Origin: Myxococcota bacterium | Lineage (GTDB): Bacteria > Myxococcota_A > SURF-8 | DNA: 64,000 nucleotides | Direction of reading: 5' to 3' | Assembly: GCA_965140415.1 (NCBI GenBank) | Contig: OZ223209.1 | Location: forward strand, 768,001 to 832,000 | Shown: positions 1 through 64,000 of the stretch, piece after piece | Layout: every line of letters starts with the position of its first letter | Position numbering within the stretch: position 1 is the first letter of the stretch | Position numbers and translations under genes: made by a program | The notes under the pieces: generated by a model | What the model was told of the DNA's origin: nothing | What the model saw: only the letters and a program-made list of their open reading frames with translations | Databases searched by the model: none

Positions 1-358
1 CGGCAGTTGCGGACGTATCGCTCGGCTCTTCGATGCCGAATTGTTCCATCAGCATGTCGGCGATGCCGAACTTGCGCTGGCTGGCCATGATCTGGGAGTA
101 TTCGCTATCGAGCATCGACTGGTAAATCGTGCGCGAACTGCTGCTCGGATCGCCGAAAACGTCTGATTCTTCAACGGTTTTTCGCATCGAATCGAGCAGC
201 GACTTAATGAACATGGATTCGAACTTGACCGCTTCCTTGGTGAAGGCGGAATGATCGGAGCTATCCTCACCGGCGAGGCGCTGCAAACGCTCCGCCATCC
301 CACCGGCTTGCGCCGCCTGGGCTTGATCGAGGTGAACTTGTCCGATATCCTTAGTCAT
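1..358 (-). CDS. flgJ: Flagellar rod-binding protein FlgJ (3' part runs off the window)
   Basis: Not in the ORF track. Manual translation from ATG 358: MTKDIGQVHL...EAVKFESMFIKSLLDSMRKTV...IYQSMLDSEYSQIMASQRKFGIADML, a rod-binding domain pattern; directly downstream of flgI; AGGA RBS. Confidence 0.85.
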   Translation of the reverse strand, partial: MTKDIGQVHLDQAQAAQAGGMAERLQRLAGEDSSDHSAFTKEAVKFESMFIKSLLDSMRKTVEESDVFGDPSSSSRTIYQSMLDSEYSQIMASQRKFGIADMLMEQFGIEEPSDTSATA

Positions 359-379
359 TTCCTATGCTTCCAATTCAAG

Positions 380-1516
380 CTAAATGATTTCCAGTTCCGC
401 TTCCAAGGCTCCCGCCGCTTTGATGGCTTGCAGGATATTGATCAGGTCGCGCGGGGAAACTCCCATCGCGTTTAGAGCCATAACGACTTCGCCGATATTC
501 GTGCCGCCCTGCACCACCTGCAACTGGCCACCTTCTTCCACTGCGGAAATATTGCTTTCCGGTGTGACCACCGTTTCGCCGGTCGGCGAGAATGGTGCGG
601 GTTGAGATACGTTGAATGAGTTGAAAATATTGACTTTTAAGCTTCCGTGACTGATCGCGATAGTCGAAATGCGTACTTCCGAACCCATGACCACCGTGCC
701 TGTGCGCTCATTTAATACGACCTTGGCGCGTCGGTCGGTCTGTACGTTCAAGGTTTCGATCGAGGCGACCAGCTCCACCACCCGGCTGTTGTATTCCTCC
801 GGCACCTGCACGACTACCGCTCCGGCGTCGCGCGCTTTGGAATAGGAACCGTTTAAATAGGTGTTGATGGTGTCGGAAATGCGAATCGCGGTGGTGAAAT
901 CCTGAGTCAGCAGACTGAGCACCACCTGCTCGCGGTCGTTGAAATCAAAGGCGATTTCCCGTTCGATGCTCGCACCGTTGGGAATGCGGGCGACCGTTGG
1001 GTGATTCTTGGTTACCGAAGAGCCACCGCCGCCGCCGAAAGAATATCCGCCCAGCGACAACGGCCCTTGCGCCATGGAGTAGATTTCGCCGTCGGCACCG
1101 CGCATCGGAGTCAGTAACAAGGTGCCGCCGACCAGGCTTTTTGCATTACCGATGGAGGAAATCTGCACGTCGATCTGATTTCCGACGGCAGCGAAGGGCG
1201 GCAGAGTACCGGTGACCATGACCGCTGCGACGTTTTTCAGCTTGATATCTTTCGGATCGACACGCACGCCCATGCGGCTCAACATCGAAGCCAGCGATTG
1301 AATGGTGAACAGCACCTTCTGATCGTCGCCGGTTTGATTCAGGCCGACCACCAGGCCATAGCCGATCAACTGGTTGCTACGCACACCCTGTACGTGGGTG
1401 ATGTCCTTCAGCCGCGAGGCTTCCAGCGGCGCAGCACTGATCAACAGACCCAGAATCAATGCCAGTGGCAGTGCCTGTTTCAGTAAACCCTTGATTTTAT
1501 TTTGACATCCTGTCAT
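380..1516 (-). CDS. flgI: Flagellar P-ring protein
   Basis: RLKDI..QGVRSNQLIGYGLVVGL.TGD, SSIGNAKSLVGGTLLLTP, LQAIKAAGALEAEL; signal peptide. Confidence 0.97.
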   Translation of the reverse strand: MTGCQNKIKGLLKQALPLALILGLLISAAPLEASRLKDITHVQGVRSNQLIGYGLVVGLNQTGDDQKVLFTIQSLASMLSRMGVRVDPKDIKLKNVAAVMVTGTLPPFAAVGNQIDVQISSIGNAKSLVGGTLLLTPMRGADGEIYSMAQGPLSLGGYSFGGGGGSSVTKNHPTVARIPNGASIEREIAFDFNDREQVVLSLLTQDFTTAIRISDTINTYLNGSYSKARDAGAVVVQVPEEYNSRVVELVASIETLNVQTDRRAKVVLNERTGTVVMGSEVRISTIAISHGSLKVNIFNSFNVSQPAPFSPTGETVVTPESNISAVEEGGQLQVVQGGTNIGEVVMALNAMGVSPRDLINILQAIKAAGALEAELEII

Positions 1517-1530
1517 TTGCGTCTCATCCC

Positions 1531-2238
1531 TTAGAACGGCCAGATATAATCGAGGGCGCGGCTACCCCAGCCGGGCCGATTCTTTTCCGTCACGACGCCA
1601 CGCCCGGTGAATTCGATCTGGGCATCGGCGATCAGCGATGAACTGATGGAGTTATTCCGGTCGATGTCGTGCGGGCGAATGATGCCCGAGACATAGAAAT
1701 GCGCTTCTTCGTTATTCACCAGAATGACCCGGTGACCTTCGATGAACAGGTTGCCGTCGGGCAGTTCGGTGCGGATCTGAGCCGGAACGGTGGCGATGAC
1801 TTTTCCTGCGCGGCTGGTTTTACCACCGCCGTCGAAGTCGGACTTGAAGACCGAACCCAATAGATTCTTGCGGTCGAAGTTGGGATTCGCCTCTTCAAAG
1901 AGCTTCAAGGCACCCATCAGGTTGTCGATTTGCGCCGAGATCTGCGAATCTTTGCCCAACTGAGTCTGCGCGGATTGATTGGCGGTGCTGTTTTCTTCGA
2001 TGCGCACCACAACGATGTCGTTGATTTGACTGGCGCGCGGATCGGTGAACAGGCGATTGTACGAGTCGCGCTGGGACCAGATCGCACCATCGGCACGCAG
2101 GCGATACTCGGGCACCACCTGCTGATCGGGTCGATATTCACGACGCTTCTGCTCGTAGGGCGCGATATGGTTGACACAACCGCCTAAAAAGGCCGCGATC
2201 AACACCAACAATATGATTTTACTTGTATGTCTCATCAT
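1531..2238 (-). CDS. flgH: Flagellar L-ring lipoprotein
   Basis: Lipobox LGGC; LPDGNLFIEG..VNNE..SGIIRPHDI..N.ISS..IADA.I; position in flg operon. Confidence 0.95.
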   Translation of the reverse strand: MMRHTSKIILLVLIAAFLGGCVNHIAPYEQKRREYRPDQQVVPEYRLRADGAIWSQRDSYNRLFTDPRASQINDIVVVRIEENSTANQSAQTQLGKDSQISAQIDNLMGALKLFEEANPNFDRKNLLGSVFKSDFDGGGKTSRAGKVIATVPAQIRTELPDGNLFIEGHRVILVNNEEAHFYVSGIIRPHDIDRNNSISSSLIADAQIEFTGRGVVTEKNRPGWGSRALDYIWPF

Positions 2239-2253
2239 AACCGTACCATTCCG

Positions 2254-3276
2254 TTAAAATAAGACCTGAACTTCTTCCGGTCGCGTAACCCGACCGTAGA
2301 CCACTTTATCCGAAGAAACGTTGAGCACTTTGATTGTCTGATTCAGTTTACCGTCCTGTTGGGCGATGCCCTTGGCTTCCAGACGCATCGTGCTGGTTTC
2401 CACTACCAGACTCACCATGTCTCCGCGCTTGATCACTTCCGGCGCATCGACCAGGTTTTCCGTCAACAGCATGCCGGGCGTCAAAGGTGCAGTAGCCACC
2501 ATGCCGATGGCGCTCTCCGCTTTGAGCAGCACGGTACGCGGCGCGTTGGACAACTCGATTTCCTGAAGTTCGATGTCTGCCGGTCCGATCGGTTGGCCAC
2601 GCTCGACTTTGTTCACCACCCGCAGCGCATCGCCTTTGATGGCCACGTCGCCGCTGATGTAAAAGTCTTTGTATTTCTGCTTGTTTACGGTCACCGTCAC
2701 TTTGGCGGTTGCGCGACCACGGAAGGTTTCGGAAGGCATGAAGCCGATTTCAATTTCGCTTGGGCCACTGGGAATCAGCAAGTCCTGATTCAGGTTCAGG
2801 CTTTTGACTTCCACCCGATTCGAAGGCACTTTGGCCTGACGCAGCACGGCATCGGTGAACAGTTTCTTCAATTGCTCGACCTTGATGCGCCGCACATCGC
2901 GTCGTACGGAGACCTGCTGCGGAATTTTCCAGCTTCCTTCTTTGGCGTAGGCCAATAACATTTTCCGAATGAAACGTTCGTTGTAGATCTTGGTGTTGCC
3001 CGGTTGCGGGGAACGGGAGAGGTAAATGCGCTCGATGCGGCTGCGTTCCTGATCGCTGAAGCCATTGACTTCGGCGATGTGTTTGAGCAGCACGTGATCG
3101 CCATGCACCACGGCGGAATCGTGTACGACCACCGTTCCTTTGGGCGGTTGCTTCTGGGCCAGCTTGCCTGCGCTGTCGCCGGTGGGCAATGTGCTGGCCA
3201 ATGGAGCCGCCACTGCCGCCGCCTGCAACAGGCATAAGGTGACCAGGCTGATGAATAGCGATGAGAGTCGCATCAC
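2254..3276 (-). CDS. flgA: Flagellar P-ring formation chaperone
   Basis: Signal peptide; C-terminal SAF/ChapFlgA pattern VIKRGDMV..GIAQQDGKLNQTIKVLNVSSDKVV; lies between flgG and flgH. Confidence 0.9.
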   Translation of the reverse strand: MMRLSSLFISLVTLCLLQAAAVAAPLASTLPTGDSAGKLAQKQPPKGTVVVHDSAVVHGDHVLLKHIAEVNGFSDQERSRIERIYLSRSPQPGNTKIYNERFIRKMLLAYAKEGSWKIPQQVSVRRDVRRIKVEQLKKLFTDAVLRQAKVPSNRVEVKSLNLNQDLLIPSGPSEIEIGFMPSETFRGRATAKVTVTVNKQKYKDFYISGDVAIKGDALRVVNKVERGQPIGPADIELQEIELSNAPRTVLLKAESAIGMVATAPLTPGMLLTENLVDAPEVIKRGDMVSLVVETSTMRLEAKGIAQQDGKLNQTIKVLNVSSDKVVYGRVTRPEEVQVLF

Positions 3277-3290
3277 GAATCTCCTACGGG

Positions 3291-4076
3291 TTAACGCATC
3301 TGCGTGACGTTACGCAGCATCTGATCGGCGGTCTGGATGACCTTGGAGTTGATCTCGTAGGCGCGCTGCCCGGCGATCATCTCGATCATCTCTTCCACCA
3401 CTTTTACGTTCGATGTTTCTAAAAATCCCTGCGACAAGGTTCCCAGTCCTTCCTGTCCTGGGGTGGCGGTAAGCGCCTGCCCGCTGGCGGTGCTGGGACG
3501 ATAGTAGCCGCGACCGATGGCTTCCAGACCGGCTGCATTGACGAAGCTGGAAAGCTGAATGCTTCCAATCTCTTGAGAGTCGGTTTGTCCGGCCAGATTC
3601 ACGCTGACGGTGCCGTCTTCACCGATGGTGATGGCGGTGGCGTCTTCCGGAATCGTGATCGAGGGATCGAGCAGGTAGCCGTCGGTGGTGACCATCTGGC
3701 CCTGGCTGTCGGCCTTGAACGATCCGGCGCGGGTGTACAGCGTTTCACCGGTGGGGCTTTGCACGCTGAAGAATCCGTCGCCTTCAATGGCCAGATCCAG
3801 AGGATTGCTGGTGTTTTTGTATTCGCCCTGGCTGAAGATGCGCTGGGCGGAAACGGCGCGGGTTCCCTGACCGATCTGCAAACCGGTCGGCGTTTCGAAT
3901 CCTGCGGCTACCGAGGTTCCCGGCGCGCGGATGGTGCGGTACATCAGATCCTGGAAATCACCACGGGTTTTCTTGAAGCCGGTGGTGTTCACGTTGGCCA
4001 GGTTGTTGGCGATGATGTCGATCATGATCTGCTGGGCTTCCATACCCGTTGCGGCGGTGTTCAGTGCTCCGATCAT
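3291..4076 (-). CDS. flgG: Flagellar distal rod protein
   Basis: ALNTAATGMEAQQ..IANNLANVNTTGFKK, FQDLMY, LETSNVKVVEEM..QRAYEINSKVIQTADQML. Confidence 0.97.
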   Translation of the reverse strand: MIGALNTAATGMEAQQIMIDIIANNLANVNTTGFKKTRGDFQDLMYRTIRAPGTSVAAGFETPTGLQIGQGTRAVSAQRIFSQGEYKNTSNPLDLAIEGDGFFSVQSPTGETLYTRAGSFKADSQGQMVTTDGYLLDPSITIPEDATAITIGEDGTVSVNLAGQTDSQEIGSIQLSSFVNAAGLEAIGRGYYRPSTASGQALTATPGQEGLGTLSQGFLETSNVKVVEEMIEMIAGQRAYEINSKVIQTADQMLRNVTQMR

Positions 4077-4102
4077 GGTGAATCTCCTTTGTTAAAAAGT
4101 CC

Positions 4103-4888
4103 TTACCGGGATATCGCGCCGACATCCTGGATGGAACGTTGGTCCATATCCCGATAGGCCGTAACGGCGCGGTTCATGATCTCGAAGTGACGGTTCACCT
4201 GGATCATGCGGGTCATCTCTTTTACGGCATTGACGTTGGAGCTTTCTAAAAATCCCTGCCGGATGGCGTGCTCCACTTCCACCGGGGGATTATCTTGATT
4301 GTTGTAGCTGAACAGGCTCTGCCCGGCTTTCTGAATGTCCTTGGTGCTGGGCAGATCCATTACACCCAAGGTTGCGATGGTCTGCTCGCCTTGAGTGATC
4401 TGGCCGACTTCATCGATGCTGATCGGACCCTGATCGCTGACGGTGATCGGTGATCCGCCGTCATCGAGAATGCGTCCACCGGTGACGTGCAGTAAATCGC
4501 CATCTTCATTAATAAGCATGCGACCGTCACGCGTGTAATACGTTTCATCGTTTTGTTGGACCTGTAAAAAGCCGCGTCCTTGAATGGCGACATCCAATGC
4601 GTTGTTGGTTGGTTTGAGGTTTCCGTCTTGAAAATTGATATGCCGTCCCTTGACTTCCACATAGTTCTGATTGCGACGGGCCAGATTGGTTGCGGCGGAG
4701 GGGCGTTCCATTTCCAGGATTCCGCCTTCCTGCCCGGCCTGCATACTCTCTGCAATGTAATTGCCGAACTGTAACTCGTCGGCTTTGTATCCAACGGTGG
4801 AAACATTGGCCAGGTTGTTTGCGATGACGTCCAGATACTGGCTTTGAACCAGGGCTCCGTTTGCTGCGCTGTATATTCCGTTTCCCAT
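4103..4888 (-). CDS. flgF: Flagellar rod protein FlgF
   Basis: IANNLANVSTVGYK, LDVAIQGRGF, YTRDG, QGFLESSNVNAVKEM; first gene upstream of flgG. Confidence 0.88.
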   Translation of the reverse strand: MGNGIYSAANGALVQSQYLDVIANNLANVSTVGYKADELQFGNYIAESMQAGQEGGILEMERPSAATNLARRNQNYVEVKGRHINFQDGNLKPTNNALDVAIQGRGFLQVQQNDETYYTRDGRMLINEDGDLLHVTGGRILDDGGSPITVSDQGPISIDEVGQITQGEQTIATLGVMDLPSTKDIQKAGQSLFSYNNQDNPPVEVEHAIRQGFLESSNVNAVKEMTRMIQVNRHFEIMNRAVTAYRDMDQRSIQDVGAISR

Positions 4889-4948
4889 CTGGCACTCCTT
4901 TCAAACCGGACTGTCTCTGAAAACGGGACAATCCTCAACCTGAAGGAT

Positions 4949-4964
4949 TGCACAGGTTATGCCA
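4949..4964 (-). promoter_or_regulatory. Sigma-54 (-24/-12) promoter for the flgF operon
   Basis: Minus strand reads TGGCATAACCTGTGCA (GG-N10-GC), about 60 bp upstream of flgF. Confidence 0.7.
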
Positions 4965-5368
4965 ACTGTGTTTTATGTCGGGAGCCGTGGAAGCCTTGAC
5001 ACTTGAAACAGGGTGGACTGACATGCTAATCCTAGTAATATTAACTGGTTATGTGTGTTCTGGCGAAAATCGGTCAGACGAAGCACGGTAGACTGTCAGC
5101 TTGGGAAGCGTCAGGATCTCGTCGGCAGAAAAAAGGCAGGGCTGGGAATTTGGCTGTGGCACTCGGAAAAATCTGCCCAGTGAATGGTCGATCTTTCCGG
5201 GCGCAGATGCAACTATTTAAATAGCCGGAAGCATGCCGGTGTAGTTGGGTCTCTTGTCTAACTATTTAATATCACAAAGTATTTATAGTCGTCCATTGAC
5301 AAGGCTGGCGCAAAGAGAGTATGATTTGAGATGGTATCAACGCCCTGTAGGCTGGTAGCTTGTGGCTC

Positions 5369-5384
5369 TGGTACTGTTTTTGCA
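5369..5384 (+). promoter_or_regulatory. Sigma-54 promoter for fliJ
   Basis: TGGTACTGTTTTTGCA (GG-N10-GC with TTGCA), 65 bp upstream of the fliJ ATG. Confidence 0.75.
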
Positions 5385-5448
5385 CGCTTTTCTCCCCGTT
5401 CCGGCGGTTGGCGTCGGGAAGCTTGTTGACCGGCCATGAGGGCGTAGG

Positions 5449-5904
5449 ATGCGACGATTCAAATTCCGCTTCGAGCCGCTGTTGTTCAAACGCCAGACCC
5501 TGGTGGAACAGGCGCAACAGGAACTCGGCAAGCAGCGGCAGATTCTGGAGCAATACCAGCAGCAATTGCAGGACACCTTCGACGAATTGCGTCGCACGCG
5601 GCTGGATGCCAGCCAGGGACCGCTAACTCCGCACAAGCTACAGATCCACAACAATTATAGACGTCGCCTGGAAGACCTGGTGGATCAGTTCCGCAAGCAG
5701 GTGCGCGAACAGAGCAAGGTCGTCGACAATGCCAAGAAAAAGCTGTTGCAATTACATATGGACAAAGAAGTCGTGGAGCGTTTGAAAGAACGCGAGCGGG
5801 TGTCCTACTTAAAGGAAATGTCGCAGCAGGAAATGAAGCAACTTGACGAATTCGGCTCGATTCGCTTCAACGGAAAGAAAGCCGCCAGATCGGAAGGCAA
5901 CTGA
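5449..5904 (+). CDS. fliJ: Flagellar export protein FliJ
   Basis: MRRFKFRFEPLL start, coiled-coil body, EMKQLDE near the C-terminus, 151 aa. Confidence 0.88.
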   Translation: MRRFKFRFEPLLFKRQTLVEQAQQELGKQRQILEQYQQQLQDTFDELRRTRLDASQGPLTPHKLQIHNNYRRRLEDLVDQFRKQVREQSKVVDNAKKKLLQLHMDKEVVERLKERERVSYLKEMSQQEMKQLDEFGSIRFNGKKAARSEGN

Positions 5905-5968
5905 GCCTATCTTCTTTCTCGATTCAAGAAACCCCTATTGCTAAAATAGCATCCGACCTAGCCAACGT

Positions 5969-6052
5969 GTGGCATGGGTCAAGCGGAGTGAAACGAAGCT
6001 TGCCCATGTGGTCTCGAACACGGGCAAACCTGCGGTTTGGCCCGCGCCACCC
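5969..6052. repeat. REP-like palindromic doublet (family A, CATGGGC..GCCCATG / CACGGGC..GCCCGCGCCACCC)
   Basis: Shares CGAAGCTTGCCCATG, CACGGGCAA and GCCCGCGCCACCC with 38846-38914. Confidence 0.75.
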
Positions 6053-6064
6053 TGAAATCAACGA

Positions 6065-6097
6065 GTGTTTTTCGGCGGGCTTACGCTCCGCCGCTAC
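6065..6097. repeat. GTAG-type REP (family B), single arm
   Basis: Reverse complement of 6073-6097, GTAGCGGCGGAGCGTAAGCCCGCCG, matches 58206-58230 at 23/25 positions. Confidence 0.75.
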
Positions 6098-6134
6098 GGG
6101 ATTCTTGAAACCCTATTGCTAAATATTACCTGGC

Positions 6135-6830
6135 CTAACCAAGCACGGCCTGGATGGCGGTTATCCCCAAGGAGACTGCCATTCCAATCATCAGCATGCC
6201 CGCCAATAAATCCGAGAGGCGCCGGTAGCGCCGGGCCAAACTGGCCCCGCCCAATCCCACAAGCAGCAGGGCTGGCAGCGTGCCAAGCCCGAAGACGAAG
6301 ACGCCAAGCGCACCATTGATAATGCTGCCACTGGGTAAGGCGGCGGCAAAGGCGGCATAGCTCAAACCACAAGGCAGAAAGCCGAGCATCAGTCCGAAAC
6401 TGAAGGTGGAAAGTAGACCGGGAGCGCTGAAAAAACGACGCCGAATGTGTTTGAAGCCGGGGATGCGATCCGGTTGAGCTTTACTCAATAACGCCGGTTC
6501 CGGTAGAATGCCTAGGCGGGAGAGTCCGAATAGCAATAGAAACACGGCGGCGAAGAGCGACAGCAGGATTTGTGCACGTGCGATCCATTGCAGGGATGCA
6601 TCCGCCCCGGCGAGGATACGCACTCCCTGGCCCACGCCGCCAAGCAATCCGCCGATAATCGTGTAGGTGATAATCCGACCCGCATGGTATGCGCCATGCG
6701 CCCAGCGCGACGGCTGCCGGCCCGGTATCGCCAGTACCAGCGGTCCGCACATACCGATGCAATGTCCGCTACCCATGAATCCGAGTAGAAACAGCGAAGG
6801 CAGGCTCCATTCGGTTACACTGTTCAGCAC
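6135..6830 (-). CDS. TauE/SafE-like (DsbD_2 family) membrane protein with HCxxMC and LPCG motifs
   Basis: GSGHCIGMCGP, YHAGRIITY, GFLPCGLSY, FGLGTLP; multiple TM helices. Confidence 0.85.
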   Translation of the reverse strand: MLNSVTEWSLPSLFLLGFMGSGHCIGMCGPLVLAIPGRQPSRWAHGAYHAGRIITYTIIGGLLGGVGQGVRILAGADASLQWIARAQILLSLFAAVFLLLFGLSRLGILPEPALLSKAQPDRIPGFKHIRRRFFSAPGLLSTFSFGLMLGFLPCGLSYAAFAAALPSGSIINGALGVFVFGLGTLPALLLVGLGGASLARRYRRLSDLLAGMLMIGMAVSLGITAIQAVLG

Positions 6831-7065
6831 GACATCGATCCCTCTTTTGCTTTTTTGGCGTTTCCTTGCGATGTGATTGTCGTTCGTTTGTACTCCCTAC
6901 CCGGGAAATCGTCAAGGATTCGAGCGCCCAAATGAATGAGTGTTTATTGTAACCTATCCGAATCGCTTGACAAAGCCGAATAGATGAACTACCCAAAAAG
7001 GGTAGGGAAAAACTGGAAAATCCGGCGTACGTTTGTCAATGCGTCCAAAAGCAAAGGGGGAAAGC

Positions 7066-7695
7066 ATGCCCAAAGATCGTTTATGGTTCGTCGTGAAAAC
7101 ATCACTGATGAGTGTTCTGTCTCTGCTGCTCTGCTTCTCGCTTGCAATCGCGCAGCAGAAGACGGAAGAAACTTCCAAAGCGCCTTGCCCTCACAAGGCG
7201 TCTGCCGATGCGGCCAAGATTTCCAGCGCCAAGCTGGCTCCCGCTGAAAGCGGTGAGTTTCGCATCTCGGAAGAGGACCGCTGCCCGGTCTGCGCCATGG
7301 TGGTGGCCAAGCATCCCAAGCACGCGGCGGCGATGGTGTTGAAAGACGGTCGTGCCTTTTACTTTTGCGGCAACGGTTGCTTGATCCGCACCTGGCTGCA
7401 TCCGGAGATCTATCTCAATGAAAAAAAGGAGAACGTTTCCAAGCTGTGGGTGCAGGACTATTTCAGCGGCAAGCCGATCGACGCCAAGCTGGCGGTGTGG
7501 GTGGCCGGTTCCGACGTCGTTGGTCCGATGGGTCCGGCGCTTGTGGCGCTAAAAGACGATGCGGCGGCAGACACCTTTACCAAGCGCCACGGCGGCAAGC
7601 GGCGTTTCAAGCTGTCCGAGATGAACGATGAGTTGTTCAAAACCATCACCGGCAAAGATGCCGCCGTCCACAAAGCGCATAAGGCGGCCAAGTGA
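7066..7695 (+). CDS. NosL-family metal (copper) chaperone
   Basis: Signal peptide; CPVCAM.V, YFCGNGC, V.DY, V.GSDV.GPMG, F...HGG; start placed at ATG 7066 after GGGGG RBS. Confidence 0.85.
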   Translation: MPKDRLWFVVKTSLMSVLSLLLCFSLAIAQQKTEETSKAPCPHKASADAAKISSAKLAPAESGEFRISEEDRCPVCAMVVAKHPKHAAAMVLKDGRAFYFCGNGCLIRTWLHPEIYLNEKKENVSKLWVQDYFSGKPIDAKLAVWVAGSDVVGPMGPALVALKDDAAADTFTKRHGGKRRFKLSEMNDELFKTITGKDAAVHKAHKAAK

Positions 7696-8012
7696 AAGAT
7701 TCCGCATCGGCACATGACCGGCTGGATGACTCCCGCCTGTTGCTGCGGGTCTTGGGACTCTTGTGTGTAGCCGCGCTTGTAACGTTATTGGCTTTGCCTG
7801 GTTTCGTTTCGCCGTCAGCCAAGCAGACGCAGGCGCTTGGAGACTCGCTGGTGCAGCGGGCTGGGCTGCACTCGCTGGCTTTGTGGCCCGCCGGTCGGGA
7901 GATGCGTCACCCGGAACTGATGAATCCGGCGGTTCCGTTACGACAGCAACGATTTCCCACATTGCCGAACCCGGATAACGCGCGACTGTGGCAGGGGTGG
8001 ACATTGCCATGA
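7692..8012 (+). CDS. Hypothetical membrane-anchored protein
   Basis: Overlaps the upstream stop and the downstream start (coupled); one TM segment; GREMRHPE motif. Confidence 0.65.
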   Translation: MKDSASAHDRLDDSRLLLRVLGLLCVAALVTLLALPGFVSPSAKQTQALGDSLVQRAGLHSLALWPAGREMRHPELMNPAVPLRQQRFPTLPNPDNARLWQGWTLP

Positions 8013-9160
8013 GCAGAAATAAATCATTTCTGCTTCTATGGGCGGCGCGTGAACTGTTACGCCGACCGGGTGAGATGCTGCTTTTAATGGCCGTGTTGTT
8101 GGTCGCCGTTACGGTGCTGGCGGTGGCGCTGCTCTCCGTGCATGCGCTGGCCGATACGCAAAACGCCTGGTTGCAGCAAGCGCCAAGCTTGATCGTGCGC
8201 CGCATCGACAACGGCTGGCGACCCATGGCGCAAAAGGAAAGCGTTGCTGCGCTTGCAGCGGTTCCCGGTGTGACTCGCGCCGTGGCGCGTGTATGGGGAG
8301 TGGCTTCCGATCCTGCCGGAAAAGCGGTTACGGTGATCGGCTTGGATGAACAATCCGCGCGTATGTTGGGCGAGCCGTTTTCATTGCCGTCGCCGCAGCC
8401 GGGACAGGCTATCGCTGGCAGCGAATTGGCAAACTATGGACAGGGGAGCGGAATCACGCTTTCCGCCGTGACATCCATACCGGTCACGCTTTCCGCATTT
8501 TTACCCGCTTCCACTGCCGCACTGACGCGCGATTTCGTGCTGCTGCATCCAAAGGACGCCCGCCGCTTGTTGGGCTTGCAGGCGATGGAGGCCAGTGATA
8601 TCGCGGTGTGGGTGTATCACGATTCCGAGCAGGAGGCCATTCGGGCCGATCTGGCCGCTGCGCTTCCCTTCCCGGTTCGCGTGACCACGCGCATCGAAGC
8701 GGGAGACATCTTTTCCACACAGTTATTCCGGCGCGGCAGCTTGTTTGGCATATTGGCCTTACCGATGTTGTTGGCGCTGAGCTTCGTGGTGCTTGGCGTC
8801 GTGCAGCGTCGCCTGGCCGGTCGTTATGAGGCGGGGCTATACAAGACGCTGGGCTGGACGGACGGCGACTTGTTCCGCTTGTATCTGTATCGCGGCCTGC
8901 TACTGGGTGTTCCTGCGTTGCTGTTGGGTCTGGCCCTGGCGGCGTTTGTGGTGTTGGGACCGTTTGCCGATGCAGTGATACCCTGGTTATTCGGAACGGC
9001 TTCAGGCAGCGCGCCGCTTTCCTGTTCGCTAACGTCTGTGCTACTGGTGCTGGTTGAAAGCTCGGCTCTGGTTTTGACGCCGTTTCTTGCGGCCAGCGCC
9101 TGGCCCGGACTCCACGCCGCACTTGGCGATCCCATCGACTTGCTGGCCAGGGAGCAGTAG
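8009..9160 (+). CDS. ABC transporter permease (FtsX/LolE/MacB-like)
   Basis: N-terminal TM, large periplasmic loop, three C-terminal TMs with EAGLYKTLGW; ATGA overlap at 8009. Confidence 0.85.
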   Translation: MSRNKSFLLLWAARELLRRPGEMLLLMAVLLVAVTVLAVALLSVHALADTQNAWLQQAPSLIVRRIDNGWRPMAQKESVAALAAVPGVTRAVARVWGVASDPAGKAVTVIGLDEQSARMLGEPFSLPSPQPGQAIAGSELANYGQGSGITLSAVTSIPVTLSAFLPASTAALTRDFVLLHPKDARRLLGLQAMEASDIAVWVYHDSEQEAIRADLAAALPFPVRVTTRIEAGDIFSTQLFRRGSLFGILALPMLLALSFVVLGVVQRRLAGRYEAGLYKTLGWTDGDLFRLYLYRGLLLGVPALLLGLALAAFVVLGPFADAVIPWLFGTASGSAPLSCSLTSVLLVLVESSALVLTPFLAASAWPGLHAALGDPIDLLAREQ

Positions 9161-9161
9161 C

Positions 9162-9878
9162 ATGACGCAGGATATCCATTGCGATAACGTATCTTTATTC
9201 CGCAGCGGCCCGGATGGTGAACGAGCGCTCGTAAACGAGGTTTCCGCTCGGTTCCCGGCGGGATCGCTATGCTTGATTCAGGGGGCGGTCGGTGCGGGGA
9301 AAAGCAGCCTGCTGCATGTCTTGGCCGGTTTGCTCAGGCCGAGTTCCGGCGAGGTGCGCGTCGGTTCGGAAGCGATTTCGCGCTATACCGGTCCCCATCG
9401 CGATCTCTGGCGGCGAAAGGCGGGGATTGTTTTCCAGCAGCTTCACATGTTGGCCGATCTGAGCGTGCAGGAAAATCTACTGCTTCCATTGGTCGTGCGG
9501 GATGTGACGCTGACGCAAGCGCGGGAGCGGGTTGAAAAGCAATTGCAGGCACTGCAACTGGATGCGTTATCGGGGCAGCCGCTGCAATCACTTTCCGGTG
9601 GAGAACGACAGCGGGTAGCCGTGGCGCGCGCTTTAATCGCACAACCGGATTATGTATTCGCCGACGAGCCAAGCGCGCACCAGGACGATAGTGGCGCAGA
9701 ACTGGTATTACAGCAACTCGCCGCCGCACGCGAAAACGGGGCGACGGTGATCCTCGTTTCGCACGATGCACGCCTGCATGACTTCGACGGCATCGATTTC
9801 CGTTTCCAAATGAGAGAGGGCCGCTTGTTTTCCGAAAACGAGCCGGAAGCTTCTGCCGACACTGCGGAACCGTCATGA
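9162..9878 (+). CDS. ABC transporter ATP-binding protein (LolD-like)
   Basis: Walker A GAVGAGKS, signature LSGGERQRVAVARAL, ADEP, VSHD. Confidence 0.93.
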   Translation: MTQDIHCDNVSLFRSGPDGERALVNEVSARFPAGSLCLIQGAVGAGKSSLLHVLAGLLRPSSGEVRVGSEAISRYTGPHRDLWRRKAGIVFQQLHMLADLSVQENLLLPLVVRDVTLTQARERVEKQLQALQLDALSGQPLQSLSGGERQRVAVARALIAQPDYVFADEPSAHQDDSGAELVLQQLAAARENGATVILVSHDARLHDFDGIDFRFQMREGRLFSENEPEASADTAEPS

Positions 9879-10912
9879 CCGCGCATCCGCTGCTACTGGG
9901 CATCGCCGTACTGGATTCATTGGCCACGTTGTTGCTGGTGGTCGCTTCCCTTACCTCATTGCGCATTCTGCTGCGCTGGCAGGCCCAATCTTCCACGCGC
10001 CTGCAACTGCGTTTGGAACGCGCCCAGCAAGCCGCGTCATTGGCCACCCGTTCCGCCTGGCTGCTCGTTTTTATAAGCAGCTTGCTGTTGGTCTACGCCA
10101 TTTCCAACGTGCTACCGGGATTGATCGAGGGGGCAATGTGCGGCACCGGCGTGTTGCAGGCCATGCAGGGACTGGGCGAGCGCGCCCTGGCGCTACGAGC
10201 ACTCGCATTACTGGCTCTATTCGGCTGGTCGCTGTGCGACCGCTGCAACCGCAGCCTGCCTGATGCCGCACTTTCGGAGCGATGTTCGCGCTTGCTGTTA
10301 TTGGCATTACCTCTTTTTATCGTGGCATTCTGGACGAGCATGCAGGCGTTGTGGGCGCTGGATGTGCATGAGCCGGTCAGTTGTTGCTCGGTGGTCTACG
10401 ATCAGTTCGATTCCGTGCAACAGGCGCAAAGCAGCGCCGCGATAGCGGATCGCTTTTGGGTGGCGGCGACATTCATCGGTGTGGCGCTACTTTTGATTCT
10501 GGCGTTACTTCAGTTAAAGGCGGGCGTTCGAAAACACGTGACAGCCATTGTGCTGGTGGCAGTCGCCGTTTGCTGGCTGCCCATAGCTTATGTCGCCCTG
10601 GTGCGGGTACTGGCCGCTTATCATTACGGCGTGTTGCAGCACCACTGCCCCTGGTGTCTGTTTCTGCCGGAGCATTACCTGCTCGGCTTTCCATTCTTGC
10701 TGGCGTTTACGCTCGTATTGGCCGAGGCGCTGGCCGCGCCGCTGTTGCTCTCTTTCGCTTCCGCCGATTCGCGCCTGGAGACCTTCGCAGGCAAAAGGCT
10801 GCGGTATGGAATGCTGCGCGTGATTGCAGGATTGCTGCTCTTTGCCGCGCTGGGTGGCTTGCCGCCGCTTGTGTGGAGGTTGATGCACGGCGTGTGGATG
10901 AGCGGGAACTGA
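9875..10912 (+). CDS. Uncharacterised multi-pass membrane protein with Cys/His motifs
   Basis: GAMCGTG, VSCCS and HHCPWC motifs; about 8-9 hydrophobic segments; ATGA overlap with the ATPase. Confidence 0.8.
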   Translation: MTAHPLLLGIAVLDSLATLLLVVASLTSLRILLRWQAQSSTRLQLRLERAQQAASLATRSAWLLVFISSLLLVYAISNVLPGLIEGAMCGTGVLQAMQGLGERALALRALALLALFGWSLCDRCNRSLPDAALSERCSRLLLLALPLFIVAFWTSMQALWALDVHEPVSCCSVVYDQFDSVQQAQSSAAIADRFWVAATFIGVALLLILALLQLKAGVRKHVTAIVLVAVAVCWLPIAYVALVRVLAAYHYGVLQHHCPWCLFLPEHYLLGFPFLLAFTLVLAEALAAPLLLSFASADSRLETFAGKRLRYGMLRVIAGLLLFAALGGLPPLVWRLMHGVWMSGN

Positions 10913-10915
10913 TCT

Positions 10916-11105
10916 CTAGGGCGGTAATTGCTCTTTTCCATTCATCGAAAAGTCACGATGTGTCCTGGCTTCACGGAATGGAAAGTCCGGGAGACCGTGT
11001 GAAACTTCAAGAAGACACACCGCCTCCCACCATCCTCCGGATGTTGTGAGACTATAGCCACACATTCTTTGAATCAGTGACCAGAAATGATTAATGGGTC
11101 TTTAG
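10916..11105. repeat. ~190-bp dispersed element with degenerate terminal inverted repeats (MITE-like), copy 1
   Basis: Co-linear with the reverse complement of 44845-45031 (shared TCACGATGTG, TCACGGAATGGA, TCCGGGA, ACACAC, CACACATTCTT, AAATGATTAA). Confidence 0.75.
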
Positions 11106-12502
11106 CGTTTGCTTCGATCTTTTGCCTGGATGCTGAACTGGTCGATCAACATGTCGGTTTCGGAATCGAAGACTTTGAATTCCGCTTCATCGGGACCGAA
11201 ATCGGCCAGAACGATGTGCAGGACCGTTTCCCCAACCACAAGGTTGTCGCCGGGCAGCGCCGTATCCGGTACGATTGCCGTGAGTAGCGCACCCGCGCCG
11301 CCTGTAACCATGTAAGGAATGTTGTCCTGATCGAAGCGTTGATAATCATGATCGTGACCGGTGAGCACCATATCCACCTGCCAGCGCTTCATGACTTCGT
11401 GGATTGCTTCTTTCGGGGATTCGTGGCGGCCATCACCCCAGGAATAGGTGGGACGGTGCCAGGCGCAGAATAAAAAGCGGATGTCACTGTCTTCGGTAAC
11501 GGTTTTACGCAGGCGCTCGTCCAGCCAGGCCAACTGCACCGAACCTTCACCCATGTCTTTTTCCGAATCGAGCACGAAGAAGCGAACGTTTCCGTAGTCA
11601 TAGGTAAAAGCACGTTTACCGGGGTGCTGGCCTTGTCCGTCGATTGTGACCACGCCCGCATCGGGAACGTTGAAAAAGGCGTCGTAGGGAATGCTTTCGC
11701 CGGTGCCCTCATGGTTTCCGGCGATGTGAACCGAGGCCATTTTGGTTAAAACGGGAGAGGATAGCAGGAAATAACTGCCCCGATATTGGGCGATCACGCC
11801 GTTGTGGACAATGTCCCCCAGGTGAAGCATCAGATCGGCGATATGGTTACGCATATGCTGGATCACATTGTAATGCATGTTCGGCAAGCCCTGATTGTCG
11901 CCTACGATCATCATGGAAAAGCGCTCGCCGGGTAGCGGGGCGCTGACGAAAGAACCGCCTTCGAAGTTTTCATATACAACCGGAACCGACCAGGTATTTT
12001 CCACCATTGTGGCGGGAATCTGCGCATTCGGGATGGTGTAATTGTAGCGTGCCTGCGAATCCAAGCCTTGCAAGGTCACACGGTAAAGCCAGCCGTCGTG
12101 TTCTTCGTCGATCTCATCGGATTCGATCTCGATGCGCTGCGGTTGGGGTGCGCAATCCACGGTGTCCAGGTTGCCGTCTTTTCCCCACAGGATGAAAGAG
12201 GGCGCATCGTCCAGGGCTTCCCACTGGATCGTGATTTCGCTGGTGGTCGGATTGATGGGATAGGGAGCGATGGTGTACTGGCGCGCTTCGACCGCCCACG
12301 GATCGAACTCTTCGTTACAGTTGTGGTAGGTAAGGCCAACGCCTTCCGAGCTTTCCAGTTCGCCGGGACTGTCGCCGTCGAGTTCTTCTTCGGTAGCGTC
12401 CAGATCGCCATCGATGATCGTTTCGTCTTGCGAATCGGAGCAACTCCAGCACAGCAGGATTGCAACCATCACGAGTATGGTTCGCCTAACAACAACACGC
12501 AT
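11102..12502 (-). CDS. Metallophosphoesterase (purple acid phosphatase-like) lipoprotein
   Basis: GDNQG, LGDIV, GNHE, WHRP, GHDH motifs; FN3-like region; Cys-containing signal peptide. Confidence 0.9.
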   Translation of the reverse strand: MRVVVRRTILVMVAILLCWSCSDSQDETIIDGDLDATEEELDGDSPGELESSEGVGLTYHNCNEEFDPWAVEARQYTIAPYPINPTTSEITIQWEALDDAPSFILWGKDGNLDTVDCAPQPQRIEIESDEIDEEHDGWLYRVTLQGLDSQARYNYTIPNAQIPATMVENTWSVPVVYENFEGGSFVSAPLPGERFSMMIVGDNQGLPNMHYNVIQHMRNHIADLMLHLGDIVHNGVIAQYRGSYFLLSSPVLTKMASVHIAGNHEGTGESIPYDAFFNVPDAGVVTIDGQGQHPGKRAFTYDYGNVRFFVLDSEKDMGEGSVQLAWLDERLRKTVTEDSDIRFLFCAWHRPTYSWGDGRHESPKEAIHEVMKRWQVDMVLTGHDHDYQRFDQDNIPYMVTGGAGALLTAIVPDTALPGDNLVVGETVLHIVLADFGPDEAEFKVFDSETDMLIDQFSIQAKDRSKR

Positions 12503-12627
12503 TCTTTATCTCCATAAAAAATAGAAAAAACGACCTTGAAAGGTCTATCGTACAACTGTCGCTCAGTGGATTGGGTTCGTCAATAAAATCAGTCAGCTTG
12601 ATTGAGAAAAAGTTGTTTTCCGCTGGC

Positions 12628-12762
12628 CTATTTGGGAGAGGAATCTCTTTTGAAAATCCGTTCCAGGGAGCGTCCCAGGGCGTCGCCCGTGCGCCCGGCG
12701 TAAGGGAATACCAGAATGGCGGCGGTCACGATCAGGCATAAAATCAATTCGGGGGTCGTCAT
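12628..12762 (-). CDS. 44-aa small membrane protein, TatA/E-like architecture
   Basis: Below the ORF-track cutoff. MTTPELILCLIVTAAILVFPYAGRTGDALGRSLERIFKRDSSPK; ATG overlaps the upstream TGA (ATGA). Confidence 0.6.
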   Translation of the reverse strand: MTTPELILCLIVTAAILVFPYAGRTGDALGRSLERIFKRDSSPK

Positions 12763-13322
12763 GGCTTGGCCTTACCTGGATTGGAGGATCGGTTTCCGGA
12801 AAGCTTGAAGACTTCGGCCTTGATCAGATCGAACTTGGCGCGCATCTCCTTGAAATTCAGATGCCGCCCGATCAACAAGGTCAGTTCTCCATCGAATTGC
12901 TCGCGAACCTGTTTCAGCAGGATCGCCAGCTTTTCCAGCAGGTAGTCGTCGGATAAATGTGAGCCGGGGATGTTCATGACCAGCGAACTGGCGTTTAGTT
13001 TGGCAATCGTGGCGAATAAGCGTTCCACCACACGTACATAGGCCATGTTGTCGAATTCGCGATTAGGCCCCAACCCCCAGATAAGCACCCGCCCGGCGTC
13101 GATGCGATGATCGGGTGTGGTCAGAATCTTTTCGCCGTTTTTACCGGTGATTTCGCCGCTTGTGAGCATCTGCGATAATCGCCCGTTGGCGCGCCAGTCC
13201 ACCAGCCCATTCAAGCCGCGCAGCGGACGTTCGTCCTCGAACAGCGACAGCACCAGCAGATCGCGGTCCAGTCGATCCAGTTCGTCTAGGCTTTCCGGGA
13301 GCAGGCTGATTGCGCTTGGCAT
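12759..13322 (-). CDS. Stand-alone M17 peptidase N-terminal-like domain protein
   Basis: FEDERPLRGLNGLVDWR..GRLS..G.ITG..GE.IL....R....RVL..GLG; no catalytic domain. Confidence 0.7.
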   Translation of the reverse strand: MPSAISLLPESLDELDRLDRDLLVLSLFEDERPLRGLNGLVDWRANGRLSQMLTSGEITGKNGEKILTTPDHRIDAGRVLIWGLGPNREFDNMAYVRVVERLFATIAKLNASSLVMNIPGSHLSDDYLLEKLAILLKQVREQFDGELTLLIGRHLNFKEMRAKFDLIKAEVFKLSGNRSSNPGKAKP

Positions 13323-13326
13323 GCAA

Positions 13327-13758
13327 CTACTCTTTTACGATGCTCTGGGAGATTTTATCGAGTACGCCGTTGATGAAGGAGCCGGAGTCTTCCGACCCGA
13401 ATTTCTTGCCGAGTTCGATGGCTTCGTTGATGGAAACGCGCTTGGGAATGTCTTCGCAATGTTTAAGCTCGTAAACGGCCAGGCGCAGGATGTTTCGATC
13501 CACCAGTGCCATGCGGTTCAGCTTCCAGTTCTTGCTGCTGGTCTGGATTTCGTTGTCGATGCTTTCGCGGTTTTGAAGCACACCGCGCACCAACATATTG
13601 GTGAATTCCTGAACTTCTTCGCGACGCAAGTTGGCCTCGCTTGGAGGTTCGAAATTATCCCAGTATAGGCGCAGCGCCTGCTCGCACTCTACGGGATTGA
13701 CTTCGCACTCATACAACGTTTGGAGTGCACAAATCCTGGAGGTTCTTCTGCTTCCCAT
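13327..13758 (-). CDS. nusB: Transcription antitermination factor NusB
   Basis: RR.SR..ALQ.LY, WKLNRM..VDRNILRLA.YE, VSINEAIELGKKFG..SGSFINGVLD. Confidence 0.96.
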   Translation of the reverse strand: MGSRRTSRICALQTLYECEVNPVECEQALRLYWDNFEPPSEANLRREEVQEFTNMLVRGVLQNRESIDNEIQTSSKNWKLNRMALVDRNILRLAVYELKHCEDIPKRVSINEAIELGKKFGSEDSGSFINGVLDKISQSIVKE

Positions 13759-13809
13759 CGGTTTCCATTATGTTTTCAAACAGCCGAGTTTAGTAGCGTT
13801 GGCTATGGC

Positions 13810-14274
13810 CTATAACTGTTTGTAAAGGTTACACATTTCGATAACGGCCATGGCCGTGTCAAAACCCTTGTTCCCCGCTTTGGCGCCCGCCCGGTCGATC
13901 GCCTGATCCACCGTGTCGGTAGTCAGTACGCCGAAGCCGATGGGAATATCGGCTTCCAATGTCAACGCGGCAACGCCTTTGCTGACTTCGGAGGCGACGT
14001 AGTCGAAGTGCGGGGTACCGCCGCGAATGACTGCGCCCAGGCAGATGACGGCATCGAAATTATTCGTTGCGACTACGCGTTTCAGCACGGCGGGAATCTC
14101 GAAAGCGCCGGGAGCGCGAACGATGGTGAGCTGGTCGTCACCGGCTCCATGCCGCATCAGGGCATCTTTGGCTCCATCGAGCAGCTTTTCGGTTACGAAG
14201 CTATTGAAACGTCCTACGATAATGGCGATTTTCAATCCATCCGCCTTGAGTTCGCCTTCGATCACGCGCGCCAT
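13810..14274 (-). CDS. ribH: 6,7-dimethyl-8-ribityllumazine synthase
   Basis: RFNSFVTEKLLDGA, PGAFEIP, IRGGTPHFDYV, FGVLTTDT, GNKG; start at ATG 14274 with AGGAG RBS. Confidence 0.97.
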   Translation of the reverse strand: MARVIEGELKADGLKIAIIVGRFNSFVTEKLLDGAKDALMRHGAGDDQLTIVRAPGAFEIPAVLKRVVATNNFDAVICLGAVIRGGTPHFDYVASEVSKGVAALTLEADIPIGFGVLTTDTVDQAIDRAGAKAGNKGFDTAMAVIEMCNLYKQL

Positions 14275-14409
14275 GTTCACTCCTTGTAGCAGGCAATCCG
14301 TTACATTGCCTCGTACATAGCACTCTTTACTCGGCAAGGCAACACTCTTTTTCATGAGTCAGGGGAATTCAAGGCTGTCATATTCGGGGTTTTATACTAA
14401 ACCGACTTC

Positions 14410-15330
14410 TTACTTTTTAACCGGTTTGGGTTTCACAGGAGGCGTTTTCGGTTTTTTGATGGCTCGGGTGTAGTCCACGCGCGTTCCACCCAATTCTGCC
14501 GGAGAATGATACCCCAGCTGATTGAAGGCCTTCTGAATGGCTGGGCTTTGCAGGAAAACCAGTAGATGTTTCGCGGCCTTGGCGTGTGGACTATCGGCGG
14601 GAATCACGACCGTCAAGGGCAGGTGATTGGTTCTTCGCTGTTGAATTTTCAAGCGAATGCTTAAACCGCTGGTTCGGTAGACGTCGCTACCCAGTACAAA
14701 GGCGGCACCGGCCTTTTTTTCGAACAAGGCTTTCAATGCATCTGCGGATGATGCGGTTCGAATGCCCTTGTTTTCTAACCGCTTATCCAGTTTCCATTTT
14801 GATAACAAGGAGTTAACCAGTTCGCCGGAAGGCGTGTCCGGGCGGGCGAAAGCCGGACCAAGTAGCGCCGGCTGCAATAGATGCAGCGGATGGGTGATCG
14901 TCAGTGGGTCATCTTTGCGTGTAACCAATAGAATCTGATCGTAGGCGATTTCAACAGGAGCCTGTTGCAGGGTAATACTCTCCAGAATATCGTCGAGTTC
15001 CTTATGCCCTAATATCACCGCGACATCGAGTGGAGGATCGCCTAAAAAAAGCTGTCGTCGATGAAAACGGTCGGTGGCCATCAGCGTGATCGAAGGTGCA
15101 TCGGGGCGCTCGCGGTAGGAGGTCAACAGGATTTTAAAGAGATCTTCCAATTCGTGATCGACTACAAGCTGCAACGGCTCATCGAAAACTTCCGTTTCCC
15201 GATCGCCGCGACAATCCTGGCAACCGCCTAAAAACAACAGATGGAGCGTCCCAAGAGCCAACAGGAAAATACTTGCCGGTGACAAGCTGGAAAACGAATG
15301 GTTTGTATGACCTATCTGGCGAGCTGGCAT
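14410..15330 (-). CDS. ModA-like substrate-binding lipoprotein (divergent)
   Basis: Lipobox LGGC; P..PSG, AAFV..SDV, FLQSPAIQKAFNQLGY resemble the ModA C-terminus. Confidence 0.6.
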   Translation of the reverse strand: MPARQIGHTNHSFSSLSPASIFLLALGTLHLLFLGGCQDCRGDRETEVFDEPLQLVVDHELEDLFKILLTSYRERPDAPSITLMATDRFHRRQLFLGDPPLDVAVILGHKELDDILESITLQQAPVEIAYDQILLVTRKDDPLTITHPLHLLQPALLGPAFARPDTPSGELVNSLLSKWKLDKRLENKGIRTASSADALKALFEKKAGAAFVLGSDVYRTSGLSIRLKIQQRRTNHLPLTVVIPADSPHAKAAKHLLVFLQSPAIQKAFNQLGYHSPAELGGTRVDYTRAIKKPKTPPVKPKPVKK

Positions 15331-15717
15331 TCGGACCTTCTATGATGTCTAAAAGTCGTAATCTTTCCAAACACTTTACAGAAAATCGGGGAAAAGGGCA
15401 AGCGATGTCGATTGTGTGCAGCCTGCAAAAATGCAAGTGTGTGTTTACGTGCAGCGAGTAGTTTCTTGGGGTGCTTCTACTGGTTGGATACCGGTTGTTT
15501 TGTGTGCATTTGCGGAAGGAGAAATCTGCGTGCTGGTGTTTGCTGCATTTTGCGATTGAACGAACGCTTGTGTGAAAGGTTGCCGCCGTTTTCAGAATGA
15601 CGTACAATCTCTCCGGCAAATAAACAGATTTCAACAGGAAAGGGAAACGCGACGGGCAAGAAACAGAAAAAACGTAGAGAAGCGGCCAAAGCGGCGGCAG
15701 AGCAATCATCCGAATCC

Positions 15718-17391
15718 GTGCAGAACGAAATCGGTTCGAAAGCCGTATTGGAAACGTTGACCGAGCGGGCTGGACTGTTAAAGCGTCGGACTTTAATTGC
15801 CGATTTCGCCGTACTGCTTCCGCCGTTGTTACTCTTTCTGTTATTCAAAGCGTATACGCAAACTCCGGCCTCGGCGGACGAAAATATCTATGTCTATATC
15901 GGGCAAGCCGTCTGGCGGGGCGTCGTTCCCTATCGTGATGCCTTTTTGGCGCATCCGCCTTTTCATCTGTTGATCGCCGTTCTATGGATGTTGCCCGGTT
16001 ATCTGGGAGCGGCCTGGATCAAGCTGGCGGCTATCGTTCCGGCGGCAGTGAGTATGCTATTGGTTCAGACTCTATTACTGAAAAGCGGCGTTCGACATTG
16101 GATCGTGTTGCTGATCGGTTTGCTGTTGGCGGGTTCGCTGGATTTCCTTTCGGTGTCCAGCCATTTCACCGGCGCGAACTGGTCGATGCTGCTTCTGGTT
16201 CTGGGCTTATGCGCATTGATAAACAACTATCGCCGCACGGCGTCTGTTCTGCTCGCTTCGGCGATGCTGGTTTCCTTTCACATCATTCCGGCCATTGCCG
16301 GAGTCGTCGCAGCGGATCTGTTGATTCGGCGACGAGAAGCATTGAAGCTGATGTTGATGGTGGCAGGCTTTTTCATCGGCGTTCACTTTCTTTGCCTGCT
16401 TGTTTTCGGAGATCCTTATTACCAGCAGGTTTTCCAATACCATTTGATGAAAACCGCCATGAACAAAGGCGGGGCTTCTTCCATCGTTCGCTTTTTCCAT
16501 TCCGAGGCGCTGCTGGCTAGCCTGGCTGCACTGGGATTGGGTTTTTACCTGCTCCGGGTTTTCCGAGGTTACAGGCAAGAGCAGAGGCTGGTTTTGCCAT
16601 CGTCACTGTTTGCCTATGCCGCCATGGCGGCAGTGTTGCAACTGGTTGGTGTGCTGATCACCCAGCGCGTGTATACCTACTACCTGTCGCCGTTGTTGCC
16701 GCTATTCGCCATCTTGTCGGCCTGGCTGTTCGTGAAAGGCTATGCCGTCGTTTCAGATGCTGTCAAGATGCGTGGCGAATCGAAACCGATCAAGCGGCAT
16801 TTGTTTGGGGTGGGAATTAGCTTGCTGCTGCTGGCAGTCGGATTGATTGGAGGCGAAAAGCTGGAGAGCCGCATGGGCTACTATCAGCGGGAGTACGGTA
16901 CGCTGCATCGCTACGACTGGCAGGATAGTAGGGCTTTGCCGGATGTCGTCAACCGGATGGTCAAAGCGCTGGTCTACGTTCCCGAGCGGCGCATCGGCGA
17001 TGTGTACAACCCTTTCACGCGCTATCTCTGGCATGAGGTGGTTACCGAAAACCCGGCACCCTTATTACCGGCACTGATGAAAAAGGCTGAAATTCCCGGA
17101 ACGCTGTTCGGCGATGCCTCCACCGTTCCTTACTTTGCGCTGGAAAGTGGACGCGCAATCGCATTGGAGCAGGCCGATACCAACGCCCAGATCTTCAAAT
17201 CGGGAATCATTCCCATGTCGGACATGCTGGAAAGGCTGGAACAGGAACCCCCGGCTTTTCTGATACTGGCCAGGCGGCGCGGTATTGCCAGCCATCCGCA
17301 ATTCAGGGATTACGTAAAACAGCATTACCGACAATCCGGTCAGGTGAGCTTGCAAAAAGGCAAGCGCTTACAGCTTTGGGAGAGAAGGTAG
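15718..17391 (+). CDS. Polytopic membrane glycosyltransferase (GT-C fold, ArnT/PMT-like)
   Basis: ADENIYVYIGQAVWRGVVPYRDAFLAHPP loop motif; many TMs plus a C-terminal soluble domain. Confidence 0.7.
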   Translation: MQNEIGSKAVLETLTERAGLLKRRTLIADFAVLLPPLLLFLLFKAYTQTPASADENIYVYIGQAVWRGVVPYRDAFLAHPPFHLLIAVLWMLPGYLGAAWIKLAAIVPAAVSMLLVQTLLLKSGVRHWIVLLIGLLLAGSLDFLSVSSHFTGANWSMLLLVLGLCALINNYRRTASVLLASAMLVSFHIIPAIAGVVAADLLIRRREALKLMLMVAGFFIGVHFLCLLVFGDPYYQQVFQYHLMKTAMNKGGASSIVRFFHSEALLASLAALGLGFYLLRVFRGYRQEQRLVLPSSLFAYAAMAAVLQLVGVLITQRVYTYYLSPLLPLFAILSAWLFVKGYAVVSDAVKMRGESKPIKRHLFGVGISLLLLAVGLIGGEKLESRMGYYQREYGTLHRYDWQDSRALPDVVNRMVKALVYVPERRIGDVYNPFTRYLWHEVVTENPAPLLPALMKKAEIPGTLFGDASTVPYFALESGRAIALEQADTNAQIFKSGIIPMSDMLERLEQEPPAFLILARRRGIASHPQFRDYVKQHYRQSGQVSLQKGKRLQLWERR

Positions 17392-17395
17392 GGAG

Positions 17396-20300
17396 CTACT
17401 CGTTCTTTTCGGTCATCACTTTTTGTACCCTCTTCGCAAGCACATTGGGAGAATAAGGTTTGGGGATGAAGTTGATTCCTTCTTCCAGAATACCATGCTG
17501 TGCAATGACATCTTCTGTGTAGCCCGAGGTGAACAGTACTTTCATCTCCGGATAGATTTCCGACAGTTTTTCGGCCAGTTGCCGTCCATTCATGTTCGGC
17601 ATGACGATGTCGGTCAACAGCAAATCGATACTCGGTTTTTCGCGCTCGACGAGTTGCAGGGCGTCCTGGCCCGATTCCGCATGGTAAACCTGGAATCCCT
17701 GCTTTTTCAGAATACGAATCGCGATTTTCTTAACCATCGGTTCGTCTTCTACAATCAATACGTTGCCTTTGGCAGGTGGTAGCTCCAGTTCGACTTCCCG
17801 AACCGTTTCCACAACCTGAGCTTCTTCTTCGGCGTCCGGCAGGTAGATGCAGAATTTGGTACCGACTTCCAACTCGCTTTCAACTTCAATCGTTCCCTTG
17901 TGTTGGCTGACAATACCGAAAACGGTAGCCAAACCCAGCCCGGTACCTTCGTCGTCTCCCTTGGTCGTGAAGAAGGGCTCGAAAATCCGGTTGGTCGTTT
18001 CCTCATCCATACCGTGGCCGCTGTCTTGCACCGAAATAAAGACATATTTGCCACCATCGAGATTGAATGCCTTTTCGGCATATTCCTGCTCCAACACGGT
18101 GTTTCCGGTTTCGATGCTCAAGCGTCCGCCGTTGGGCATGGCGTCACGTGCGTTGACTAGCAGATTGACGATAACCTGTTCGATCTGGCCGGGGTCCACA
18201 CGAATTGTGGAAGTGTCAGGGCTAAGGTTCCACTCGATGTGGATGTCTTCACCGATCAACCGACTCAATAACTTTCTTAAATCGCCAAGCAGTTTATTTG
18301 GAGAGACGACCTTGGGTTCGATAATCTGCTTGCGGCTGAAAGCCAATAGCTGTCTTGTCAATGAGGCGGCCCGCTCACTGGCCTCGCCCACTTCGTTCAA
18401 GGTTTCATAAAGCGGATGATTTTCCTGCAATTCCATCAGCGCCAAAGAGACGTTTCCGGTAATGCCGGTCAACAGGTTGTTGAAGTCGTGCGCGACTCCG
18501 CCGGCCAGTCGCCCGACGGATTCCATGCGTTGCACTTGATTCAGTCTGCGCTCCAACTCCTGCTTTCGCTCTTCCTCCAGTTTGCGCTCGGTGGTGTCTT
18601 CGGTGAATCCTAAAAAGCGCGTATCGGACAACCGGATCGCTTCGATCGTCCAGTAGCGGTACTCACCCGATTTGTGAATGAACTTGTTCTCACCGCTGGC
18701 TCTTCCACTTTGAACGACCTGCATAAAGTGTTCACCGGCTGCCGCTTTGGTTTCTTCCGGCACCATATCCGGGATGCTCATCGAGCAGAGCTCTTCTTGG
18801 GAATAACCGGTCATATCGCAAGCCGCCGGATTGACTTCCAGGTACTCGCCGCGTTCGTTTGTAATAAAAACTCCATAGGGAGCGTGATCGATGTAGCTGC
18901 GCGCCCGCATCTCGCTTTCGATCAGCGACTGCTCCACCTTTTTCAATTCGGTAATGTCCTGATTGACCACGATTGCCGCCATCAATTCGCCGTTTTCGTC
19001 TAAAACCGGTGCGGTGGAATTCAAGATCGTTCGGGTCACGCCGTCGAATGCGTCGATTTCCAACAGCTCATCGGTTATGGTCACGCCATCGTTGACCGTG
19101 TGCGCCAAAGCCCAGTCTTCTGGAGCGATTTCCTCGCGCGAAGGTAGGCGACGAGCCTTGAACACATTGTAGTCGTGTTGTGAAACCAAGGGGGAGCCGC
19201 CCCATATTTTAATTCCTGTCGGGTTGCCTCGCACAAGTTTTCCAGATTTATCCGCGATCCAAAGTCCGACCGGTAGAATATCGAAGACTTTACGGAACAT
19301 GTTTTCACTTCGTTTTAAAGCGTCTTCTGTACGCTTGCGCTCCGTGATGTCCAGCATTACGCCGATCAACCCGGCGATCGAGCCGGTCGAGTCTTCAAAC
19401 GTCGATTTGAAAAATGCCACATCGCGAATGGTTCCACCTTTAGCAGGCATCTGGAATTCATAATATTGTTTGCCCGGATTTTCGAACAACTCCTGGTCTT
19501 TGTCGAAATAGGTGCTGCTGTAGCGTTCCGGCCACATTTGTTGAACCGTTTTGCCGATAAGGTCGTTTCGATCGATTTCAAACAGTTCTTCGAATGCCTT
19601 ATTGCAACCCAGGTAACGGCCCTGCGTGTCTTTGTAGAACACCGGATTCGGAATGCTTTCCAGCAAGGTTTCCTGGAAGCGGGCTTGTTCCAGGATTTTG
19701 TTTTCCATTTTGCGGCGTTCGGAGATGTCCCTGAAAATTCCGAAGTGAATAGTTCCTTCTCCAACAGGAACCATGCCGCCGGAACTGATTTCGACGGGGA
19801 TCCGATGCCCGTCTTTATGAATTACCTCCCGTTCCGCAAATATCGTACCTGAAGATTGCAACGCACGCTTAAAGCCTTCCTCGTACACGTCCGGACTTTC
19901 CTGCGGATGCAATTCGGTTTGGTGCATTCCCAGTATTTCGTCCCGGGTTCTGCCAATCATCCGTTCCGCCTGCGGATTGCAATCCACCACTCTTCCGGTT
20001 TCCGGATTGGCTACAAAGATGGCGTCCTGGGCTGTCTCGAAAAGACGCCGGTAGCGTTCCTCACTCTCCTGCAATGCCGCCTGCGCCAAATGCTGTTCGC
20101 TGGTGTCGTCGTAAATGGCAACGATCTGGCCGTTGGGAAGTTTATAGACCCAGTTTTCAACCCATTGTTGGACTCGGTTGTCCTGATATTTACGGATGGA
20201 TAGGTGTCCCTTTTCTCCGGTGCGGTTCACCTGCCGGAAAACATCGAGTAAACCAAGTTCCTCGACATTCGGGAAACATTCCGTAATGGGTTTTCCGATC

Positions 20301-21337
20301 ACATCTTCTTTCTTGATGTTGCTTGCGGCCTGACCTGCGGGGTTGATATCCACGAAGAGGAAATTCTGACCGTCGTTCACCGGTTCGTAAACCGCCACGC
20401 CGTTGCTGATTGTGTTGAACAACTGCGAGAAACTGTCTTCACTTTCCTTCTGTTCCGTGATGTTGCGTCCAACACAGATGAAGGATTCGATCTTGTCCTG
20501 CTTACCGATTACGGCAGTGGCAGACCAATGCAGCCAGCACCAACCCTTTTGGGTTTTAACCCGTTCGGTGTATTGACTTTCGTATGGCGGTTGCGACAGG
20601 CGATTTTTGCTGCGTTTAATCTCTTCCTGGTTTTCTCCATAAATCAGAGGGATGAAATCGCTTCCTATTGCCTGTTTCGAATGCAGTCCGAAGGTTTTGC
20701 AATAGGAGGGACTGGCATACAGGATGTGCCAGTCGAGATCTACCTCAACCAGTAGGTCGCGTTGGTTTTCTACCAATAGCTGGTAGTGCTGGCGGCTACG
20801 CGACAATGCCTGCTCGATCTTTTTATGTTCCGTAATGTCGATAAACGTCAAGATGACTTCGGTGGGGGTGGAACTATCGTTTTCCAGAATCGGCAAAGTG
20901 TTGATCAATATCCAACGTATATCAGTATTGTCATTTGTGGTTATGCCTCGAATGATATTTTTCTGCGGAACGCCGGTTTTCAAAGAAATGGAAGAAGGGT
21001 AGTCCTCCATCGATAAGGGGAAACCTTCTTCGGTAACGATGTTCCAACTCGAACTTACTTCAGCCAGGTTCAATAATTCTTCTCTGGACAGAGAAAGAAT
21101 TTCTGCTGCTTTCTTATTAGCGAAAATGATGTTCTTGCTCGAATCCAGAACCATGATTCCGGCTTCCACAAGATCCAGCATTTCTTTGTGAATGGATGGT
21201 GTAATGGAAGGTTTTATATACTGGCGTGCCCCAAGGTCCGCTTTTTCCTTTGCAGCCTTTTTGAGATCGGCCAGTTCTTGCTTGACCGTGTGTAGTTCAG
21301 CAATCAATTGGGCTTTTGATTTTTCTTCGTCGCGCAC
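17396..21337 (-). CDS. Multi-PAS hybrid sensor histidine kinase with receiver domain
   Basis: Repeated PAS/PAC units ending DITE.K; H-box GGVAHDFNNLL; NARDAM, FFTTK, GTGLGL; receiver LLTDIVMP. Confidence 0.95.
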   Translation of the reverse strand: MRDEEKSKAQLIAELHTVKQELADLKKAAKEKADLGARQYIKPSITPSIHKEMLDLVEAGIMVLDSSKNIIFANKKAAEILSLSREELLNLAEVSSSWNIVTEEGFPLSMEDYPSSISLKTGVPQKNIIRGITTNDNTDIRWILINTLPILENDSSTPTEVILTFIDITEHKKIEQALSRSRQHYQLLVENQRDLLVEVDLDWHILYASPSYCKTFGLHSKQAIGSDFIPLIYGENQEEIKRSKNRLSQPPYESQYTERVKTQKGWCWLHWSATAVIGKQDKIESFICVGRNITEQKESEDSFSQLFNTISNGVAVYEPVNDGQNFLFVDINPAGQAASNIKKEDVIGKPITECFPNVEELGLLDVFRQVNRTGEKGHLSIRKYQDNRVQQWVENWVYKLPNGQIVAIYDDTSEQHLAQAALQESEERYRRLFETAQDAIFVANPETGRVVDCNPQAERMIGRTRDEILGMHQTELHPQESPDVYEEGFKRALQSSGTIFAEREVIHKDGHRIPVEISSGGMVPVGEGTIHFGIFRDISERRKMENKILEQARFQETLLESIPNPVFYKDTQGRYLGCNKAFEELFEIDRNDLIGKTVQQMWPERYSSTYFDKDQELFENPGKQYYEFQMPAKGGTIRDVAFFKSTFEDSTGSIAGLIGVMLDITERKRTEDALKRSENMFRKVFDILPVGLWIADKSGKLVRGNPTGIKIWGGSPLVSQHDYNVFKARRLPSREEIAPEDWALAHTVNDGVTITDELLEIDAFDGVTRTILNSTAPVLDENGELMAAIVVNQDITELKKVEQSLIESEMRARSYIDHAPYGVFITNERGEYLEVNPAACDMTGYSQEELCSMSIPDMVPEETKAAAGEHFMQVVQSGRASGENKFIHKSGEYRYWTIEAIRLSDTRFLGFTEDTTERKLEEERKQELERRLNQVQRMESVGRLAGGVAHDFNNLLTGITGNVSLALMELQENHPLYETLNEVGEASERAASLTRQLLAFSRKQIIEPKVVSPNKLLGDLRKLLSRLIGEDIHIEWNLSPDTSTIRVDPGQIEQVIVNLLVNARDAMPNGGRLSIETGNTVLEQEYAEKAFNLDGGKYVFISVQDSGHGMDEETTNRIFEPFFTTKGDDEGTGLGLATVFGIVSQHKGTIEVESELEVGTKFCIYLPDAEEEAQVVETVREVELELPPAKGNVLIVEDEPMVKKIAIRILKKQGFQVYHAESGQDALQLVEREKPSIDLLLTDIVMPNMNGRQLAEKLSEIYPEMKVLFTSGYTEDVIAQHGILEEGINFIPKPYSPNVLAKRVQKVMTEKNE

Positions 21338-21560
21338 GGTACCGCCCCTCGCAATTCCACTGGTGTAATACTACCAATATTGACTATTTAACTACCGCTA
21401 TTCTAAAGAGTATACATTGTTTTCATAGGAATAGGTAAATAAAGAAATTGAAATTGTTGTTAAACTGAATTGTAGTTGGTTTACATTAAGTAAGTTATGC
21501 TGGTTGTGTGTTCATCAAGACTAGGAATTTTCCAGTGAGTGACAATCCTCTTGCTCTTCT

Positions 21561-22562
21561 TTACTTAGCTGGTAGCCAGTTGCCGCCACGATCCTTTCGA
21601 GAAGGTGCTTGCAATGCAGGGGCCGGTTCAGTGTGCAGCCAGACATCCACAGGCAGATCGAGTTCTGCGAGCAGCTGGTTCAGTTCGTCCGCCTGCGGAT
21701 GAGGCAAGAGGTCACGCTGTGCAAGATCTTTTAATTGGGTGGCAAGTTCTCGCCGATCGTTATTACTCTGTTTTAGTATTTGTTGTGCGCACTGCATAAC
21801 AACCTCGCCGCGAACGCGCCCGCAACACCACAAATGAACCGCCAACTGAAAGGGGCTTTTGCACACGATCAGATCGCTGCCGAATTGGTGGAACCGCGCC
21901 GGTTCGGTCTGCTTGGCAAGGTAAATATAAACCTGCTGTACGCAGTCTGTGGGGTCAGGTAAGAGTTTGAACTCCTGCACGACCTCTTCCGCGAGTACTT
22001 CTGCGCATGCCTGCTCGCGCATCCGGTTTCGCAACGCTCTTTCATCCAAACGACCGGCCACGGCATCGGCGTAGATGGCGTAGACCAGCGCGTCGGCCTC
22101 CATGTCGTCTCCGATCAGAATTTCATTTATGTGCTTGCCGAAAAGACGACGCTGGTGAAACAAGGCCGCCAGTTTGTAGGGAAGCTGCTGCTTGATCCAG
22201 CGTGGACGGCGGTAGGTCAATAGCAGGCGTTGCCAGTCTTTGAAAGTGATGCCGTCGCATTGTACCCCGTCCAGCAGCATTTTACGCGTCAGGGCAGAAG
22301 CGAGTATCGGAGGGCTGGCCGTTAAAAAATAAAACGGGGTTTGTGCGGAGATGTCGCCGACACCCGCGCGCAGTCCGCGCAGAACGGAGCGCATCCCAAC
22401 GATGCCGACCTTGTCCTCTCCCCATTCGAAGGGTATTCTGGCCAATCCTTTTAAAGATTTGAAATCGGTGTCTAAATAGGTTTTATCCACATCGCAGGTG
22501 ACGACCAGGCCGTCGTAATCCGGTGGCAGGCGGCGGTGATCGTGACGAAGAAGGGGGAACAT
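21561..22562 (-). CDS. HAD-family phosphatase, App1/LNS2 (phosphatidate phosphatase)-like
   Basis: DVDKTY (DxDxT), FLTASP, LIGDD..AD motifs; abuts the upstream stop codon. Confidence 0.7.
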   Translation of the reverse strand: MFPLLRHDHRRLPPDYDGLVVTCDVDKTYLDTDFKSLKGLARIPFEWGEDKVGIVGMRSVLRGLRAGVGDISAQTPFYFLTASPPILASALTRKMLLDGVQCDGITFKDWQRLLLTYRRPRWIKQQLPYKLAALFHQRRLFGKHINEILIGDDMEADALVYAIYADAVAGRLDERALRNRMREQACAEVLAEEVVQEFKLLPDPTDCVQQVYIYLAKQTEPARFHQFGSDLIVCKSPFQLAVHLWCCGRVRGEVVMQCAQQILKQSNNDRRELATQLKDLAQRDLLPHPQADELNQLLAELDLPVDVWLHTEPAPALQAPSRKDRGGNWLPAK

Positions 22563-23558
22563 TTACAGATCCTTCCCGGCTCCACCACGAGGAGCGAGCC
22601 TGGGAATCGGCAGATCAAGCCCGCTGGTGTCCAGCGTTGGATCCTGTTCCTGGCCCACTCTGGCCTGACGAATGATCTCCATGGCCTCCGGGAGCGGTTG
22701 CTTTTCGACCAACATGGCATATAGCGAGGAAAGAATCGGGGTGGCGAGTTTCTTTTTCTGAACGAAGCCGATGATCGCCTGTAGCGAGGAGTAATTCTGC
22801 GCCCAGTCCGTTTCCGGGTCGATTGGTTCTCCTCGTCCCAATCGCAATCCAAGTTGAAACCCGGCATCCGCTTCATCCTGGATGGTGGCGAACAGCAATC
22901 CAAGACCGGGAATGCCGGAGAAGGTGGTTGCCCGAGCGCCGAGCACCGCGCCGATGCGCCCCATTTCCGTAAGGCTGCGAGTCATGATCAGTGAACGTGA
23001 AGCGGCTCCCAGTTCAAGACCGGCAGCCACGCCGAAGGCCACGGTAAACAGTCCGGAGAGCGCCATTCCCATTTCCACGCCGACAAGATCCGGGTTCTCG
23101 AAAACCATCAGGTTGTCTTGACGGATGAGCAGGCGCAGTTTCTGCGCTACTTCCGGAAAGCGAGACGAGACCACCAGACCGCAGGGGTCGGTGTCGGAAA
23201 GTTGTTTCTCTACCGGACAGGCCAGCGCGCCGATTTTCTTCAAGCAGGTGGCACCGTGAATCATTTCGGAAATGCGAACGACGCGGTCCTCTTGATGTTG
23301 TATGCCTTTGACCGTATGGACGAGGCATTGATCGCCGGTAACGGAAAGGGCAATGCGCTCGATGACGTCGTGTACCTGATTCATCGGCACACACAGTACT
23401 ATAAGGGATGCATCGGCTACTACCTCGGCAGGGTCCGTCTTGTCTGTTTCTTCTCCAGTCCAATGACGAAGCGATACTCCGGCCTTTTGTGCGCATTGTG
23501 CAAGGGCCTGCCCAAGAACGTCGTTTCCCAAAACCGCCAGACTTTGCAGTGTTTGCAT
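22563..23558 (-). CDS. GpsA-like glycerol-3-phosphate dehydrogenase homologue with degenerate active site
   Basis: KGI, DLVGVE.G, RSLTEM.R.G..LGA..TFSG..GLG follow the GpsA pattern, but catalytic motifs are altered. Confidence 0.75.
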   Translation of the reverse strand: MQTLQSLAVLGNDVLGQALAQCAQKAGVSLRHWTGEETDKTDPAEVVADASLIVLCVPMNQVHDVIERIALSVTGDQCLVHTVKGIQHQEDRVVRISEMIHGATCLKKIGALACPVEKQLSDTDPCGLVVSSRFPEVAQKLRLLIRQDNLMVFENPDLVGVEMGMALSGLFTVAFGVAAGLELGAASRSLIMTRSLTEMGRIGAVLGARATTFSGIPGLGLLFATIQDEADAGFQLGLRLGRGEPIDPETDWAQNYSSLQAIIGFVQKKKLATPILSSLYAMLVEKQPLPEAMEIIRQARVGQEQDPTLDTSGLDLPIPRLAPRGGAGKDL

Positions 23559-23575
23559 GTTCTCGCCTTCTTCTT

Positions 23576-25174
23576 TCAGGAGGCGATCTCTTCCAGATCG
23601 TAGCCCCACAAGCGATTGCGGTAATAATACAACAGGTTCATGTCGCCCACGAACAGGCGGTCGCCGCGTCGTTCCAATACCGGTTTGATGTGATAGGAAT
23701 CGAATAGATTCAAAGCCCGATCCACGATTTCCGTTTCATCGCCGGTGCCTGCGCCGCCGGATAGTTTCAGCCTGCCTGCTTTTTCCATGTTTCGAAGTTT
23801 GCCCGATACCCGCTTTACCATGCGGTATACCTCCACCATCGGAAGCGAGGCATCCACTGCGGCCTGCCGCAGGAAACGGTAAAAGTCGGGGTCGCGTTGA
23901 TCGCGCAGCAGGTGTTGAAACACGGTCCAGGCTAAAATGTGCGTGGAAGAGATCACGCTTTCTTTGGCGAAGGTGTCCACCACGCGCTGGCCGAGTTCCC
24001 GTGTGTACTGCATATCGCGCGGGGGATCGAAATCCGGACGACCGTTTTTCATGATATAGCGCCGAATGTCCACAACTCGTCCCTGCGGATCGAGCGAGCG
24101 GCCCTGCTCATCGACGTCGTTTCCGAACGGATCGCAAGGCTGACCGAAATTGAAAAAGATTTTGGCGTCCATCCGCACCAGGTTGCGCATAAAGGCATAG
24201 ACGCGACCAAGTTTGCTGAATTCATCGTCTTCGATGATGTAGCGCGAGCGCCCCGCCTCTTTAAGGTGGTCGGCGATCAGGGTGGAGGCTTCCAGCACCA
24301 ACTGGTAGTTGATTGTACAGGGAACGATGTATACATTCGGTTTTGCCGCTTGGCTTCGAATATTGTGGATGTAGGCGGCCAGGCCGCTTCCCATCAGTCC
24401 CAGCTTGAGTTTCCGCTCGATGGCACCGGAGCGGCAGCGTGTTCCGCCGGGAAAGAAAAGGTTGTCGTAACCCAGTTCCATGCTCACCGTGGCGTACATC
24501 TTCAACACGTCTTTGTACAGGCTATGCTTTTTACGCCGATCGACTTTGTATGCGCCAAGCCGGTGCATGAAATAACCCAGGAAACGATTGTGAAACAGAT
24601 TCAAGCCTGCTCCATAGCAGACAGGGGGCAGACCGGCCATATAAATGGCGAATCCGGCGATGATCGAGTCCAGGTTGGAGGAATGGGTGGGAACGTAAAT
24701 CAACGTTCCTTTTTTTTGAAGCTGGCAGACTTCATCTAAATGGCCGCCGAACAGAATGTTTTCCGAGACATTCGGCAGGCGCGGAAAGCGCGACACGAGT
24801 TTGATCGGGGACAAGCCGGTCAGTAGCAGTCCCATCGCCGCAGGTAGCAGGCGTGTGGAGAGTTCATAAGTAGGGACATCGAAATGACCGACGACCTCTT
24901 CCACATGCCGTCGTATGATGCTTTCCAAGAGCTTTTTCTTTTCCTGCTCGCTGCTCTTTTCATACACACGCTTGATGGAGTCCAGCCACTGGCGATCCTG
25001 TTGCGCGTTGACAGCTTGCTCGTCCTGATCCAGGCGCTGGTCTTCGTAGTAGAACACTTCGTGCACGAGATTGTCTAGGTAGGCTTCCTGGCTTTGCCGG
25101 GCCTGTTCGATCACCTGTTCATAGACGCGCCTGGTTACTTCGATCATGATGCGCTCTTTGTCTTTCGGCAACAT
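23576..25174 (-). CDS. Glycerol-3-phosphate acyltransferase (PlsB-like)
   Basis: PTHSSNLD (HxxxxD), GAGLNL, LGAYKVDR, FFPGGTRCRSG. Confidence 0.85.
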   Translation of the reverse strand: MLPKDKERIMIEVTRRVYEQVIEQARQSQEAYLDNLVHEVFYYEDQRLDQDEQAVNAQQDRQWLDSIKRVYEKSSEQEKKKLLESIIRRHVEEVVGHFDVPTYELSTRLLPAAMGLLLTGLSPIKLVSRFPRLPNVSENILFGGHLDEVCQLQKKGTLIYVPTHSSNLDSIIAGFAIYMAGLPPVCYGAGLNLFHNRFLGYFMHRLGAYKVDRRKKHSLYKDVLKMYATVSMELGYDNLFFPGGTRCRSGAIERKLKLGLMGSGLAAYIHNIRSQAAKPNVYIVPCTINYQLVLEASTLIADHLKEAGRSRYIIEDDEFSKLGRVYAFMRNLVRMDAKIFFNFGQPCDPFGNDVDEQGRSLDPQGRVVDIRRYIMKNGRPDFDPPRDMQYTRELGQRVVDTFAKESVISSTHILAWTVFQHLLRDQRDPDFYRFLRQAAVDASLPMVEVYRMVKRVSGKLRNMEKAGRLKLSGGAGTGDETEIVDRALNLFDSYHIKPVLERRGDRLFVGDMNLLYYYRNRLWGYDLEEIAS

Positions 25175-25408
25175 GAAGCACCCCGTTCCTGAAAATGGCG
25201 ATTCGCTGCCGTGTCAGAAACACAACGGCAACCGGCGTGATGATCCGCTTAATACGGTATGTCCAATAATGTCATTATTTCAGATTGTTGCGTCAATTGC
25301 AACTATCTTCCAGGAGTGTCGGGTCTTGAATCGCTGGAACCAAAAAATATGGAGCAGGACTGAGCCTGCTCCATACATAAAATCCATCCAACCCAAACCG
25401 ATTCTCGA

Positions 25409-27850
25409 TCAGGGGCAACTGGGAGCGGACGTCGCCAGTTGGTTGATAGTGCTGATCTGGCCGCTGCTGCCGTCGATGCGCACCACATGCCACCAGCCGC
25501 CGCCAGCTCCATAACTTGGTCCAGTAATCGAGGCGTACAGCCCGTTGGCGTCGAAGATTTCGACGCGTGCATTCACGCCGCGCCAGGGTCCACCGGCTCG
25601 GCTGAAGTCGTAGATCGAATAGCAATACGTACCGGCAACCAGCGAGTTGATGGTGATCGTTTCCGGAGAGGGTTCCGGGTTGAATGCTTGAATTCCGCCA
25701 TCGTGATCCAGTTGGGCATCCCCGACCGTGCGGTTGCTGTAGTAAACGTGCCCATTGCCGGGCATGTACAAATGGGCGTCCAGATCCGCGCCGCCCAGCG
25801 TCCAGTTGTCCCAGTGCAGCACGATGCGCAGCGCACCTTGCGGCAGTTGCGGCTGGCAACTGAAGGTCACATGCGCCGTGGCTTGTTCGATCAACGTTAC
25901 GGTCATATCCGGGCAGGTGTAGTCACCCATGGCGGGCTGATCGGGAACGTGTGCGCCATAGCTGCGCACCGGGTAGGAGCCGTTTAGCGCGGCTTCACCC
26001 GCCGAATTGCTGGTGACGCTGGTGCCGATGGTCTGCCCGTTGTCCTGCATTTCCCAGTACAGCCCGGAAAGTGTGTCGCCGGTTAGCACGTCCACGAAAT
26101 GACCGATGGCCGCCGGATCGCCGGACCATTGGGTGGGATCGGCGGCATCCAGGGTAATCAGATCGCGTATGCAGGATAATTCCCCGTAATTGTCCACTAC
26201 TTCCAGCTTGATGACATACGCACCGATCTCGTCGAGGGAGATGGTCGGTTGCGCGCTGCTTGGATCGGACAACGCCGCCTGCGAGCCGCTGGGCTGGCTT
26301 TCGATGCTCCAGATATACTCGCTGATGCCATCGCCTGGATCGTCGTCGTAGGAGCCGGTGCCGTCGAGTTGTACGGTGTCGCCCTGGCGAATCTGGTCGA
26401 TGGGCGGCGAGGTGACGCCGATCACGGCCACCGGGCAGGTGTTGAGCAATTCGTTGCCCAATAGTGCAACGGTCAACTCCGGTTGTTCCGGGTCGTTGCT
26501 GGTAATCAGAATTTCCCCGGTATTGTCGCTGTTGGCTACCGGGCTATAGGTTACGCAGACTTCCTGTTCTTCTTCATCGCCGATTTCCGTTGGGGCTACC
26601 GGTTCGTGTGTGAAACTGTATGCGCCGCCGCCATCGTCGGTCATTTCGATGCTGAGGATTCCCAGATCCCAGCAGCCGTCGTTTTGAATGAGCGTACAGC
26701 GTGATGTGGTGCCGCCGAAGGCGACATCGGTGAAATCGATTTCCTCCGGGTCAGCCACGATGACCGGCTCGCAGGCGGTGCCGGTAAGTGGCACTTGCAA
26801 GATCGTGTTGCGTTCGGCATTGGATTGAATCACCAGAGTTGCGGCATCCTCCACTCCATCCGCTGCTTCAGGCGAATAGTGAACGGATACCGTTATTTCG
26901 TCTGCCGGTTCCACATCGAACAGACCCACCGCCTGATTGCTATCGGGGGTATCCGTTACAAAGAATTCCGCTGTTTCCGGGTCCATATACATATCCAGCA
27001 CCGTGATCGTCACGCCACCCAGGTTTTTAAGCAATAGCGATTGCGTATGATCTCCCAGCCGCACCACGCCGAAGTCGATGCGCTGTGGCTCGGCATACAG
27101 TTCGGGGATCGATTTGACATCCGTTTTGATCGGAACGCCGACGTTGGGCTGGCTGGGATCGTTGGAACGGATAATCAGCACGTCCTGATCCGCATCCAGA
27201 TCGCGGGCAGTGTAATTGACGGTGATCTCCGTTTGCTCATCCTTGGCCAGACGGATCGGCAGTGTGTCGGTCTGGGCTTCGAGTTCGGGCACCACATCGT
27301 TTTGATCGTAGTACAAGTAAACCGCGTCGATTAACAGATCCGCCGCGCCGATATTGACCACCGTAACCGTTTTCTGTCGTTGGCTCAATTGTGGCACCGC
27401 GCCGAAATCCAGAGAAAGCGGATCGACCATGATCCAGGGATTGCTTTCCAAATGCGGTACGTCGGTATCGAAGTCGATGTCCGTAATGCCATCGAGCAGG
27501 CCGTCCGGATCGTTGGGATTGATATTGGGCGTATCGCCATCGGGTTGAATGTCGCCGTCGATCTTATCGCCGTCCACATCACCGGCCAGATCTTCATCGC
27601 CGGGGTCGATTGTCGGCAGCTTGCATTCACCGTCGATGCAGAATTGTCCGCTGGGACAGTCGGCATCGTCGGCACATTCGGAAAGAATGCAGGAGCCATC
27701 CGGGTTGCAGCCGTTGACGCAATCGCAATAAGGCGGCGCTTCGGAAACGTCGCCATCCGCGGGCAAACCGGCGCTGTCGTCGCAGCCGAAACCGAAAAAC
27801 AGAACGGCAAAGCCGATCCAGGACATCAACAACATGCGGGACATCGACAT
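25409..27850 (-). CDS. Large surface lipoprotein: Cys-rich segment, three choice-of-anchor D/ASH-like Ig domains, PKD-like and YfaP-like domains
   Basis: FGFGC lipobox; repeated P..LDFG.V ... I.SNDP; LDGTGSYDDD; LRIVLHW..DLDAH..D..PETITI. Confidence 0.75.
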   Translation of the reverse strand: MSMSRMLLMSWIGFAVLFFGFGCDDSAGLPADGDVSEAPPYCDCVNGCNPDGSCILSECADDADCPSGQFCIDGECKLPTIDPGDEDLAGDVDGDKIDGDIQPDGDTPNINPNDPDGLLDGITDIDFDTDVPHLESNPWIMVDPLSLDFGAVPQLSQRQKTVTVVNIGAADLLIDAVYLYYDQNDVVPELEAQTDTLPIRLAKDEQTEITVNYTARDLDADQDVLIIRSNDPSQPNVGVPIKTDVKSIPELYAEPQRIDFGVVRLGDHTQSLLLKNLGGVTITVLDMYMDPETAEFFVTDTPDSNQAVGLFDVEPADEITVSVHYSPEAADGVEDAATLVIQSNAERNTILQVPLTGTACEPVIVADPEEIDFTDVAFGGTTSRCTLIQNDGCWDLGILSIEMTDDGGGAYSFTHEPVAPTEIGDEEEQEVCVTYSPVANSDNTGEILITSNDPEQPELTVALLGNELLNTCPVAVIGVTSPPIDQIRQGDTVQLDGTGSYDDDPGDGISEYIWSIESQPSGSQAALSDPSSAQPTISLDEIGAYVIKLEVVDNYGELSCIRDLITLDAADPTQWSGDPAAIGHFVDVLTGDTLSGLYWEMQDNGQTIGTSVTSNSAGEAALNGSYPVRSYGAHVPDQPAMGDYTCPDMTVTLIEQATAHVTFSCQPQLPQGALRIVLHWDNWTLGGADLDAHLYMPGNGHVYYSNRTVGDAQLDHDGGIQAFNPEPSPETITINSLVAGTYCYSIYDFSRAGGPWRGVNARVEIFDANGLYASITGPSYGAGGGWWHVVRIDGSSGQISTINQLATSAPSCP

Positions 27851-28426
27851 AACACTTCCATTCCTTGAAATAAGAAAAGCCGCATGGAACAAGCGACAGT
27901 CGCTCGTTCTCGAAAAAACCAATTCGCTGACGTGGCAAGCGACTCGGTGAACCCTCCATCAACTGTTGATCGTGACAACGACAAAACGACAACCTAACAC
28001 GTCGTAAAGCCGAAAGCGTACCAGCCAGCGATTGACAGATCGATATCGGCGGTCGCTTTCGCTTCTGCTGCATAATATTCATACAGGCAGAATATTGTAA
28101 TATTGTGACCAGTTTTCATATGCTTGTCAATCGCTTTTATTTCTGGATGCGTAAAAGCTGTGTATCCGAGCCAGGATACAAAGAGGTCAGGTGGCTTCAT
28201 GATGTCGGACGTCTGCTGCCTTACGTAAAATTTCAAACTGGAAAAAATGAATATCCATTCAATATTTTTGTAGGCATTGGATATTTCAGAGCTTTGGCTT
28301 TCTGTGGTTTTACTTTGCATTGCCGAAATGAAGCTTTACAATAGATGGAATTCGAATGTGTTGCAGTGGGGAAGCTGGTCCGGCACGGATGGTCCCACCT
28401 ATTTCGATAAAAGGAGAGAGGCTATC

Positions 28427-29419
28427 GTGTCCAAGCGCCGAATCGAGTTGGATGTCGCCAAGGGACTGTTGATGCTGCTGGTGGTTTTCGGCCATGCCAG
28501 TTATGTGGGCAGTGCCGCCGGGGTATTGGAGTCGGCGCACGATCTGGTCTATACCTTTCATATGTCCGCGTTTTTATTGATTAGTGGCTACTTGGGTTTT
28601 GTCAGCTACAGTCAATCGGGTCCGCTTTTGGGGCAGTTTCGTAAAATGGCGTTAAGCATCGCGCTACCCTATGTGATATTTCATAGTACCTATTTTCTGT
28701 TGTTATATCTGGCTTCAACTCGTTCGGGGGTTGCAACCAACACCCAGGCCAGTGCCTTGACGCTCTCCGATTTTCTGCTGGCGACCTTCCGCCATCCAAA
28801 AGGCGTGTACTGGTATCTCTACCAATTGTTGCTCTTTTTCCCGCTGCTGCTGATTTCCTGGCGCATCGCCAAGGGACGAGCCACGCCTTTTCTGGTACTG
28901 CTTTTCGGGGCCGTGGCGGCAACGCATCTGCTGGACAATCCGATCAATCCCTTTTTACCCTTGGGTGCGATGGCTGCACTGCTGAAAGCACCGCCGGAAG
29001 GGTCGTGGTGGGGAGCTGTGCCTGTCGCAATGATCCTCGGTTATTTCCTCTGGATCGGCGATCCGGGTAGTTTCTTCATCAGTTTGACCCTGACTGGAAG
29101 TATGCTGGCCTTGTTTTTCGCGATGGCTCGTCAATGGCGGGGCAGAGTGATTTACCTGCTCGGTTTCATCGGGGCGACGACCATGCCTGTTTATGTCCTA
29201 CATCCTTACATCCTGTTTTTGTTCAAGTTTCCGGTTATCAAGAATGCATTGCTAGCCGTGGACCCCAGCGGAGTGTTGCATGTGTTGCTGGCGACAATCG
29301 TGACGATTCCCGGTTGCCTGGGGTTATTGTGGATAGCGCAGAAAATGAAGCTGGACCGGCTGCTCTTCGGTCGCACCGTGAACGACTGGCGCATCTTCAC
29401 CGACCGCTGGGCAGCATAA
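28427..29419 (+). CDS. Acyltransferase family 3 membrane protein
   Basis: RIELDVAKGLLMLLVVFGH, YTFHM..F..ISGY, YWYL, YVLH; GTG start after AGGAG. Confidence 0.9.
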   Translation: MSKRRIELDVAKGLLMLLVVFGHASYVGSAAGVLESAHDLVYTFHMSAFLLISGYLGFVSYSQSGPLLGQFRKMALSIALPYVIFHSTYFLLLYLASTRSGVATNTQASALTLSDFLLATFRHPKGVYWYLYQLLLFFPLLLISWRIAKGRATPFLVLLFGAVAATHLLDNPINPFLPLGAMAALLKAPPEGSWWGAVPVAMILGYFLWIGDPGSFFISLTLTGSMLALFFAMARQWRGRVIYLLGFIGATTMPVYVLHPYILFLFKFPVIKNALLAVDPSGVLHVLLATIVTIPGCLGLLWIAQKMKLDRLLFGRTVNDWRIFTDRWAA

Positions 29420-29444
29420 AACCGGCTACCCAATCAAAGGCTCC

Positions 29445-29497
29445 CCCCTTCAATTCCGACTCTGTAGAAACTCGTATATATACGAGGCAACGTGATC
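29445..29497. repeat. Direct repeat, copy 1: displaced duplicate of the kamE 3' end (att-like)
   Basis: 52/53 identical to 33763-33815; encodes DHVASYIYEFLQSRN-stop on the minus strand. Confidence 0.92.
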
Positions 29498-29813
29498 TAT
29501 GCAGGCGTCCAGATCTGTAATCATCCAACAGGAAATGGGCTGGTTGGTTCTCCAGTAGCTAAGAGAATTTTATAGCTAGGAATGAAATTCTGGAGGCATG
29601 AAGTGCTTATCTTGGATTTTACATGAGTGTAAAACAGCACAACACTATCCAATAATTGTTGCTGTCTCCATAATGTTATGGTACCAATTACTTAACTAAA
29701 TCAAAATCAATAGAGTGCTTTGCGGGCAACCTGGGTCCACTTCGAAGACGGATGCGATTGATCGATCGTTCAACCTATAGGGATTGGATATCATAATGAT
29801 ACATTCGAGAAGC

Positions 29814-30392
29814 ATGATTGGGAATGGTGTCTTTGCGCTGGTGTGTCTTGCCGCTGCCGCTGCGATGTTCTTAGGTGGATGTGAAGACAACTTCGAGTGC
29901 GGGGTAGAAACAGGTGAAGGTGCGATCCGATCCTGTGTCGGGAAAAGCGAAGTGTGTGTATGCGCAACCAATCGTTGTGCGGTTTACGATGCCGGCTGTG
30001 AAACGAAGTATCGGTATGTATATGGAACGAGTATAGGTAAGTCGATTGAGGGCGAGAACTGCATAAAAATAGATGATATTGAGGATTTGTACAAAGTAGG
30101 TGGATTGATTCACGAAGGCATCGCTTGCCCGTTAGAGCCTCCGGTTTGTGGAATTGCGGGAGATGACGACCAACCGGTTGAATGTGCCAGTGGGGAGCGT
30201 TGCTTATGTCAAGAGGAAGGTGGCGTTTGTGTGCGGGAAGACGCGGAATGCTTGAGTGAAGGCGCGATATGTATAAATGAAGACGGGGTCTGTGCAAATT
30301 CAGGCTATCGCGCGACGTTCGCTTGGGAATGCATCGAAACACAGCAAGAATCGCTTGTCTTTGCAGATGATGAAACCAGGTTGTGTCCATAA
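29814..30392 (+). CDS. Cys-rich acidic lipoprotein, unknown function
   Basis: LGGC lipobox; two related Cys-rich halves (E.C.C....C...DA.C). Confidence 0.75.
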   Translation: MIGNGVFALVCLAAAAAMFLGGCEDNFECGVETGEGAIRSCVGKSEVCVCATNRCAVYDAGCETKYRYVYGTSIGKSIEGENCIKIDDIEDLYKVGGLIHEGIACPLEPPVCGIAGDDDQPVECASGERCLCQEEGGVCVREDAECLSEGAICINEDGVCANSGYRATFAWECIETQQESLVFADDETRLCP

Positions 30393-30449
30393 ACACGATA
30401 CGCATGATTGATCGAGCTAATCGCCAATTTCAATAGGTAGGGTATTCAG

Positions 30450-33400
30450 ATGAAAACGCAATCCACGGTCCTGATAACGGTACAGATCTTCTGCATTGCT
30501 GTCATCATGTTCTGCGCTACAGCGCAAGCAGAGGCACAATCGAATGACTTCACGAATATCTACATTGTGTATGAGGCTGGTGTACCTGTAGCAGCGGATG
30601 GTGATGCCGATGTGGATTCGGAAATTGAAGGAGAGGCGGAGCAGGGTGACGACTCGGAGACTGATGTTGATGCGGACTCTGAAAATATAAGTTGCACTAG
30701 GAATGAACTGGAGTTGAGCATCCCGAAGGGAGCAAAAATAGGTTCTGAAGAAGTGAGGGTAGAAGAGGGATACTGTATCGCGAAGGATTGGCCAGAAAGG
30801 TGTAATGCTGATTATATCTGTAAACTCAAACAAGAAGAAGAATACAGGGTAATAAGTGGGGAAACCAGCCGGTCGCAGAATATCTACATGATTAAATCCG
30901 AACTGTTTGTAATAGATGAAACTAAGAATATGTTTTTTGAATATCTCAGGCCTACAAAGGTCAAAGCCTATATCGGGATAAAAAATATCGCGAATGACAA
31001 TGTATTGAATGTGATGAAGGAGCATCTCCGTTTGTCGCTTCTGGAATCGGACCCAGTCGGGAACAGCGGCTCGGATTTCCATCCCGATAATGAGTATGCT
31101 GTTTGTGATTACGAAAGCAAACGGGATCTGACTGATTCCCTGGCATTGACCGTATCTTTCATTCCAAAGTCTGGAGTGATTTTCAATCCCAACGGCAAAC
31201 AACTTGGGAGATTCCCTTTTAAAGGAAATGGACACGATGCCAAGGAGTCAATAACTAGCCGCAATTGGCGATTGAGAAACATTCCTGAAACCGCATATTA
31301 TCAAACAATCAACAACGAAAAGTGTTTTGATTTGAATGTGGGATTATCAAGGCTGTATAATACTGTAGGGAAATGTACGTATCGAGAGACGAAAGAATCT
31401 CCTGATGTCCAAAGAGTATGTTGTGAAAATACTGAAACCGAAGCAAAGATAGTAGTAAAATACAAAGATACGGTAAGAAATGAAAATAACATAATTAAAA
31501 ATAATATAACAATTGATATTAAAACTGAACCAACTGTCTGTAAGAATTACAGTATAACACCATTAACAAAACTATATGGCGGGACCAGAAACGCCAAAAT
31601 GCTGTTCCAAGCAAAAATGCCGAATGAATTATGCCTGCTACCGAAAAGCATTGAAACCAATAGCGAAATCGTAGAGCCGAAACGAGTTTCCTTACAGCCC
31701 TATTCGGTAGATGGCTTGGATCCATCCACGAAAATATTAATGGCGAAATTCGTCTCGGTTAAAGCAAGTACGGGACGGCAAGATGTCGAGTTCGATGTCA
31801 CGCGCAGCAATGAAGAAAATAAAAAGAAGGTCGTGGTTACAACAAGACCCAGCCCGGTTGTGAAGCGCGATCCGGAAGTCGTGGTGATGGACAGTAAGAC
31901 TGGAAAGGTATCATACAAGGCAAAAACCCCAGGTGAAGTGTTTATTGCAACGGACGGAGACAATTGGTTCAACTGGCCCCTGAACAGGCCGGATTATTGG
32001 GATGTACATGTTCCGAGCGGAGAGTTTGGAGGTTGTGAAAACGGGAAGGTGTGGGTTGAAAATCAAATAAAAGAAAAAGTAAAAGGGTATTGTATCGATT
32101 ACAAGATGAATGTGGGTCACGATCTCCAAGCGCTTACCTTCACTTTCGGACTTAAAGGCAAAGGGGTTTTTCCTAGAAATGTTCCAAAGGAGATATCTGA
32201 TAAAATTATAAATGATGATAGCAGGCACTGGGGGTATTTTGACTATACCATGAAGAAAGTGTCCGTCAGGCCGTATCGAAGGGCCCTGAATTTGAAATCT
32301 GAAATTCTTGTGGGTTGTAAATTCCGACCAAAATGTGGCCATGCTGATGATTCGGATATCAAGGTGTTTCGAGAGAATGAAGGAGTAATCGCAGTTGATT
32401 ACGGAAATATCGATGAGTGCTACATGTTGTATCCGTTGAAAAACGATTCTGCCGATATTGGCAGTCAAGAAGAAACAGTCGAGACAACACAAAAATTCCT
32501 GCAAATCGTAAACGATGACTTGATTTCAAGAGTCGGACGCCAAAACATTAAAACGGAATTGCTGTACGTCAACAAGGAGGACGACCAGTTTCAACCATCC
32601 AGTTCAAAAAGGGCCACACCTCCGACTTTGATTTTGGATGATGGTTTGGAACCGTGGAAAGACCATTCAGATTGGAAATTCGCGTACAGAACGAAAACAG
32701 ACAATGATAAGAAAAAAGATAAAGATAAGAAAAAAGATAAAGACAAGGAAAACATCTTTGAGATCAGGGACAAAATTATATTCAAGAAGAAAAAAGACGT
32801 TGAAATTGAAAAACCGGATGTAAAACCACCTGCGAGCGCAAGCCCGACTACAACCACGACCACAACCACAACCACGAATGCAACCACGAATGCAACCACG
32901 AATGCAGCCACGAATGCAGCCGCGAACGAAACCACGAGCGCCACTCCAAACGCAACTGCGAATGCCGCCGCGACTACGAACGCAAGCCCGGACACGATCA
33001 AAAAAGAAGATACCAGCACGAAAGATAAAAATGCCAAAACGGAAAATAAAGACGAGAACGCGAACGAGGATGAAATCGATTTTAATGAACCGATTTATTT
33101 AGCGATCCCGATTCCGATCACGTGCAATGGTACGCAAGTCGTAGACGCCTACGATGTCGTCCGCTTCAGAGCATACTATGCCGACCCGGAGGCCTATGTC
33201 GTGAGCGACGATTCCTTCCCGCAATCGGAGTTCATTCTCGACATTCGAAGAGGGCCGAGACAGAGCCCGCCCGTTGAAAGCAAGGCGAGAATCTTTTTAA
33301 CCGTACCATTGAATCCGGTGATGGTGCGTTATCCGAACTCCGGCATATATTCGGAAAGCAGCGAGGATTACGAAAAGATGGAAACGGCCAGTTTCGGTCT

Positions 33401-33734
33401 TGGTTTGCTGATGGTCCTCGAAGGCTGGGATTATGCGCGAAACAGCCAGCTTTTCGTTCTTAACCCGCAACTCCAGTTCGGAGTGTTGACCACTATGGAC
33501 TACAACCTCGCCGGAAATGTCGATCCGCCGAATCTGTCTATCGTAGTCGGACTCGGATTGAGCCTGCCGAATCGCACTTCGCCGGACAGCACCGTGGAAA
33601 TTGCTACCAACCTGAGCTTTTGGTATGAGTTCGGTTTGTTGTGGGAAAGCCGAGCGTGGCGGGAACACAAAAACCCGCACCATGCCTTGCTTATCGGTCT
33701 TGGTTTGCAGTTTTCATCGTTTCCGGAGCATTGA
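30450..33734 (+). CDS. 1094-aa secreted protein with low-complexity linker and probable C-terminal outer-membrane beta domain
   Basis: Signal peptide ending AQAEA; Thr/Asn/Ala repeat linker; alternating hydrophobic strands at the C-terminus. Confidence 0.75.
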   Translation: MKTQSTVLITVQIFCIAVIMFCATAQAEAQSNDFTNIYIVYEAGVPVAADGDADVDSEIEGEAEQGDDSETDVDADSENISCTRNELELSIPKGAKIGSEEVRVEEGYCIAKDWPERCNADYICKLKQEEEYRVISGETSRSQNIYMIKSELFVIDETKNMFFEYLRPTKVKAYIGIKNIANDNVLNVMKEHLRLSLLESDPVGNSGSDFHPDNEYAVCDYESKRDLTDSLALTVSFIPKSGVIFNPNGKQLGRFPFKGNGHDAKESITSRNWRLRNIPETAYYQTINNEKCFDLNVGLSRLYNTVGKCTYRETKESPDVQRVCCENTETEAKIVVKYKDTVRNENNIIKNNITIDIKTEPTVCKNYSITPLTKLYGGTRNAKMLFQAKMPNELCLLPKSIETNSEIVEPKRVSLQPYSVDGLDPSTKILMAKFVSVKASTGRQDVEFDVTRSNEENKKKVVVTTRPSPVVKRDPEVVVMDSKTGKVSYKAKTPGEVFIATDGDNWFNWPLNRPDYWDVHVPSGEFGGCENGKVWVENQIKEKVKGYCIDYKMNVGHDLQALTFTFGLKGKGVFPRNVPKEISDKIINDDSRHWGYFDYTMKKVSVRPYRRALNLKSEILVGCKFRPKCGHADDSDIKVFRENEGVIAVDYGNIDECYMLYPLKNDSADIGSQEETVETTQKFLQIVNDDLISRVGRQNIKTELLYVNKEDDQFQPSSSKRATPPTLILDDGLEPWKDHSDWKFAYRTKTDNDKKKDKDKKKDKDKENIFEIRDKIIFKKKKDVEIEKPDVKPPASASPTTTTTTTTTTNATTNATTNAATNAAANETTSATPNATANAAATTNASPDTIKKEDTSTKDKNAKTENKDENANEDEIDFNEPIYLAIPIPITCNGTQVVDAYDVVRFRAYYADPEAYVVSDDSFPQSEFILDIRRGPRQSPPVESKARIFLTVPLNPVMVRYPNSGIYSESSEDYEKMETASFGLGLLMVLEGWDYARNSQLFVLNPQLQFGVLTTMDYNLAGNVDPPNLSIVVGLGLSLPNRTSPDSTVEIATNLSFWYEFGLLWESRAWREHKNPHHALLIGLGLQFSSFPEH
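32848..32927 (+). repeat. In-frame tandem repeats (ACAACC-type 6-mers; 12-mer ACCACGAATGCA)
   Basis: Three ACCACGAATGCA copies plus GCCACGAATGCA, encoding TTTTTTT(TNAT)n. Confidence 0.85.
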
Positions 33735-33762
33735 GAAAACAGAAATCTATGAACGTTTGACG

Positions 33763-33815
33763 CCCCTTCAGTTCCGACTCTGTAGAAACTCGTATATATA
33801 CGAGGCAACGTGATC
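33763..33815. repeat. Direct repeat, copy 2 (functional kamE 3' end)
   Basis: Includes the kamE stop and the 16-bp perfect palindrome CTCGTATATATACGAG. Confidence 0.92.
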
Positions 33816-34508
33816 CGCGTAGGTGCCGGGACCGAAGCCGGCATCAAAACCCAGTTCGATGGCCAGTTGATGGCTAATGCGCGGACCGCCGACGATCATG
33901 ATCATCTGCTCGCGAATGCCGAAGCTTTCCGCCAGTTCGATGAATTCCGTCAGGTTTTGAATGTGGGCGTCTTTCTGGGTGACGACCTGCGACACCAGGA
34001 TGGCGTCGGCTTTCATATCGATGGCCTTGCGGATCAACTGCTCGTTGGGAACCTGGCTGCCCAGGTTGAGCGCGTCGAAAGATGGGTAACGCTCCAGCCC
34101 GTAATGGAAGTTATAGCCCTTCATGTTCATGATGGCGTCGATGCCGACCGTGTGCGCATCCGAACCGGTGCAGGCGCCCACAACGACGATTTCACGTCCC
34201 AGATTCTCCTGGATCAGTTTGTTGACCTGTTCGAATGAATAATGCTTGGTATCGACTTTGGGGACATGAATGGCGGTTAAATCCACATCGTGCGTGCATT
34301 TTCCGTAAACGACATAGAAACTGAATCCGTTTTTCAAGTCGCCCTGATGCACCACCGATGCTTCGGCCAGTCCCATCTTCTCAGCCAGTAACAGCGCGGC
34401 CTGCTTCGAGTTTTCATCCGCCGGGGTCGGCAGGGTAAAGGAAAGCTGCATCGCGCCGTCGTTTAAGGTGTCGCCGTAGGGTTTGACGTGTTTCAAATCG
34501 ATCTGCAT
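33768..34508 (-). CDS. kamE: Lysine 5,6-aminomutase beta subunit
   Basis: KPYGDTLNDG.MQLSFTLP; B12 motif DAHTVG; PLP lysine in IMNMKGY; VSQVVTQKD. Confidence 0.95.
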   Translation of the reverse strand: MQIDLKHVKPYGDTLNDGAMQLSFTLPTPADENSKQAALLLAEKMGLAEASVVHQGDLKNGFSFYVVYGKCTHDVDLTAIHVPKVDTKHYSFEQVNKLIQENLGREIVVVGACTGSDAHTVGIDAIMNMKGYNFHYGLERYPSFDALNLGSQVPNEQLIRKAIDMKADAILVSQVVTQKDAHIQNLTEFIELAESFGIREQMIMIVGGPRISHQLAIELGFDAGFGPGTYADHVASYIYEFLQSRN

Positions 34509-34518
34509 AGCCAACCTC

Positions 34519-36099
34519 CTAATCCACCACGGCGGTCAATTCACGCCGGAACACGTCGAGCATCGGATTATAGTAGCCCTGCCGCTTGGGAGCGACGCCC
34601 GACAGCCCCTTGCCGCCATCTTTGGCGCGCTTGACATCGGCAAAGCGACCCTTGGCGATGCTTTCCATCAGACCGCTGCTCTTGACTTCCTGCAACAGTT
34701 CGATGGTTTCACCAAGTACTTTATGGGCGCGCGTCTGCACGATGCCGCCTTCTTTAATGACCATCTCCTTGCCGATGCTCTTCACGGCGTTCATCACCAG
34801 TTTGGCGTTTTCCAGCGCCAGGTAACGGTCCTGGATAAACGGTGTGTGCAGGGCTTCGGTGAGCATGCCCAATAGCTGAATGCCCTGGCCGGTCCACTGC
34901 GATACGAGGTTGAACAGCGCATTCAACATGTACGCGCGGAAGATGTCGCCGGTGATATGCTTGGTCGGCGGCATGTATTTCAGTGGATGATCCGGGAAGA
35001 CTTCCCGCACCAGTAGCGCCATAGCCAGTTCCAGCAGGAAGCTGTCTTCGATTTCCGGTTTGATTTCATAGGCGTGGCCCAGGCCCATCAAAGATGGTTT
35101 CAGCCCGGAATTATAGGCGAACTGTTCGTTGATCAGATCGCTGGCCAAAACCGTATTTCCGGCTTCCACGGCGTCGGCGGTGGTCAGGTAGTTGTCCTCG
35201 CCGGTGTTGATCATCACACCCGCCAGCGCGTTGATCATGCGCGAGAAATGCTGGTCGCAGAAGGTGCGGTACATGTTGATGTCGCGGAAGAGGATGCCGT
35301 ACATGCTGTCGTTCAGCATCATGTCCAGCCGTTCCAACGCGCCCATGGCAGCGATTTCCGGCATGCACAAACCGCTGGCGTAATTGACCAGACGGATGTA
35401 GCGTCCAAGCTTTTCGCCGACTTCGTCTAATGCGCGGCGCATGATCTCGAAGTTTTCCTGGGTGGCGTAGGTGCCGCCGAAGCCTTCGGTCGTCAATCCG
35501 TAAGGGACATAGTCGAGCAGGCTTTGTGCGGTGGCGCGAATAACCGCGATGATATCCGCTCCCTGCTCGGCGTGGCGGGTGGCCTGTTCGATGTCTTCGT
35601 GGATGTTGCCGGTGGCGACGATGACGTAAAGCAGGGGACGATCTCGCGGAGGCTCCGCCGCGATCTTTTCCTCGCGCAGGCGACGATTTTCGGCGATGCG
35701 CTGTAATTGGGGAGCCAGCAGTTCATTGGCTTTGGCGTAGATCTGCTCGGGTGGCACTTTCTCCAAATCCAGCAGGTCGATCTCGCCGCGTCCCACCGCC
35801 AGAGCCAGTTCCTTCGGTTCGAGACCGGTGCGCAATAGCCCGCGCACAAAGGGTTCGGTCGCGCCTTCGCCCAAATGGCGCTTGATGGCGTCCACCACTA
35901 CATTAGGTAAGGGTTCGCCCTGGTCGTTGATGCCTTTCAGGCCCAGCAGCCGCAAGGTGGTGCGCTCGATCGTTACGGTGGTGTGACGATTGATGTAGCC
36001 CTGGATGTCGTCGGCGATATTCTTGGCCAGCTCGCGCGCGAGTTCGATGTCAACGGGGTTCAGATTCAGCAGTCCAGCAGTCGCACGTGCAGCATTCAC
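34519..36099 (-). CDS. kamD: Lysine 5,6-aminomutase alpha subunit
   Basis: YVIVATGNI.ED, QSLLDYVPYG.T.EGFGGTYATQENF, NYASGLCMPE, LKYMPPTK. Confidence 0.96.
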   Translation of the reverse strand: MNAARATAGLLNLNPVDIELARELAKNIADDIQGYINRHTTVTIERTTLRLLGLKGINDQGEPLPNVVVDAIKRHLGEGATEPFVRGLLRTGLEPKELALAVGRGEIDLLDLEKVPPEQIYAKANELLAPQLQRIAENRRLREEKIAAEPPRDRPLLYVIVATGNIHEDIEQATRHAEQGADIIAVIRATAQSLLDYVPYGLTTEGFGGTYATQENFEIMRRALDEVGEKLGRYIRLVNYASGLCMPEIAAMGALERLDMMLNDSMYGILFRDINMYRTFCDQHFSRMINALAGVMINTGEDNYLTTADAVEAGNTVLASDLINEQFAYNSGLKPSLMGLGHAYEIKPEIEDSFLLELAMALLVREVFPDHPLKYMPPTKHITGDIFRAYMLNALFNLVSQWTGQGIQLLGMLTEALHTPFIQDRYLALENAKLVMNAVKSIGKEMVIKEGGIVQTRAHKVLGETIELLQEVKSSGLMESIAKGRFADVKRAKDGGKGLSGVAPKRQGYYNPMLDVFRRELTAVVD

Positions 36100-36101
36100 G
36101 A

Positions 36102-37718
36102 TCAGCCTCCCTGGTGTTTTAACAAGTCACGGGCCTGCGCGATGATTTCGGTTTCCAGTCCCAGTAATTCAGCCACATCCAGGGCGTCGCTTTTGGCTGT
36201 ATCGCCCTGTTGCGCCGGAATGACGCGGTAGTCCATCAGTTGATGCAGGGGCGGCTTTGCGCTGCCCTGCTGCTCGCGCCAGCGTGCCAGCGCCTGATGA
36301 TCCAATCCCGCCATGGCCAGCGCCGTCACTTCTGCTCCGCCCAGTCCATCTAAATGGGAAGCCATCAGCAGGGCGGAAGGAGACTGGCGCACGGTGTCCA
36401 GAATGGCCTGAACCAGCGCCCGGCCTTCGGCCACTCCCGTGGTGCGTCCGGGTTCGTCGAGCAGGTAGAGAATCGTTTTGTTTCGATCCGGAAGAGCCTG
36501 GCGCAGGCGGTCGATTTCACGGCCAAAGGCAGACAGGCCGCCGATTTCCTGACTTGCGGGTCCGATGGCTTCCACGCGCGAAAAGAGATGGGTCGTAAAG
36601 CCTTGCGCCGGAACGAACATTCCGAGTTGCGTCAGCGTTTGCAACCAGCCAACGGTCTGTAATACCACCGTTTTTCCGCCCATGTTCGGGCCGCCTAAGA
36701 CCGCGCAGGATACATTCAAATTCAAGGTCAACGGGGTGTAATCCGCGTCCGATTGCTCCACCCATTCTTCCACCAGCACGTGTCGTGCTTCGCGGATTCG
36801 AATCGAGCTTTTCCCATTGCTGCTGATCTCAGGCTGCACCGCGTTCCAGTTGCTGGCCAGATTGGCCATGGCAAACAGCAGGTCCAGCCGCGCCAGCTTG
36901 TCTTCTTCTTCCCGCCAGGCGGTTTCGTTCGGTTGCTGCTGTTGCTGGATGGACTGGTAGATCTCATTCTCGATGCGATGTTCATCCACCAGCAGATCGG
37001 ACAGGCGCCCGCGCAGTTCGGCCAGTTGCGGTCCTTCAAGCGCTTTGAATGTCACCGTGGTGATGGATTCATCCGCCAGCATCAGTTCGTCGTCGTGCTT
37101 CAGTCGCTCCAGGCGTTGGGTGTCGCTGCGGTCGATGACCCAGGCGGCGTTGGTTTCCGGCAATTCGTGCCGCTTGGCCAGTCGCTTTCTTGCCTCTTGC
37201 TCCTGTTCGGCGATCTGAACCTGAATGTTCCGAATCTGTTCGCGAACTTTCGATAACGACGGGTTGGAATCGTCTTTAAGATAGTAGCGGATTTCGAAGA
37301 CATCCACCGGCAGCCCGTCCGAAAGCGCATCCGCCGCCTTCAATTGGAGCCAGCCGGACAACAGGTCGTTGTCTTTCAAGCTGTCTCGCAGTGCCTGATG
37401 GTTCCTTCTGAAACGCAATAGCAGGGCGATTTCCGCCTGGCCCCAGTTCATGTCCCACAATGGCGCGATGCGCGGCAGGTCGTTTAGATGATGCCGGATG
37501 CGGTCGCAGGTTTCGGGCCAGTGTTGCAGCATTTCCAGCGCTTCCTGCAAGCGTTGTTGATGCTCGCACAGCGCGTCTTCCTCGCCTGCAACGAAGGCGG
37601 TCAGCCGTCTGGCCAGAAACTGCCCCGGTTCCGAAATCGGGAGGAGTTGCTTCAGGCTGCGGTCCACTCCCAGTAACCGGGCGCTGTCCCGGTTGATGAA
37701 TTCATGTAGCGCTTTCAT
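36102..37718 (-). CDS. kamC: MutS-like ATPase KamC (aminomutase reactivase subunit)
   Basis: GPNMGGKT Walker A, GLSAFGRE, LLDEPGRTT..EG; position between kamB and kamD. Confidence 0.8.
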   Translation of the reverse strand: MKALHEFINRDSARLLGVDRSLKQLLPISEPGQFLARRLTAFVAGEEDALCEHQQRLQEALEMLQHWPETCDRIRHHLNDLPRIAPLWDMNWGQAEIALLLRFRRNHQALRDSLKDNDLLSGWLQLKAADALSDGLPVDVFEIRYYLKDDSNPSLSKVREQIRNIQVQIAEQEQEARKRLAKRHELPETNAAWVIDRSDTQRLERLKHDDELMLADESITTVTFKALEGPQLAELRGRLSDLLVDEHRIENEIYQSIQQQQQPNETAWREEEDKLARLDLLFAMANLASNWNAVQPEISSNGKSSIRIREARHVLVEEWVEQSDADYTPLTLNLNVSCAVLGGPNMGGKTVVLQTVGWLQTLTQLGMFVPAQGFTTHLFSRVEAIGPASQEIGGLSAFGREIDRLRQALPDRNKTILYLLDEPGRTTGVAEGRALVQAILDTVRQSPSALLMASHLDGLGGAEVTALAMAGLDHQALARWREQQGSAKPPLHQLMDYRVIPAQQGDTAKSDALDVAELLGLETEIIAQARDLLKHQGG

Positions 37719-38724
37719 CTTTGCCTTCTCTTTCAGGTTCGATCAGCCAGGGATCGAAACAGGGAATCTCGTTCAAGCGGGATCGTAACGCGCGCAGGGT
37801 CGCTATCGGCGGCAGGCTGCGTTGTTCCCCACCATTGGTGCGCAATGAAACGAACACCAGTTCGGGACGCACACCCAGTTGGATTGCCAGACCGCGCCGC
37901 TTTAATTGCTCGATGCGCCTGGGTGGTACGAAAATGCGGGAGGGGTCATCGACGATGATGCAACGGCAGCCGGCGTCAAGCAGCACTTCGGATAGCAGCG
38001 GCGTAAACGGTCCGCCGATCCAGACGCTTTCCACATGTTCCGGAAGCTCACCGGCTTCCACCGCATGGCGGGTCACACAGTCCCAGTTGCCGTTTGGCAG
38101 GGCGAAGGCGACTTCGTCGCCGTCCAGATGTTTCGGGCGCTTGAGTGTGGTTTCGTCCAGGTAATACAGGGAAACCTGGCCTTCGATTTCCGCCGTCAGC
38201 GCCTCGGTGGATTGATGGGGCCGGGGACGAAAAGCCAGACCGACCTGACAACCGGGAAACGCGGAGATGGGCGTTCGACGGTCGGCGGCGCCATCGACCA
38301 GCACGCGTCTTACACCTAAGGAGTGAATGCGCGTGATGATGGCAGCCAGCATGGCGACCGAAGGCGCTCCAACCAGTTCCACTTCGCCGCTGCGCACACA
38401 GCGACCCAGCACCAGACGCCCTGCCTGTCCGCGCTGGGAGTCGGACCAGAGCAGTTCGAAGCGCGCGCTGGAACGGGTCAATAGATCCGCCGCTGTCAAT
38501 ACGATGTCATTCGGATAGGCGGTTACACGCGGCTTTTCTCCACCGGTAAGATGATCCCGGCCTTCGCCGTCCCAGCCGGTAGTCACCAGACCAAAGCCGA
38601 TCTGGCCGCTGAGTTGCATTTCCGCTCGCAGATGATTCAAGGTTACGGTTTTCCCCGCGTTTTTCTCCGAACCGACGATGAACAGCGGTTTCGAAGACGC
38701 GAGCATGGTTTGGGGGGCAAGCAT
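37702..38724 (-). CDS. kamB: KamB-like P-loop protein
   Basis: G.EKNAGKTVTLN, G.DGE..D..TG..KP, LVDGA.DR; overlaps the kamC start. Confidence 0.75.
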   Translation of the reverse strand: MLAPQTMLASSKPLFIVGSEKNAGKTVTLNHLRAEMQLSGQIGFGLVTTGWDGEGRDHLTGGEKPRVTAYPNDIVLTAADLLTRSSARFELLWSDSQRGQAGRLVLGRCVRSGEVELVGAPSVAMLAAIITRIHSLGVRRVLVDGAADRRTPISAFPGCQVGLAFRPRPHQSTEALTAEIEGQVSLYYLDETTLKRPKHLDGDEVAFALPNGNWDCVTRHAVEAGELPEHVESVWIGGPFTPLLSEVLLDAGCRCIIVDDPSRIFVPPRRIEQLKRRGLAIQLGVRPELVFVSLRTNGGEQRSLPPIATLRALRSRLNEIPCFDPWLIEPEREGKDESAT

Positions 38725-38845
38725 GAATCCGGCCTCTCTCGAAAGGGAGTAAAGCGCTTAATGTGTATATCGCACCGTTACTTCGTTTGCCATGGTTTTC
38801 ACAGCAGCTTGCTATTATTGCCTATTCTGCACTACTATTGTGATT

Positions 38846-38914
38846 GGGTGCCATGGGCAAAGCGAAGCTTGCCCATGCCGATCACGGGCAAGCTTCGCTT
38901 CGCCCGCGCCACCC
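38846..38914. repeat. REP-like palindromic doublet (family A)
   Basis: GGGTGCCATGGGC..GCCCATG..CACGGGC..GCCCGCGCCACCC; homologous to 5969-6052. Confidence 0.8.
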
Positions 38915-38961
38915 TTCCATTGAAAGGCATAGCGATATCTACAGTAGTCCAGCGCTTGTCC

Positions 38962-39032
38962 TGTCATTCCCGCGTAGACGGGAATCCAGAATGAAAACAA
39001 AGAACTGGCCCCCCGCCTGCGCGGGGGTGACA
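38962..39032. repeat. dRS3-like REP doublet (family C)
   Basis: TGTCATTCCCGCGTAGACGGGAATCCAG ... CTGGCCCCCCGCCTGCGCGGGGGTGACA inverted pair; first arm fits ATTCCC-N8-GGGAAT. Confidence 0.8.
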
Positions 39033-39076
39033 GCATAGGTGAATCGCTGAGATCAAAGAACAACCAGTCTAACGCA

Positions 39077-40330
39077 CTACTCTTCCCGTTTTTTCCGATT
39101 CGGAACCGGTCCGATATTCAGGTTCTTGGATGAGGCTTCTTCGATCATCCAGGCCGGCCCTTCCTTCGGAGCGTATTTCGGATTGCGCGGCAGGCGCGGG
39201 AAATCTTGATCCGCCTCGGTTTCCTGGTTTTCCACGTAGCGGCTGATGGTGCCCTCGAAATTGCGTAGGATCGTTACGCCGGGTGCCTGGGAAATCAGGT
39301 AGTTGGGCATCACCGGAATTTTGCCGCCGCCGCCGGGTGCGTCCACCACGAAGGTCGGTACCGCCATGCCGGAGGTATGACCGCGCAAAGCTTCGATGAT
39401 TTCGATGCCTTTGGACACCGGCGTGCGGAAATGCCCGATACCAATGGATAAATCGCATTGATACAGGTAGTAGGGCCGGACGCGCATCTTCAACAATCCA
39501 TGCACCAGTTCCTTCATGACGTACGGATTGTCATTGACGTGGCGCAGCAGAACCGATTGATTTGCAACCGGAATACCGTGATCTGCCAGTTTGGCGCAGG
39601 CCGCGCGGGCTTCTTCCGTCAATTCTTTCGGATGATTGAAATGCGTGTTAACGAACACCGGCTGGTAACGTTGAATGATTTCGCACAGTTCGTCGGTGAT
39701 ACGCATGGGCATGACCACCGGGGTGCGCGTGCCGATACGGATGATTTCCACGTGTTCGATGGCGCGTATGCGCTTTAAAATGTCTTCGATGCGGCCATCG
39801 GCCAACGTCAGCGGATCGCCGCCGGAAATGATGACATCGCGCACTTCTTCGTGCTCGGAGATGTAATCGATGGCGCGATCCAGATAATCTTTACCGATAT
39901 CGGCGTCGTGCTCGCCCACCAACCGGCGGCGCGTGCAATGGCGGCAGTACATCGAGCAGATTTCCGTCACCAGCAGCAGCACCCGGTCGGGATAACGATG
40001 CGTCAAGCCCGGCACCGGGGAGTCTTCGTCTTCGGCGAGCGGATCTTCCAGATCGTTGGGTGATTTTTCCACTTCCAGGGCTCGCGGCACCGCTTGCAGG
40101 CGCACCGGGCAGGCAGGGTCTTGCGGATCGATCAAACTCGCGTAATAGGGGGTAATCGCCATGCGAAAACGTTGCAGGCTTTTCAATACGCCTTGCTCGT
40201 CCTGCTCGCTCAGCGGAATCACATGCTTCAGCTCTTCAACCGTTTTGATGCGATGGCTGATCTGCCATTTCCAGTCGTTCCACTGTTCGGCGGTGACGTT
40301 CTCCCAAGTTTCCGTGTCCTTTTGGGCCAT
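39077..40330 (-). CDS. kamA: Lysine 2,3-aminomutase (radical SAM)
   Basis: [32 protein letters not shown]; start ATG 40330 after GGAG. Confidence 0.96.
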
Positions 40331-40355
40331 TGGGGCGTCTCCTTCCTTCACTGAT

Positions 40356-41405
40356 TTATAAATAACGCTTCTCGAACTCCGTGCGGATGTAGCTGCTTTC
40401 GCGTAGCAGTTCCAAGGTGATCAAGGCATGATTTTTGGTATAGCCGTTACCGATGATCATGTTGATGTCCTTGCCGACGCCTTCCGCACCCAGCGCCGCT
40501 TTGGTGAAGCTGGTGGCCATCGAGAAAAAGTAGACCGTGCCGCCTTCCTTGCAGGGCAGGATCGATCCCATTTCGCAGTCGGGCATGTTCACGCAGTTGA
40601 TGACCACATCCACGCCTTCGCCATTCGTAACGGCTTCCACCTTTTCCAGCAGATCCACCGCTTCTACAGCGCTGCCGGTCACGATTTTGTCCACGAACGG
40701 GGCGTTTCGCAAAACTTCGATGTTTTTGGCGCTGTGCTTGACGCCGATGACTTTGCCGGTCACACCCGCCCGGCGTTTTGCCTCGTAGCAGCACAACAAG
40801 CCGCTTTTACCCGCCGCACCGATAATCAGTACGTTGTCGCCCGGCTTCACCAAGCGGGCGGTCTGTGCGGGAGCACCGGCTACGTCTAGAACGGCCAGCG
40901 CCAGCTTTTCCGGAATATCTTCGGGAAGTTTGGCGTAAATGCCGCTTTCGAACAGAATGGCCTGCCCGACGATGTCCACCTGGTCCATGCCCTGGCGGAT
41001 TTCCTTGATCTCATCGATGCGCAACGGCGTCAATGACAAGGAGACCAAGCTGGCGATTTTATCGCCCGGCTTCAGATCGATTTTATCTTTGAGCGCATCG
41101 CCAACCTGTTTGACTGTACCGATAAACATGCCGCCGCTTCCGGTCACCGGATTTTTATGTTTGCCGAATTGAGCGACGATACCCAGCATGATTTCGCGGA
41201 TTTTGGCGTCGTCCCCTTCTGCCTGCTGCTTGATCTGCGTGAAACTGGCGGAATCGACGTTCAACGTGTGGACGTCGATCAGGATTTCGTTGTCATACAG
41301 AACAGTTAGATCATTGTTGATTTTCAAAGCCGGTTGGGGCAGAACGCCCTTCGGTTCGATGACACGATGCGTTCCGTAACGATTTCCTTTGGGTTGTGCG
41401 CTCAT
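40356..41405 (-). CDS. kdd: L-erythro-3,5-diaminohexanoate dehydrogenase
   Basis: [61 protein letters not shown]. Confidence 0.95.
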
Positions 41406-41807
41406 CACCTCTCTCCTTTTTTTCAGCAGACTAACATGTTCAGCTTCGAGGTTCAACCATCGATTCGGCGGGGGGAGTTACGCAAGCAAATTGCAGGTTT
41501 TCCCGCCACCCCAAGCGGTATACTCTTTACAGGCGAATGCCTGCCTGTCAAGCAAAGTTTTCGATATCTTTTCGGGGGATTACGCGGCTAAAACAAGCGC
41601 GTGAAAAGATGGCTGCATTGACGATGAAGGCAAGGCGTTAGAATCCGGCTTGTTGCTCGTGCTTTCCTTAAGCGAGTTTCTTGCGTAGATGGCAAAAATG
41701 CAGTATTAATCATGAGATCTAATCATGTGCGGGATTGCAGACTGTCTTTAAACCGCAAGCTGCGAAAGCCGCTGAATGTACAGCTTCTTTTTGGGGAAAT
41801 CGAAATT

Positions 41808-42677
41808 ATGAAGGTACTGGTGCTTGGCGCAAGCGGCATGCTTGGCCATCGACTCTACCAGCGTTTGATGGAAACGCCGCAACTGCAAGGCTACGGCAGC
41901 CTGCGGACGTCGCCGGAAACGATTCCATTTCGGGAACCGTTCGACCGATCCGGTCTGCATTTTCCGGTGGATGCCGAACAGCCGGAAAGCGTCCGTTCGC
42001 TACTTCAGCTTCTGCGCCCGGATGTGGTTGTCAATGCCATCGGTGTGGTTAAAAGCTTGAATCAAGCCAATCCTGCTCGAATGATTGCCATTAACGCACT
42101 TTTCCCGCATCAGCTTCATGCGTATTGCCAGGACATTGACGCGCGGCTGATCCACATCAGCACCGATTGCGTTTTTTCCGGCGAGAAGGGCATGTACAGC
42201 GAGCAGGATCGCTGCGACGCCTACGATGTCTATGGATTGTCCAAGCATCTAGGCGAAGTGACAGGAGAAAACTCCCTGACCTTGCGGACTTCGATGATCG
42301 GTTCCGAGTTGGGCCGGGCACATGGATTGTTGGAGTGGTTTCTCGGGCAACGCGGAGAACGCATCGACGGCTATACGAAAGCCGTTTTCAGCGGTTTCAC
42401 AACCCAGCGTTTGGCGGAGATTATTCTATGGGTTGTCACAGAGCACCCGAAACTTTCCGGCCTCTATCACGTTTCCGCTCCGCCGATCGATAAATACGAC
42501 CTGCTCACGCGCATTCGCGATGCACTATCTCTGGATATCGATATCAAACCAAGCGAAAAGCTGGTAATCGACCGCAGCCTGGACTGTCAGGCTTTTACTG
42601 CACAAACGGGCTTTCAACAACCGAATTGGGATGACATGATCGCGGAGCTTGCCGCCGATCTTAAGCCGACCCTGTAA
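41808..42677 (+). CDS. RmlD-like NDP-4-keto-6-deoxysugar reductase (QnlA/WbvR-like)
   Basis: GASGMLG, INALFPHQL, ISTDCVFSG, YGLSK. Confidence 0.85.
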   Translation: MKVLVLGASGMLGHRLYQRLMETPQLQGYGSLRTSPETIPFREPFDRSGLHFPVDAEQPESVRSLLQLLRPDVVVNAIGVVKSLNQANPARMIAINALFPHQLHAYCQDIDARLIHISTDCVFSGEKGMYSEQDRCDAYDVYGLSKHLGEVTGENSLTLRTSMIGSELGRAHGLLEWFLGQRGERIDGYTKAVFSGFTTQRLAEIILWVVTEHPKLSGLYHVSAPPIDKYDLLTRIRDALSLDIDIKPSEKLVIDRSLDCQAFTAQTGFQQPNWDDMIAELAADLKPTL

Positions 42678-42688
42678 GGAGAATCTAT

Positions 42689-43714
42689 ATGCTCAAAGAT
42701 AAAACCGTTCTGATCACCGGTGGGGCCGGGTCTCTGGGAAAGGCGCTGGTTCGTCGCATCCTGCAAGGCGATCTATCCATGCCCAAGAAGATCATCATTT
42801 TCTCGCGAGACGAAGCGAAGCATCACAACATGAAGGTGCAATGGAAACAATTGTCGGTTGCGACCGATGAAGTGTTCTACGGCAATTTCCAGGAGATGCT
42901 CGATTTTCGGATCGGCGACATTCGCGACTATGACAGCGTGGTACGCAGCATCCGCGAGGCGGACGTCATTCTGAATGCCGCAGCGTTGAAACAGGTGCCC
43001 GTCTGCGAATATTTCCCTTATGAAGGCGTGCGTACCAACATCCTCGGTGCACAGAATATCGTGCGCGCCATCCGAGAAAACGCGCAGAATGTGGAACTGG
43101 TGGTGGATATCAGCACAGACAAAGCCTGTAAGCCCATCAATACCTACGGCATGACCAAAGCGATTCAGGAGCGCATTTTCCTGGAAGGTAATCACAGTTG
43201 TGAAAACACGCGCTTTGTGTGCGTACGCTATGGAAACGTCATGGCCAGCACCGGCAGCGTGATTCCGCTGTTCCAAAGCCAGATTCGCGGCGGTGGACCG
43301 GTCACGATCACCACCGAGGATATGACGCGCTTCATGATGAGTTTGGATACGGCGGTGGATACCATCTTCGAAGTGATGCGCTCCGGTAAGCCGGGCGACA
43401 CTTACATTCCCCAGGTGCCCAGTGCCAAGATGACCGATTTGGCGGCGGTCATGATCGGAGATCGCGACATCAAAACGGATATCATCGGTATTCGCCCTGG
43501 CGAGAAGGTGCATGAAATTTTAATTTCGGAAGAGGAAATTCACCGCACGACCGAACGAAACGGCTATTACGTAATCGAGTCGATTCTGCCGGAACTGCGC
43601 AAAGGTGAGTCCGAGCGCACCAAACTGGCCGCTGAACTGTCTTCGAAGGATTTCGTGGTCGAGCGCGGAGAGTTGGCCGAGTTGATGAAGCGGGAAGGGC
43701 ATCTCGACTTTTAA
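42689..43714 (+). CDS. UDP-GlcNAc 4,6-dehydratase/epimerase (FnlA/WbjB/CapE-like)
   Basis: TGGAGSLG, SRDEAK, AAALKQVP.CE, STDKA..P.N.YG.TK, RYGNV..S.GSVIP, GIRPGEK. Confidence 0.9.
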   Translation: MLKDKTVLITGGAGSLGKALVRRILQGDLSMPKKIIIFSRDEAKHHNMKVQWKQLSVATDEVFYGNFQEMLDFRIGDIRDYDSVVRSIREADVILNAAALKQVPVCEYFPYEGVRTNILGAQNIVRAIRENAQNVELVVDISTDKACKPINTYGMTKAIQERIFLEGNHSCENTRFVCVRYGNVMASTGSVIPLFQSQIRGGGPVTITTEDMTRFMMSLDTAVDTIFEVMRSGKPGDTYIPQVPSAKMTDLAAVMIGDRDIKTDIIGIRPGEKVHEILISEEEIHRTTERNGYYVIESILPELRKGESERTKLAAELSSKDFVVERGELAELMKREGHLDF

Positions 43715-43752
43715 GCCGTCGCCGTATGACCCCAATGCAATGGAGTGCGTCT

Positions 43753-44847
43753 ATGAAAGTAATGACGATTCTGGGCACACGCCCTGAAATTATCCGGTTG
43801 AGCCTGATCATTGCCAAGCTGGATCGATATTGCGAGCACCTGCTCGTTCACACCGGGCAGAATTTCGATTACCGCTTGAACGAGCTGTTCTTCCAGCAAC
43901 TCGGTGTGCGCGAGCCGGATATCTATATGGGAATCAAGGCGGATTCCTTCGGCGAGCAGATCGGTGGCATTCTGGCCGCCAGCGAAAAAATCATGCGCGA
44001 GCATCGTCCCGACAGGTTGTTGATTCTGGGTGACACCAATAGCGGATTGACTGCCATGATCGCCAAGCGGCTCGGCATTCCGGTTTACCATATGGAAGCG
44101 GGAAATCGCTGCAACGACAACCGGGTGCCGGAGGAAGTCAACCGGCGCATCATCGATCACAGTTCCGACATTTTGATGCCCTACACTCAGAACAGCAAAA
44201 CCAACCTGTTGCAGGAAGGTTTCCCGCCGCATCGGATTTACGTGAGCGGCAACCCGATTTACGAAGTGATCCGACATTATGAGGATCAGATTCAGGCCTC
44301 GACCGTACTTGACGAGTTGGGTTTAACCAGCAACAAGTATTTCCTGGTTACCATGCATCGCGCCGAGAATGTGGACAAGCAAGATCGCCTGCTGGCGTTT
44401 TTGGAAGCCTTTGACCGCTTGCAAAAAGACACCGGCATGCCCTTTGTCATCAGTACGCATCCGCGTACCCGTTCAAGTATGAAAGGCTTCGGTGTAGCCG
44501 CTCGGAATCCGGAATTACGCTTCTTGGAGCCGTTCGGATTTTTCGATTTCGTGTCCTTGGAAAAGAACGCTCACTGCGTGTTGTCCGACAGCGGCACGGT
44601 GCAGGAGGAATGCTCAATCTTCAATGTGCCTTCCGTTACCATTCGCGACGTCACGGAGCGCCCCGAAACACTGGAAGTCGGCAGCAACGTGCTTTCCGGC
44701 GCGGAGCCGGATCGTATTGTGGATCTGGTGCGCATGGTGCTTGAAGAAGGCGCCGAGTGGAGCGCCCCTGCCGAATACATGCAGACCGATGTCAGTAAAG
44801 CCGTTGTCAAACTGGTTTTGGGATACCGCTTGAAGCAGCAGGTATAG
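43753..44847 (+). CDS. Non-hydrolysing UDP-HexNAc 2-epimerase (FnlC/WbjD/QnlB-like)
   Basis: GTRPEIIRLS, HTGQN, LGDTNS, HMEAGNRC, PEEVNR, SDSGTVQEE. Confidence 0.9.
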   Translation: MKVMTILGTRPEIIRLSLIIAKLDRYCEHLLVHTGQNFDYRLNELFFQQLGVREPDIYMGIKADSFGEQIGGILAASEKIMREHRPDRLLILGDTNSGLTAMIAKRLGIPVYHMEAGNRCNDNRVPEEVNRRIIDHSSDILMPYTQNSKTNLLQEGFPPHRIYVSGNPIYEVIRHYEDQIQASTVLDELGLTSNKYFLVTMHRAENVDKQDRLLAFLEAFDRLQKDTGMPFVISTHPRTRSSMKGFGVAARNPELRFLEPFGFFDFVSLEKNAHCVLSDSGTVQEECSIFNVPSVTIRDVTERPETLEVGSNVLSGAEPDRIVDLVRMVLEEGAEWSAPAEYMQTDVSKAVVKLVLGYRLKQQV

Positions 44848-45031
44848 AGCGGTTCTTAATCATTTTCAGCCACGAATCTGAAGAATGTGTGCCGTTGGCT
44901 TACGCGATCGAAGATCGTGGAAGGCTGTGTGTTTTCAATAAGTTAGACACGACATCCCGGAATCTCCATTCCGTGAGACCATGCCACATCGTGATTACTC
45001 GATGGTCAGAAATGAGTAATACCTACTCTAG
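44845..45031. repeat. ~190-bp dispersed MITE-like element, copy 2 (inverted relative to copy 1)
   Basis: Ends TAGAGCGGTTCTTAATCATTTTC / GAAATGAGTAATACCTACTCTAG form an imperfect inverted repeat; homologous to 10916-11105. Confidence 0.75.
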
Positions 45032-45075
45032 CGCTGTTTCCGTTCAGCAAAAGCGCTTGATTACGACTCCGCTTT

Positions 45076-45241
45076 AGGCTGCCTCTAAAAATAGCTATTC
45101 GTCGCGAGAACGCATCCTTTGCGAGACCGGGCGTTTTTCGCAATCCGCAGGCATATCCTGTAGATACGTCGAGGATTGAGAGAAACGATCCGGGCCGAAA
45201 AGTGGCGTTCGTAGCAGAATATGGATTTTTAGAGGTAGCCT
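45076..45241. repeat. 166-bp palindromic element (RPE/MITE-like)
   Basis: Terminal IR AGGCTGCCTCTAAAAAT / ATTTTTAGAGGTAGCCT (16/17); central CAATCC..GGATTG stem. Confidence 0.8.
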
Positions 45242-46461
45242 TTAATCAAATCTCCCGGTTGTAGCCCCAGCAGTTTCTCGAAGCGACTGCGGAAGACATC
45301 CTCGTTGATTTCTTCCTCCAGAGCTTGCTTGCCACCTTTAATTGCGTTTGTACGCATCTGCGGGTCAGCAGCCAGCGGTGTCAGATCTTCGATAATTTTT
45401 TCCGGTTCCAACGAGTGGCAACGCACGCCGATGGGGAAACGTTTGAAAAAGCGTGTAGGAGAGGAATCTTCCGGACCGTGGAAAATTACCGGTTGCCGTG
45501 CCGCCAGATACGTCGCCAGCTTATTCGGGAAACAGTAGCGCACCGATTCCACGAATTCCTTTTCGAACCAGTAAGGAAGATAGCAGGCATCGCAGTCGTT
45601 CAATTCGTGCAGCACCTTGGGGAAGGGGTGGAATCCGATATATTCCATGTTCACTTCCCGCTGGGTATGCCACCGGAGATTCGCGCTGGCGATGCGAATG
45701 ACCACCTTGCGCCCGGCCAGCGTCCAGTTGCAGCGGTGCATGGCTTCCATCAACGCCGCCCAGGTGTTGTCTGCATAGATGCTGCCTGCAAAGCCGATGC
45801 GAAACACCGTGGGGTCTGTTGATGTTTCACGAGGTTGCAACCATTGATCGCGGTGTGGGCCGTGAATCTGTACGAAAGGCGTGATGCCGTATTTTTCGCG
45901 GTAGCTGTCTGCCATGTTTTCGGAGGCGACGCCATGCCGAATGGCCATACGCATGTTTTTGTCGAATTCACTTAACAGGTTTTGCAGGGTCACTTTGGCC
46001 TGACTCTGCCAGACGCCGAAGGTTTCCGGCGGATCCCAGACCGTGACCACCATGGGAATGTTCAAAAGCTTCGCAACGCGATAGGCAGTGTAGATTACCA
46101 GGGGGCTGTCCAATACCGCCCATAACAGGTTAACGCCGTGTTTTTTACCGAAAGCCGCTCCCTTGTGAGCCAAGTAAGGCGCATACACTTCACGCTGGGA
46201 AGTGTGCAAGGAATAGGAGGTCGCTGCGGATACCGTCGGTCCGAAGCGCAGAACGCTGTTCACGCGCATGCGTGGCTGTTTCAGAAGCGGAAAACCCATC
46301 CACTCATCGGGACTGTCTTTGGCCGCCGCCCATTCCGCCGGAAAGACATAGCGGGCAAGATGTCCGGGCGGCAGGTACTGGCAGAGTTCCTTTAAAAACA
46401 GTTCACCGACGCAATAGTTCCAGAAGGAGCCTCCCATCAACAGGATACGTGGAATTTCCAT
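45229..46461 (-). CDS. Glycosyltransferase (GT-B, family 4-like)
   Basis: IGFAGSIY, CYLPYWF..FPNKLATYLAARQPVIFHGP. Confidence 0.75.
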   Translation of the reverse strand: MEIPRILLMGGSFWNYCVGELFLKELCQYLPPGHLARYVFPAEWAAAKDSPDEWMGFPLLKQPRMRVNSVLRFGPTVSAATSYSLHTSQREVYAPYLAHKGAAFGKKHGVNLLWAVLDSPLVIYTAYRVAKLLNIPMVVTVWDPPETFGVWQSQAKVTLQNLLSEFDKNMRMAIRHGVASENMADSYREKYGITPFVQIHGPHRDQWLQPRETSTDPTVFRIGFAGSIYADNTWAALMEAMHRCNWTLAGRKVVIRIASANLRWHTQREVNMEYIGFHPFPKVLHELNDCDACYLPYWFEKEFVESVRYCFPNKLATYLAARQPVIFHGPEDSSPTRFFKRFPIGVRCHSLEPEKIIEDLTPLAADPQMRTNAIKGGKQALEEEINEDVFRSRFEKLLGLQPGDLIKGYL

Positions 46462-46599
46462 AAAACCGTCTTTCGCTACAGGTTGACATGGCTGCCGGGA
46501 TTATAGCGGAAACAAGACGGTTTCGCCAGAAAGTGGATCAACGGATCTGGACGTACTCACGATCTCCTGTCGCTTCTGATTCTCGATGGTGTCAATTTG

Positions 46600-48108
46600 C
46601 TAAAACACGGCTCGTGGACTGATGCCGTCGCGTTTCATCATCAACTCGGCGGAGATGCGCCCCGATTCAATGATGGTCGGCATGCCGCTGCCGGGATGGG
46701 TGCCGCCACCGACCAGGAAGCAGTTGTCGAATTCCTCGAAGCGGTTGTGAGGTCGCCAGATCAGCATCTGCCCGATATTATGCGCCAGGTTGAAGGTCGC
46801 GCCGTTATATACCAGTTTCTGCGCCTGCCAGTCATCGGGAGTGATCATCTGCTCGGCTTCGATATGATCGCGCAAATCTTCCAGTCCACCGCGCGTGGTG
46901 GCGATATCCAGCACTTTTTCCCGGAACGCCCCGGCTTCCTTGCTCCAGTCGATCGAACCGGTGGTATTGGCGACAGGCACCAGGATGTAGATCGTGCTTT
47001 TGCCTTCCGGCGCCAGGGTGGGATCGGTGATGCTGGCGTTCTGGATGTAAATCGAGGGCTCCTCCGACAGCGTTTTCAACACCGCGATTTCATCGACGTT
47101 CTTTTTGTAGTCGTTGCTGAAAAGAATGTTGTGGTGCGGAATGTCGTAGACTTTGTCCACACCCAGATAGAGCATGAAGGTCGAGCAGGAATACTTTTTC
47201 TTTTCCAAGGTTTCAGGCGTCCACTTGTTCAGGTGTTTGCGGTCGACCAGGTGCGTCATGGCGTGGGCGAAATCGGCGTTTAGAACCACATCGTCCGCCA
47301 GCACGGTTTCACCGTTTTCCAGCAGCACTCCGGTGGCACGTCCGTTTTCCACCAGCACCTCTTTTACCCCCGTATCCAGGTGGATCTTGCCGCCGTATTC
47401 CTCTACGACTTTCGCCATGGCTTTGGGAATCTGATTGAGTCCGCCGATCGGATGGTAGATGCCCAGACCGTGCTCCAGATACGAAATGATGCTAAAGGTC
47501 GCCGGGCATTCCCAGGGCGACATGCCCAGGTATTTGGCCTGGAAGGTGAACGCGATTTTCAGATCGTCGCTATTGAAATAGCGACCCAGGTAGCGGTACA
47601 GATTCGTGTGAACGTCCAGATAATTGGCTGCCTTGGCAATGCGTCCGCTTAGCAGGTCCGTGTACTTTTCATATGGAACCTGCAAACAGGGCACCAGACG
47701 TTCGTATTTGATTTTCTCGTGTTCGAAAAACTTGCGGTAACCGGCTTGGTTGCCGGGAAAGAGGCGCTCGATCTGCGCTTCGGTGCCTTGCCTGTCCTTG
47801 CGAGACGGGAAGAACTCGCGACCATCGCTGTATTGCAGGCGATAGAGCGGATCGATTTCCTTCATGGTCAGATAATCGGCCACATCCCGATCCGACAGCA
47901 TGAACATTTCATCGACGATATGCTTCATCATCAGAAATGTCGGTCCCAGATCGAAGGTAAACTCGCCCAGATGTACCGAGGAGTTGCGCCCGCCAAGATA
48001 CGGTTGCTTTTCATATACGGTTACATCGTATCCATGACTGGCCAGAATCATTGCAGCGGTCAAGCCGCCGGGACCGGTTCCGATGACAATCGTTTTCTTT
48101 GCGCTCAC
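46600..48108 (-). CDS. Phytoene desaturase family protein, CrtN-like
   Basis: GTGPGGL, FDLGPTF, FTFQAKYLGMSPW, GGGTHPGSGMPTI.ESG. Confidence 0.85.
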   Translation of the reverse strand: MSAKKTIVIGTGPGGLTAAMILASHGYDVTVYEKQPYLGGRNSSVHLGEFTFDLGPTFLMMKHIVDEMFMLSDRDVADYLTMKEIDPLYRLQYSDGREFFPSRKDRQGTEAQIERLFPGNQAGYRKFFEHEKIKYERLVPCLQVPYEKYTDLLSGRIAKAANYLDVHTNLYRYLGRYFNSDDLKIAFTFQAKYLGMSPWECPATFSIISYLEHGLGIYHPIGGLNQIPKAMAKVVEEYGGKIHLDTGVKEVLVENGRATGVLLENGETVLADDVVLNADFAHAMTHLVDRKHLNKWTPETLEKKKYSCSTFMLYLGVDKVYDIPHHNILFSNDYKKNVDEIAVLKTLSEEPSIYIQNASITDPTLAPEGKSTIYILVPVANTTGSIDWSKEAGAFREKVLDIATTRGGLEDLRDHIEAEQMITPDDWQAQKLVYNGATFNLAHNIGQMLIWRPHNRFEEFDNCFLVGGGTHPGSGMPTIIESGRISAELMMKRDGISPRAVF

Positions 48109-48143
48109 GCTCGCCTCCTTCTTTATATTCCCCAGTGTTCCCG

Positions 48144-49640
48144 TTATTCGTTCATGTCCTTCAGGATTTTGTCTCGCACCATCTGACCGGAGTAGATCAC
48201 CATCGGCATACCGCTGCCGGGATTGACGCTGCCGCCGACGAAATACAGATTCTTGTAGCGCTCGCTGCGTTTGGGAGCACGGAAGCCGTAATTCTTCTTT
48301 TTATCGGCGATGACTCCGTAAATGGAGCCTTTGTTGCTGTAATACATGCGCTCCAGATCGTCGGGAACGAGCATGTCTTCCACTACGATGTGTTTGCGCA
48401 GATCGTGCAGCCCCATGCGCTCCAGTTTCTGATACAGGCGGACTTTAAGCGCCTCGTAGTCTTCCATTGTAAAGCGCGGTTCTTGCAGATGCGGAATGTG
48501 CGGCAGAATCTTGATGATTTCATGCCCTTCCGGCGCGATCGTTTTATCGGTGCGTGTAGGGGCGACCAGATAGATTGTCGGATCGTTGGGAAGTTGATGC
48601 TTGTGATACACGCTGTCCCAGTGCTTCTTCTGATTTTTGGCAAAGAAGAAATTGTGATGCGCCAACTGGGGATATTCTTTATCGACGCCCAGATGAATCA
48701 CCAGCCCGGAGCAGGAAGGCTCGTATTTCTTTTCGTAGCGCTCCATCATGCGGCCCTTTTCCTGCAACAGCTTTTCATAGGCCGGGATCACTTCCATGTT
48801 GCTCACGATGACATCCGCTTCGCGCGTTTCGCCGTCGCTGCACACCACGCTTTCCACGAGCTTGCCGTTTTTCTTGATTTCCAATACTTCGGTATTCAAG
48901 TGGATGTTCACACCCTGATCCTGTAGCAGGCGATTGAAGCCGCGCGCCAGGTTGTACATGCCGCCGGTGACGTACCACAGGCCGTAGCCGAACTGGGAGT
49001 AGGCCATCAGGTTGTAAATGGCGGGGGCGTCGTAGGCGCTGGAGCCGACGTATTTGATGAAGAAATTGAAGATGTCGCGCAGGTGCTGATGTTTGAAGTG
49101 TCGCGCCACACCCTTGGCCATGGTGGCAAAAGGATCGCTGCGTTTGGCAACTTCAAGTAACGAGTAGCCCCGTATCACTTCGCGCATCGTGTCCGCGCCC
49201 CGGTCGAAGTAGGCTTCCTCGCAGAATTTCCAAAGCTTGCGCGAGTAGTCGAGAAACGAGTAGAAACCGTCGCTGGCTTTGGGACCGAACTTGGCCAGTT
49301 CCTGCTCCATCTTTTTCATGTCCGGAGTCAGATCGACGACCATGCCGTCTTCGAACCAGTTGCGCCAGTGGACGTCCAGTTCTTCGATGGCGACGTAGTC
49401 CTCCATGCGCTTTCCGGCCTGGGTAAAAAGGCGCTCGAAAAGGTAGGGAAGAATCAAAATCGACGGTCCCAGATCGAAGCTGTAGCCATCGCGTTGCTTG
49501 AGATTCAGTTTTCCGCCGATCTGCGCGTTTTTCTCGATCAGATCGACCTGAAAACCTTCACTGACCAGTGAAGAGGCCGCCGAGATGCCGCCCAATCCGG
49601 CTCCGATTACAATTGCCCGTTTTCCCGTTGTTGTGCTCAC
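48144..49640 (-). CDS. Phytoene desaturase family protein, CrtP/CrtNb-like oxidase
   Basis: GAGLGG, FDLGPSI, FFIKYVGSS.YDAP, SNMEVIPAY, LYFVGGSVNPG.GMPMV; GTG start after GGAGAGGA. Confidence 0.85.
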   Translation of the reverse strand: MSTTTGKRAIVIGAGLGGISAASSLVSEGFQVDLIEKNAQIGGKLNLKQRDGYSFDLGPSILILPYLFERLFTQAGKRMEDYVAIEELDVHWRNWFEDGMVVDLTPDMKKMEQELAKFGPKASDGFYSFLDYSRKLWKFCEEAYFDRGADTMREVIRGYSLLEVAKRSDPFATMAKGVARHFKHQHLRDIFNFFIKYVGSSAYDAPAIYNLMAYSQFGYGLWYVTGGMYNLARGFNRLLQDQGVNIHLNTEVLEIKKNGKLVESVVCSDGETREADVIVSNMEVIPAYEKLLQEKGRMMERYEKKYEPSCSGLVIHLGVDKEYPQLAHHNFFFAKNQKKHWDSVYHKHQLPNDPTIYLVAPTRTDKTIAPEGHEIIKILPHIPHLQEPRFTMEDYEALKVRLYQKLERMGLHDLRKHIVVEDMLVPDDLERMYYSNKGSIYGVIADKKKNYGFRAPKRSERYKNLYFVGGSVNPGSGMPMVIYSGQMVRDKILKDMNE

Positions 49641-49881
49641 TGTGTCCTCTCCTTTCCACACCATAACGCCGTCCGGTCCGGTATATAAGTGACGGCCTTG
49701 TGGCATTTCGGGGGCTTACAAGTCATGTCCCAATCGTACTGCAACTGAATAACACTATTATTACCGGAACTGGATGGAGGATCAAGGAAGAAAAGAAAAT
49801 ACAAGTCCGGTCTTGCAATAAGAGTAACAATCCCGGTTGTTTATTCCGCTAAAAGGAGTTTGATGGGAGTGGGGGTGGGGA

Positions 49882-50619
49882 TTAACGTACGCAGCGGGCG
49901 TGAACGGTGTTGTTGTTTGCCGTTGCGTAAAAGATCACCGCGCCAACTTCGAATTGAACACCCCATGCGCGAATGTCCTTGAATGCAAGGACGGAGGACC
50001 AATACCAGCTACAGGAACCCTGCAACTCACTCGGCCAGTAGCAGCCGTTGGCTGGTCCCTGGTGTTCCACACAACTTGTACAGCAAAGGTCCTGACAGGT
50101 GCCTACGCAGTCATCTGTCACACCACAGGGTCCGCCTGCCATGGCTCCTGGGCAGCCACGAATCAGCGAGCGCAGTTCGTCGATGGTCGGGAGTCGCCAC
50201 CCCCCACCGTCCAACGTAAGATCCTGACAGTGTAGTTTTGCATCGTTCCATGTGATGGTTCCACTGGTCGGTTGTTGTTGCCACTCAAGACCGGAATCGG
50301 AATCTGTGCAAATCCCATCGGTGCAAGTAAGAGGATTTGCCACGGGGATGTCGTAATCCCCCATATCGGCGATACAGGTATCACCGTCGGGAAACTCATC
50401 TTCGCCGTCTACGGCAGGATTGTCACTCGTATATTCATCATCACCCGATGGTTCCCCATCGACAGTATCGCCGTCCGTAGTATTTCCTTTGGCGGTATCC
50501 CCATCGGTGAAGTCTCCATCGGTAGTGTCGCCATCAAGCGGATCGTTGCTTTCATTGCAAGCGCAAGGGAGAAGCAGGAAAAATGCCACGAGCGTTAAAA
50601 CGAATAGAGTTTTCTGCAA
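49882..50619 (-). CDS. DUF1566 (Lcl C-terminal) domain lipoprotein with DGD repeats
   Basis: D..SGLEWQ, W.DA..C..L...GWRLPTIDELRSL, YWSS, ARCVR; TTG start at 50619 after GGAG. Confidence 0.8.
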   Translation of the reverse strand: MQKTLFVLTLVAFFLLLPCACNESNDPLDGDTTDGDFTDGDTAKGNTTDGDTVDGEPSGDDEYTSDNPAVDGEDEFPDGDTCIADMGDYDIPVANPLTCTDGICTDSDSGLEWQQQPTSGTITWNDAKLHCQDLTLDGGGWRLPTIDELRSLIRGCPGAMAGGPCGVTDDCVGTCQDLCCTSCVEHQGPANGCYWPSELQGSCSWYWSSVLAFKDIRAWGVQFEVGAVIFYATANNNTVHARCVR

Positions 50620-50701
50620 TGTTCTCTCCAACCAGGTAGGTATGCTTACAATGATGTTGCAATACGATTGAACTTCCCCAGAAAAAACCACACCCGAGTA
50701 G

Positions 50702-52438
50702 TTACGGCAGAATGATTTCGAAGAAGCCGGATGCATCCGTCGATCCGGAACCGATCGATTCCGAACTGCTGCTGGCGGTGCGCACGACGAACACTTCCAT
50801 GTACACCCAAGGCACCGGATTGTTCTGCTCGTCCAGCACGACGCCTTCAAAGAGCTGCCCTTCTTGCAGGGTCTGTTCGATATTGGCGTTGGTGGAGGTC
50901 TGCACGTCCGAAACCGTCGCTCGCGCCAGGCCGGTATTGGGTGGAGGCAGGAAGGTCAGGTCATAGCTGCCTTCATCGATGGCCATTTCAAATACGCCTT
51001 CCGTGCTGGTGTAGGCGCTTTTCGTATATACGTTGGTGCTGTTTTCCGTCGGTTTCTTTTTAGCCTTCACTTCGACACCGGAAACGGCGCGGTGATCTTC
51101 ATCATACACTGTTCCCGAAAACACCAGTCGTTTCGGCAGTTCAAAGGCTGCCAACTGCTCGGAGCCGTCCGAAGTGCATTCGAGATCGAACAGGGTGACA
51201 TTGGATGCGTCGCTGTCCACCGGAGGCAGAATCGTGACCCGGTAGGCGTCCGAATCGTTTTCTGGATCAGTTAACAGCAGGCCGATTTCAAACTCGCCGT
51301 TTTCATCGGTCGTTACCATCTTGTCGAAGGTGCCTCCACCGATGCGATTGCTGAAAATCAGGCGCGCACTTGCCACCGGCTGATTGCTGTCGAAACCTTC
51401 TTTAACTACGCCGCGACGGATACAGGGCGGTTGTTCCGTATTGTAAATGAAAGAGTCGAATTGCAGCGCCAGTTCGCCGGAATCGTCCAGGCCACCCAAA
51501 TTGGTCACGCCATCGGCATCGACGCTGAATGCGTTACTGACGACGACTTCCGGTAAATACGGATTGGCCGAACTCGGACCGAAAATCACGTGATAGGTTC
51601 CCGGCCAGGTAGAGAGATAGATCGTGAAGCGGCCTTCTTCGTCGCTGGAAACGCCTTCGTTTGAAGAATCGGCGGAAACCGCAATGCTGGAACGTTTCCA
51701 GACCGAGGTGTCGTAAGCGGCGACTTTGACATTCGGCACCGGTTCGCCATCTGCCGTGGTCACGATGCCGGACAGCGGCAGCCCCTGTTCGAAGGTGTAG
51801 GTTTTGCGCGTATCTTCGGAAAAGGTGATGCCGTCGTGAATGACGATCGGCGGGGCCAGATAATCGGCTTTGGGATACACATACAGCGTGTAGAGCGTAT
51901 CCGGTAGAATGGAGAGTGCAAAAGATGCCACGCTGGCGGTGTCGTCCAGCGAATTGGTCGAGCCGGTGATTTTAGGTAGTGAATGCCCGGTGATCATTTG
52001 ATTCTGATCGGAGGGTGACAAGGTTAAGGTCGCTTCCGTAGCGCTTTCGTCGGGTAAACGCACTTCTCCGGTAAAGGAAATGGAAGGTTGCAGAACGAAA
52101 ACGCCGCTGAATTCTTTCAGGTTGATGCTGGCCCGCTGCTGCACAGGGAAACCGGACTCCGACGATGGCGTAAATTCCACCGCGACGGTTCCCTCTGCCG
52201 GGTCCGTTTGATAGTCGCCATCCGTCGAGTCGCCGTCGGACGTTTCGTCACCGTCCGATACCGAATCGTAGTTATCGCTGTCATCCGTTTCCAGGCAACC
52301 CCAGACCATAGCGATCACCAGAAACAGACTTCCCCATCGCAACAGTTGTTGCAGCGTGTGTTGGAATCTGGTTTTAGTAGGTCTCATCTTTTTTCTTTTC
52401 TCAATCCATTGATTATGTTCATCAAGCTGATGTTTCAT
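50702..52438 (-). CDS. Lipoprotein with carboxypeptidase-regulatory-like (beta-sandwich) repeats
   Basis: VWGC lipobox; repeated G.V....PV..V.V and TD..G.F patterns; start uncertain (52438 or 52387). Confidence 0.75.
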   Translation of the reverse strand: MKHQLDEHNQWIEKRKKMRPTKTRFQHTLQQLLRWGSLFLVIAMVWGCLETDDSDNYDSVSDGDETSDGDSTDGDYQTDPAEGTVAVEFTPSSESGFPVQQRASINLKEFSGVFVLQPSISFTGEVRLPDESATEATLTLSPSDQNQMITGHSLPKITGSTNSLDDTASVASFALSILPDTLYTLYVYPKADYLAPPIVIHDGITFSEDTRKTYTFEQGLPLSGIVTTADGEPVPNVKVAAYDTSVWKRSSIAVSADSSNEGVSSDEEGRFTIYLSTWPGTYHVIFGPSSANPYLPEVVVSNAFSVDADGVTNLGGLDDSGELALQFDSFIYNTEQPPCIRRGVVKEGFDSNQPVASARLIFSNRIGGGTFDKMVTTDENGEFEIGLLLTDPENDSDAYRVTILPPVDSDASNVTLFDLECTSDGSEQLAAFELPKRLVFSGTVYDEDHRAVSGVEVKAKKKPTENSTNVYTKSAYTSTEGVFEMAIDEGSYDLTFLPPPNTGLARATVSDVQTSTNANIEQTLQEGQLFEGVVLDEQNNPVPWVYMEVFVVRTASSSSESIGSGSTDASGFFEIILP

Positions 52439-53020
52439 TTAGTCACGCAATCTCAAGGTCTGTATTTCTTCCGTATCCTCCGTATCGCAGTAGCCGGTTT
52501 CTTCGCTGAACTGGATCAGCCAGGAACGTTGGTCGGTGCTTGCTCCCGAAACCGGAGTGCGGTCCTTCTCTCCGACGTCGCTGGCTTCAAAGCCCAAATC
52601 CGAAACGTATACTTCCAAATAGCGGCTTTCCACATCTGCCGACAAGGCCAGCGGGTCGATGGTCAACTGGTATTCTTTCTGACCATCCTTCAAGGGGGAA
52701 CTCGCTTCGACGCTCTTATCGCGGTAATAGTCGAGATACCAGCGGATCTCGAAACTGAACTTGCGGGTGACATCTTCATCATCGGGCAATTCGGCCAGGA
52801 TGATGCGGAATGTCGCCTGGCGGCAGTCGGATTTCACAACGATCACCCCCGTTGAAGGAGTGGTGCTGACGATATCGGTTTGATAGATGAAGCCGGTGCC
52901 GTCGCCATCGTCGTCCATGTCCGCCGGGGGCCGCTCGTTGATGTCCGCCGGTAACACGCAGCCGGAAAGAAGCCCTAGGGCCATGACAAGCGTGACTGTA
53001 ATTTCAAAGACCGCTCCCAT
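52439..53020 (-). CDS. Hypothetical acidic lipoprotein
   Basis: LLSGC lipobox; stop abuts the next start; true start uncertain. Confidence 0.7.
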   Translation of the reverse strand: MGAVFEITVTLVMALGLLSGCVLPADINERPPADMDDDGDGTGFIYQTDIVSTTPSTGVIVVKSDCRQATFRIILAELPDDEDVTRKFSFEIRWYLDYYRDKSVEASSPLKDGQKEYQLTIDPLALSADVESRYLEVYVSDLGFEASDVGEKDRTPVSGASTDQRSWLIQFSEETGYCDTEDTEEIQTLRLRD

Positions 53021-53026
53021 AATTCC

Positions 53027-53042
53027 TGCAAAGACAGTGCCA
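53027..53042 (-). promoter_or_regulatory. Sigma-54 promoter for the lipoprotein genes
   Basis: Minus strand TGGCACTGTCTTTGCA matches TGGCAC-N5-TTGCA exactly. Confidence 0.8.
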
Positions 53043-53146
53043 GGATGGCTGCAATGGCAACCTCCTGTAATTGCACTGTTATTGTGTTTTGCAAGTTTCA
53101 TGGACTATGATATCCTATTCAGTACTATGACATTACTGCCGCAGTT

Positions 53147-54931
53147 TTAGTCCGACATCTTCTCCAGATAGCGGAAAATCGTGCGGGGATCGACATCCAG
53201 CATCTGCGCGGTCTTGGTGCGATTTCCGTTATTACGCTTCAACGCTTCCTGAATGTACTCCATCTGAAATTCTTCCCGCGCAATCGCCAGCGGTTTAATC
53301 GGTGCAATCTGATGCGCTTTCAAGTCGAGATCGTCCGGTTCGATGACGTTTTTCTCGGCCATGATCACCGCTTTTTTAATACGATTTTCTAATTCCCGCA
53401 CGTTGCCCGGCCAGGCGTGACGATTGATCGACTCCAGCGCACGGGGTGAGAAGCCCTTGATTTTCCTGTCATATTCCGCAATATAGCGATTCAGGAAGAA
53501 CTTGGCGATTAACGTCATGTCTTCTTCGCGGTCGCGTAGCGGCGGCAGCCAGATCGTGATGACGTTTAACCGGTAAAAAAGATCTTCGCGGAACTTGCCT
53601 TCCTGGATGGCTTTATCCAGCGGTTTGTTGGTTGCGGCGATCACGCGGATGTCCACCTCTTCAAGCTTGGTGTCACCCACCGGAGCGATTTTTCGCTCTT
53701 CCAGCGCGCGCAGGATTTTCACCTGTAACTCCATGGGCATATCGCCGATTTCATCCAGGAACAAGGTGCCGCCATTGGCGACCTTGAATTTGCCTGGTTT
53801 GTTGGCGATGGCACCGGTAAAGGCACCGCGCACATGGCCGAACAATTCACTTTCCAACAGTTCGTGCGGAATCGCGCCGCAGTTGATGACGACGAAGGGC
53901 CCGCTTTTGCGTAACGACTTGTTATGGATTTCGCGGGCGACCAGTTCCTTGCCGGTGCCGGTTTCTCCCTGGATCAGTACCGGAATGTCGATGTTGGTGA
54001 CTTTGTCGATTTTACTGAAAACGCTGCGCATCGCTTCGCTGGAACCAATCATCGAGCCGTAACGCATCTGCGCGATTTTCTCCTGTAACTCCTGCCGGTC
54101 CAGTTGCAGTTCGTTGATCAATAAGGCGTTTTGAATCAGCAGGCTGGCCTGCGAGGAGAAGAGCTCTAAAAGTTGCAGCTTATCTTGCGTGAACAGGTTG
54201 ATGACGTTGTTGTTTCCAACGTAAATGATACCCAGTAAATTGCCGCGCGCGATCAGCGGGACGCACATCACCGAACTGAGTTTCAGATTCAGCACCGAAG
54301 CGGAAGAGCCGAACTCGTCGTCGTTCAACGCATCGGAAACGATCAGCGGGCGCTTGGTCTGAATCACTCGCGAAATCACACTGTCCGACACATAACTGAT
54401 GGCGTTATTGATGGTTTCCTGGTTCAGGTTGCGTGCCACGGTGAAATCCAGTTTCTGATCTTCGCGCCGCAGGATTAAAAAGCCGTTGTCGGCATGAGTG
54501 ACTTCGATCACGAGATCGATGAGCTGGTTTAACAGATCTTCGATGTTGTAATTGCTCATCAGGTTTTCGGTAAACTCGTAGAGCTTGCGATAGGAGTTCA
54601 ACTCCGTTTGCAGGGTGTCCTTTTCGCCGCCGGAAAAATTGTCGAAGAGATTGAACGTGAAATTGACATCTCCCAGCGCCACTACATCTTTATGGGTGAG
54701 CGCGTAGGTTTTTTCCCGCTTGCCGTTTACGAGCACCACGTTTTTCTTGCCCACCCCCGAAATCGAATACTGCTTGCCGTCGAAAACGATGTAGGCATGG
54801 TTGGAATCCACCGAGGAGTCGGGAATCTGCACGTCGTTGGTGTTGTCCCGGCCAATGGTGGTGATTTTCTTGAACAGCCGAACGTTTTTCGGTCCGTTGG
54901 CGACATGATTGATAAACTGGATACTCGGCAT
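53147..54931 (-). CDS. FHA-GAF-AAA+ sigma-54 enhancer-binding protein with Fis-type HTH
   Basis: IGR..NDV..D..V...HA (FHA), GETGTGKE, ESELFGH.RGAFTGA, FLDEIG, WPGNVREL. Confidence 0.95.
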   Translation of the reverse strand: MPSIQFINHVANGPKNVRLFKKITTIGRDNTNDVQIPDSSVDSNHAYIVFDGKQYSISGVGKKNVVLVNGKREKTYALTHKDVVALGDVNFTFNLFDNFSGGEKDTLQTELNSYRKLYEFTENLMSNYNIEDLLNQLIDLVIEVTHADNGFLILRREDQKLDFTVARNLNQETINNAISYVSDSVISRVIQTKRPLIVSDALNDDEFGSSASVLNLKLSSVMCVPLIARGNLLGIIYVGNNNVINLFTQDKLQLLELFSSQASLLIQNALLINELQLDRQELQEKIAQMRYGSMIGSSEAMRSVFSKIDKVTNIDIPVLIQGETGTGKELVAREIHNKSLRKSGPFVVINCGAIPHELLESELFGHVRGAFTGAIANKPGKFKVANGGTLFLDEIGDMPMELQVKILRALEERKIAPVGDTKLEEVDIRVIAATNKPLDKAIQEGKFREDLFYRLNVITIWLPPLRDREEDMTLIAKFFLNRYIAEYDRKIKGFSPRALESINRHAWPGNVRELENRIKKAVIMAEKNVIEPDDLDLKAHQIAPIKPLAIAREEFQMEYIQEALKRNNGNRTKTAQMLDVDPRTIFRYLEKMSD

Positions 54932-54976
54932 GGTCTGATACGCTCCCCGGCTATGGGTTAATAGCCCTTGTTCCGC

Positions 54977-56077
54977 CTAAAACAGCAATTGTGCGGCTTC
55001 TTCCTTTTCTTTCTCTATCGGTTCTCCTTCCGGTTGGGGAAGGCTCTCGTCTTTCAATGGTTCCGTTTCGATCGGAACGTCCACATACTCCCGGTGGTTG
55101 AGCACGGCATCGACGATGCCACCTACAGCCAATACCGTCAGCGCACCCAAAGCCGTGTATTGCACGATGCGCCACTCGCGCGCCATTTTGGCATTGTCCG
55201 ACGAATACAGGCCGTCATCGCCCTTCAGGCTGTCTGACACGAAATAGCTCGCCACATTCAATCCCAACAGCACAACTTCACCGGTTAGAAACAGGGTGCC
55301 TTTAACCGCTTCACCATTTTGATATTGACCCGCGCCGAAAGGAATGAAATTCACGAAGTAGGGGTTGTACTTGCGCACGACATCGACCCGTTCTTCCTCC
55401 GGCTTTTCTTCCTTCGCCTTAAGTCGTTCCGCCCGGATGGCATCGAGCATTTCCTTGTGTTCGCTGCGGATGCTCTCGAACGTATCGATGATGATCGGTG
55501 GCACGTAGAGCGGATCGAGTTGCTCGTCCGGATTCAATGTCAGTAAAATTAAAAAGTTTTCACGCGCCTTTTTTCGATCCTGCAAAATAAACGAGCCGAT
55601 ACCCAACAGCCTGCGAACGGTCGGAAGTTGCTCTTCGTTGAATTTATTCGCTTCCAGTCCGGCTTCCAGAATCTGACTCATCGACGGATAGTCGCCGTAT
55701 TCGAACAGGTTCTGCGCCCGTTCCAATAACTCCGTTCCGTTGGCGTCGGGTTCCAGCACTTCCGGCTGTTGTTCTTTCGTTTCCTCGGTGTCGGCTGCAG
55801 GCGGCGCTTCCTCAACTTCGGGTGGTTGCTCTTCTGCTTCGGGTGATGCCGTCGCATTCTCCGGTTCCGTTGGGTTGGCTGCTTGTTCGGCTTTAGAAGG
55901 GGAGACTTCCACCGCCTGTGGTTCTTGCTGCTGCATTTCTTCCGCGCGCAGTTCTCCCAGAATGAAGCAAGACAAGCTCAGGCAGAGTAACCCAAGGACA
56001 GTATGGCGCAGCACAAAACACCACGCCATTCCGTGATGCTTCTTCCCCTTCAATTGTTGCGCCCTGTTCGGTTTCAT
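54977..56077 (-). CDS. Exported TPR-like protein with C-terminal hydrophobic segments
   Basis: A.NLFEYGDY..A..F..LL.LNPD..LDP..VPP; PFGAGQYQNG. Confidence 0.7.
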   Translation of the reverse strand: MKPNRAQQLKGKKHHGMAWCFVLRHTVLGLLCLSLSCFILGELRAEEMQQQEPQAVEVSPSKAEQAANPTEPENATASPEAEEQPPEVEEAPPAADTEETKEQQPEVLEPDANGTELLERAQNLFEYGDYPSMSQILEAGLEANKFNEEQLPTVRRLLGIGSFILQDRKKARENFLILLTLNPDEQLDPLYVPPIIIDTFESIRSEHKEMLDAIRAERLKAKEEKPEEERVDVVRKYNPYFVNFIPFGAGQYQNGEAVKGTLFLTGEVVLLGLNVASYFVSDSLKGDDGLYSSDNAKMAREWRIVQYTALGALTVLAVGGIVDAVLNHREYVDVPIETEPLKDESLPQPEGEPIEKEKEEAAQLLF

Positions 56078-56080
56078 CCC

Positions 56081-57931
56081 TTATTTCTTTTTCAGCTTCA
56101 CGCTCAGATCCCGCGTTTCACCGGCCTGCAATTTCACACGCTGGTTCTGCGGTTCGTAGCCTTCCTTGGTCAGGCTCAGTAACACTTCCTTGCTCGAAAC
56201 GTGTTCATCCCAGTTGACCATAAGCGGTTTCTTTAACGGTGCCCGCCCCCGGAACTTGCCATCGACGAAAATCATGGTGCCTTCGTCTGTGTTCAATTCC
56301 ATAAAGGCCGGTTTGATGCGCAGTCGACGACGGATCATGATCTGCTGATTCGCCTTTTCCACTCGCACGGTTTCCGAATACGGTTCGCAGTTCGGATTGA
56401 TCAGGCGTACGACGTGCTCGCCTGCCTTCAAAGAAAAGGTATCGTTGGCGTTTAGCGGATAGTTGCCCACCAGTTTGTCGTCGATGTAAATATCCGCCCA
56501 CGGTGCAGTCACGACTTTCAACGATCCGGTGAAATTGCCTAACGGCTTTACGGCTTTTTGGACTACGTTTGAACTTCGCTGCGCCTGTTTTCCCGGTTTG
56601 AGCCGTTCCAGTTTGGCGGGAGTCAGTTTTTTTACGGGAGATTCTCCGGCTTGAAGACCCGGCTTGATGCGCCCGGCTTTGGCTAGCGTGCGCTGCGGTA
56701 CAGTCGGCTCTTTCGCAATCTCTTCCGTTTGCTCATCCGGGTAGGAGGCCATCGGCAACGCGGGCGCTTCGATATCCAATCCCGGTACCGTCGCTTGCGG
56801 CAGCGAGTGAACTCCCCAGCGTCCCAAAGTCGCAATGAATACCAGAATCGCTCCCGCCAGGATCCAGCGCTTGACGCGTTCCTGGCGCTGTTGCCGAGAA
56901 AGGATCAGCTCGATCTGTCGGGTTGCTTCGGCGTGATCGGGACGATAGGCCAGCAGGCGGTTGTAGATCTGCATGGCCAGTGCCGGTTTGCGTTTGAGGT
57001 ATCTTGCGGCTTGCCGCTCCAACGATTCCACCAGGTTTTCCGTGAATTGCTTGAGGTACTGTTCCGGTTTCTGAAACAGCTTGTGGACTTCCTGGGTCGG
57101 GTTGTCGATTCCGGTTCTCTGAATCACGCGATCCAGATCCTGCAACAGTTCCTGAACGGACTGATACCTGTCCGCCGGATCGACCTGCAACAGCCGGTTC
57201 AGGATGGCGTCGAACTCATTGGAAACCGTGGGATTGAGTTCCTGTGCCGGAATGTAGTCGCCTTCCACGATTTTCTTTAAAAACTCGTGCGGGTTGCGCC
57301 CCGCAAAGGGAAGTTCCCCGGTGGTCAGAAAATACAGGATGCCACCCAAAGAGAACAGATCGGAGCGGAAATCGATATCCTTACCGCCGACATGCTCCGG
57401 CGACATGAAAGCCGGGCTGCCCAGAATCGAGCCGGTCATGGTCATCGTCGCGCCTTCGATGGCGCGGGCGATGCCGAAATCCATCAGCTTGATCTTGCCG
57501 TCCTGACGGATCATCACGTTTTCCGGTTTCAGATCCCGGTGGACGATGCCCTGCTGGTGCGCGTGATCCAGCGCCAGGCACAGTTCCCGCGATACGCAGG
57601 CGACTAACTCGCAGGGGAGGTTGTCGTGTCGGTCGAGAAAAGCGGCCAGCGTCATGCCGTCGATCAGTTCCGTAACGATGTAGCGGTAGGCGCTGTTCTC
57701 GCCGGAGTAATCGTAAATTTCAATGATGTTGGGGTGATGCAGCTTGGCGACCGTGACGGCTTCGCGCTGAAAGCGTTTGACCGCTTCTTCCTGGCGCATC
57801 AAATGAGGATGCAGGATTTTCAGCGCCACCTGGCGCTTTAGGCGCGTATCCAGGGCGCTATAAACCACCGCCATTCCACCCTGGCCGATTTCCCGCTCGA
57901 TTTTGTACTTCTCTACGGTCTGCCCGATCAT
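56081..57931 (-). CDS. Transmembrane Ser/Thr protein kinase with C-terminal PEGA domains
   Basis: IGQGGMAVVY, VALK, HRDLKPEN, DFGIA, MSPE; TM segment; PWADIYID. Confidence 0.95.
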   Translation of the reverse strand: MIGQTVEKYKIEREIGQGGMAVVYSALDTRLKRQVALKILHPHLMRQEEAVKRFQREAVTVAKLHHPNIIEIYDYSGENSAYRYIVTELIDGMTLAAFLDRHDNLPCELVACVSRELCLALDHAHQQGIVHRDLKPENVMIRQDGKIKLMDFGIARAIEGATMTMTGSILGSPAFMSPEHVGGKDIDFRSDLFSLGGILYFLTTGELPFAGRNPHEFLKKIVEGDYIPAQELNPTVSNEFDAILNRLLQVDPADRYQSVQELLQDLDRVIQRTGIDNPTQEVHKLFQKPEQYLKQFTENLVESLERQAARYLKRKPALAMQIYNRLLAYRPDHAEATRQIELILSRQQRQERVKRWILAGAILVFIATLGRWGVHSLPQATVPGLDIEAPALPMASYPDEQTEEIAKEPTVPQRTLAKAGRIKPGLQAGESPVKKLTPAKLERLKPGKQAQRSSNVVQKAVKPLGNFTGSLKVVTAPWADIYIDDKLVGNYPLNANDTFSLKAGEHVVRLINPNCEPYSETVRVEKANQQIMIRRRLRIKPAFMELNTDEGTMIFVDGKFRGRAPLKKPLMVNWDEHVSSKEVLLSLTKEGYEPQNQRVKLQAGETRDLSVKLKKK

Positions 57932-58114
57932 GTCGGATGGCGGTCCTTGCTGAAAATAATGTCTTACCTACAGCTAATAACCATAATTCAAGCCGTCGAA
58001 AAAGTAAAGATTATCCAAAGGGATTTTCAACAGGGTGACATTCCTGTCATGTTCTGACAGTTTGTATTATCCCTTTCAGGCGATTGTTCTTAGAAGAAAG
58101 ATGCTAGGATGATA

Positions 58115-58142
58115 ATGCCCCCGGGCGGCCGCCCGGGGGCAT
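58115..58142. repeat. Perfect 28-bp GC-rich palindrome
   Basis: ATGCCCCCGGGCGGCCGCCCGGGGGCAT, between divergent genes. Confidence 0.85.
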
Positions 58143-58205
58143 AGGACGGCGAGATCGTTCCGACCTTGGGCCTTGTGAGCCCGTTCTGTAGCTACGAAAC
58201 TTTTT

Positions 58206-58271
58206 GTAGCGGCGGAACGTGAGCCCGCCGTTTTCAAGGTGTTTTTCGGCGGGTATATGCCTTGCCGCTAC
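58206..58271. repeat. GTAG-type REP doublet (family B)
   Basis: GTAGCGGCGG..CCCGCCG ... CGGCGGG..GCCGCTAC inverted pair. Confidence 0.8.
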
Positions 58272-58433
58272 AAGAAGGCATCACAAACAATGAGTAGCAA
58301 CTCTTCTAATGAACTTGTAGTAAGTCAATTTTACTTGTTGTAAAAACAAATAAATCTAAAATAATACTTGCAACATGGATTTGATAAATTACTATGAAGT
58401 ACATAGGATGTGAAAATGATGAGAGGACGTACC

Positions 58434-59114
58434 ATGAAAACACAAAAGATATTGGCTTTTGTCGCGCTGCTGTTTGCGTTTTCTGCGAGCGCTCATGCCA
58501 GTTTGGGCGATCCCTTCGGCGATCCCTGCCAAACGGATGACGACTGCCCGGTTTACGGCATGCTCTGCTGCACTTCGGCGGAGGATTGCGGCGATTTGGT
58601 AAATACCTGTGTCCGGTGCCAAACCAATGACGATTGTAAGTACAATTATAAGTGTTATGATGGAATGTGCTTGTATCCTTGTCTAGATGTTCAAGAGTGT
58701 CCTTACTATTCACTAAATACAGTCTGCCAGGATGGATTGTGCATGGAATGCCAGCAGGATTCCGATTGCCCTGGGCATGAAGTTTGTGTGATGCATACCT
58801 GCCGCTCCTGCCGAGAGGATTCCGACTGCCCGCTCCAGGAAGATTACGCGCCGGAGGATATTTACTGTGAGGCTTATTATTGTAAGGGAGGAGCCGAACT
58901 TACCGATGGCGATTCTGTTGCTACGACAGACGGCGATTCTGCAATCGATGGAGATTCGCAGCAGGACGGCGATGGCGAAGAGGAAACAACGGATGGCGAT
59001 CAGGCGACCAATGACGAAGATGGTGATGACGATGGCTGTTCCACAGGCGGCGGAGCTTCCGCACTTGGGTTGCTGTTGCTTCTTCCATGGTTGCGGCGGC
59101 GGCTGAGAAACTGA
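58434..59114 (+). CDS. Cys-rich exported protein with MYXO-CTERM-like sorting tail
   Basis: Signal peptide AHA; repeated C..D.DC units; tail DDDGCSTGGGASALGLLLLLPWLRRRLRN. Confidence 0.85.
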   Translation: MKTQKILAFVALLFAFSASAHASLGDPFGDPCQTDDDCPVYGMLCCTSAEDCGDLVNTCVRCQTNDDCKYNYKCYDGMCLYPCLDVQECPYYSLNTVCQDGLCMECQQDSDCPGHEVCVMHTCRSCREDSDCPLQEDYAPEDIYCEAYYCKGGAELTDGDSVATTDGDSAIDGDSQQDGDGEEETTDGDQATNDEDGDDDGCSTGGGASALGLLLLLPWLRRRLRN

Positions 59115-59135
59115 TCGAACGGGTTGCTTATGCAT

Positions 59136-59162
59136 GGTTTCCCGGAGAAAATCCGGGAGACC
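59136..59162. terminator. Hairpin between convergent genes (probable terminator)
   Basis: GGTTTCCCGGA-GAAAA-TCCGGGAGACC. Confidence 0.5.
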
Positions 59163-59174
59163 GGCTTTGAATTC

Positions 59175-60887
59175 CTACTTGGGTTCGTTCAGCGGACTCG
59201 GTAAGATGGGGCTGCGGCTCTTGTTTTCCCGCTTGCGCTGAATTTCCAGTTCTTCCACCAACACCGCCGGGCTGACCGTCGATACCGGCACGTAGCCCGA
59301 TTCCGCACCGCAGAATCCGTTGAACACTTCCATTTTCTTACCGGTCAACACGATCTTATTAATGGAAGTCAAAGGCGTGCCTACCAGTTCCACTCCGCGC
59401 ACCAGTTCCTCGCGTCCGTCTGGGAAGATGCGGCGCACGACATGCGGCACCACCTTGAAAGCCTGATAGCCATAGGATGAGGTGTTGGTCTGGCCGCCTT
59501 CCATGTCTTCGATCAACAGCCCGTACGGTTTACCCTGCTTGACAACCAACTCGATCAGCTTGCGCTTTAGCTCTGCGTCGTCGGTTTGGCGATCCGATTG
59601 CAGCAGCAGGTTGCTCATACGCGACATCGGTTTCTGAGTGCCGGAGGAGCGCCCGTGTCCGTTGGAAAGCGGGAAGCCTTCGATCGGGCTGCGGCTCATC
59701 AGCAGGTTCGTCAAAGTTCCTTTGTCGATCAGAGTTACCTTTTGTGCTGCAACGCCTTCCTCGTCGTAGGCATATTTCCCGGCCAGGAAGTGGTTGTTGT
59801 AATAGCCGATGGTCGGATCGTCGATCAGGTTCAGAAATTCGGGTAGGATGCGGCTGCCGACCTGTCCTTTAAAGGTGTGTCCTTCTTCATCGCTGCGCAT
59901 GCGTTCGCCCTCCAGCCGATGTCCGATGGCTTCGTGGAAGAGCACCCCGGTGGCCTGCGGCGACAGAATGGCCGGGCCGGTGTAGGGGTCCAGTAACGGC
60001 GCATGGCGTAACTGGAGCAACTCGCCGATCATCTCGTTGATTTTCGTCTTCATCTCGTTGAACGAGGGCATCCCCTGCTGATCGGGTCCGTAAAAGGCCC
60101 GATTGCCCAACAGGACCATGTCGTCTTCGGCGCGGGTTTCGGCATTGACCGACAGCGAATACAAGACCGTTTCATCCACGATGCGGCTGCCTTCGGTGTT
60201 GACGTAATAGCGAACCTGCTTTTCCGCCGTCAAACGCAGTTCCGATTGCAGAATTTCGGGATGCGCCAGAAACAGGCGGCTCAGTTTCACCAGTCGTTCT
60301 TTCCACAACGACATATCCGGCTTGAACGGAATTTTAGCTCCGGTAAAAATTGCTGGTGCTTGTTTGGAAAAACTGCCGACTTTCTCATTCGGTTTCAAGT
60401 ACACCGCTTTGCTTTTTTTCTGCTGGTACTGCGCCAGCGCTTCTTTGTAGCTGGAATCGGTCAGCAGCCAAAGGGTGTTGCGCAAGGCGGCCAGGTTGCC
60501 GTCGATGGGAGCCTGCTGCGAGATCGGTGCGCCTTCATCCAGATTGATTCCGTATAGCGGATCGAGTTCGCCGGTGTTGTCGAATTGGTAATCGCCCACG
60601 CGGACTTCAACATACAATTCCGCACTCGGAGTATGTTTGGTGCGATACAGCGAGCCGTATTTCACGAGTAGGCTGTAGGTGTCGTAGGTCTTCATCTGGT
60701 AGCTGATGAAGTACGGCGTTTCGAAATCGTCCAGTTTCAGTTTCTGTTGCGAACGCTCCAACTCGGTCTGCATCGCCCGCAGGGAGGATTGGCGGGCATC
60801 CTGTTTGGCAGCCAGTGACACAGGTGCGAGGAAAACGAGCAGTGCGAATAACGCAAATACGTTGAAACGGCAGGAGCTTTGTTTCAT
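59175..60887 (-). CDS. TldD/PmbA-family metallopeptidase with signal peptide
   Basis: FHEAIGHRLEG, DDPT, YDEEGV, SNGHGR, RMSNL, GFCGAESG.VPV. Confidence 0.88.
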   Translation of the reverse strand: MKQSSCRFNVFALFALLVFLAPVSLAAKQDARQSSLRAMQTELERSQQKLKLDDFETPYFISYQMKTYDTYSLLVKYGSLYRTKHTPSAELYVEVRVGDYQFDNTGELDPLYGINLDEGAPISQQAPIDGNLAALRNTLWLLTDSSYKEALAQYQQKKSKAVYLKPNEKVGSFSKQAPAIFTGAKIPFKPDMSLWKERLVKLSRLFLAHPEILQSELRLTAEKQVRYYVNTEGSRIVDETVLYSLSVNAETRAEDDMVLLGNRAFYGPDQQGMPSFNEMKTKINEMIGELLQLRHAPLLDPYTGPAILSPQATGVLFHEAIGHRLEGERMRSDEEGHTFKGQVGSRILPEFLNLIDDPTIGYYNNHFLAGKYAYDEEGVAAQKVTLIDKGTLTNLLMSRSPIEGFPLSNGHGRSSGTQKPMSRMSNLLLQSDRQTDDAELKRKLIELVVKQGKPYGLLIEDMEGGQTNTSSYGYQAFKVVPHVVRRIFPDGREELVRGVELVGTPLTSINKIVLTGKKMEVFNGFCGAESGYVPVSTVSPAVLVEELEIQRKRENKSRSPILPSPLNEPK

Positions 60888-60954
60888 ACCAACCTCTTCT
60901 GGCAAGGGAAAGTCAATGTCGGACAGGAAAGCAAACAGTCGGATCGCCAGGGAA

Positions 60955-61932
60955 TCACTTGGGGTCCGGTTCATCCGCTTCGAGTTGACCTAGCAGGCTT
61001 TGTTGGATGTAGCCGGGTCCGAGTTGATGAAAGTCGAATCGGTCTCCCTGCTTGAGCATGACCAGACCGATGAGAATGACGATTGCCGCCATCAGGAAAA
61101 TCGCGCCTTTTACAGCCAGGGCAATAAGGAAGGGGAAATCCGTTTGAACGGGGGCATGTTCGATTCGTTTGCCGGTGAATAAGCGCATATTCAGCTTGGA
61201 GGTTTTGGAATGGGTCGATTCGCTGTCATCCAGCAAGAGACCCGCGCTTTGATCCGTATCCGAAAAAACGATTTCTTCCAAGGCTTCCAGCTTGGGAGCG
61301 ATGTAAGCGGCTTTATTTTCTTTGGCGTAGAATTCATCGTTGATCGCAACTTGTTCGGCCTGTTCCGGACGAAAAGCGGCCATTGGTTCATCGGATAAGA
61401 TCGATTCGCCACCGCCTAATCCCTGTAATGGCTCGAACATTGCGCCGTTGTCTTCGGCTACTTCCATATCGACGCCGGTCCCGGAGGATCGGAACTCCTC
61501 GCCGGTTGTCATCGCATAGGTGCCGACATCGTAACAATCCGAACCACGCGACACATTCATGTCTTCGCTGGAGGCATCTTCCGGTGTCAGCTGGTTGAAC
61601 ACCGGCATGTCCTGCTGAGTCACCGCGCGTTCGCCATCTTCCTGCATCGGTGTTGTGGGCGGTTCACGATCGATCTGACTGGAAAAATCAAGTTCGGAAG
61701 CATCGTTTGATGCTTCAATCGCGACCTGCTGGAACTGCCCGGTAGGAGTGTGAGAGGCGGTGGCCTTGACATTGGAAAAATCGAGATCGCGTTCCGTTTT
61801 CTGAATGGTTTCCGGAGCTACGACCGTAAAGACATTTGCACACTTGGTGCATTTGACCTTGGCGGAACGGTTCTTGATCTTTTTTTCGTCGAATTTGAAT
61901 TTCGCCAGACAGTGGGTGCACTGGATGACCAT
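60955..61932 (-). CDS. MJ0042-type zinc-ribbon membrane protein
   Basis: CTHC...VKCTKC N-terminus, acidic linker, single C-terminal TM. Confidence 0.8.
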   Translation of the reverse strand: MVIQCTHCLAKFKFDEKKIKNRSAKVKCTKCANVFTVVAPETIQKTERDLDFSNVKATASHTPTGQFQQVAIEASNDASELDFSSQIDREPPTTPMQEDGERAVTQQDMPVFNQLTPEDASSEDMNVSRGSDCYDVGTYAMTTGEEFRSSGTGVDMEVAEDNGAMFEPLQGLGGGESILSDEPMAAFRPEQAEQVAINDEFYAKENKAAYIAPKLEALEEIVFSDTDQSAGLLLDDSESTHSKTSKLNMRLFTGKRIEHAPVQTDFPFLIALAVKGAIFLMAAIVILIGLVMLKQGDRFDFHQLGPGYIQQSLLGQLEADEPDPK

Positions 61933-61960
61933 GACTACCTCGTCTGTGGACTCCGAGCGA

Positions 61961-63001
61961 TCAGGTCTGAATGGTGCAAGCCTGGTTGCGGCCCTGACGC
62001 TTGGCCTGATAAAGCGCTTGATCGGCGGCCTCGATCACGTCCTGCTTGGACATTTTCGGTTCCTGATCGATCTTGTAGGTGGAAACACCCAAACTAACGG
62101 TCACGCGAATTTCCATGTCGGCAAACGTCACGACTTTCTTTTCGCAGGCTTCCCGTAAACGACCTGCGGTATGCATGGCATTGTCCAGGTTGGTTTCGGT
62201 CAGAATGAGTGCGAATTCTTCGCCGCCGTACCGGCAGGCATAGTCCGACCGTCTCAGGTAGCCGCGTACGACATCCGCAATGGCGCGCAGTACGCAATCA
62301 CCGGCCTGATGGCCGTAGGTGTCGTTCACTTTCTTGAAAAAGTCGATGTCCAGCATCAGCAGGCTCAGTTCCTGCTTGTAACGCAATGCACGCACCATTT
62401 CGCGATCCAGCGTTTCCTGGAAGTAGCGGTGCGTGAACAATTCGGTCAAGCCGTCGGTAATCGACAAGCGCCGGGTTTGTGCAAAAAGCTGGGCATTGGA
62501 AATGGCGGTTGCCAAATGCTCGTTGATGTTCAGTGCAATCGAGAAATCCCAGTCGTCGAATTCCGTGCCGTCGTTTTTATCGTTGATGTTGATAATACCG
62601 AGCAGTTTTTCCCCGGATTTGAGCAGGGTGATCATCGAGGACTTGGATTTATATTTGCTGCGGTTTTTAAGCCCGAATTCCTTTTCGATATCCCGAATCA
62701 GAATGGAATGGCCTCGCTGCACCGCACGGCTGAGCAACTGATTGTTATGAATCGAGATTCGCAGATCCATGTCGTGTTTCAGATCATAGTGGTTATGAGC
62801 CGCCATGACCAGTTCTTCCGTTTCCGGGCTGTACATGAAAATGGAACATTTATTGGCATTGAGCAGATTCGGGAGTCCTTCGATCGTGTGCTTGATGATC
62901 TGAGAAAGCTCCAAGGTCGAATTGATCTCTTTTGCTAGGGCATTGATGTCGGAAAGAACTTCCAGTTCTCGCGACACCTTTGAGATGGATGTGGGTTCCA
63001 A
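61961..63001 (-). CDS. GAF-GGDEF diguanylate cyclase
   Basis: DGLT, DIDFFKKVNDTYGHQAGD, I-site RRSD, RYGGEEF. Confidence 0.95.
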   Translation of the reverse strand: MEPTSISKVSRELEVLSDINALAKEINSTLELSQIIKHTIEGLPNLLNANKCSIFMYSPETEELVMAAHNHYDLKHDMDLRISIHNNQLLSRAVQRGHSILIRDIEKEFGLKNRSKYKSKSSMITLLKSGEKLLGIININDKNDGTEFDDWDFSIALNINEHLATAISNAQLFAQTRRLSITDGLTELFTHRYFQETLDREMVRALRYKQELSLLMLDIDFFKKVNDTYGHQAGDCVLRAIADVVRGYLRRSDYACRYGGEEFALILTETNLDNAMHTAGRLREACEKKVVTFADMEIRVTVSLGVSTYKIDQEPKMSKQDVIEAADQALYQAKRQGRNQACTIQT

Positions 63002-63513
63002 CGTTTATTCTCTCATCATTAAAGTATAGGTATTACCATGGTTTAGACTCGCGGCAAAGTATACTACAGATCTGCATGGCGTCAAAGTTTTTTTGGCGCG
63101 TTGCAAAATGGGAAAAAGACACCCCTTGCCTCTCCTTACACGCCAAAACTAATATTAAAAAGCTATGAATTCTATTTGAAATTTTGATTTTCGATTTTCT
63201 TAAATCTCTTGTTGGCAGTGCCTGTCATATCATGAGGAGTGAAAAGAAGTGTCTCAGGTTATAGGGACAACGAAGATTGTTTCAAGCAAGCAATCATTTC
63301 AATATGCATTGTTATTATCAAAAAATTCACTGCACGAAGACGAAGCCAGATCGTTTCCTTTAATAATTTGCACTTCCCGGCACTTAGCCATACAATACCA
63401 GATTGATCGAATTCCTGTGTCAAACGGCGGAAGTTGCATGGTAACTACCGAAAGTTTGGCGATCCAATTTGTATTGGGCTATCCAAATCGTGGAGTGGGA
63501 GTAGGGACTGCCA

Positions 63514-64000
63514 ATGGCTTATGTACCGGACAATCCGATCATCGTTCAAGGGGATCGAACCGTATTGCTGGAGGTTCACTCGCCGCTATACGCCGAGGCG
63601 CGTGATGCGCTGGCGCGTTTTGCGGAGTTGATCAAATCTCCCGAACACGTGCATACCTACAGAATTACTCCGCTTTCCATTTGGAATGCGGTTGCTGCGG
63701 GCACCGACGGTCCCCAGGTTGTCGATGATCTCAAGCGCTTCGCCAAATACGATGTCCCGGAGCATGTCCTTACCGAAGTTCGCGAGTACGCCGCCCGTTA
63801 CGGGCAGTTGATCATCGAAAAGGGAGACGATCCGGCTTTCGTGCTGTTGCGCGCGGCGGATGAATTTCTGGCCGAACAGATCGCCCGACGCAAAGAGCTG
63901 ACACCGTTTCTAAAGGAGCGGGTGGATCAGACCTCTTTCCTGGTTCCCGTCCACCAGCGTGGTCTGCTAAAGGTCGAACTCATCAAAACCGGTTGGCCGG
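63514..64000 (+). CDS. XPB/Ssl2-type helicase (N-terminal part, runs off the window)
   Basis: Not in the ORF track. MAYVPDNPIIVQGDRTVLLEVHS..FAELIKSPEHVHTYRITPLSIWNA matches the bacterial XPB N-terminal domain pattern. Confidence 0.88.
   Translation, partial: MAYVPDNPIIVQGDRTVLLEVHSPLYAEARDALARFAELIKSPEHVHTYRITPLSIWNAVAAGTDGPQVVDDLKRFAKYDVPEHVLTEVREYAARYGQLIIEKGDDPAFVLLRAADEFLAEQIARRKELTPFLKERVDQTSFLVPVHQRGLLKVELIKTGWP

Follow-up and report, generated by a model that had tools for sequence, protein, structure and literature searches.

A 4.3-kb islet at the 3' end of kamE in an uncultured Myxococcota bacterium is probably the product of a Campbell-type site-specific integration, which would have rebuilt the target gene's end; it now stands without an integrase and resembles a cis-mobilizable element (CIME) that stands alone, or a decayed genomic islet. 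We analysed it within a stretch of 64,000 nucleotides, called the window here, and against the whole genome. We propose that a circular DNA of 4,318 bp, bearing a copy of its target's final 53 nt, integrated at the 3' end of kamE by a crossover in or near a palindromic core. Such an event would leave one repeat copy joined to kamE, which would be kept intact, and one orphan copy beside the neighbouring acyltransferase gene. The recombinase responsible was most likely of the tyrosine type, and its gene would have been lost or would never have been part of the element. Having no integrase, excisionase or transfer gene, the islet should be immobile alone and would move only when given a cognate integrase. 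The features of the locus are as follows.

28277..29419, plus strand: Acyl_transf_3 acyltransferase gene, the left neighbour, whose stop codon ends at 29419
29445..29497, no strand: left direct-repeat copy (attL-like), with A at 29453
29471..29486, no strand: left-repeat copy of the perfect 16-nt palindrome CTCGTATATATACGAG, a candidate core for a recombinase
29498..29795, no strand: AT-rich non-coding left end of the islet, 298 nt
29796..30392, plus strand: cargo gene 1, coding for a predicted lipoprotein of 198 aa that is rich in Cys (lipobox FLGGC identified by eye)
30450..33734, plus strand: cargo gene 2, 1094-aa predicted secreted protein (signal peptide read by eye)
33763..33815, no strand: right direct-repeat copy (attR-like), with G at 33771
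33768..34514, minus strand: kamE, lysine 5,6-aminomutase beta subunit, 248 aa, with OAM_dimer and B12-binding domains
33789..33804, no strand: perfect 16-nt palindrome CTCGTATATATACGAG in the right repeat, coding for S-Y-I-Y-E of KamE
34519..41456, minus strand: rest of the lysine-fermentation operon, namely kamD, kamC (reactivase ATPase), kamB, kamA (lysine 2,3-aminomutase) and a dehydrogenase

The direct repeat and its palindrome

The two copies, 29445-29497 and 33763-33815, form a 53-nt direct repeat that is identical at 52 of 53 positions and exact over 44 nt. The sole mismatch is synonymous, giving AAT in the left copy and AAC in the right on the minus strand, both of which encode Asn. 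Both copies read DHVASYIYEFLQSRN followed by the stop, that is, the last 15 codons of kamE and its stop codon, and the repeat also takes in 5 nt of the kamE 3' flank. The right copy runs on into the body of kamE and provides its working 3' end, and the left copy is a non-functional duplicate of that end. The borders are sharp: just outside both ends of the repeat, similarity is random. The sequence-only reading had described a 53-bp repeat with one synonymous difference and a 16-bp palindrome, and we found the palindrome perfect in both copies.

The exact 44-mer has two matches in the window and none in 100 shuffles, and a search of the 5.98-Mb genome that allowed up to 3 mismatches gave exactly two sites. 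A genome-wide search with the 53-mer likewise returned only the two repeat copies; the next-best ungapped matches agree at 30-31 of 53 positions, which is background level, and the next-best matches to the core agree at 21-23 of 32. A 25-nt core was looked for in genome_contigs, metagenome_contigs and viral_contigs, and none of these held an exact match. The identity over 53 nt would in principle also permit a RecA-dependent single crossover.

This genome holds 128 perfect 16-nt palindromes against about 91 expected, and arithmetic from the genome count gives a chance of about 8e-4 that one falls within a given 53-mer. The palindrome is laid out as short inverted half-sites, or inner arms, flanking an A/T centre, and inverted half-sites around a centre are the geometry expected of a recombinase core. 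No terminal inverted repeats linking the two islet ends were found. In the reconstructed attP arms there were no arm-type repeats, the counts being those expected from shuffles; the 298-nt left end of the islet also had none above shuffle expectation, nor did it hold an ORF with a family match or an Rfam match.

The target gene and its flanks

kamE is intact and belongs to the same length class as its relatives. The lysine-fermentation operon is conserved, and it is syntenic with that of family relatives as far as kamE. No counterpart of the Acyl_transf_3 gene on the other side of the islet turned up in the four nearest relatives. Removal of the islet would leave kamE (minus strand) and the Acyl_transf_3 gene (plus strand) convergent, as the sequence-only reading had noted, their stop codons being about 30 nt apart. 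ATA makes up 1% of the Ile codons in the kam operon versus 28% in the islet, and host-rare codons, ATA, CTA and AGT among them, appear in the kamE tail within the repeat. This codon choice fits a tail that was supplied or shaped by the element.

We then asked whether other genomes carry a duplicated kamE end. None did, neither the 17 kamE-bearing relatives nor 68 further kamE loci (0/17 and 0/68; at least two genomes are in both sets), and a literature search on aminomutases and integration gave no report of kamE as an integration target among the ten papers listed. Thus kamE is not a recurrent integration target in the genomes examined, and the earlier proposal that kamE serves generally as an attachment site gained no support. 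The closest KamE relatives are 68-70% identical, and at 70% or less they are too distant to reveal an empty site.

Composition and cargo of the islet

The DNA between the repeats is 4,265 bases long and, as had been claimed from the sequence, AT-richer than its surroundings (GC 0.448; genome 0.524, window 0.535). Its codon usage is atypical, with a GC3 of 0.48 versus 0.66-0.70. No DNA similarity to the islet was seen in the rest of the genome or in plasmids or phages, and none at the protein level either. The low GC, the atypical codons and cargo without full-length homologues make the islet DNA look foreign.

Cargo gene 1, which has an alternative TTG start at 29784, matched no family, and the homologue search returned only the protein itself. 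The N-terminal part of cargo gene 2, about 870 aa, has no relatives, and the gene was not found in the 40 relatives searched. Its product does have 64 remote relatives, which cover only the C-terminal 200 aa or so (an unnamed family), and this family gave three weak matches in 300 other genomes of the phylum. The description of both genes as orphans holds for the lipoprotein and needs slight adjustment for the last 200 or so residues of the large protein.

A structure model of the C-terminal domain (pLDDT 76.5) has long beta strands, in which it may resemble small outer-membrane barrels; the comparison was with the eight-stranded antiparallel transmembrane barrels of OmpA-, NspA- and OmpW-like proteins. 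Foldseek returned nothing at E <= 0.001 for this model, and in VIA-align barrel proteins dominated the top rows at Z 5-6.9, below the Z 8 caution line of the tool. From the model, the C-terminus of cargo gene 2 may be an outer-membrane beta-barrel anchor. The cargo may be a horizontally acquired two-gene envelope module, in which a Cys-rich lipoprotein accompanies a large secreted protein.

Search for a recombinase

No recombinase was found by Pfam on the two islet ORFs and 48 other ORFs of the window, and PHROGs assigned no family to nine islet ORFs on both strands. Pfam, NCBIfam, PHROGs and PADLOC gave the two islet genes no family, whether integrase, excisionase, relaxase, transfer gene or transposase. 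When the 20 recombinase ORFs of the genome itself were compared by tblastn with 27900-34000, only noise was obtained (best E 0.02 over 23 aa), so that tblastn and PHROGs both failed to find a recombinase pseudogene or remnant in the islet. No replication gene was found there either. These searches bear out the claim that the islet is without a recombinase.

The genome has 14 tyrosine and 6 serine recombinase loci, the nearest of which lie about 286 kb (the nearest PF00589 match) and about 360 kb from the islet. A tyrosine-recombinase island with its own integrase can accordingly be rejected. We found neither a cognate integrase nor a related integrase-bearing sibling element in the genome, plasmids or phages.

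Integrase-bearing islands in the same genome

A genome scan for direct repeats that match exactly over 28 nt or more and lie 0.8-120 kb apart gave 172 pairs. Five of these are islands: a tyrosine integrase lies beside one of the two repeats, and a tRNA gene is located at a repeat.

tRNA-Leu: repeat of 59 nt, island of 30.0 kb
tRNA-Arg: repeat of 40 nt, island of 14.1 kb
tRNA-Ala: repeat of 48 nt, island of 62.5 kb
tRNA-Pro, island 1: repeat of 53 nt, island of 62.4 kb
tRNA-Pro, island 2: repeat of 51 nt, island of 16.4 kb

The kamE islet has the same topology as these islands, its 53-nt repeat falls in their size class (40-59 nt), and two of the five are likewise AT-rich (GC 0.42 and 0.47). 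The earlier structural reading, in which an insertion duplicates and restores the 3' end of its target gene, holds for the anatomy. The tRNA islands differ in their integrase beside one repeat, their tRNA targets and their size of 14-62 kb, whereas the islet is integrase-less and has a palindrome in coding sequence as its core instead of a tRNA arm. In the tRNA-Leu array, a 1,248-bp segment between 51-nt repeats and a 127-aa integrase fragment mark a decayed tandem element, which shows that element decay does occur in this genome.

Comparison with known elements

The closest likeness is to CIMEs, which are described in streptococci as decayed ICE/IME derivatives that keep att sites and lack recombination and transfer genes (PMC7563491, PMC5704250). 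In these accounts 'classical' CIMEs are 1.2-13 kb long with cargo, and they occupy the 3' ends of the protein genes fda, rpsI and rpmG, which are left intact (PMC7563491, PMC5704250). The streptococcal survey adds that stand-alone CIMEs escape the usual detection, which starts from signature genes (PMC7563491). The islet, with 4.3 kb and two cargo genes at the 3' end of kamE, compares well with this description: it has attL/attR-type repeats, of which the right one completes the target gene, and no functional integrase, excisionase, relaxase or transfer gene.

It is unlike CIMEs in that it stands alone, with no tandem ICE/IME, in that its target was not seen as one in the 17 relatives or the 68 further loci, and in its host, since CIMEs were defined in Firmicutes. 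Descent from an ICE or IME is not recognisable in DNA or protein similarity or in gene remnants, and may be untraceable, so we call the islet CIME-like in function instead of classing it as a CIME. The suggestion that it is a remnant of a larger or decayed element fits better than that of a cassette mobilised in trans, and it is an inference: neither a remnant of a recombination gene nor a related integrase-bearing element was seen.

Integron gene cassettes are also small, promoter-poor cargo units that lack their own recombinase and are moved by an integrase in trans. The islet differs from them in that it has neither a long imperfect palindrome of the attC type nor an array, no integron integrase lies close by, and its repeat copies the target gene's end.

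Alternative explanations

Could the islet have arisen without a site-specific recombinase? A circular fragment could have entered by a RecA-dependent single crossover, or the duplication could have come from the repair of a staggered break, which the palindrome may have triggered. An identity of 53 nt exceeds the minimal length usually quoted for homologous recombination, palindromes are known fragile sites, and a singleton islet without integrase, remnant or arm-type sites would suit such an origin. The incoming DNA must still have borne the exact kamE tail, though, which implies an earlier excision from a kamE site. Exact restoration of the gene, down to 5 nt of its 3' flank, sharp borders, a repeat as long as the true att repeats of the same genome and islet ends without terminal inverted repeats all argue against this origin, which we regard as unlikely.

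The palindrome-bearing kamE tail might instead be an active att site, at which a recombinase acting in trans, either a resident one from the 14 tyrosine and 6 serine loci or one brought by an incoming element that accretes at the site, excises the integrase-free islet and inserts it again. The near-identical repeats with both palindromes intact and the wealth of encoded recombinases are compatible with such mobility, and the survey of streptococcal elements describes CIMEs that were mobilised following accretion (PMC7563491). Against it, the site has no second or degenerate copy in the genome, its 25-nt core had no exact match in the three contig collections, the nearest recombinase genes are far away, and no other genome examined has the duplication. 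The reading of the islet as a cassette mobilised in trans thus found no support, and we judge ongoing mobility to be quite improbable. If it were true, surface-protein cargo would be exchangeable between strains.

The reads of two runs, taken as k=31 contigs, bear both on mobility and on the assembly itself. In run X1 the flanks had depths of 31.6 and 30.4, compared with 35.6 in the islet and 65 in the 44-nt repeat. The islet thus lies about 15% above its flanks, an excess that may hide circles and may equally reflect composition bias, and the contigs break inside the 44-nt repeat and so cannot show circles. The contigs connect the A variant with the left flank and the G variant with the islet's right end. 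Depths and variant linkage in the contigs of the two runs agree with one integrated copy.

Were the islet an assembly artefact, the kamE site would really be empty with the 4.3 kb existing as a free circle, or a mis-join would have occurred at the short repeat. The contig graph permits both resolutions, as the contigs of both runs end within the repeat. Nevertheless, the islet is at near chromosomal depth and the repeat at double depth, the islet has no replication gene, which makes a stable one-copy circle implausible, and the genome is one 5.98-Mb contig. The 44-nt repeat is below ordinary read length and should be resolvable by an assembler. An artefact is therefore very improbable.

Insertion by host XerC/D at a dif-like site, as in Xer-dependent integrative elements (IMEX) or dif modules, is disfavoured to the point that we give it hardly any credence. 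The islet shares with these modules the lack of its own recombinase and a palindromic core with short inverted inner arms and an A/T-rich centre. Yet its boundaries are long direct repeats that copy a gene end, not 28-nt dif-like sites, and its site has no similar copy elsewhere in the genome. It also lies off the replication terminus: its position of 0.80 Mb is roughly 0.4 Mb away from the minimum of the GC skew and 2.3 Mb away from the skew maximum, which falls at about 3.12-3.14 Mb and is where dif would be expected. The best of the partial matches, near 3.129 Mb, does not rise above background and sits in GC-rich, coding-like DNA. A transposon or IS was rejected, since no inverted repeat joins the islet ends, no transposase family matched, and a target duplication of 53 nt far exceeds what transposases make.

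Implications

The islet is a singleton without sign of activity, and its weight is modest. If it did arise by site-specific integration, it would be a clean example, outside Firmicutes, of integrative elements decaying to bare islets of att, cargo and att. It would also mean that a conserved metabolic operon, for lysine fermentation, can host landing surface-protein genes in an uncultured Myxococcota lineage. A scan for att-size repeats, calibrated as here on the integrase-bearing islands of the same genome, offers a simple way to find such orphan islets.

A repeat-bounded islet at the end of kamE

The islet of 4,265 nt lies between two copies of a 53-nt direct repeat (29445-29497 and 33763-33815 in the window), which are identical at 52 of 53 positions with an exact run of 44 nt. 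As the sequence-only reading had claimed, the sole difference (29453 A versus 33771 G) is a silent change when read in the frame of kamE, and the minus-strand translation of both copies is DHVASYIYEFLQSRN-stop, the end of kamE. The 44-mer had two matches in the window and none in 100 shuffles; with up to three mismatches allowed, it matched exactly twice in the single 5.98-Mb contig of the organism. The next-best ungapped matches of the 53-mer in the genome reached 30-31 of 53 positions, which is background, and similarity was lost abruptly past either end of the repeat. Both copies also contain the perfect palindrome CTCGTATATATACGAG, of the 16 nt that had been reported. Perfect 16-nt palindromes number 128 in the genome versus about 91 expected, and the chance of finding one inside a given 53-mer, by arithmetic from this genome count, is about 8e-4. 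The repeat-bounded islet is real and non-random. RNA structure in the kamE tail was not above that of shuffles (z 0.74), and promoter- and terminator-like sites were at the shuffle level.

Features of the islet and its flanks (window coordinates)
Left of the islet: gene for an 837-aa Ig-domain protein
28277-29419, plus strand: Acyl_transf_3 gene, left of the islet
29445-29497: left repeat copy
Left end inside the repeats: non-coding stretch of 298 nt
29796-30392, plus strand: cargo gene 1, 198 aa
30450-33734, plus strand: cargo gene 2, 1094 aa
33763-33815: right repeat copy, completing kamE
33768-34514, minus strand: kamE (OAM_dimer and B12-binding domains)
Right of the islet, kam operon, minus strand: kamD (Lys-AminoMut_A, E 1e-238)
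Right of the islet, kam operon, minus strand: kamC and kamB (NCBIfam reactivase models)
Right of the islet, kam operon, minus strand: kamA
Right of the islet, kam operon, minus strand: dehydrogenase gene

The lysine-fermentation operon to the right of the islet is intact on the minus strand. The nearest relatives of KamE share 67-68% identity in genomes and 70% in metagenomes, and synteny with relatives runs from the dehydrogenase gene through kamE and stops at the kamE stop codon. At the site encoded by the palindrome, relatives carry S-F/Y-I/V-x-E, so the KamE tail peptide lies within family variation. Three codons of the tail, ATA, CTA and AGT, are uncommon in the host (of the Ile codons, 1% are ATA in the kam operon versus 28% in the islet), a hint, from as few as 15 codons, that the tail may have been shaped or supplied by the element. 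Separately, a contig from one of two read-derived runs (depth 5, 25 nt on its shorter side) jumps over 134 nt within kamE (33897-34032), probably reflecting another organism in the sample or an artefact. Elsewhere in the window, positions 380-5904 hold genes for a flagellum, namely flgI, flgH, flgA, two rod genes and fliJ. The nearest relatives of this genome are labelled Myxococcota, a phylum that has classically been regarded as non-flagellated.

Composition and contents of the islet

The enclosed DNA is AT-richer than its surroundings, as had been noticed, with a GC content of 0.448 versus 0.524 for the genome and 0.535 for the window. The GC3 of the islet is 0.48, compared with 0.66 for 45 window genes and 0.70 for the kam operon.

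Both cargo genes had been called orphans, and for the first this holds: its 198-aa product, which is Cys-rich with a lipoprotein-type signal (lipobox read by eye), matched itself alone among 5.8 billion proteins. The 1094-aa product of the second gene carries a signal peptide and matched no Pfam, NCBIfam, PHROGs or PADLOC family, but it is not an orphan throughout. A full phmmer search of 1.84 billion representatives found 64 matches at E <= 0.001, of which 27 reached <= 1e-10 and none <= 1e-30, and the best stretch of every one fell within query residues 849-1092. The matches were mostly located C-terminally in proteins of 600-1200 aa, and none of the 15 scanned among these 64 relatives had a Pfam family. 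A model of the C-terminal domain built with 20 sequences (pLDDT 76.5) consisted of all long beta strands; Foldseek returned no match to it at E <= 0.001, and VIA-align gave Z scores of 5-6.9, under that tool's caution line of Z 8. The top VIA-align rows were small outer-membrane barrels (Legionella Dot/Icm porin, NspA, OprF-N, OmpW, OprH, CarO and OmpA), a lead only, by which the modelled domain might be akin to such barrels. Among 41 genomes of relatives the large protein was present in one, its own, and the C-terminal-domain profile had hits in 4 of 301 genomes from the phylum; one of the four is its own genome, and the other three hits were weak (E 8e-7 to 7e-6). The cargo had no match in plasmid and phage collections by protein or DNA.

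The insert had also been described as free of a recombinase, and our searches agreed. Among the 50 window ORFs that were scanned, none matched an integrase, resolvase or transposase family. The genome has 20 recombinase ORFs (14 PF00589 and 6 PF00239 loci), the nearest about 286 and 360 kb from the islet, and a comparison of these with 27900-34000 yielded nothing above noise (best E 0.02 over 23 aa). No tRNA or tmRNA genes were found in the window, and no Rfam families in 27800-34600. In the search for arm-type sites, 8-10-mers common to both islet ends were at shuffle expectation; the left end held just two trivial 10-nt repeats and, by eye, no excisionase-like small ORF in its 298 nt.

Integrated islands of the same genome

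A genome-wide search for exact direct repeats, with a minimum length of 28 nt and a spacing of 0.8-120 kb, yielded 172 pairs. Most of them were paralogous genes, insertion-sequence copies or members of a dispersed repeat family of about 180 nt. In five of the pairs the repeat overlaps a tRNA gene and a tyrosine integrase adjoins one copy, and a sixth, weaker candidate involves tRNA-Thr (repeat 29 nt, 93 kb).

Integrase islands at tRNA genes (repeat, length, GC)
tRNA-Leu-CAG: 59 nt, 30.0 kb, 0.42
tRNA-Arg-TCG: 40 nt, 14.1 kb, 0.47
tRNA-Ala-GGC: 48 nt, 62.5 kb, 0.53
tRNA-Pro-GGG: 53 nt, 62.4 kb, 0.54
tRNA-Pro-CGG: 51 nt, 16.4 kb, 0.52

At 53 nt, the repeat of the kamE pair (spacing 4.3 kb) falls in the same size class as the repeats of these islands, and when the 172 pairs were sorted by eye, it was the only att-sized pair with no tRNA, recombinase, repeat family or paralogue. 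At the tRNA-Leu(CAG) gene there is a tandem array (2125031-2157954 of the genome contig) in which the AT-rich 30-kb integrase island with its 59-nt repeats is followed by a segment of 1,248 bp, bounded by a 51-nt repeat, and then by an integrase fragment of 127 aa, whose sequence has identities of 29-35 nt to the integrase gene of the island. This array looks like accretion followed by decay, so integrated elements can be seen to decay in this very genome.

Other repeats were observed in passing. At the tRNA-Arg(TCG) island (2592743-2606914), the 40-nt repeat spans the 5' part, not the 3' end, of the minus-strand tRNA gene, an unusual sublocation for integration. Identical repeat pairs of about 1.3 kb, the size of insertion sequences, occur at 71283-82062 and 3079614-3164881. 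The intergenic region 44848-45228 of the window (812848-813228 of the genome) carries two dispersed repeat families of about 183 and 155 nt, with 87 blastn rows genome-wide at 82-99% identity; these look MITE-like.

Origin of the islet

Taken together, the anatomy of the islet and the genome's own controls support well the reading of the islet as an integration scar. Its topology is the one expected if the chromosome and a circle of 4,318 bp, each with these 53 nt, were joined by one crossover. A site-specific recombinase, which we take to be of the tyrosine class, would be responsible, and the palindrome provides two half-sites in inverted orientation about an A/T centre. In tRNA genes the arms serve as recombination cores, which such half-sites recall. 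A crossover in the palindrome would be compatible with the single mismatch to its left, which could also be a later mutation. Homologous or illegitimate recombination might also leave a duplicated gene end, but we consider it unlikely: the abrupt borders, a length like that of att repeats and a gene end restored together with 5 nt past the stop codon all point to a site-specific recombinase.

The sequence-only reading had proposed a cassette mobilised in trans. A cassette of this kind that is still live seems improbable, and we found no support for it. The 25-nt core had no match in genome_contigs, metagenome_contigs or viral_contigs by exact matching, which diverged sites would escape, and neither a cognate integrase nor a sibling element was detected, as judged by similarity to the islet elsewhere in the genome or, by DNA or protein, in plasmids and phages. 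A second kamE end was absent from all 17 kamE-bearing relatives within up to 20 kb, where the longest chance match was 15 nt (44 nt in the window control). It was also absent from 68 further kamE loci within a median of 5.2 kb; these remained from 76 of 80 that held kamE after 8 with a short flank or an incomplete match were dropped, and at least two belong to the same genomes as among the 17. In these comparisons, kamE is not a repeated integration target. The Marininema mesophilum locus has a recombinase-like ORF (L090:11012-11479) some 3 kb downstream of kamD-kamE, with no duplicated kamE end.

An assembly artefact or a free circle is very unlikely. The locus is present in two runs of one study as k=31 contigs, which end inside the repeat with no joint across the islet, and the contig graph by itself permits an alternative path, but the depths (flanks 31.6 and 30.4, islet 35.6, 44-mer 65) fit one integrated copy. 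Xer-dependent insertion at a dif site is highly improbable and was rejected on position relative to GC skew, since the distance of the islet is 0.4 Mb to the skew minimum and 2.3 Mb to the skew maximum. An IS200/IS605-type hairpin element, an integron cassette and a transposon were each rejected from the islet anatomy.

Relation to known elements and to the region beyond kamE

In a thin literature search, none of the papers listed described an aminomutase gene as an integration target. The closest known kind is the cis-mobilizable element (CIME), and the islet works like one. As described in two papers, 'classical' CIMEs are 1.2-13 kb long with cargo, occupy the 3' end of genes such as rpmG, rpsI, fda and rplL, and, when standing alone, escape signature-gene methods (PMC7563491; PMC5704250). 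A search for signs that the islet descends from an ICE or IME gave none, so we do not claim membership. GC dips to 0.44-0.47 at 27800-28600. The acyltransferase gene itself (28277-29419) had no match in the four nearest relatives, so variability is a general feature of the region past kamE, and this variable region may be larger than the islet.
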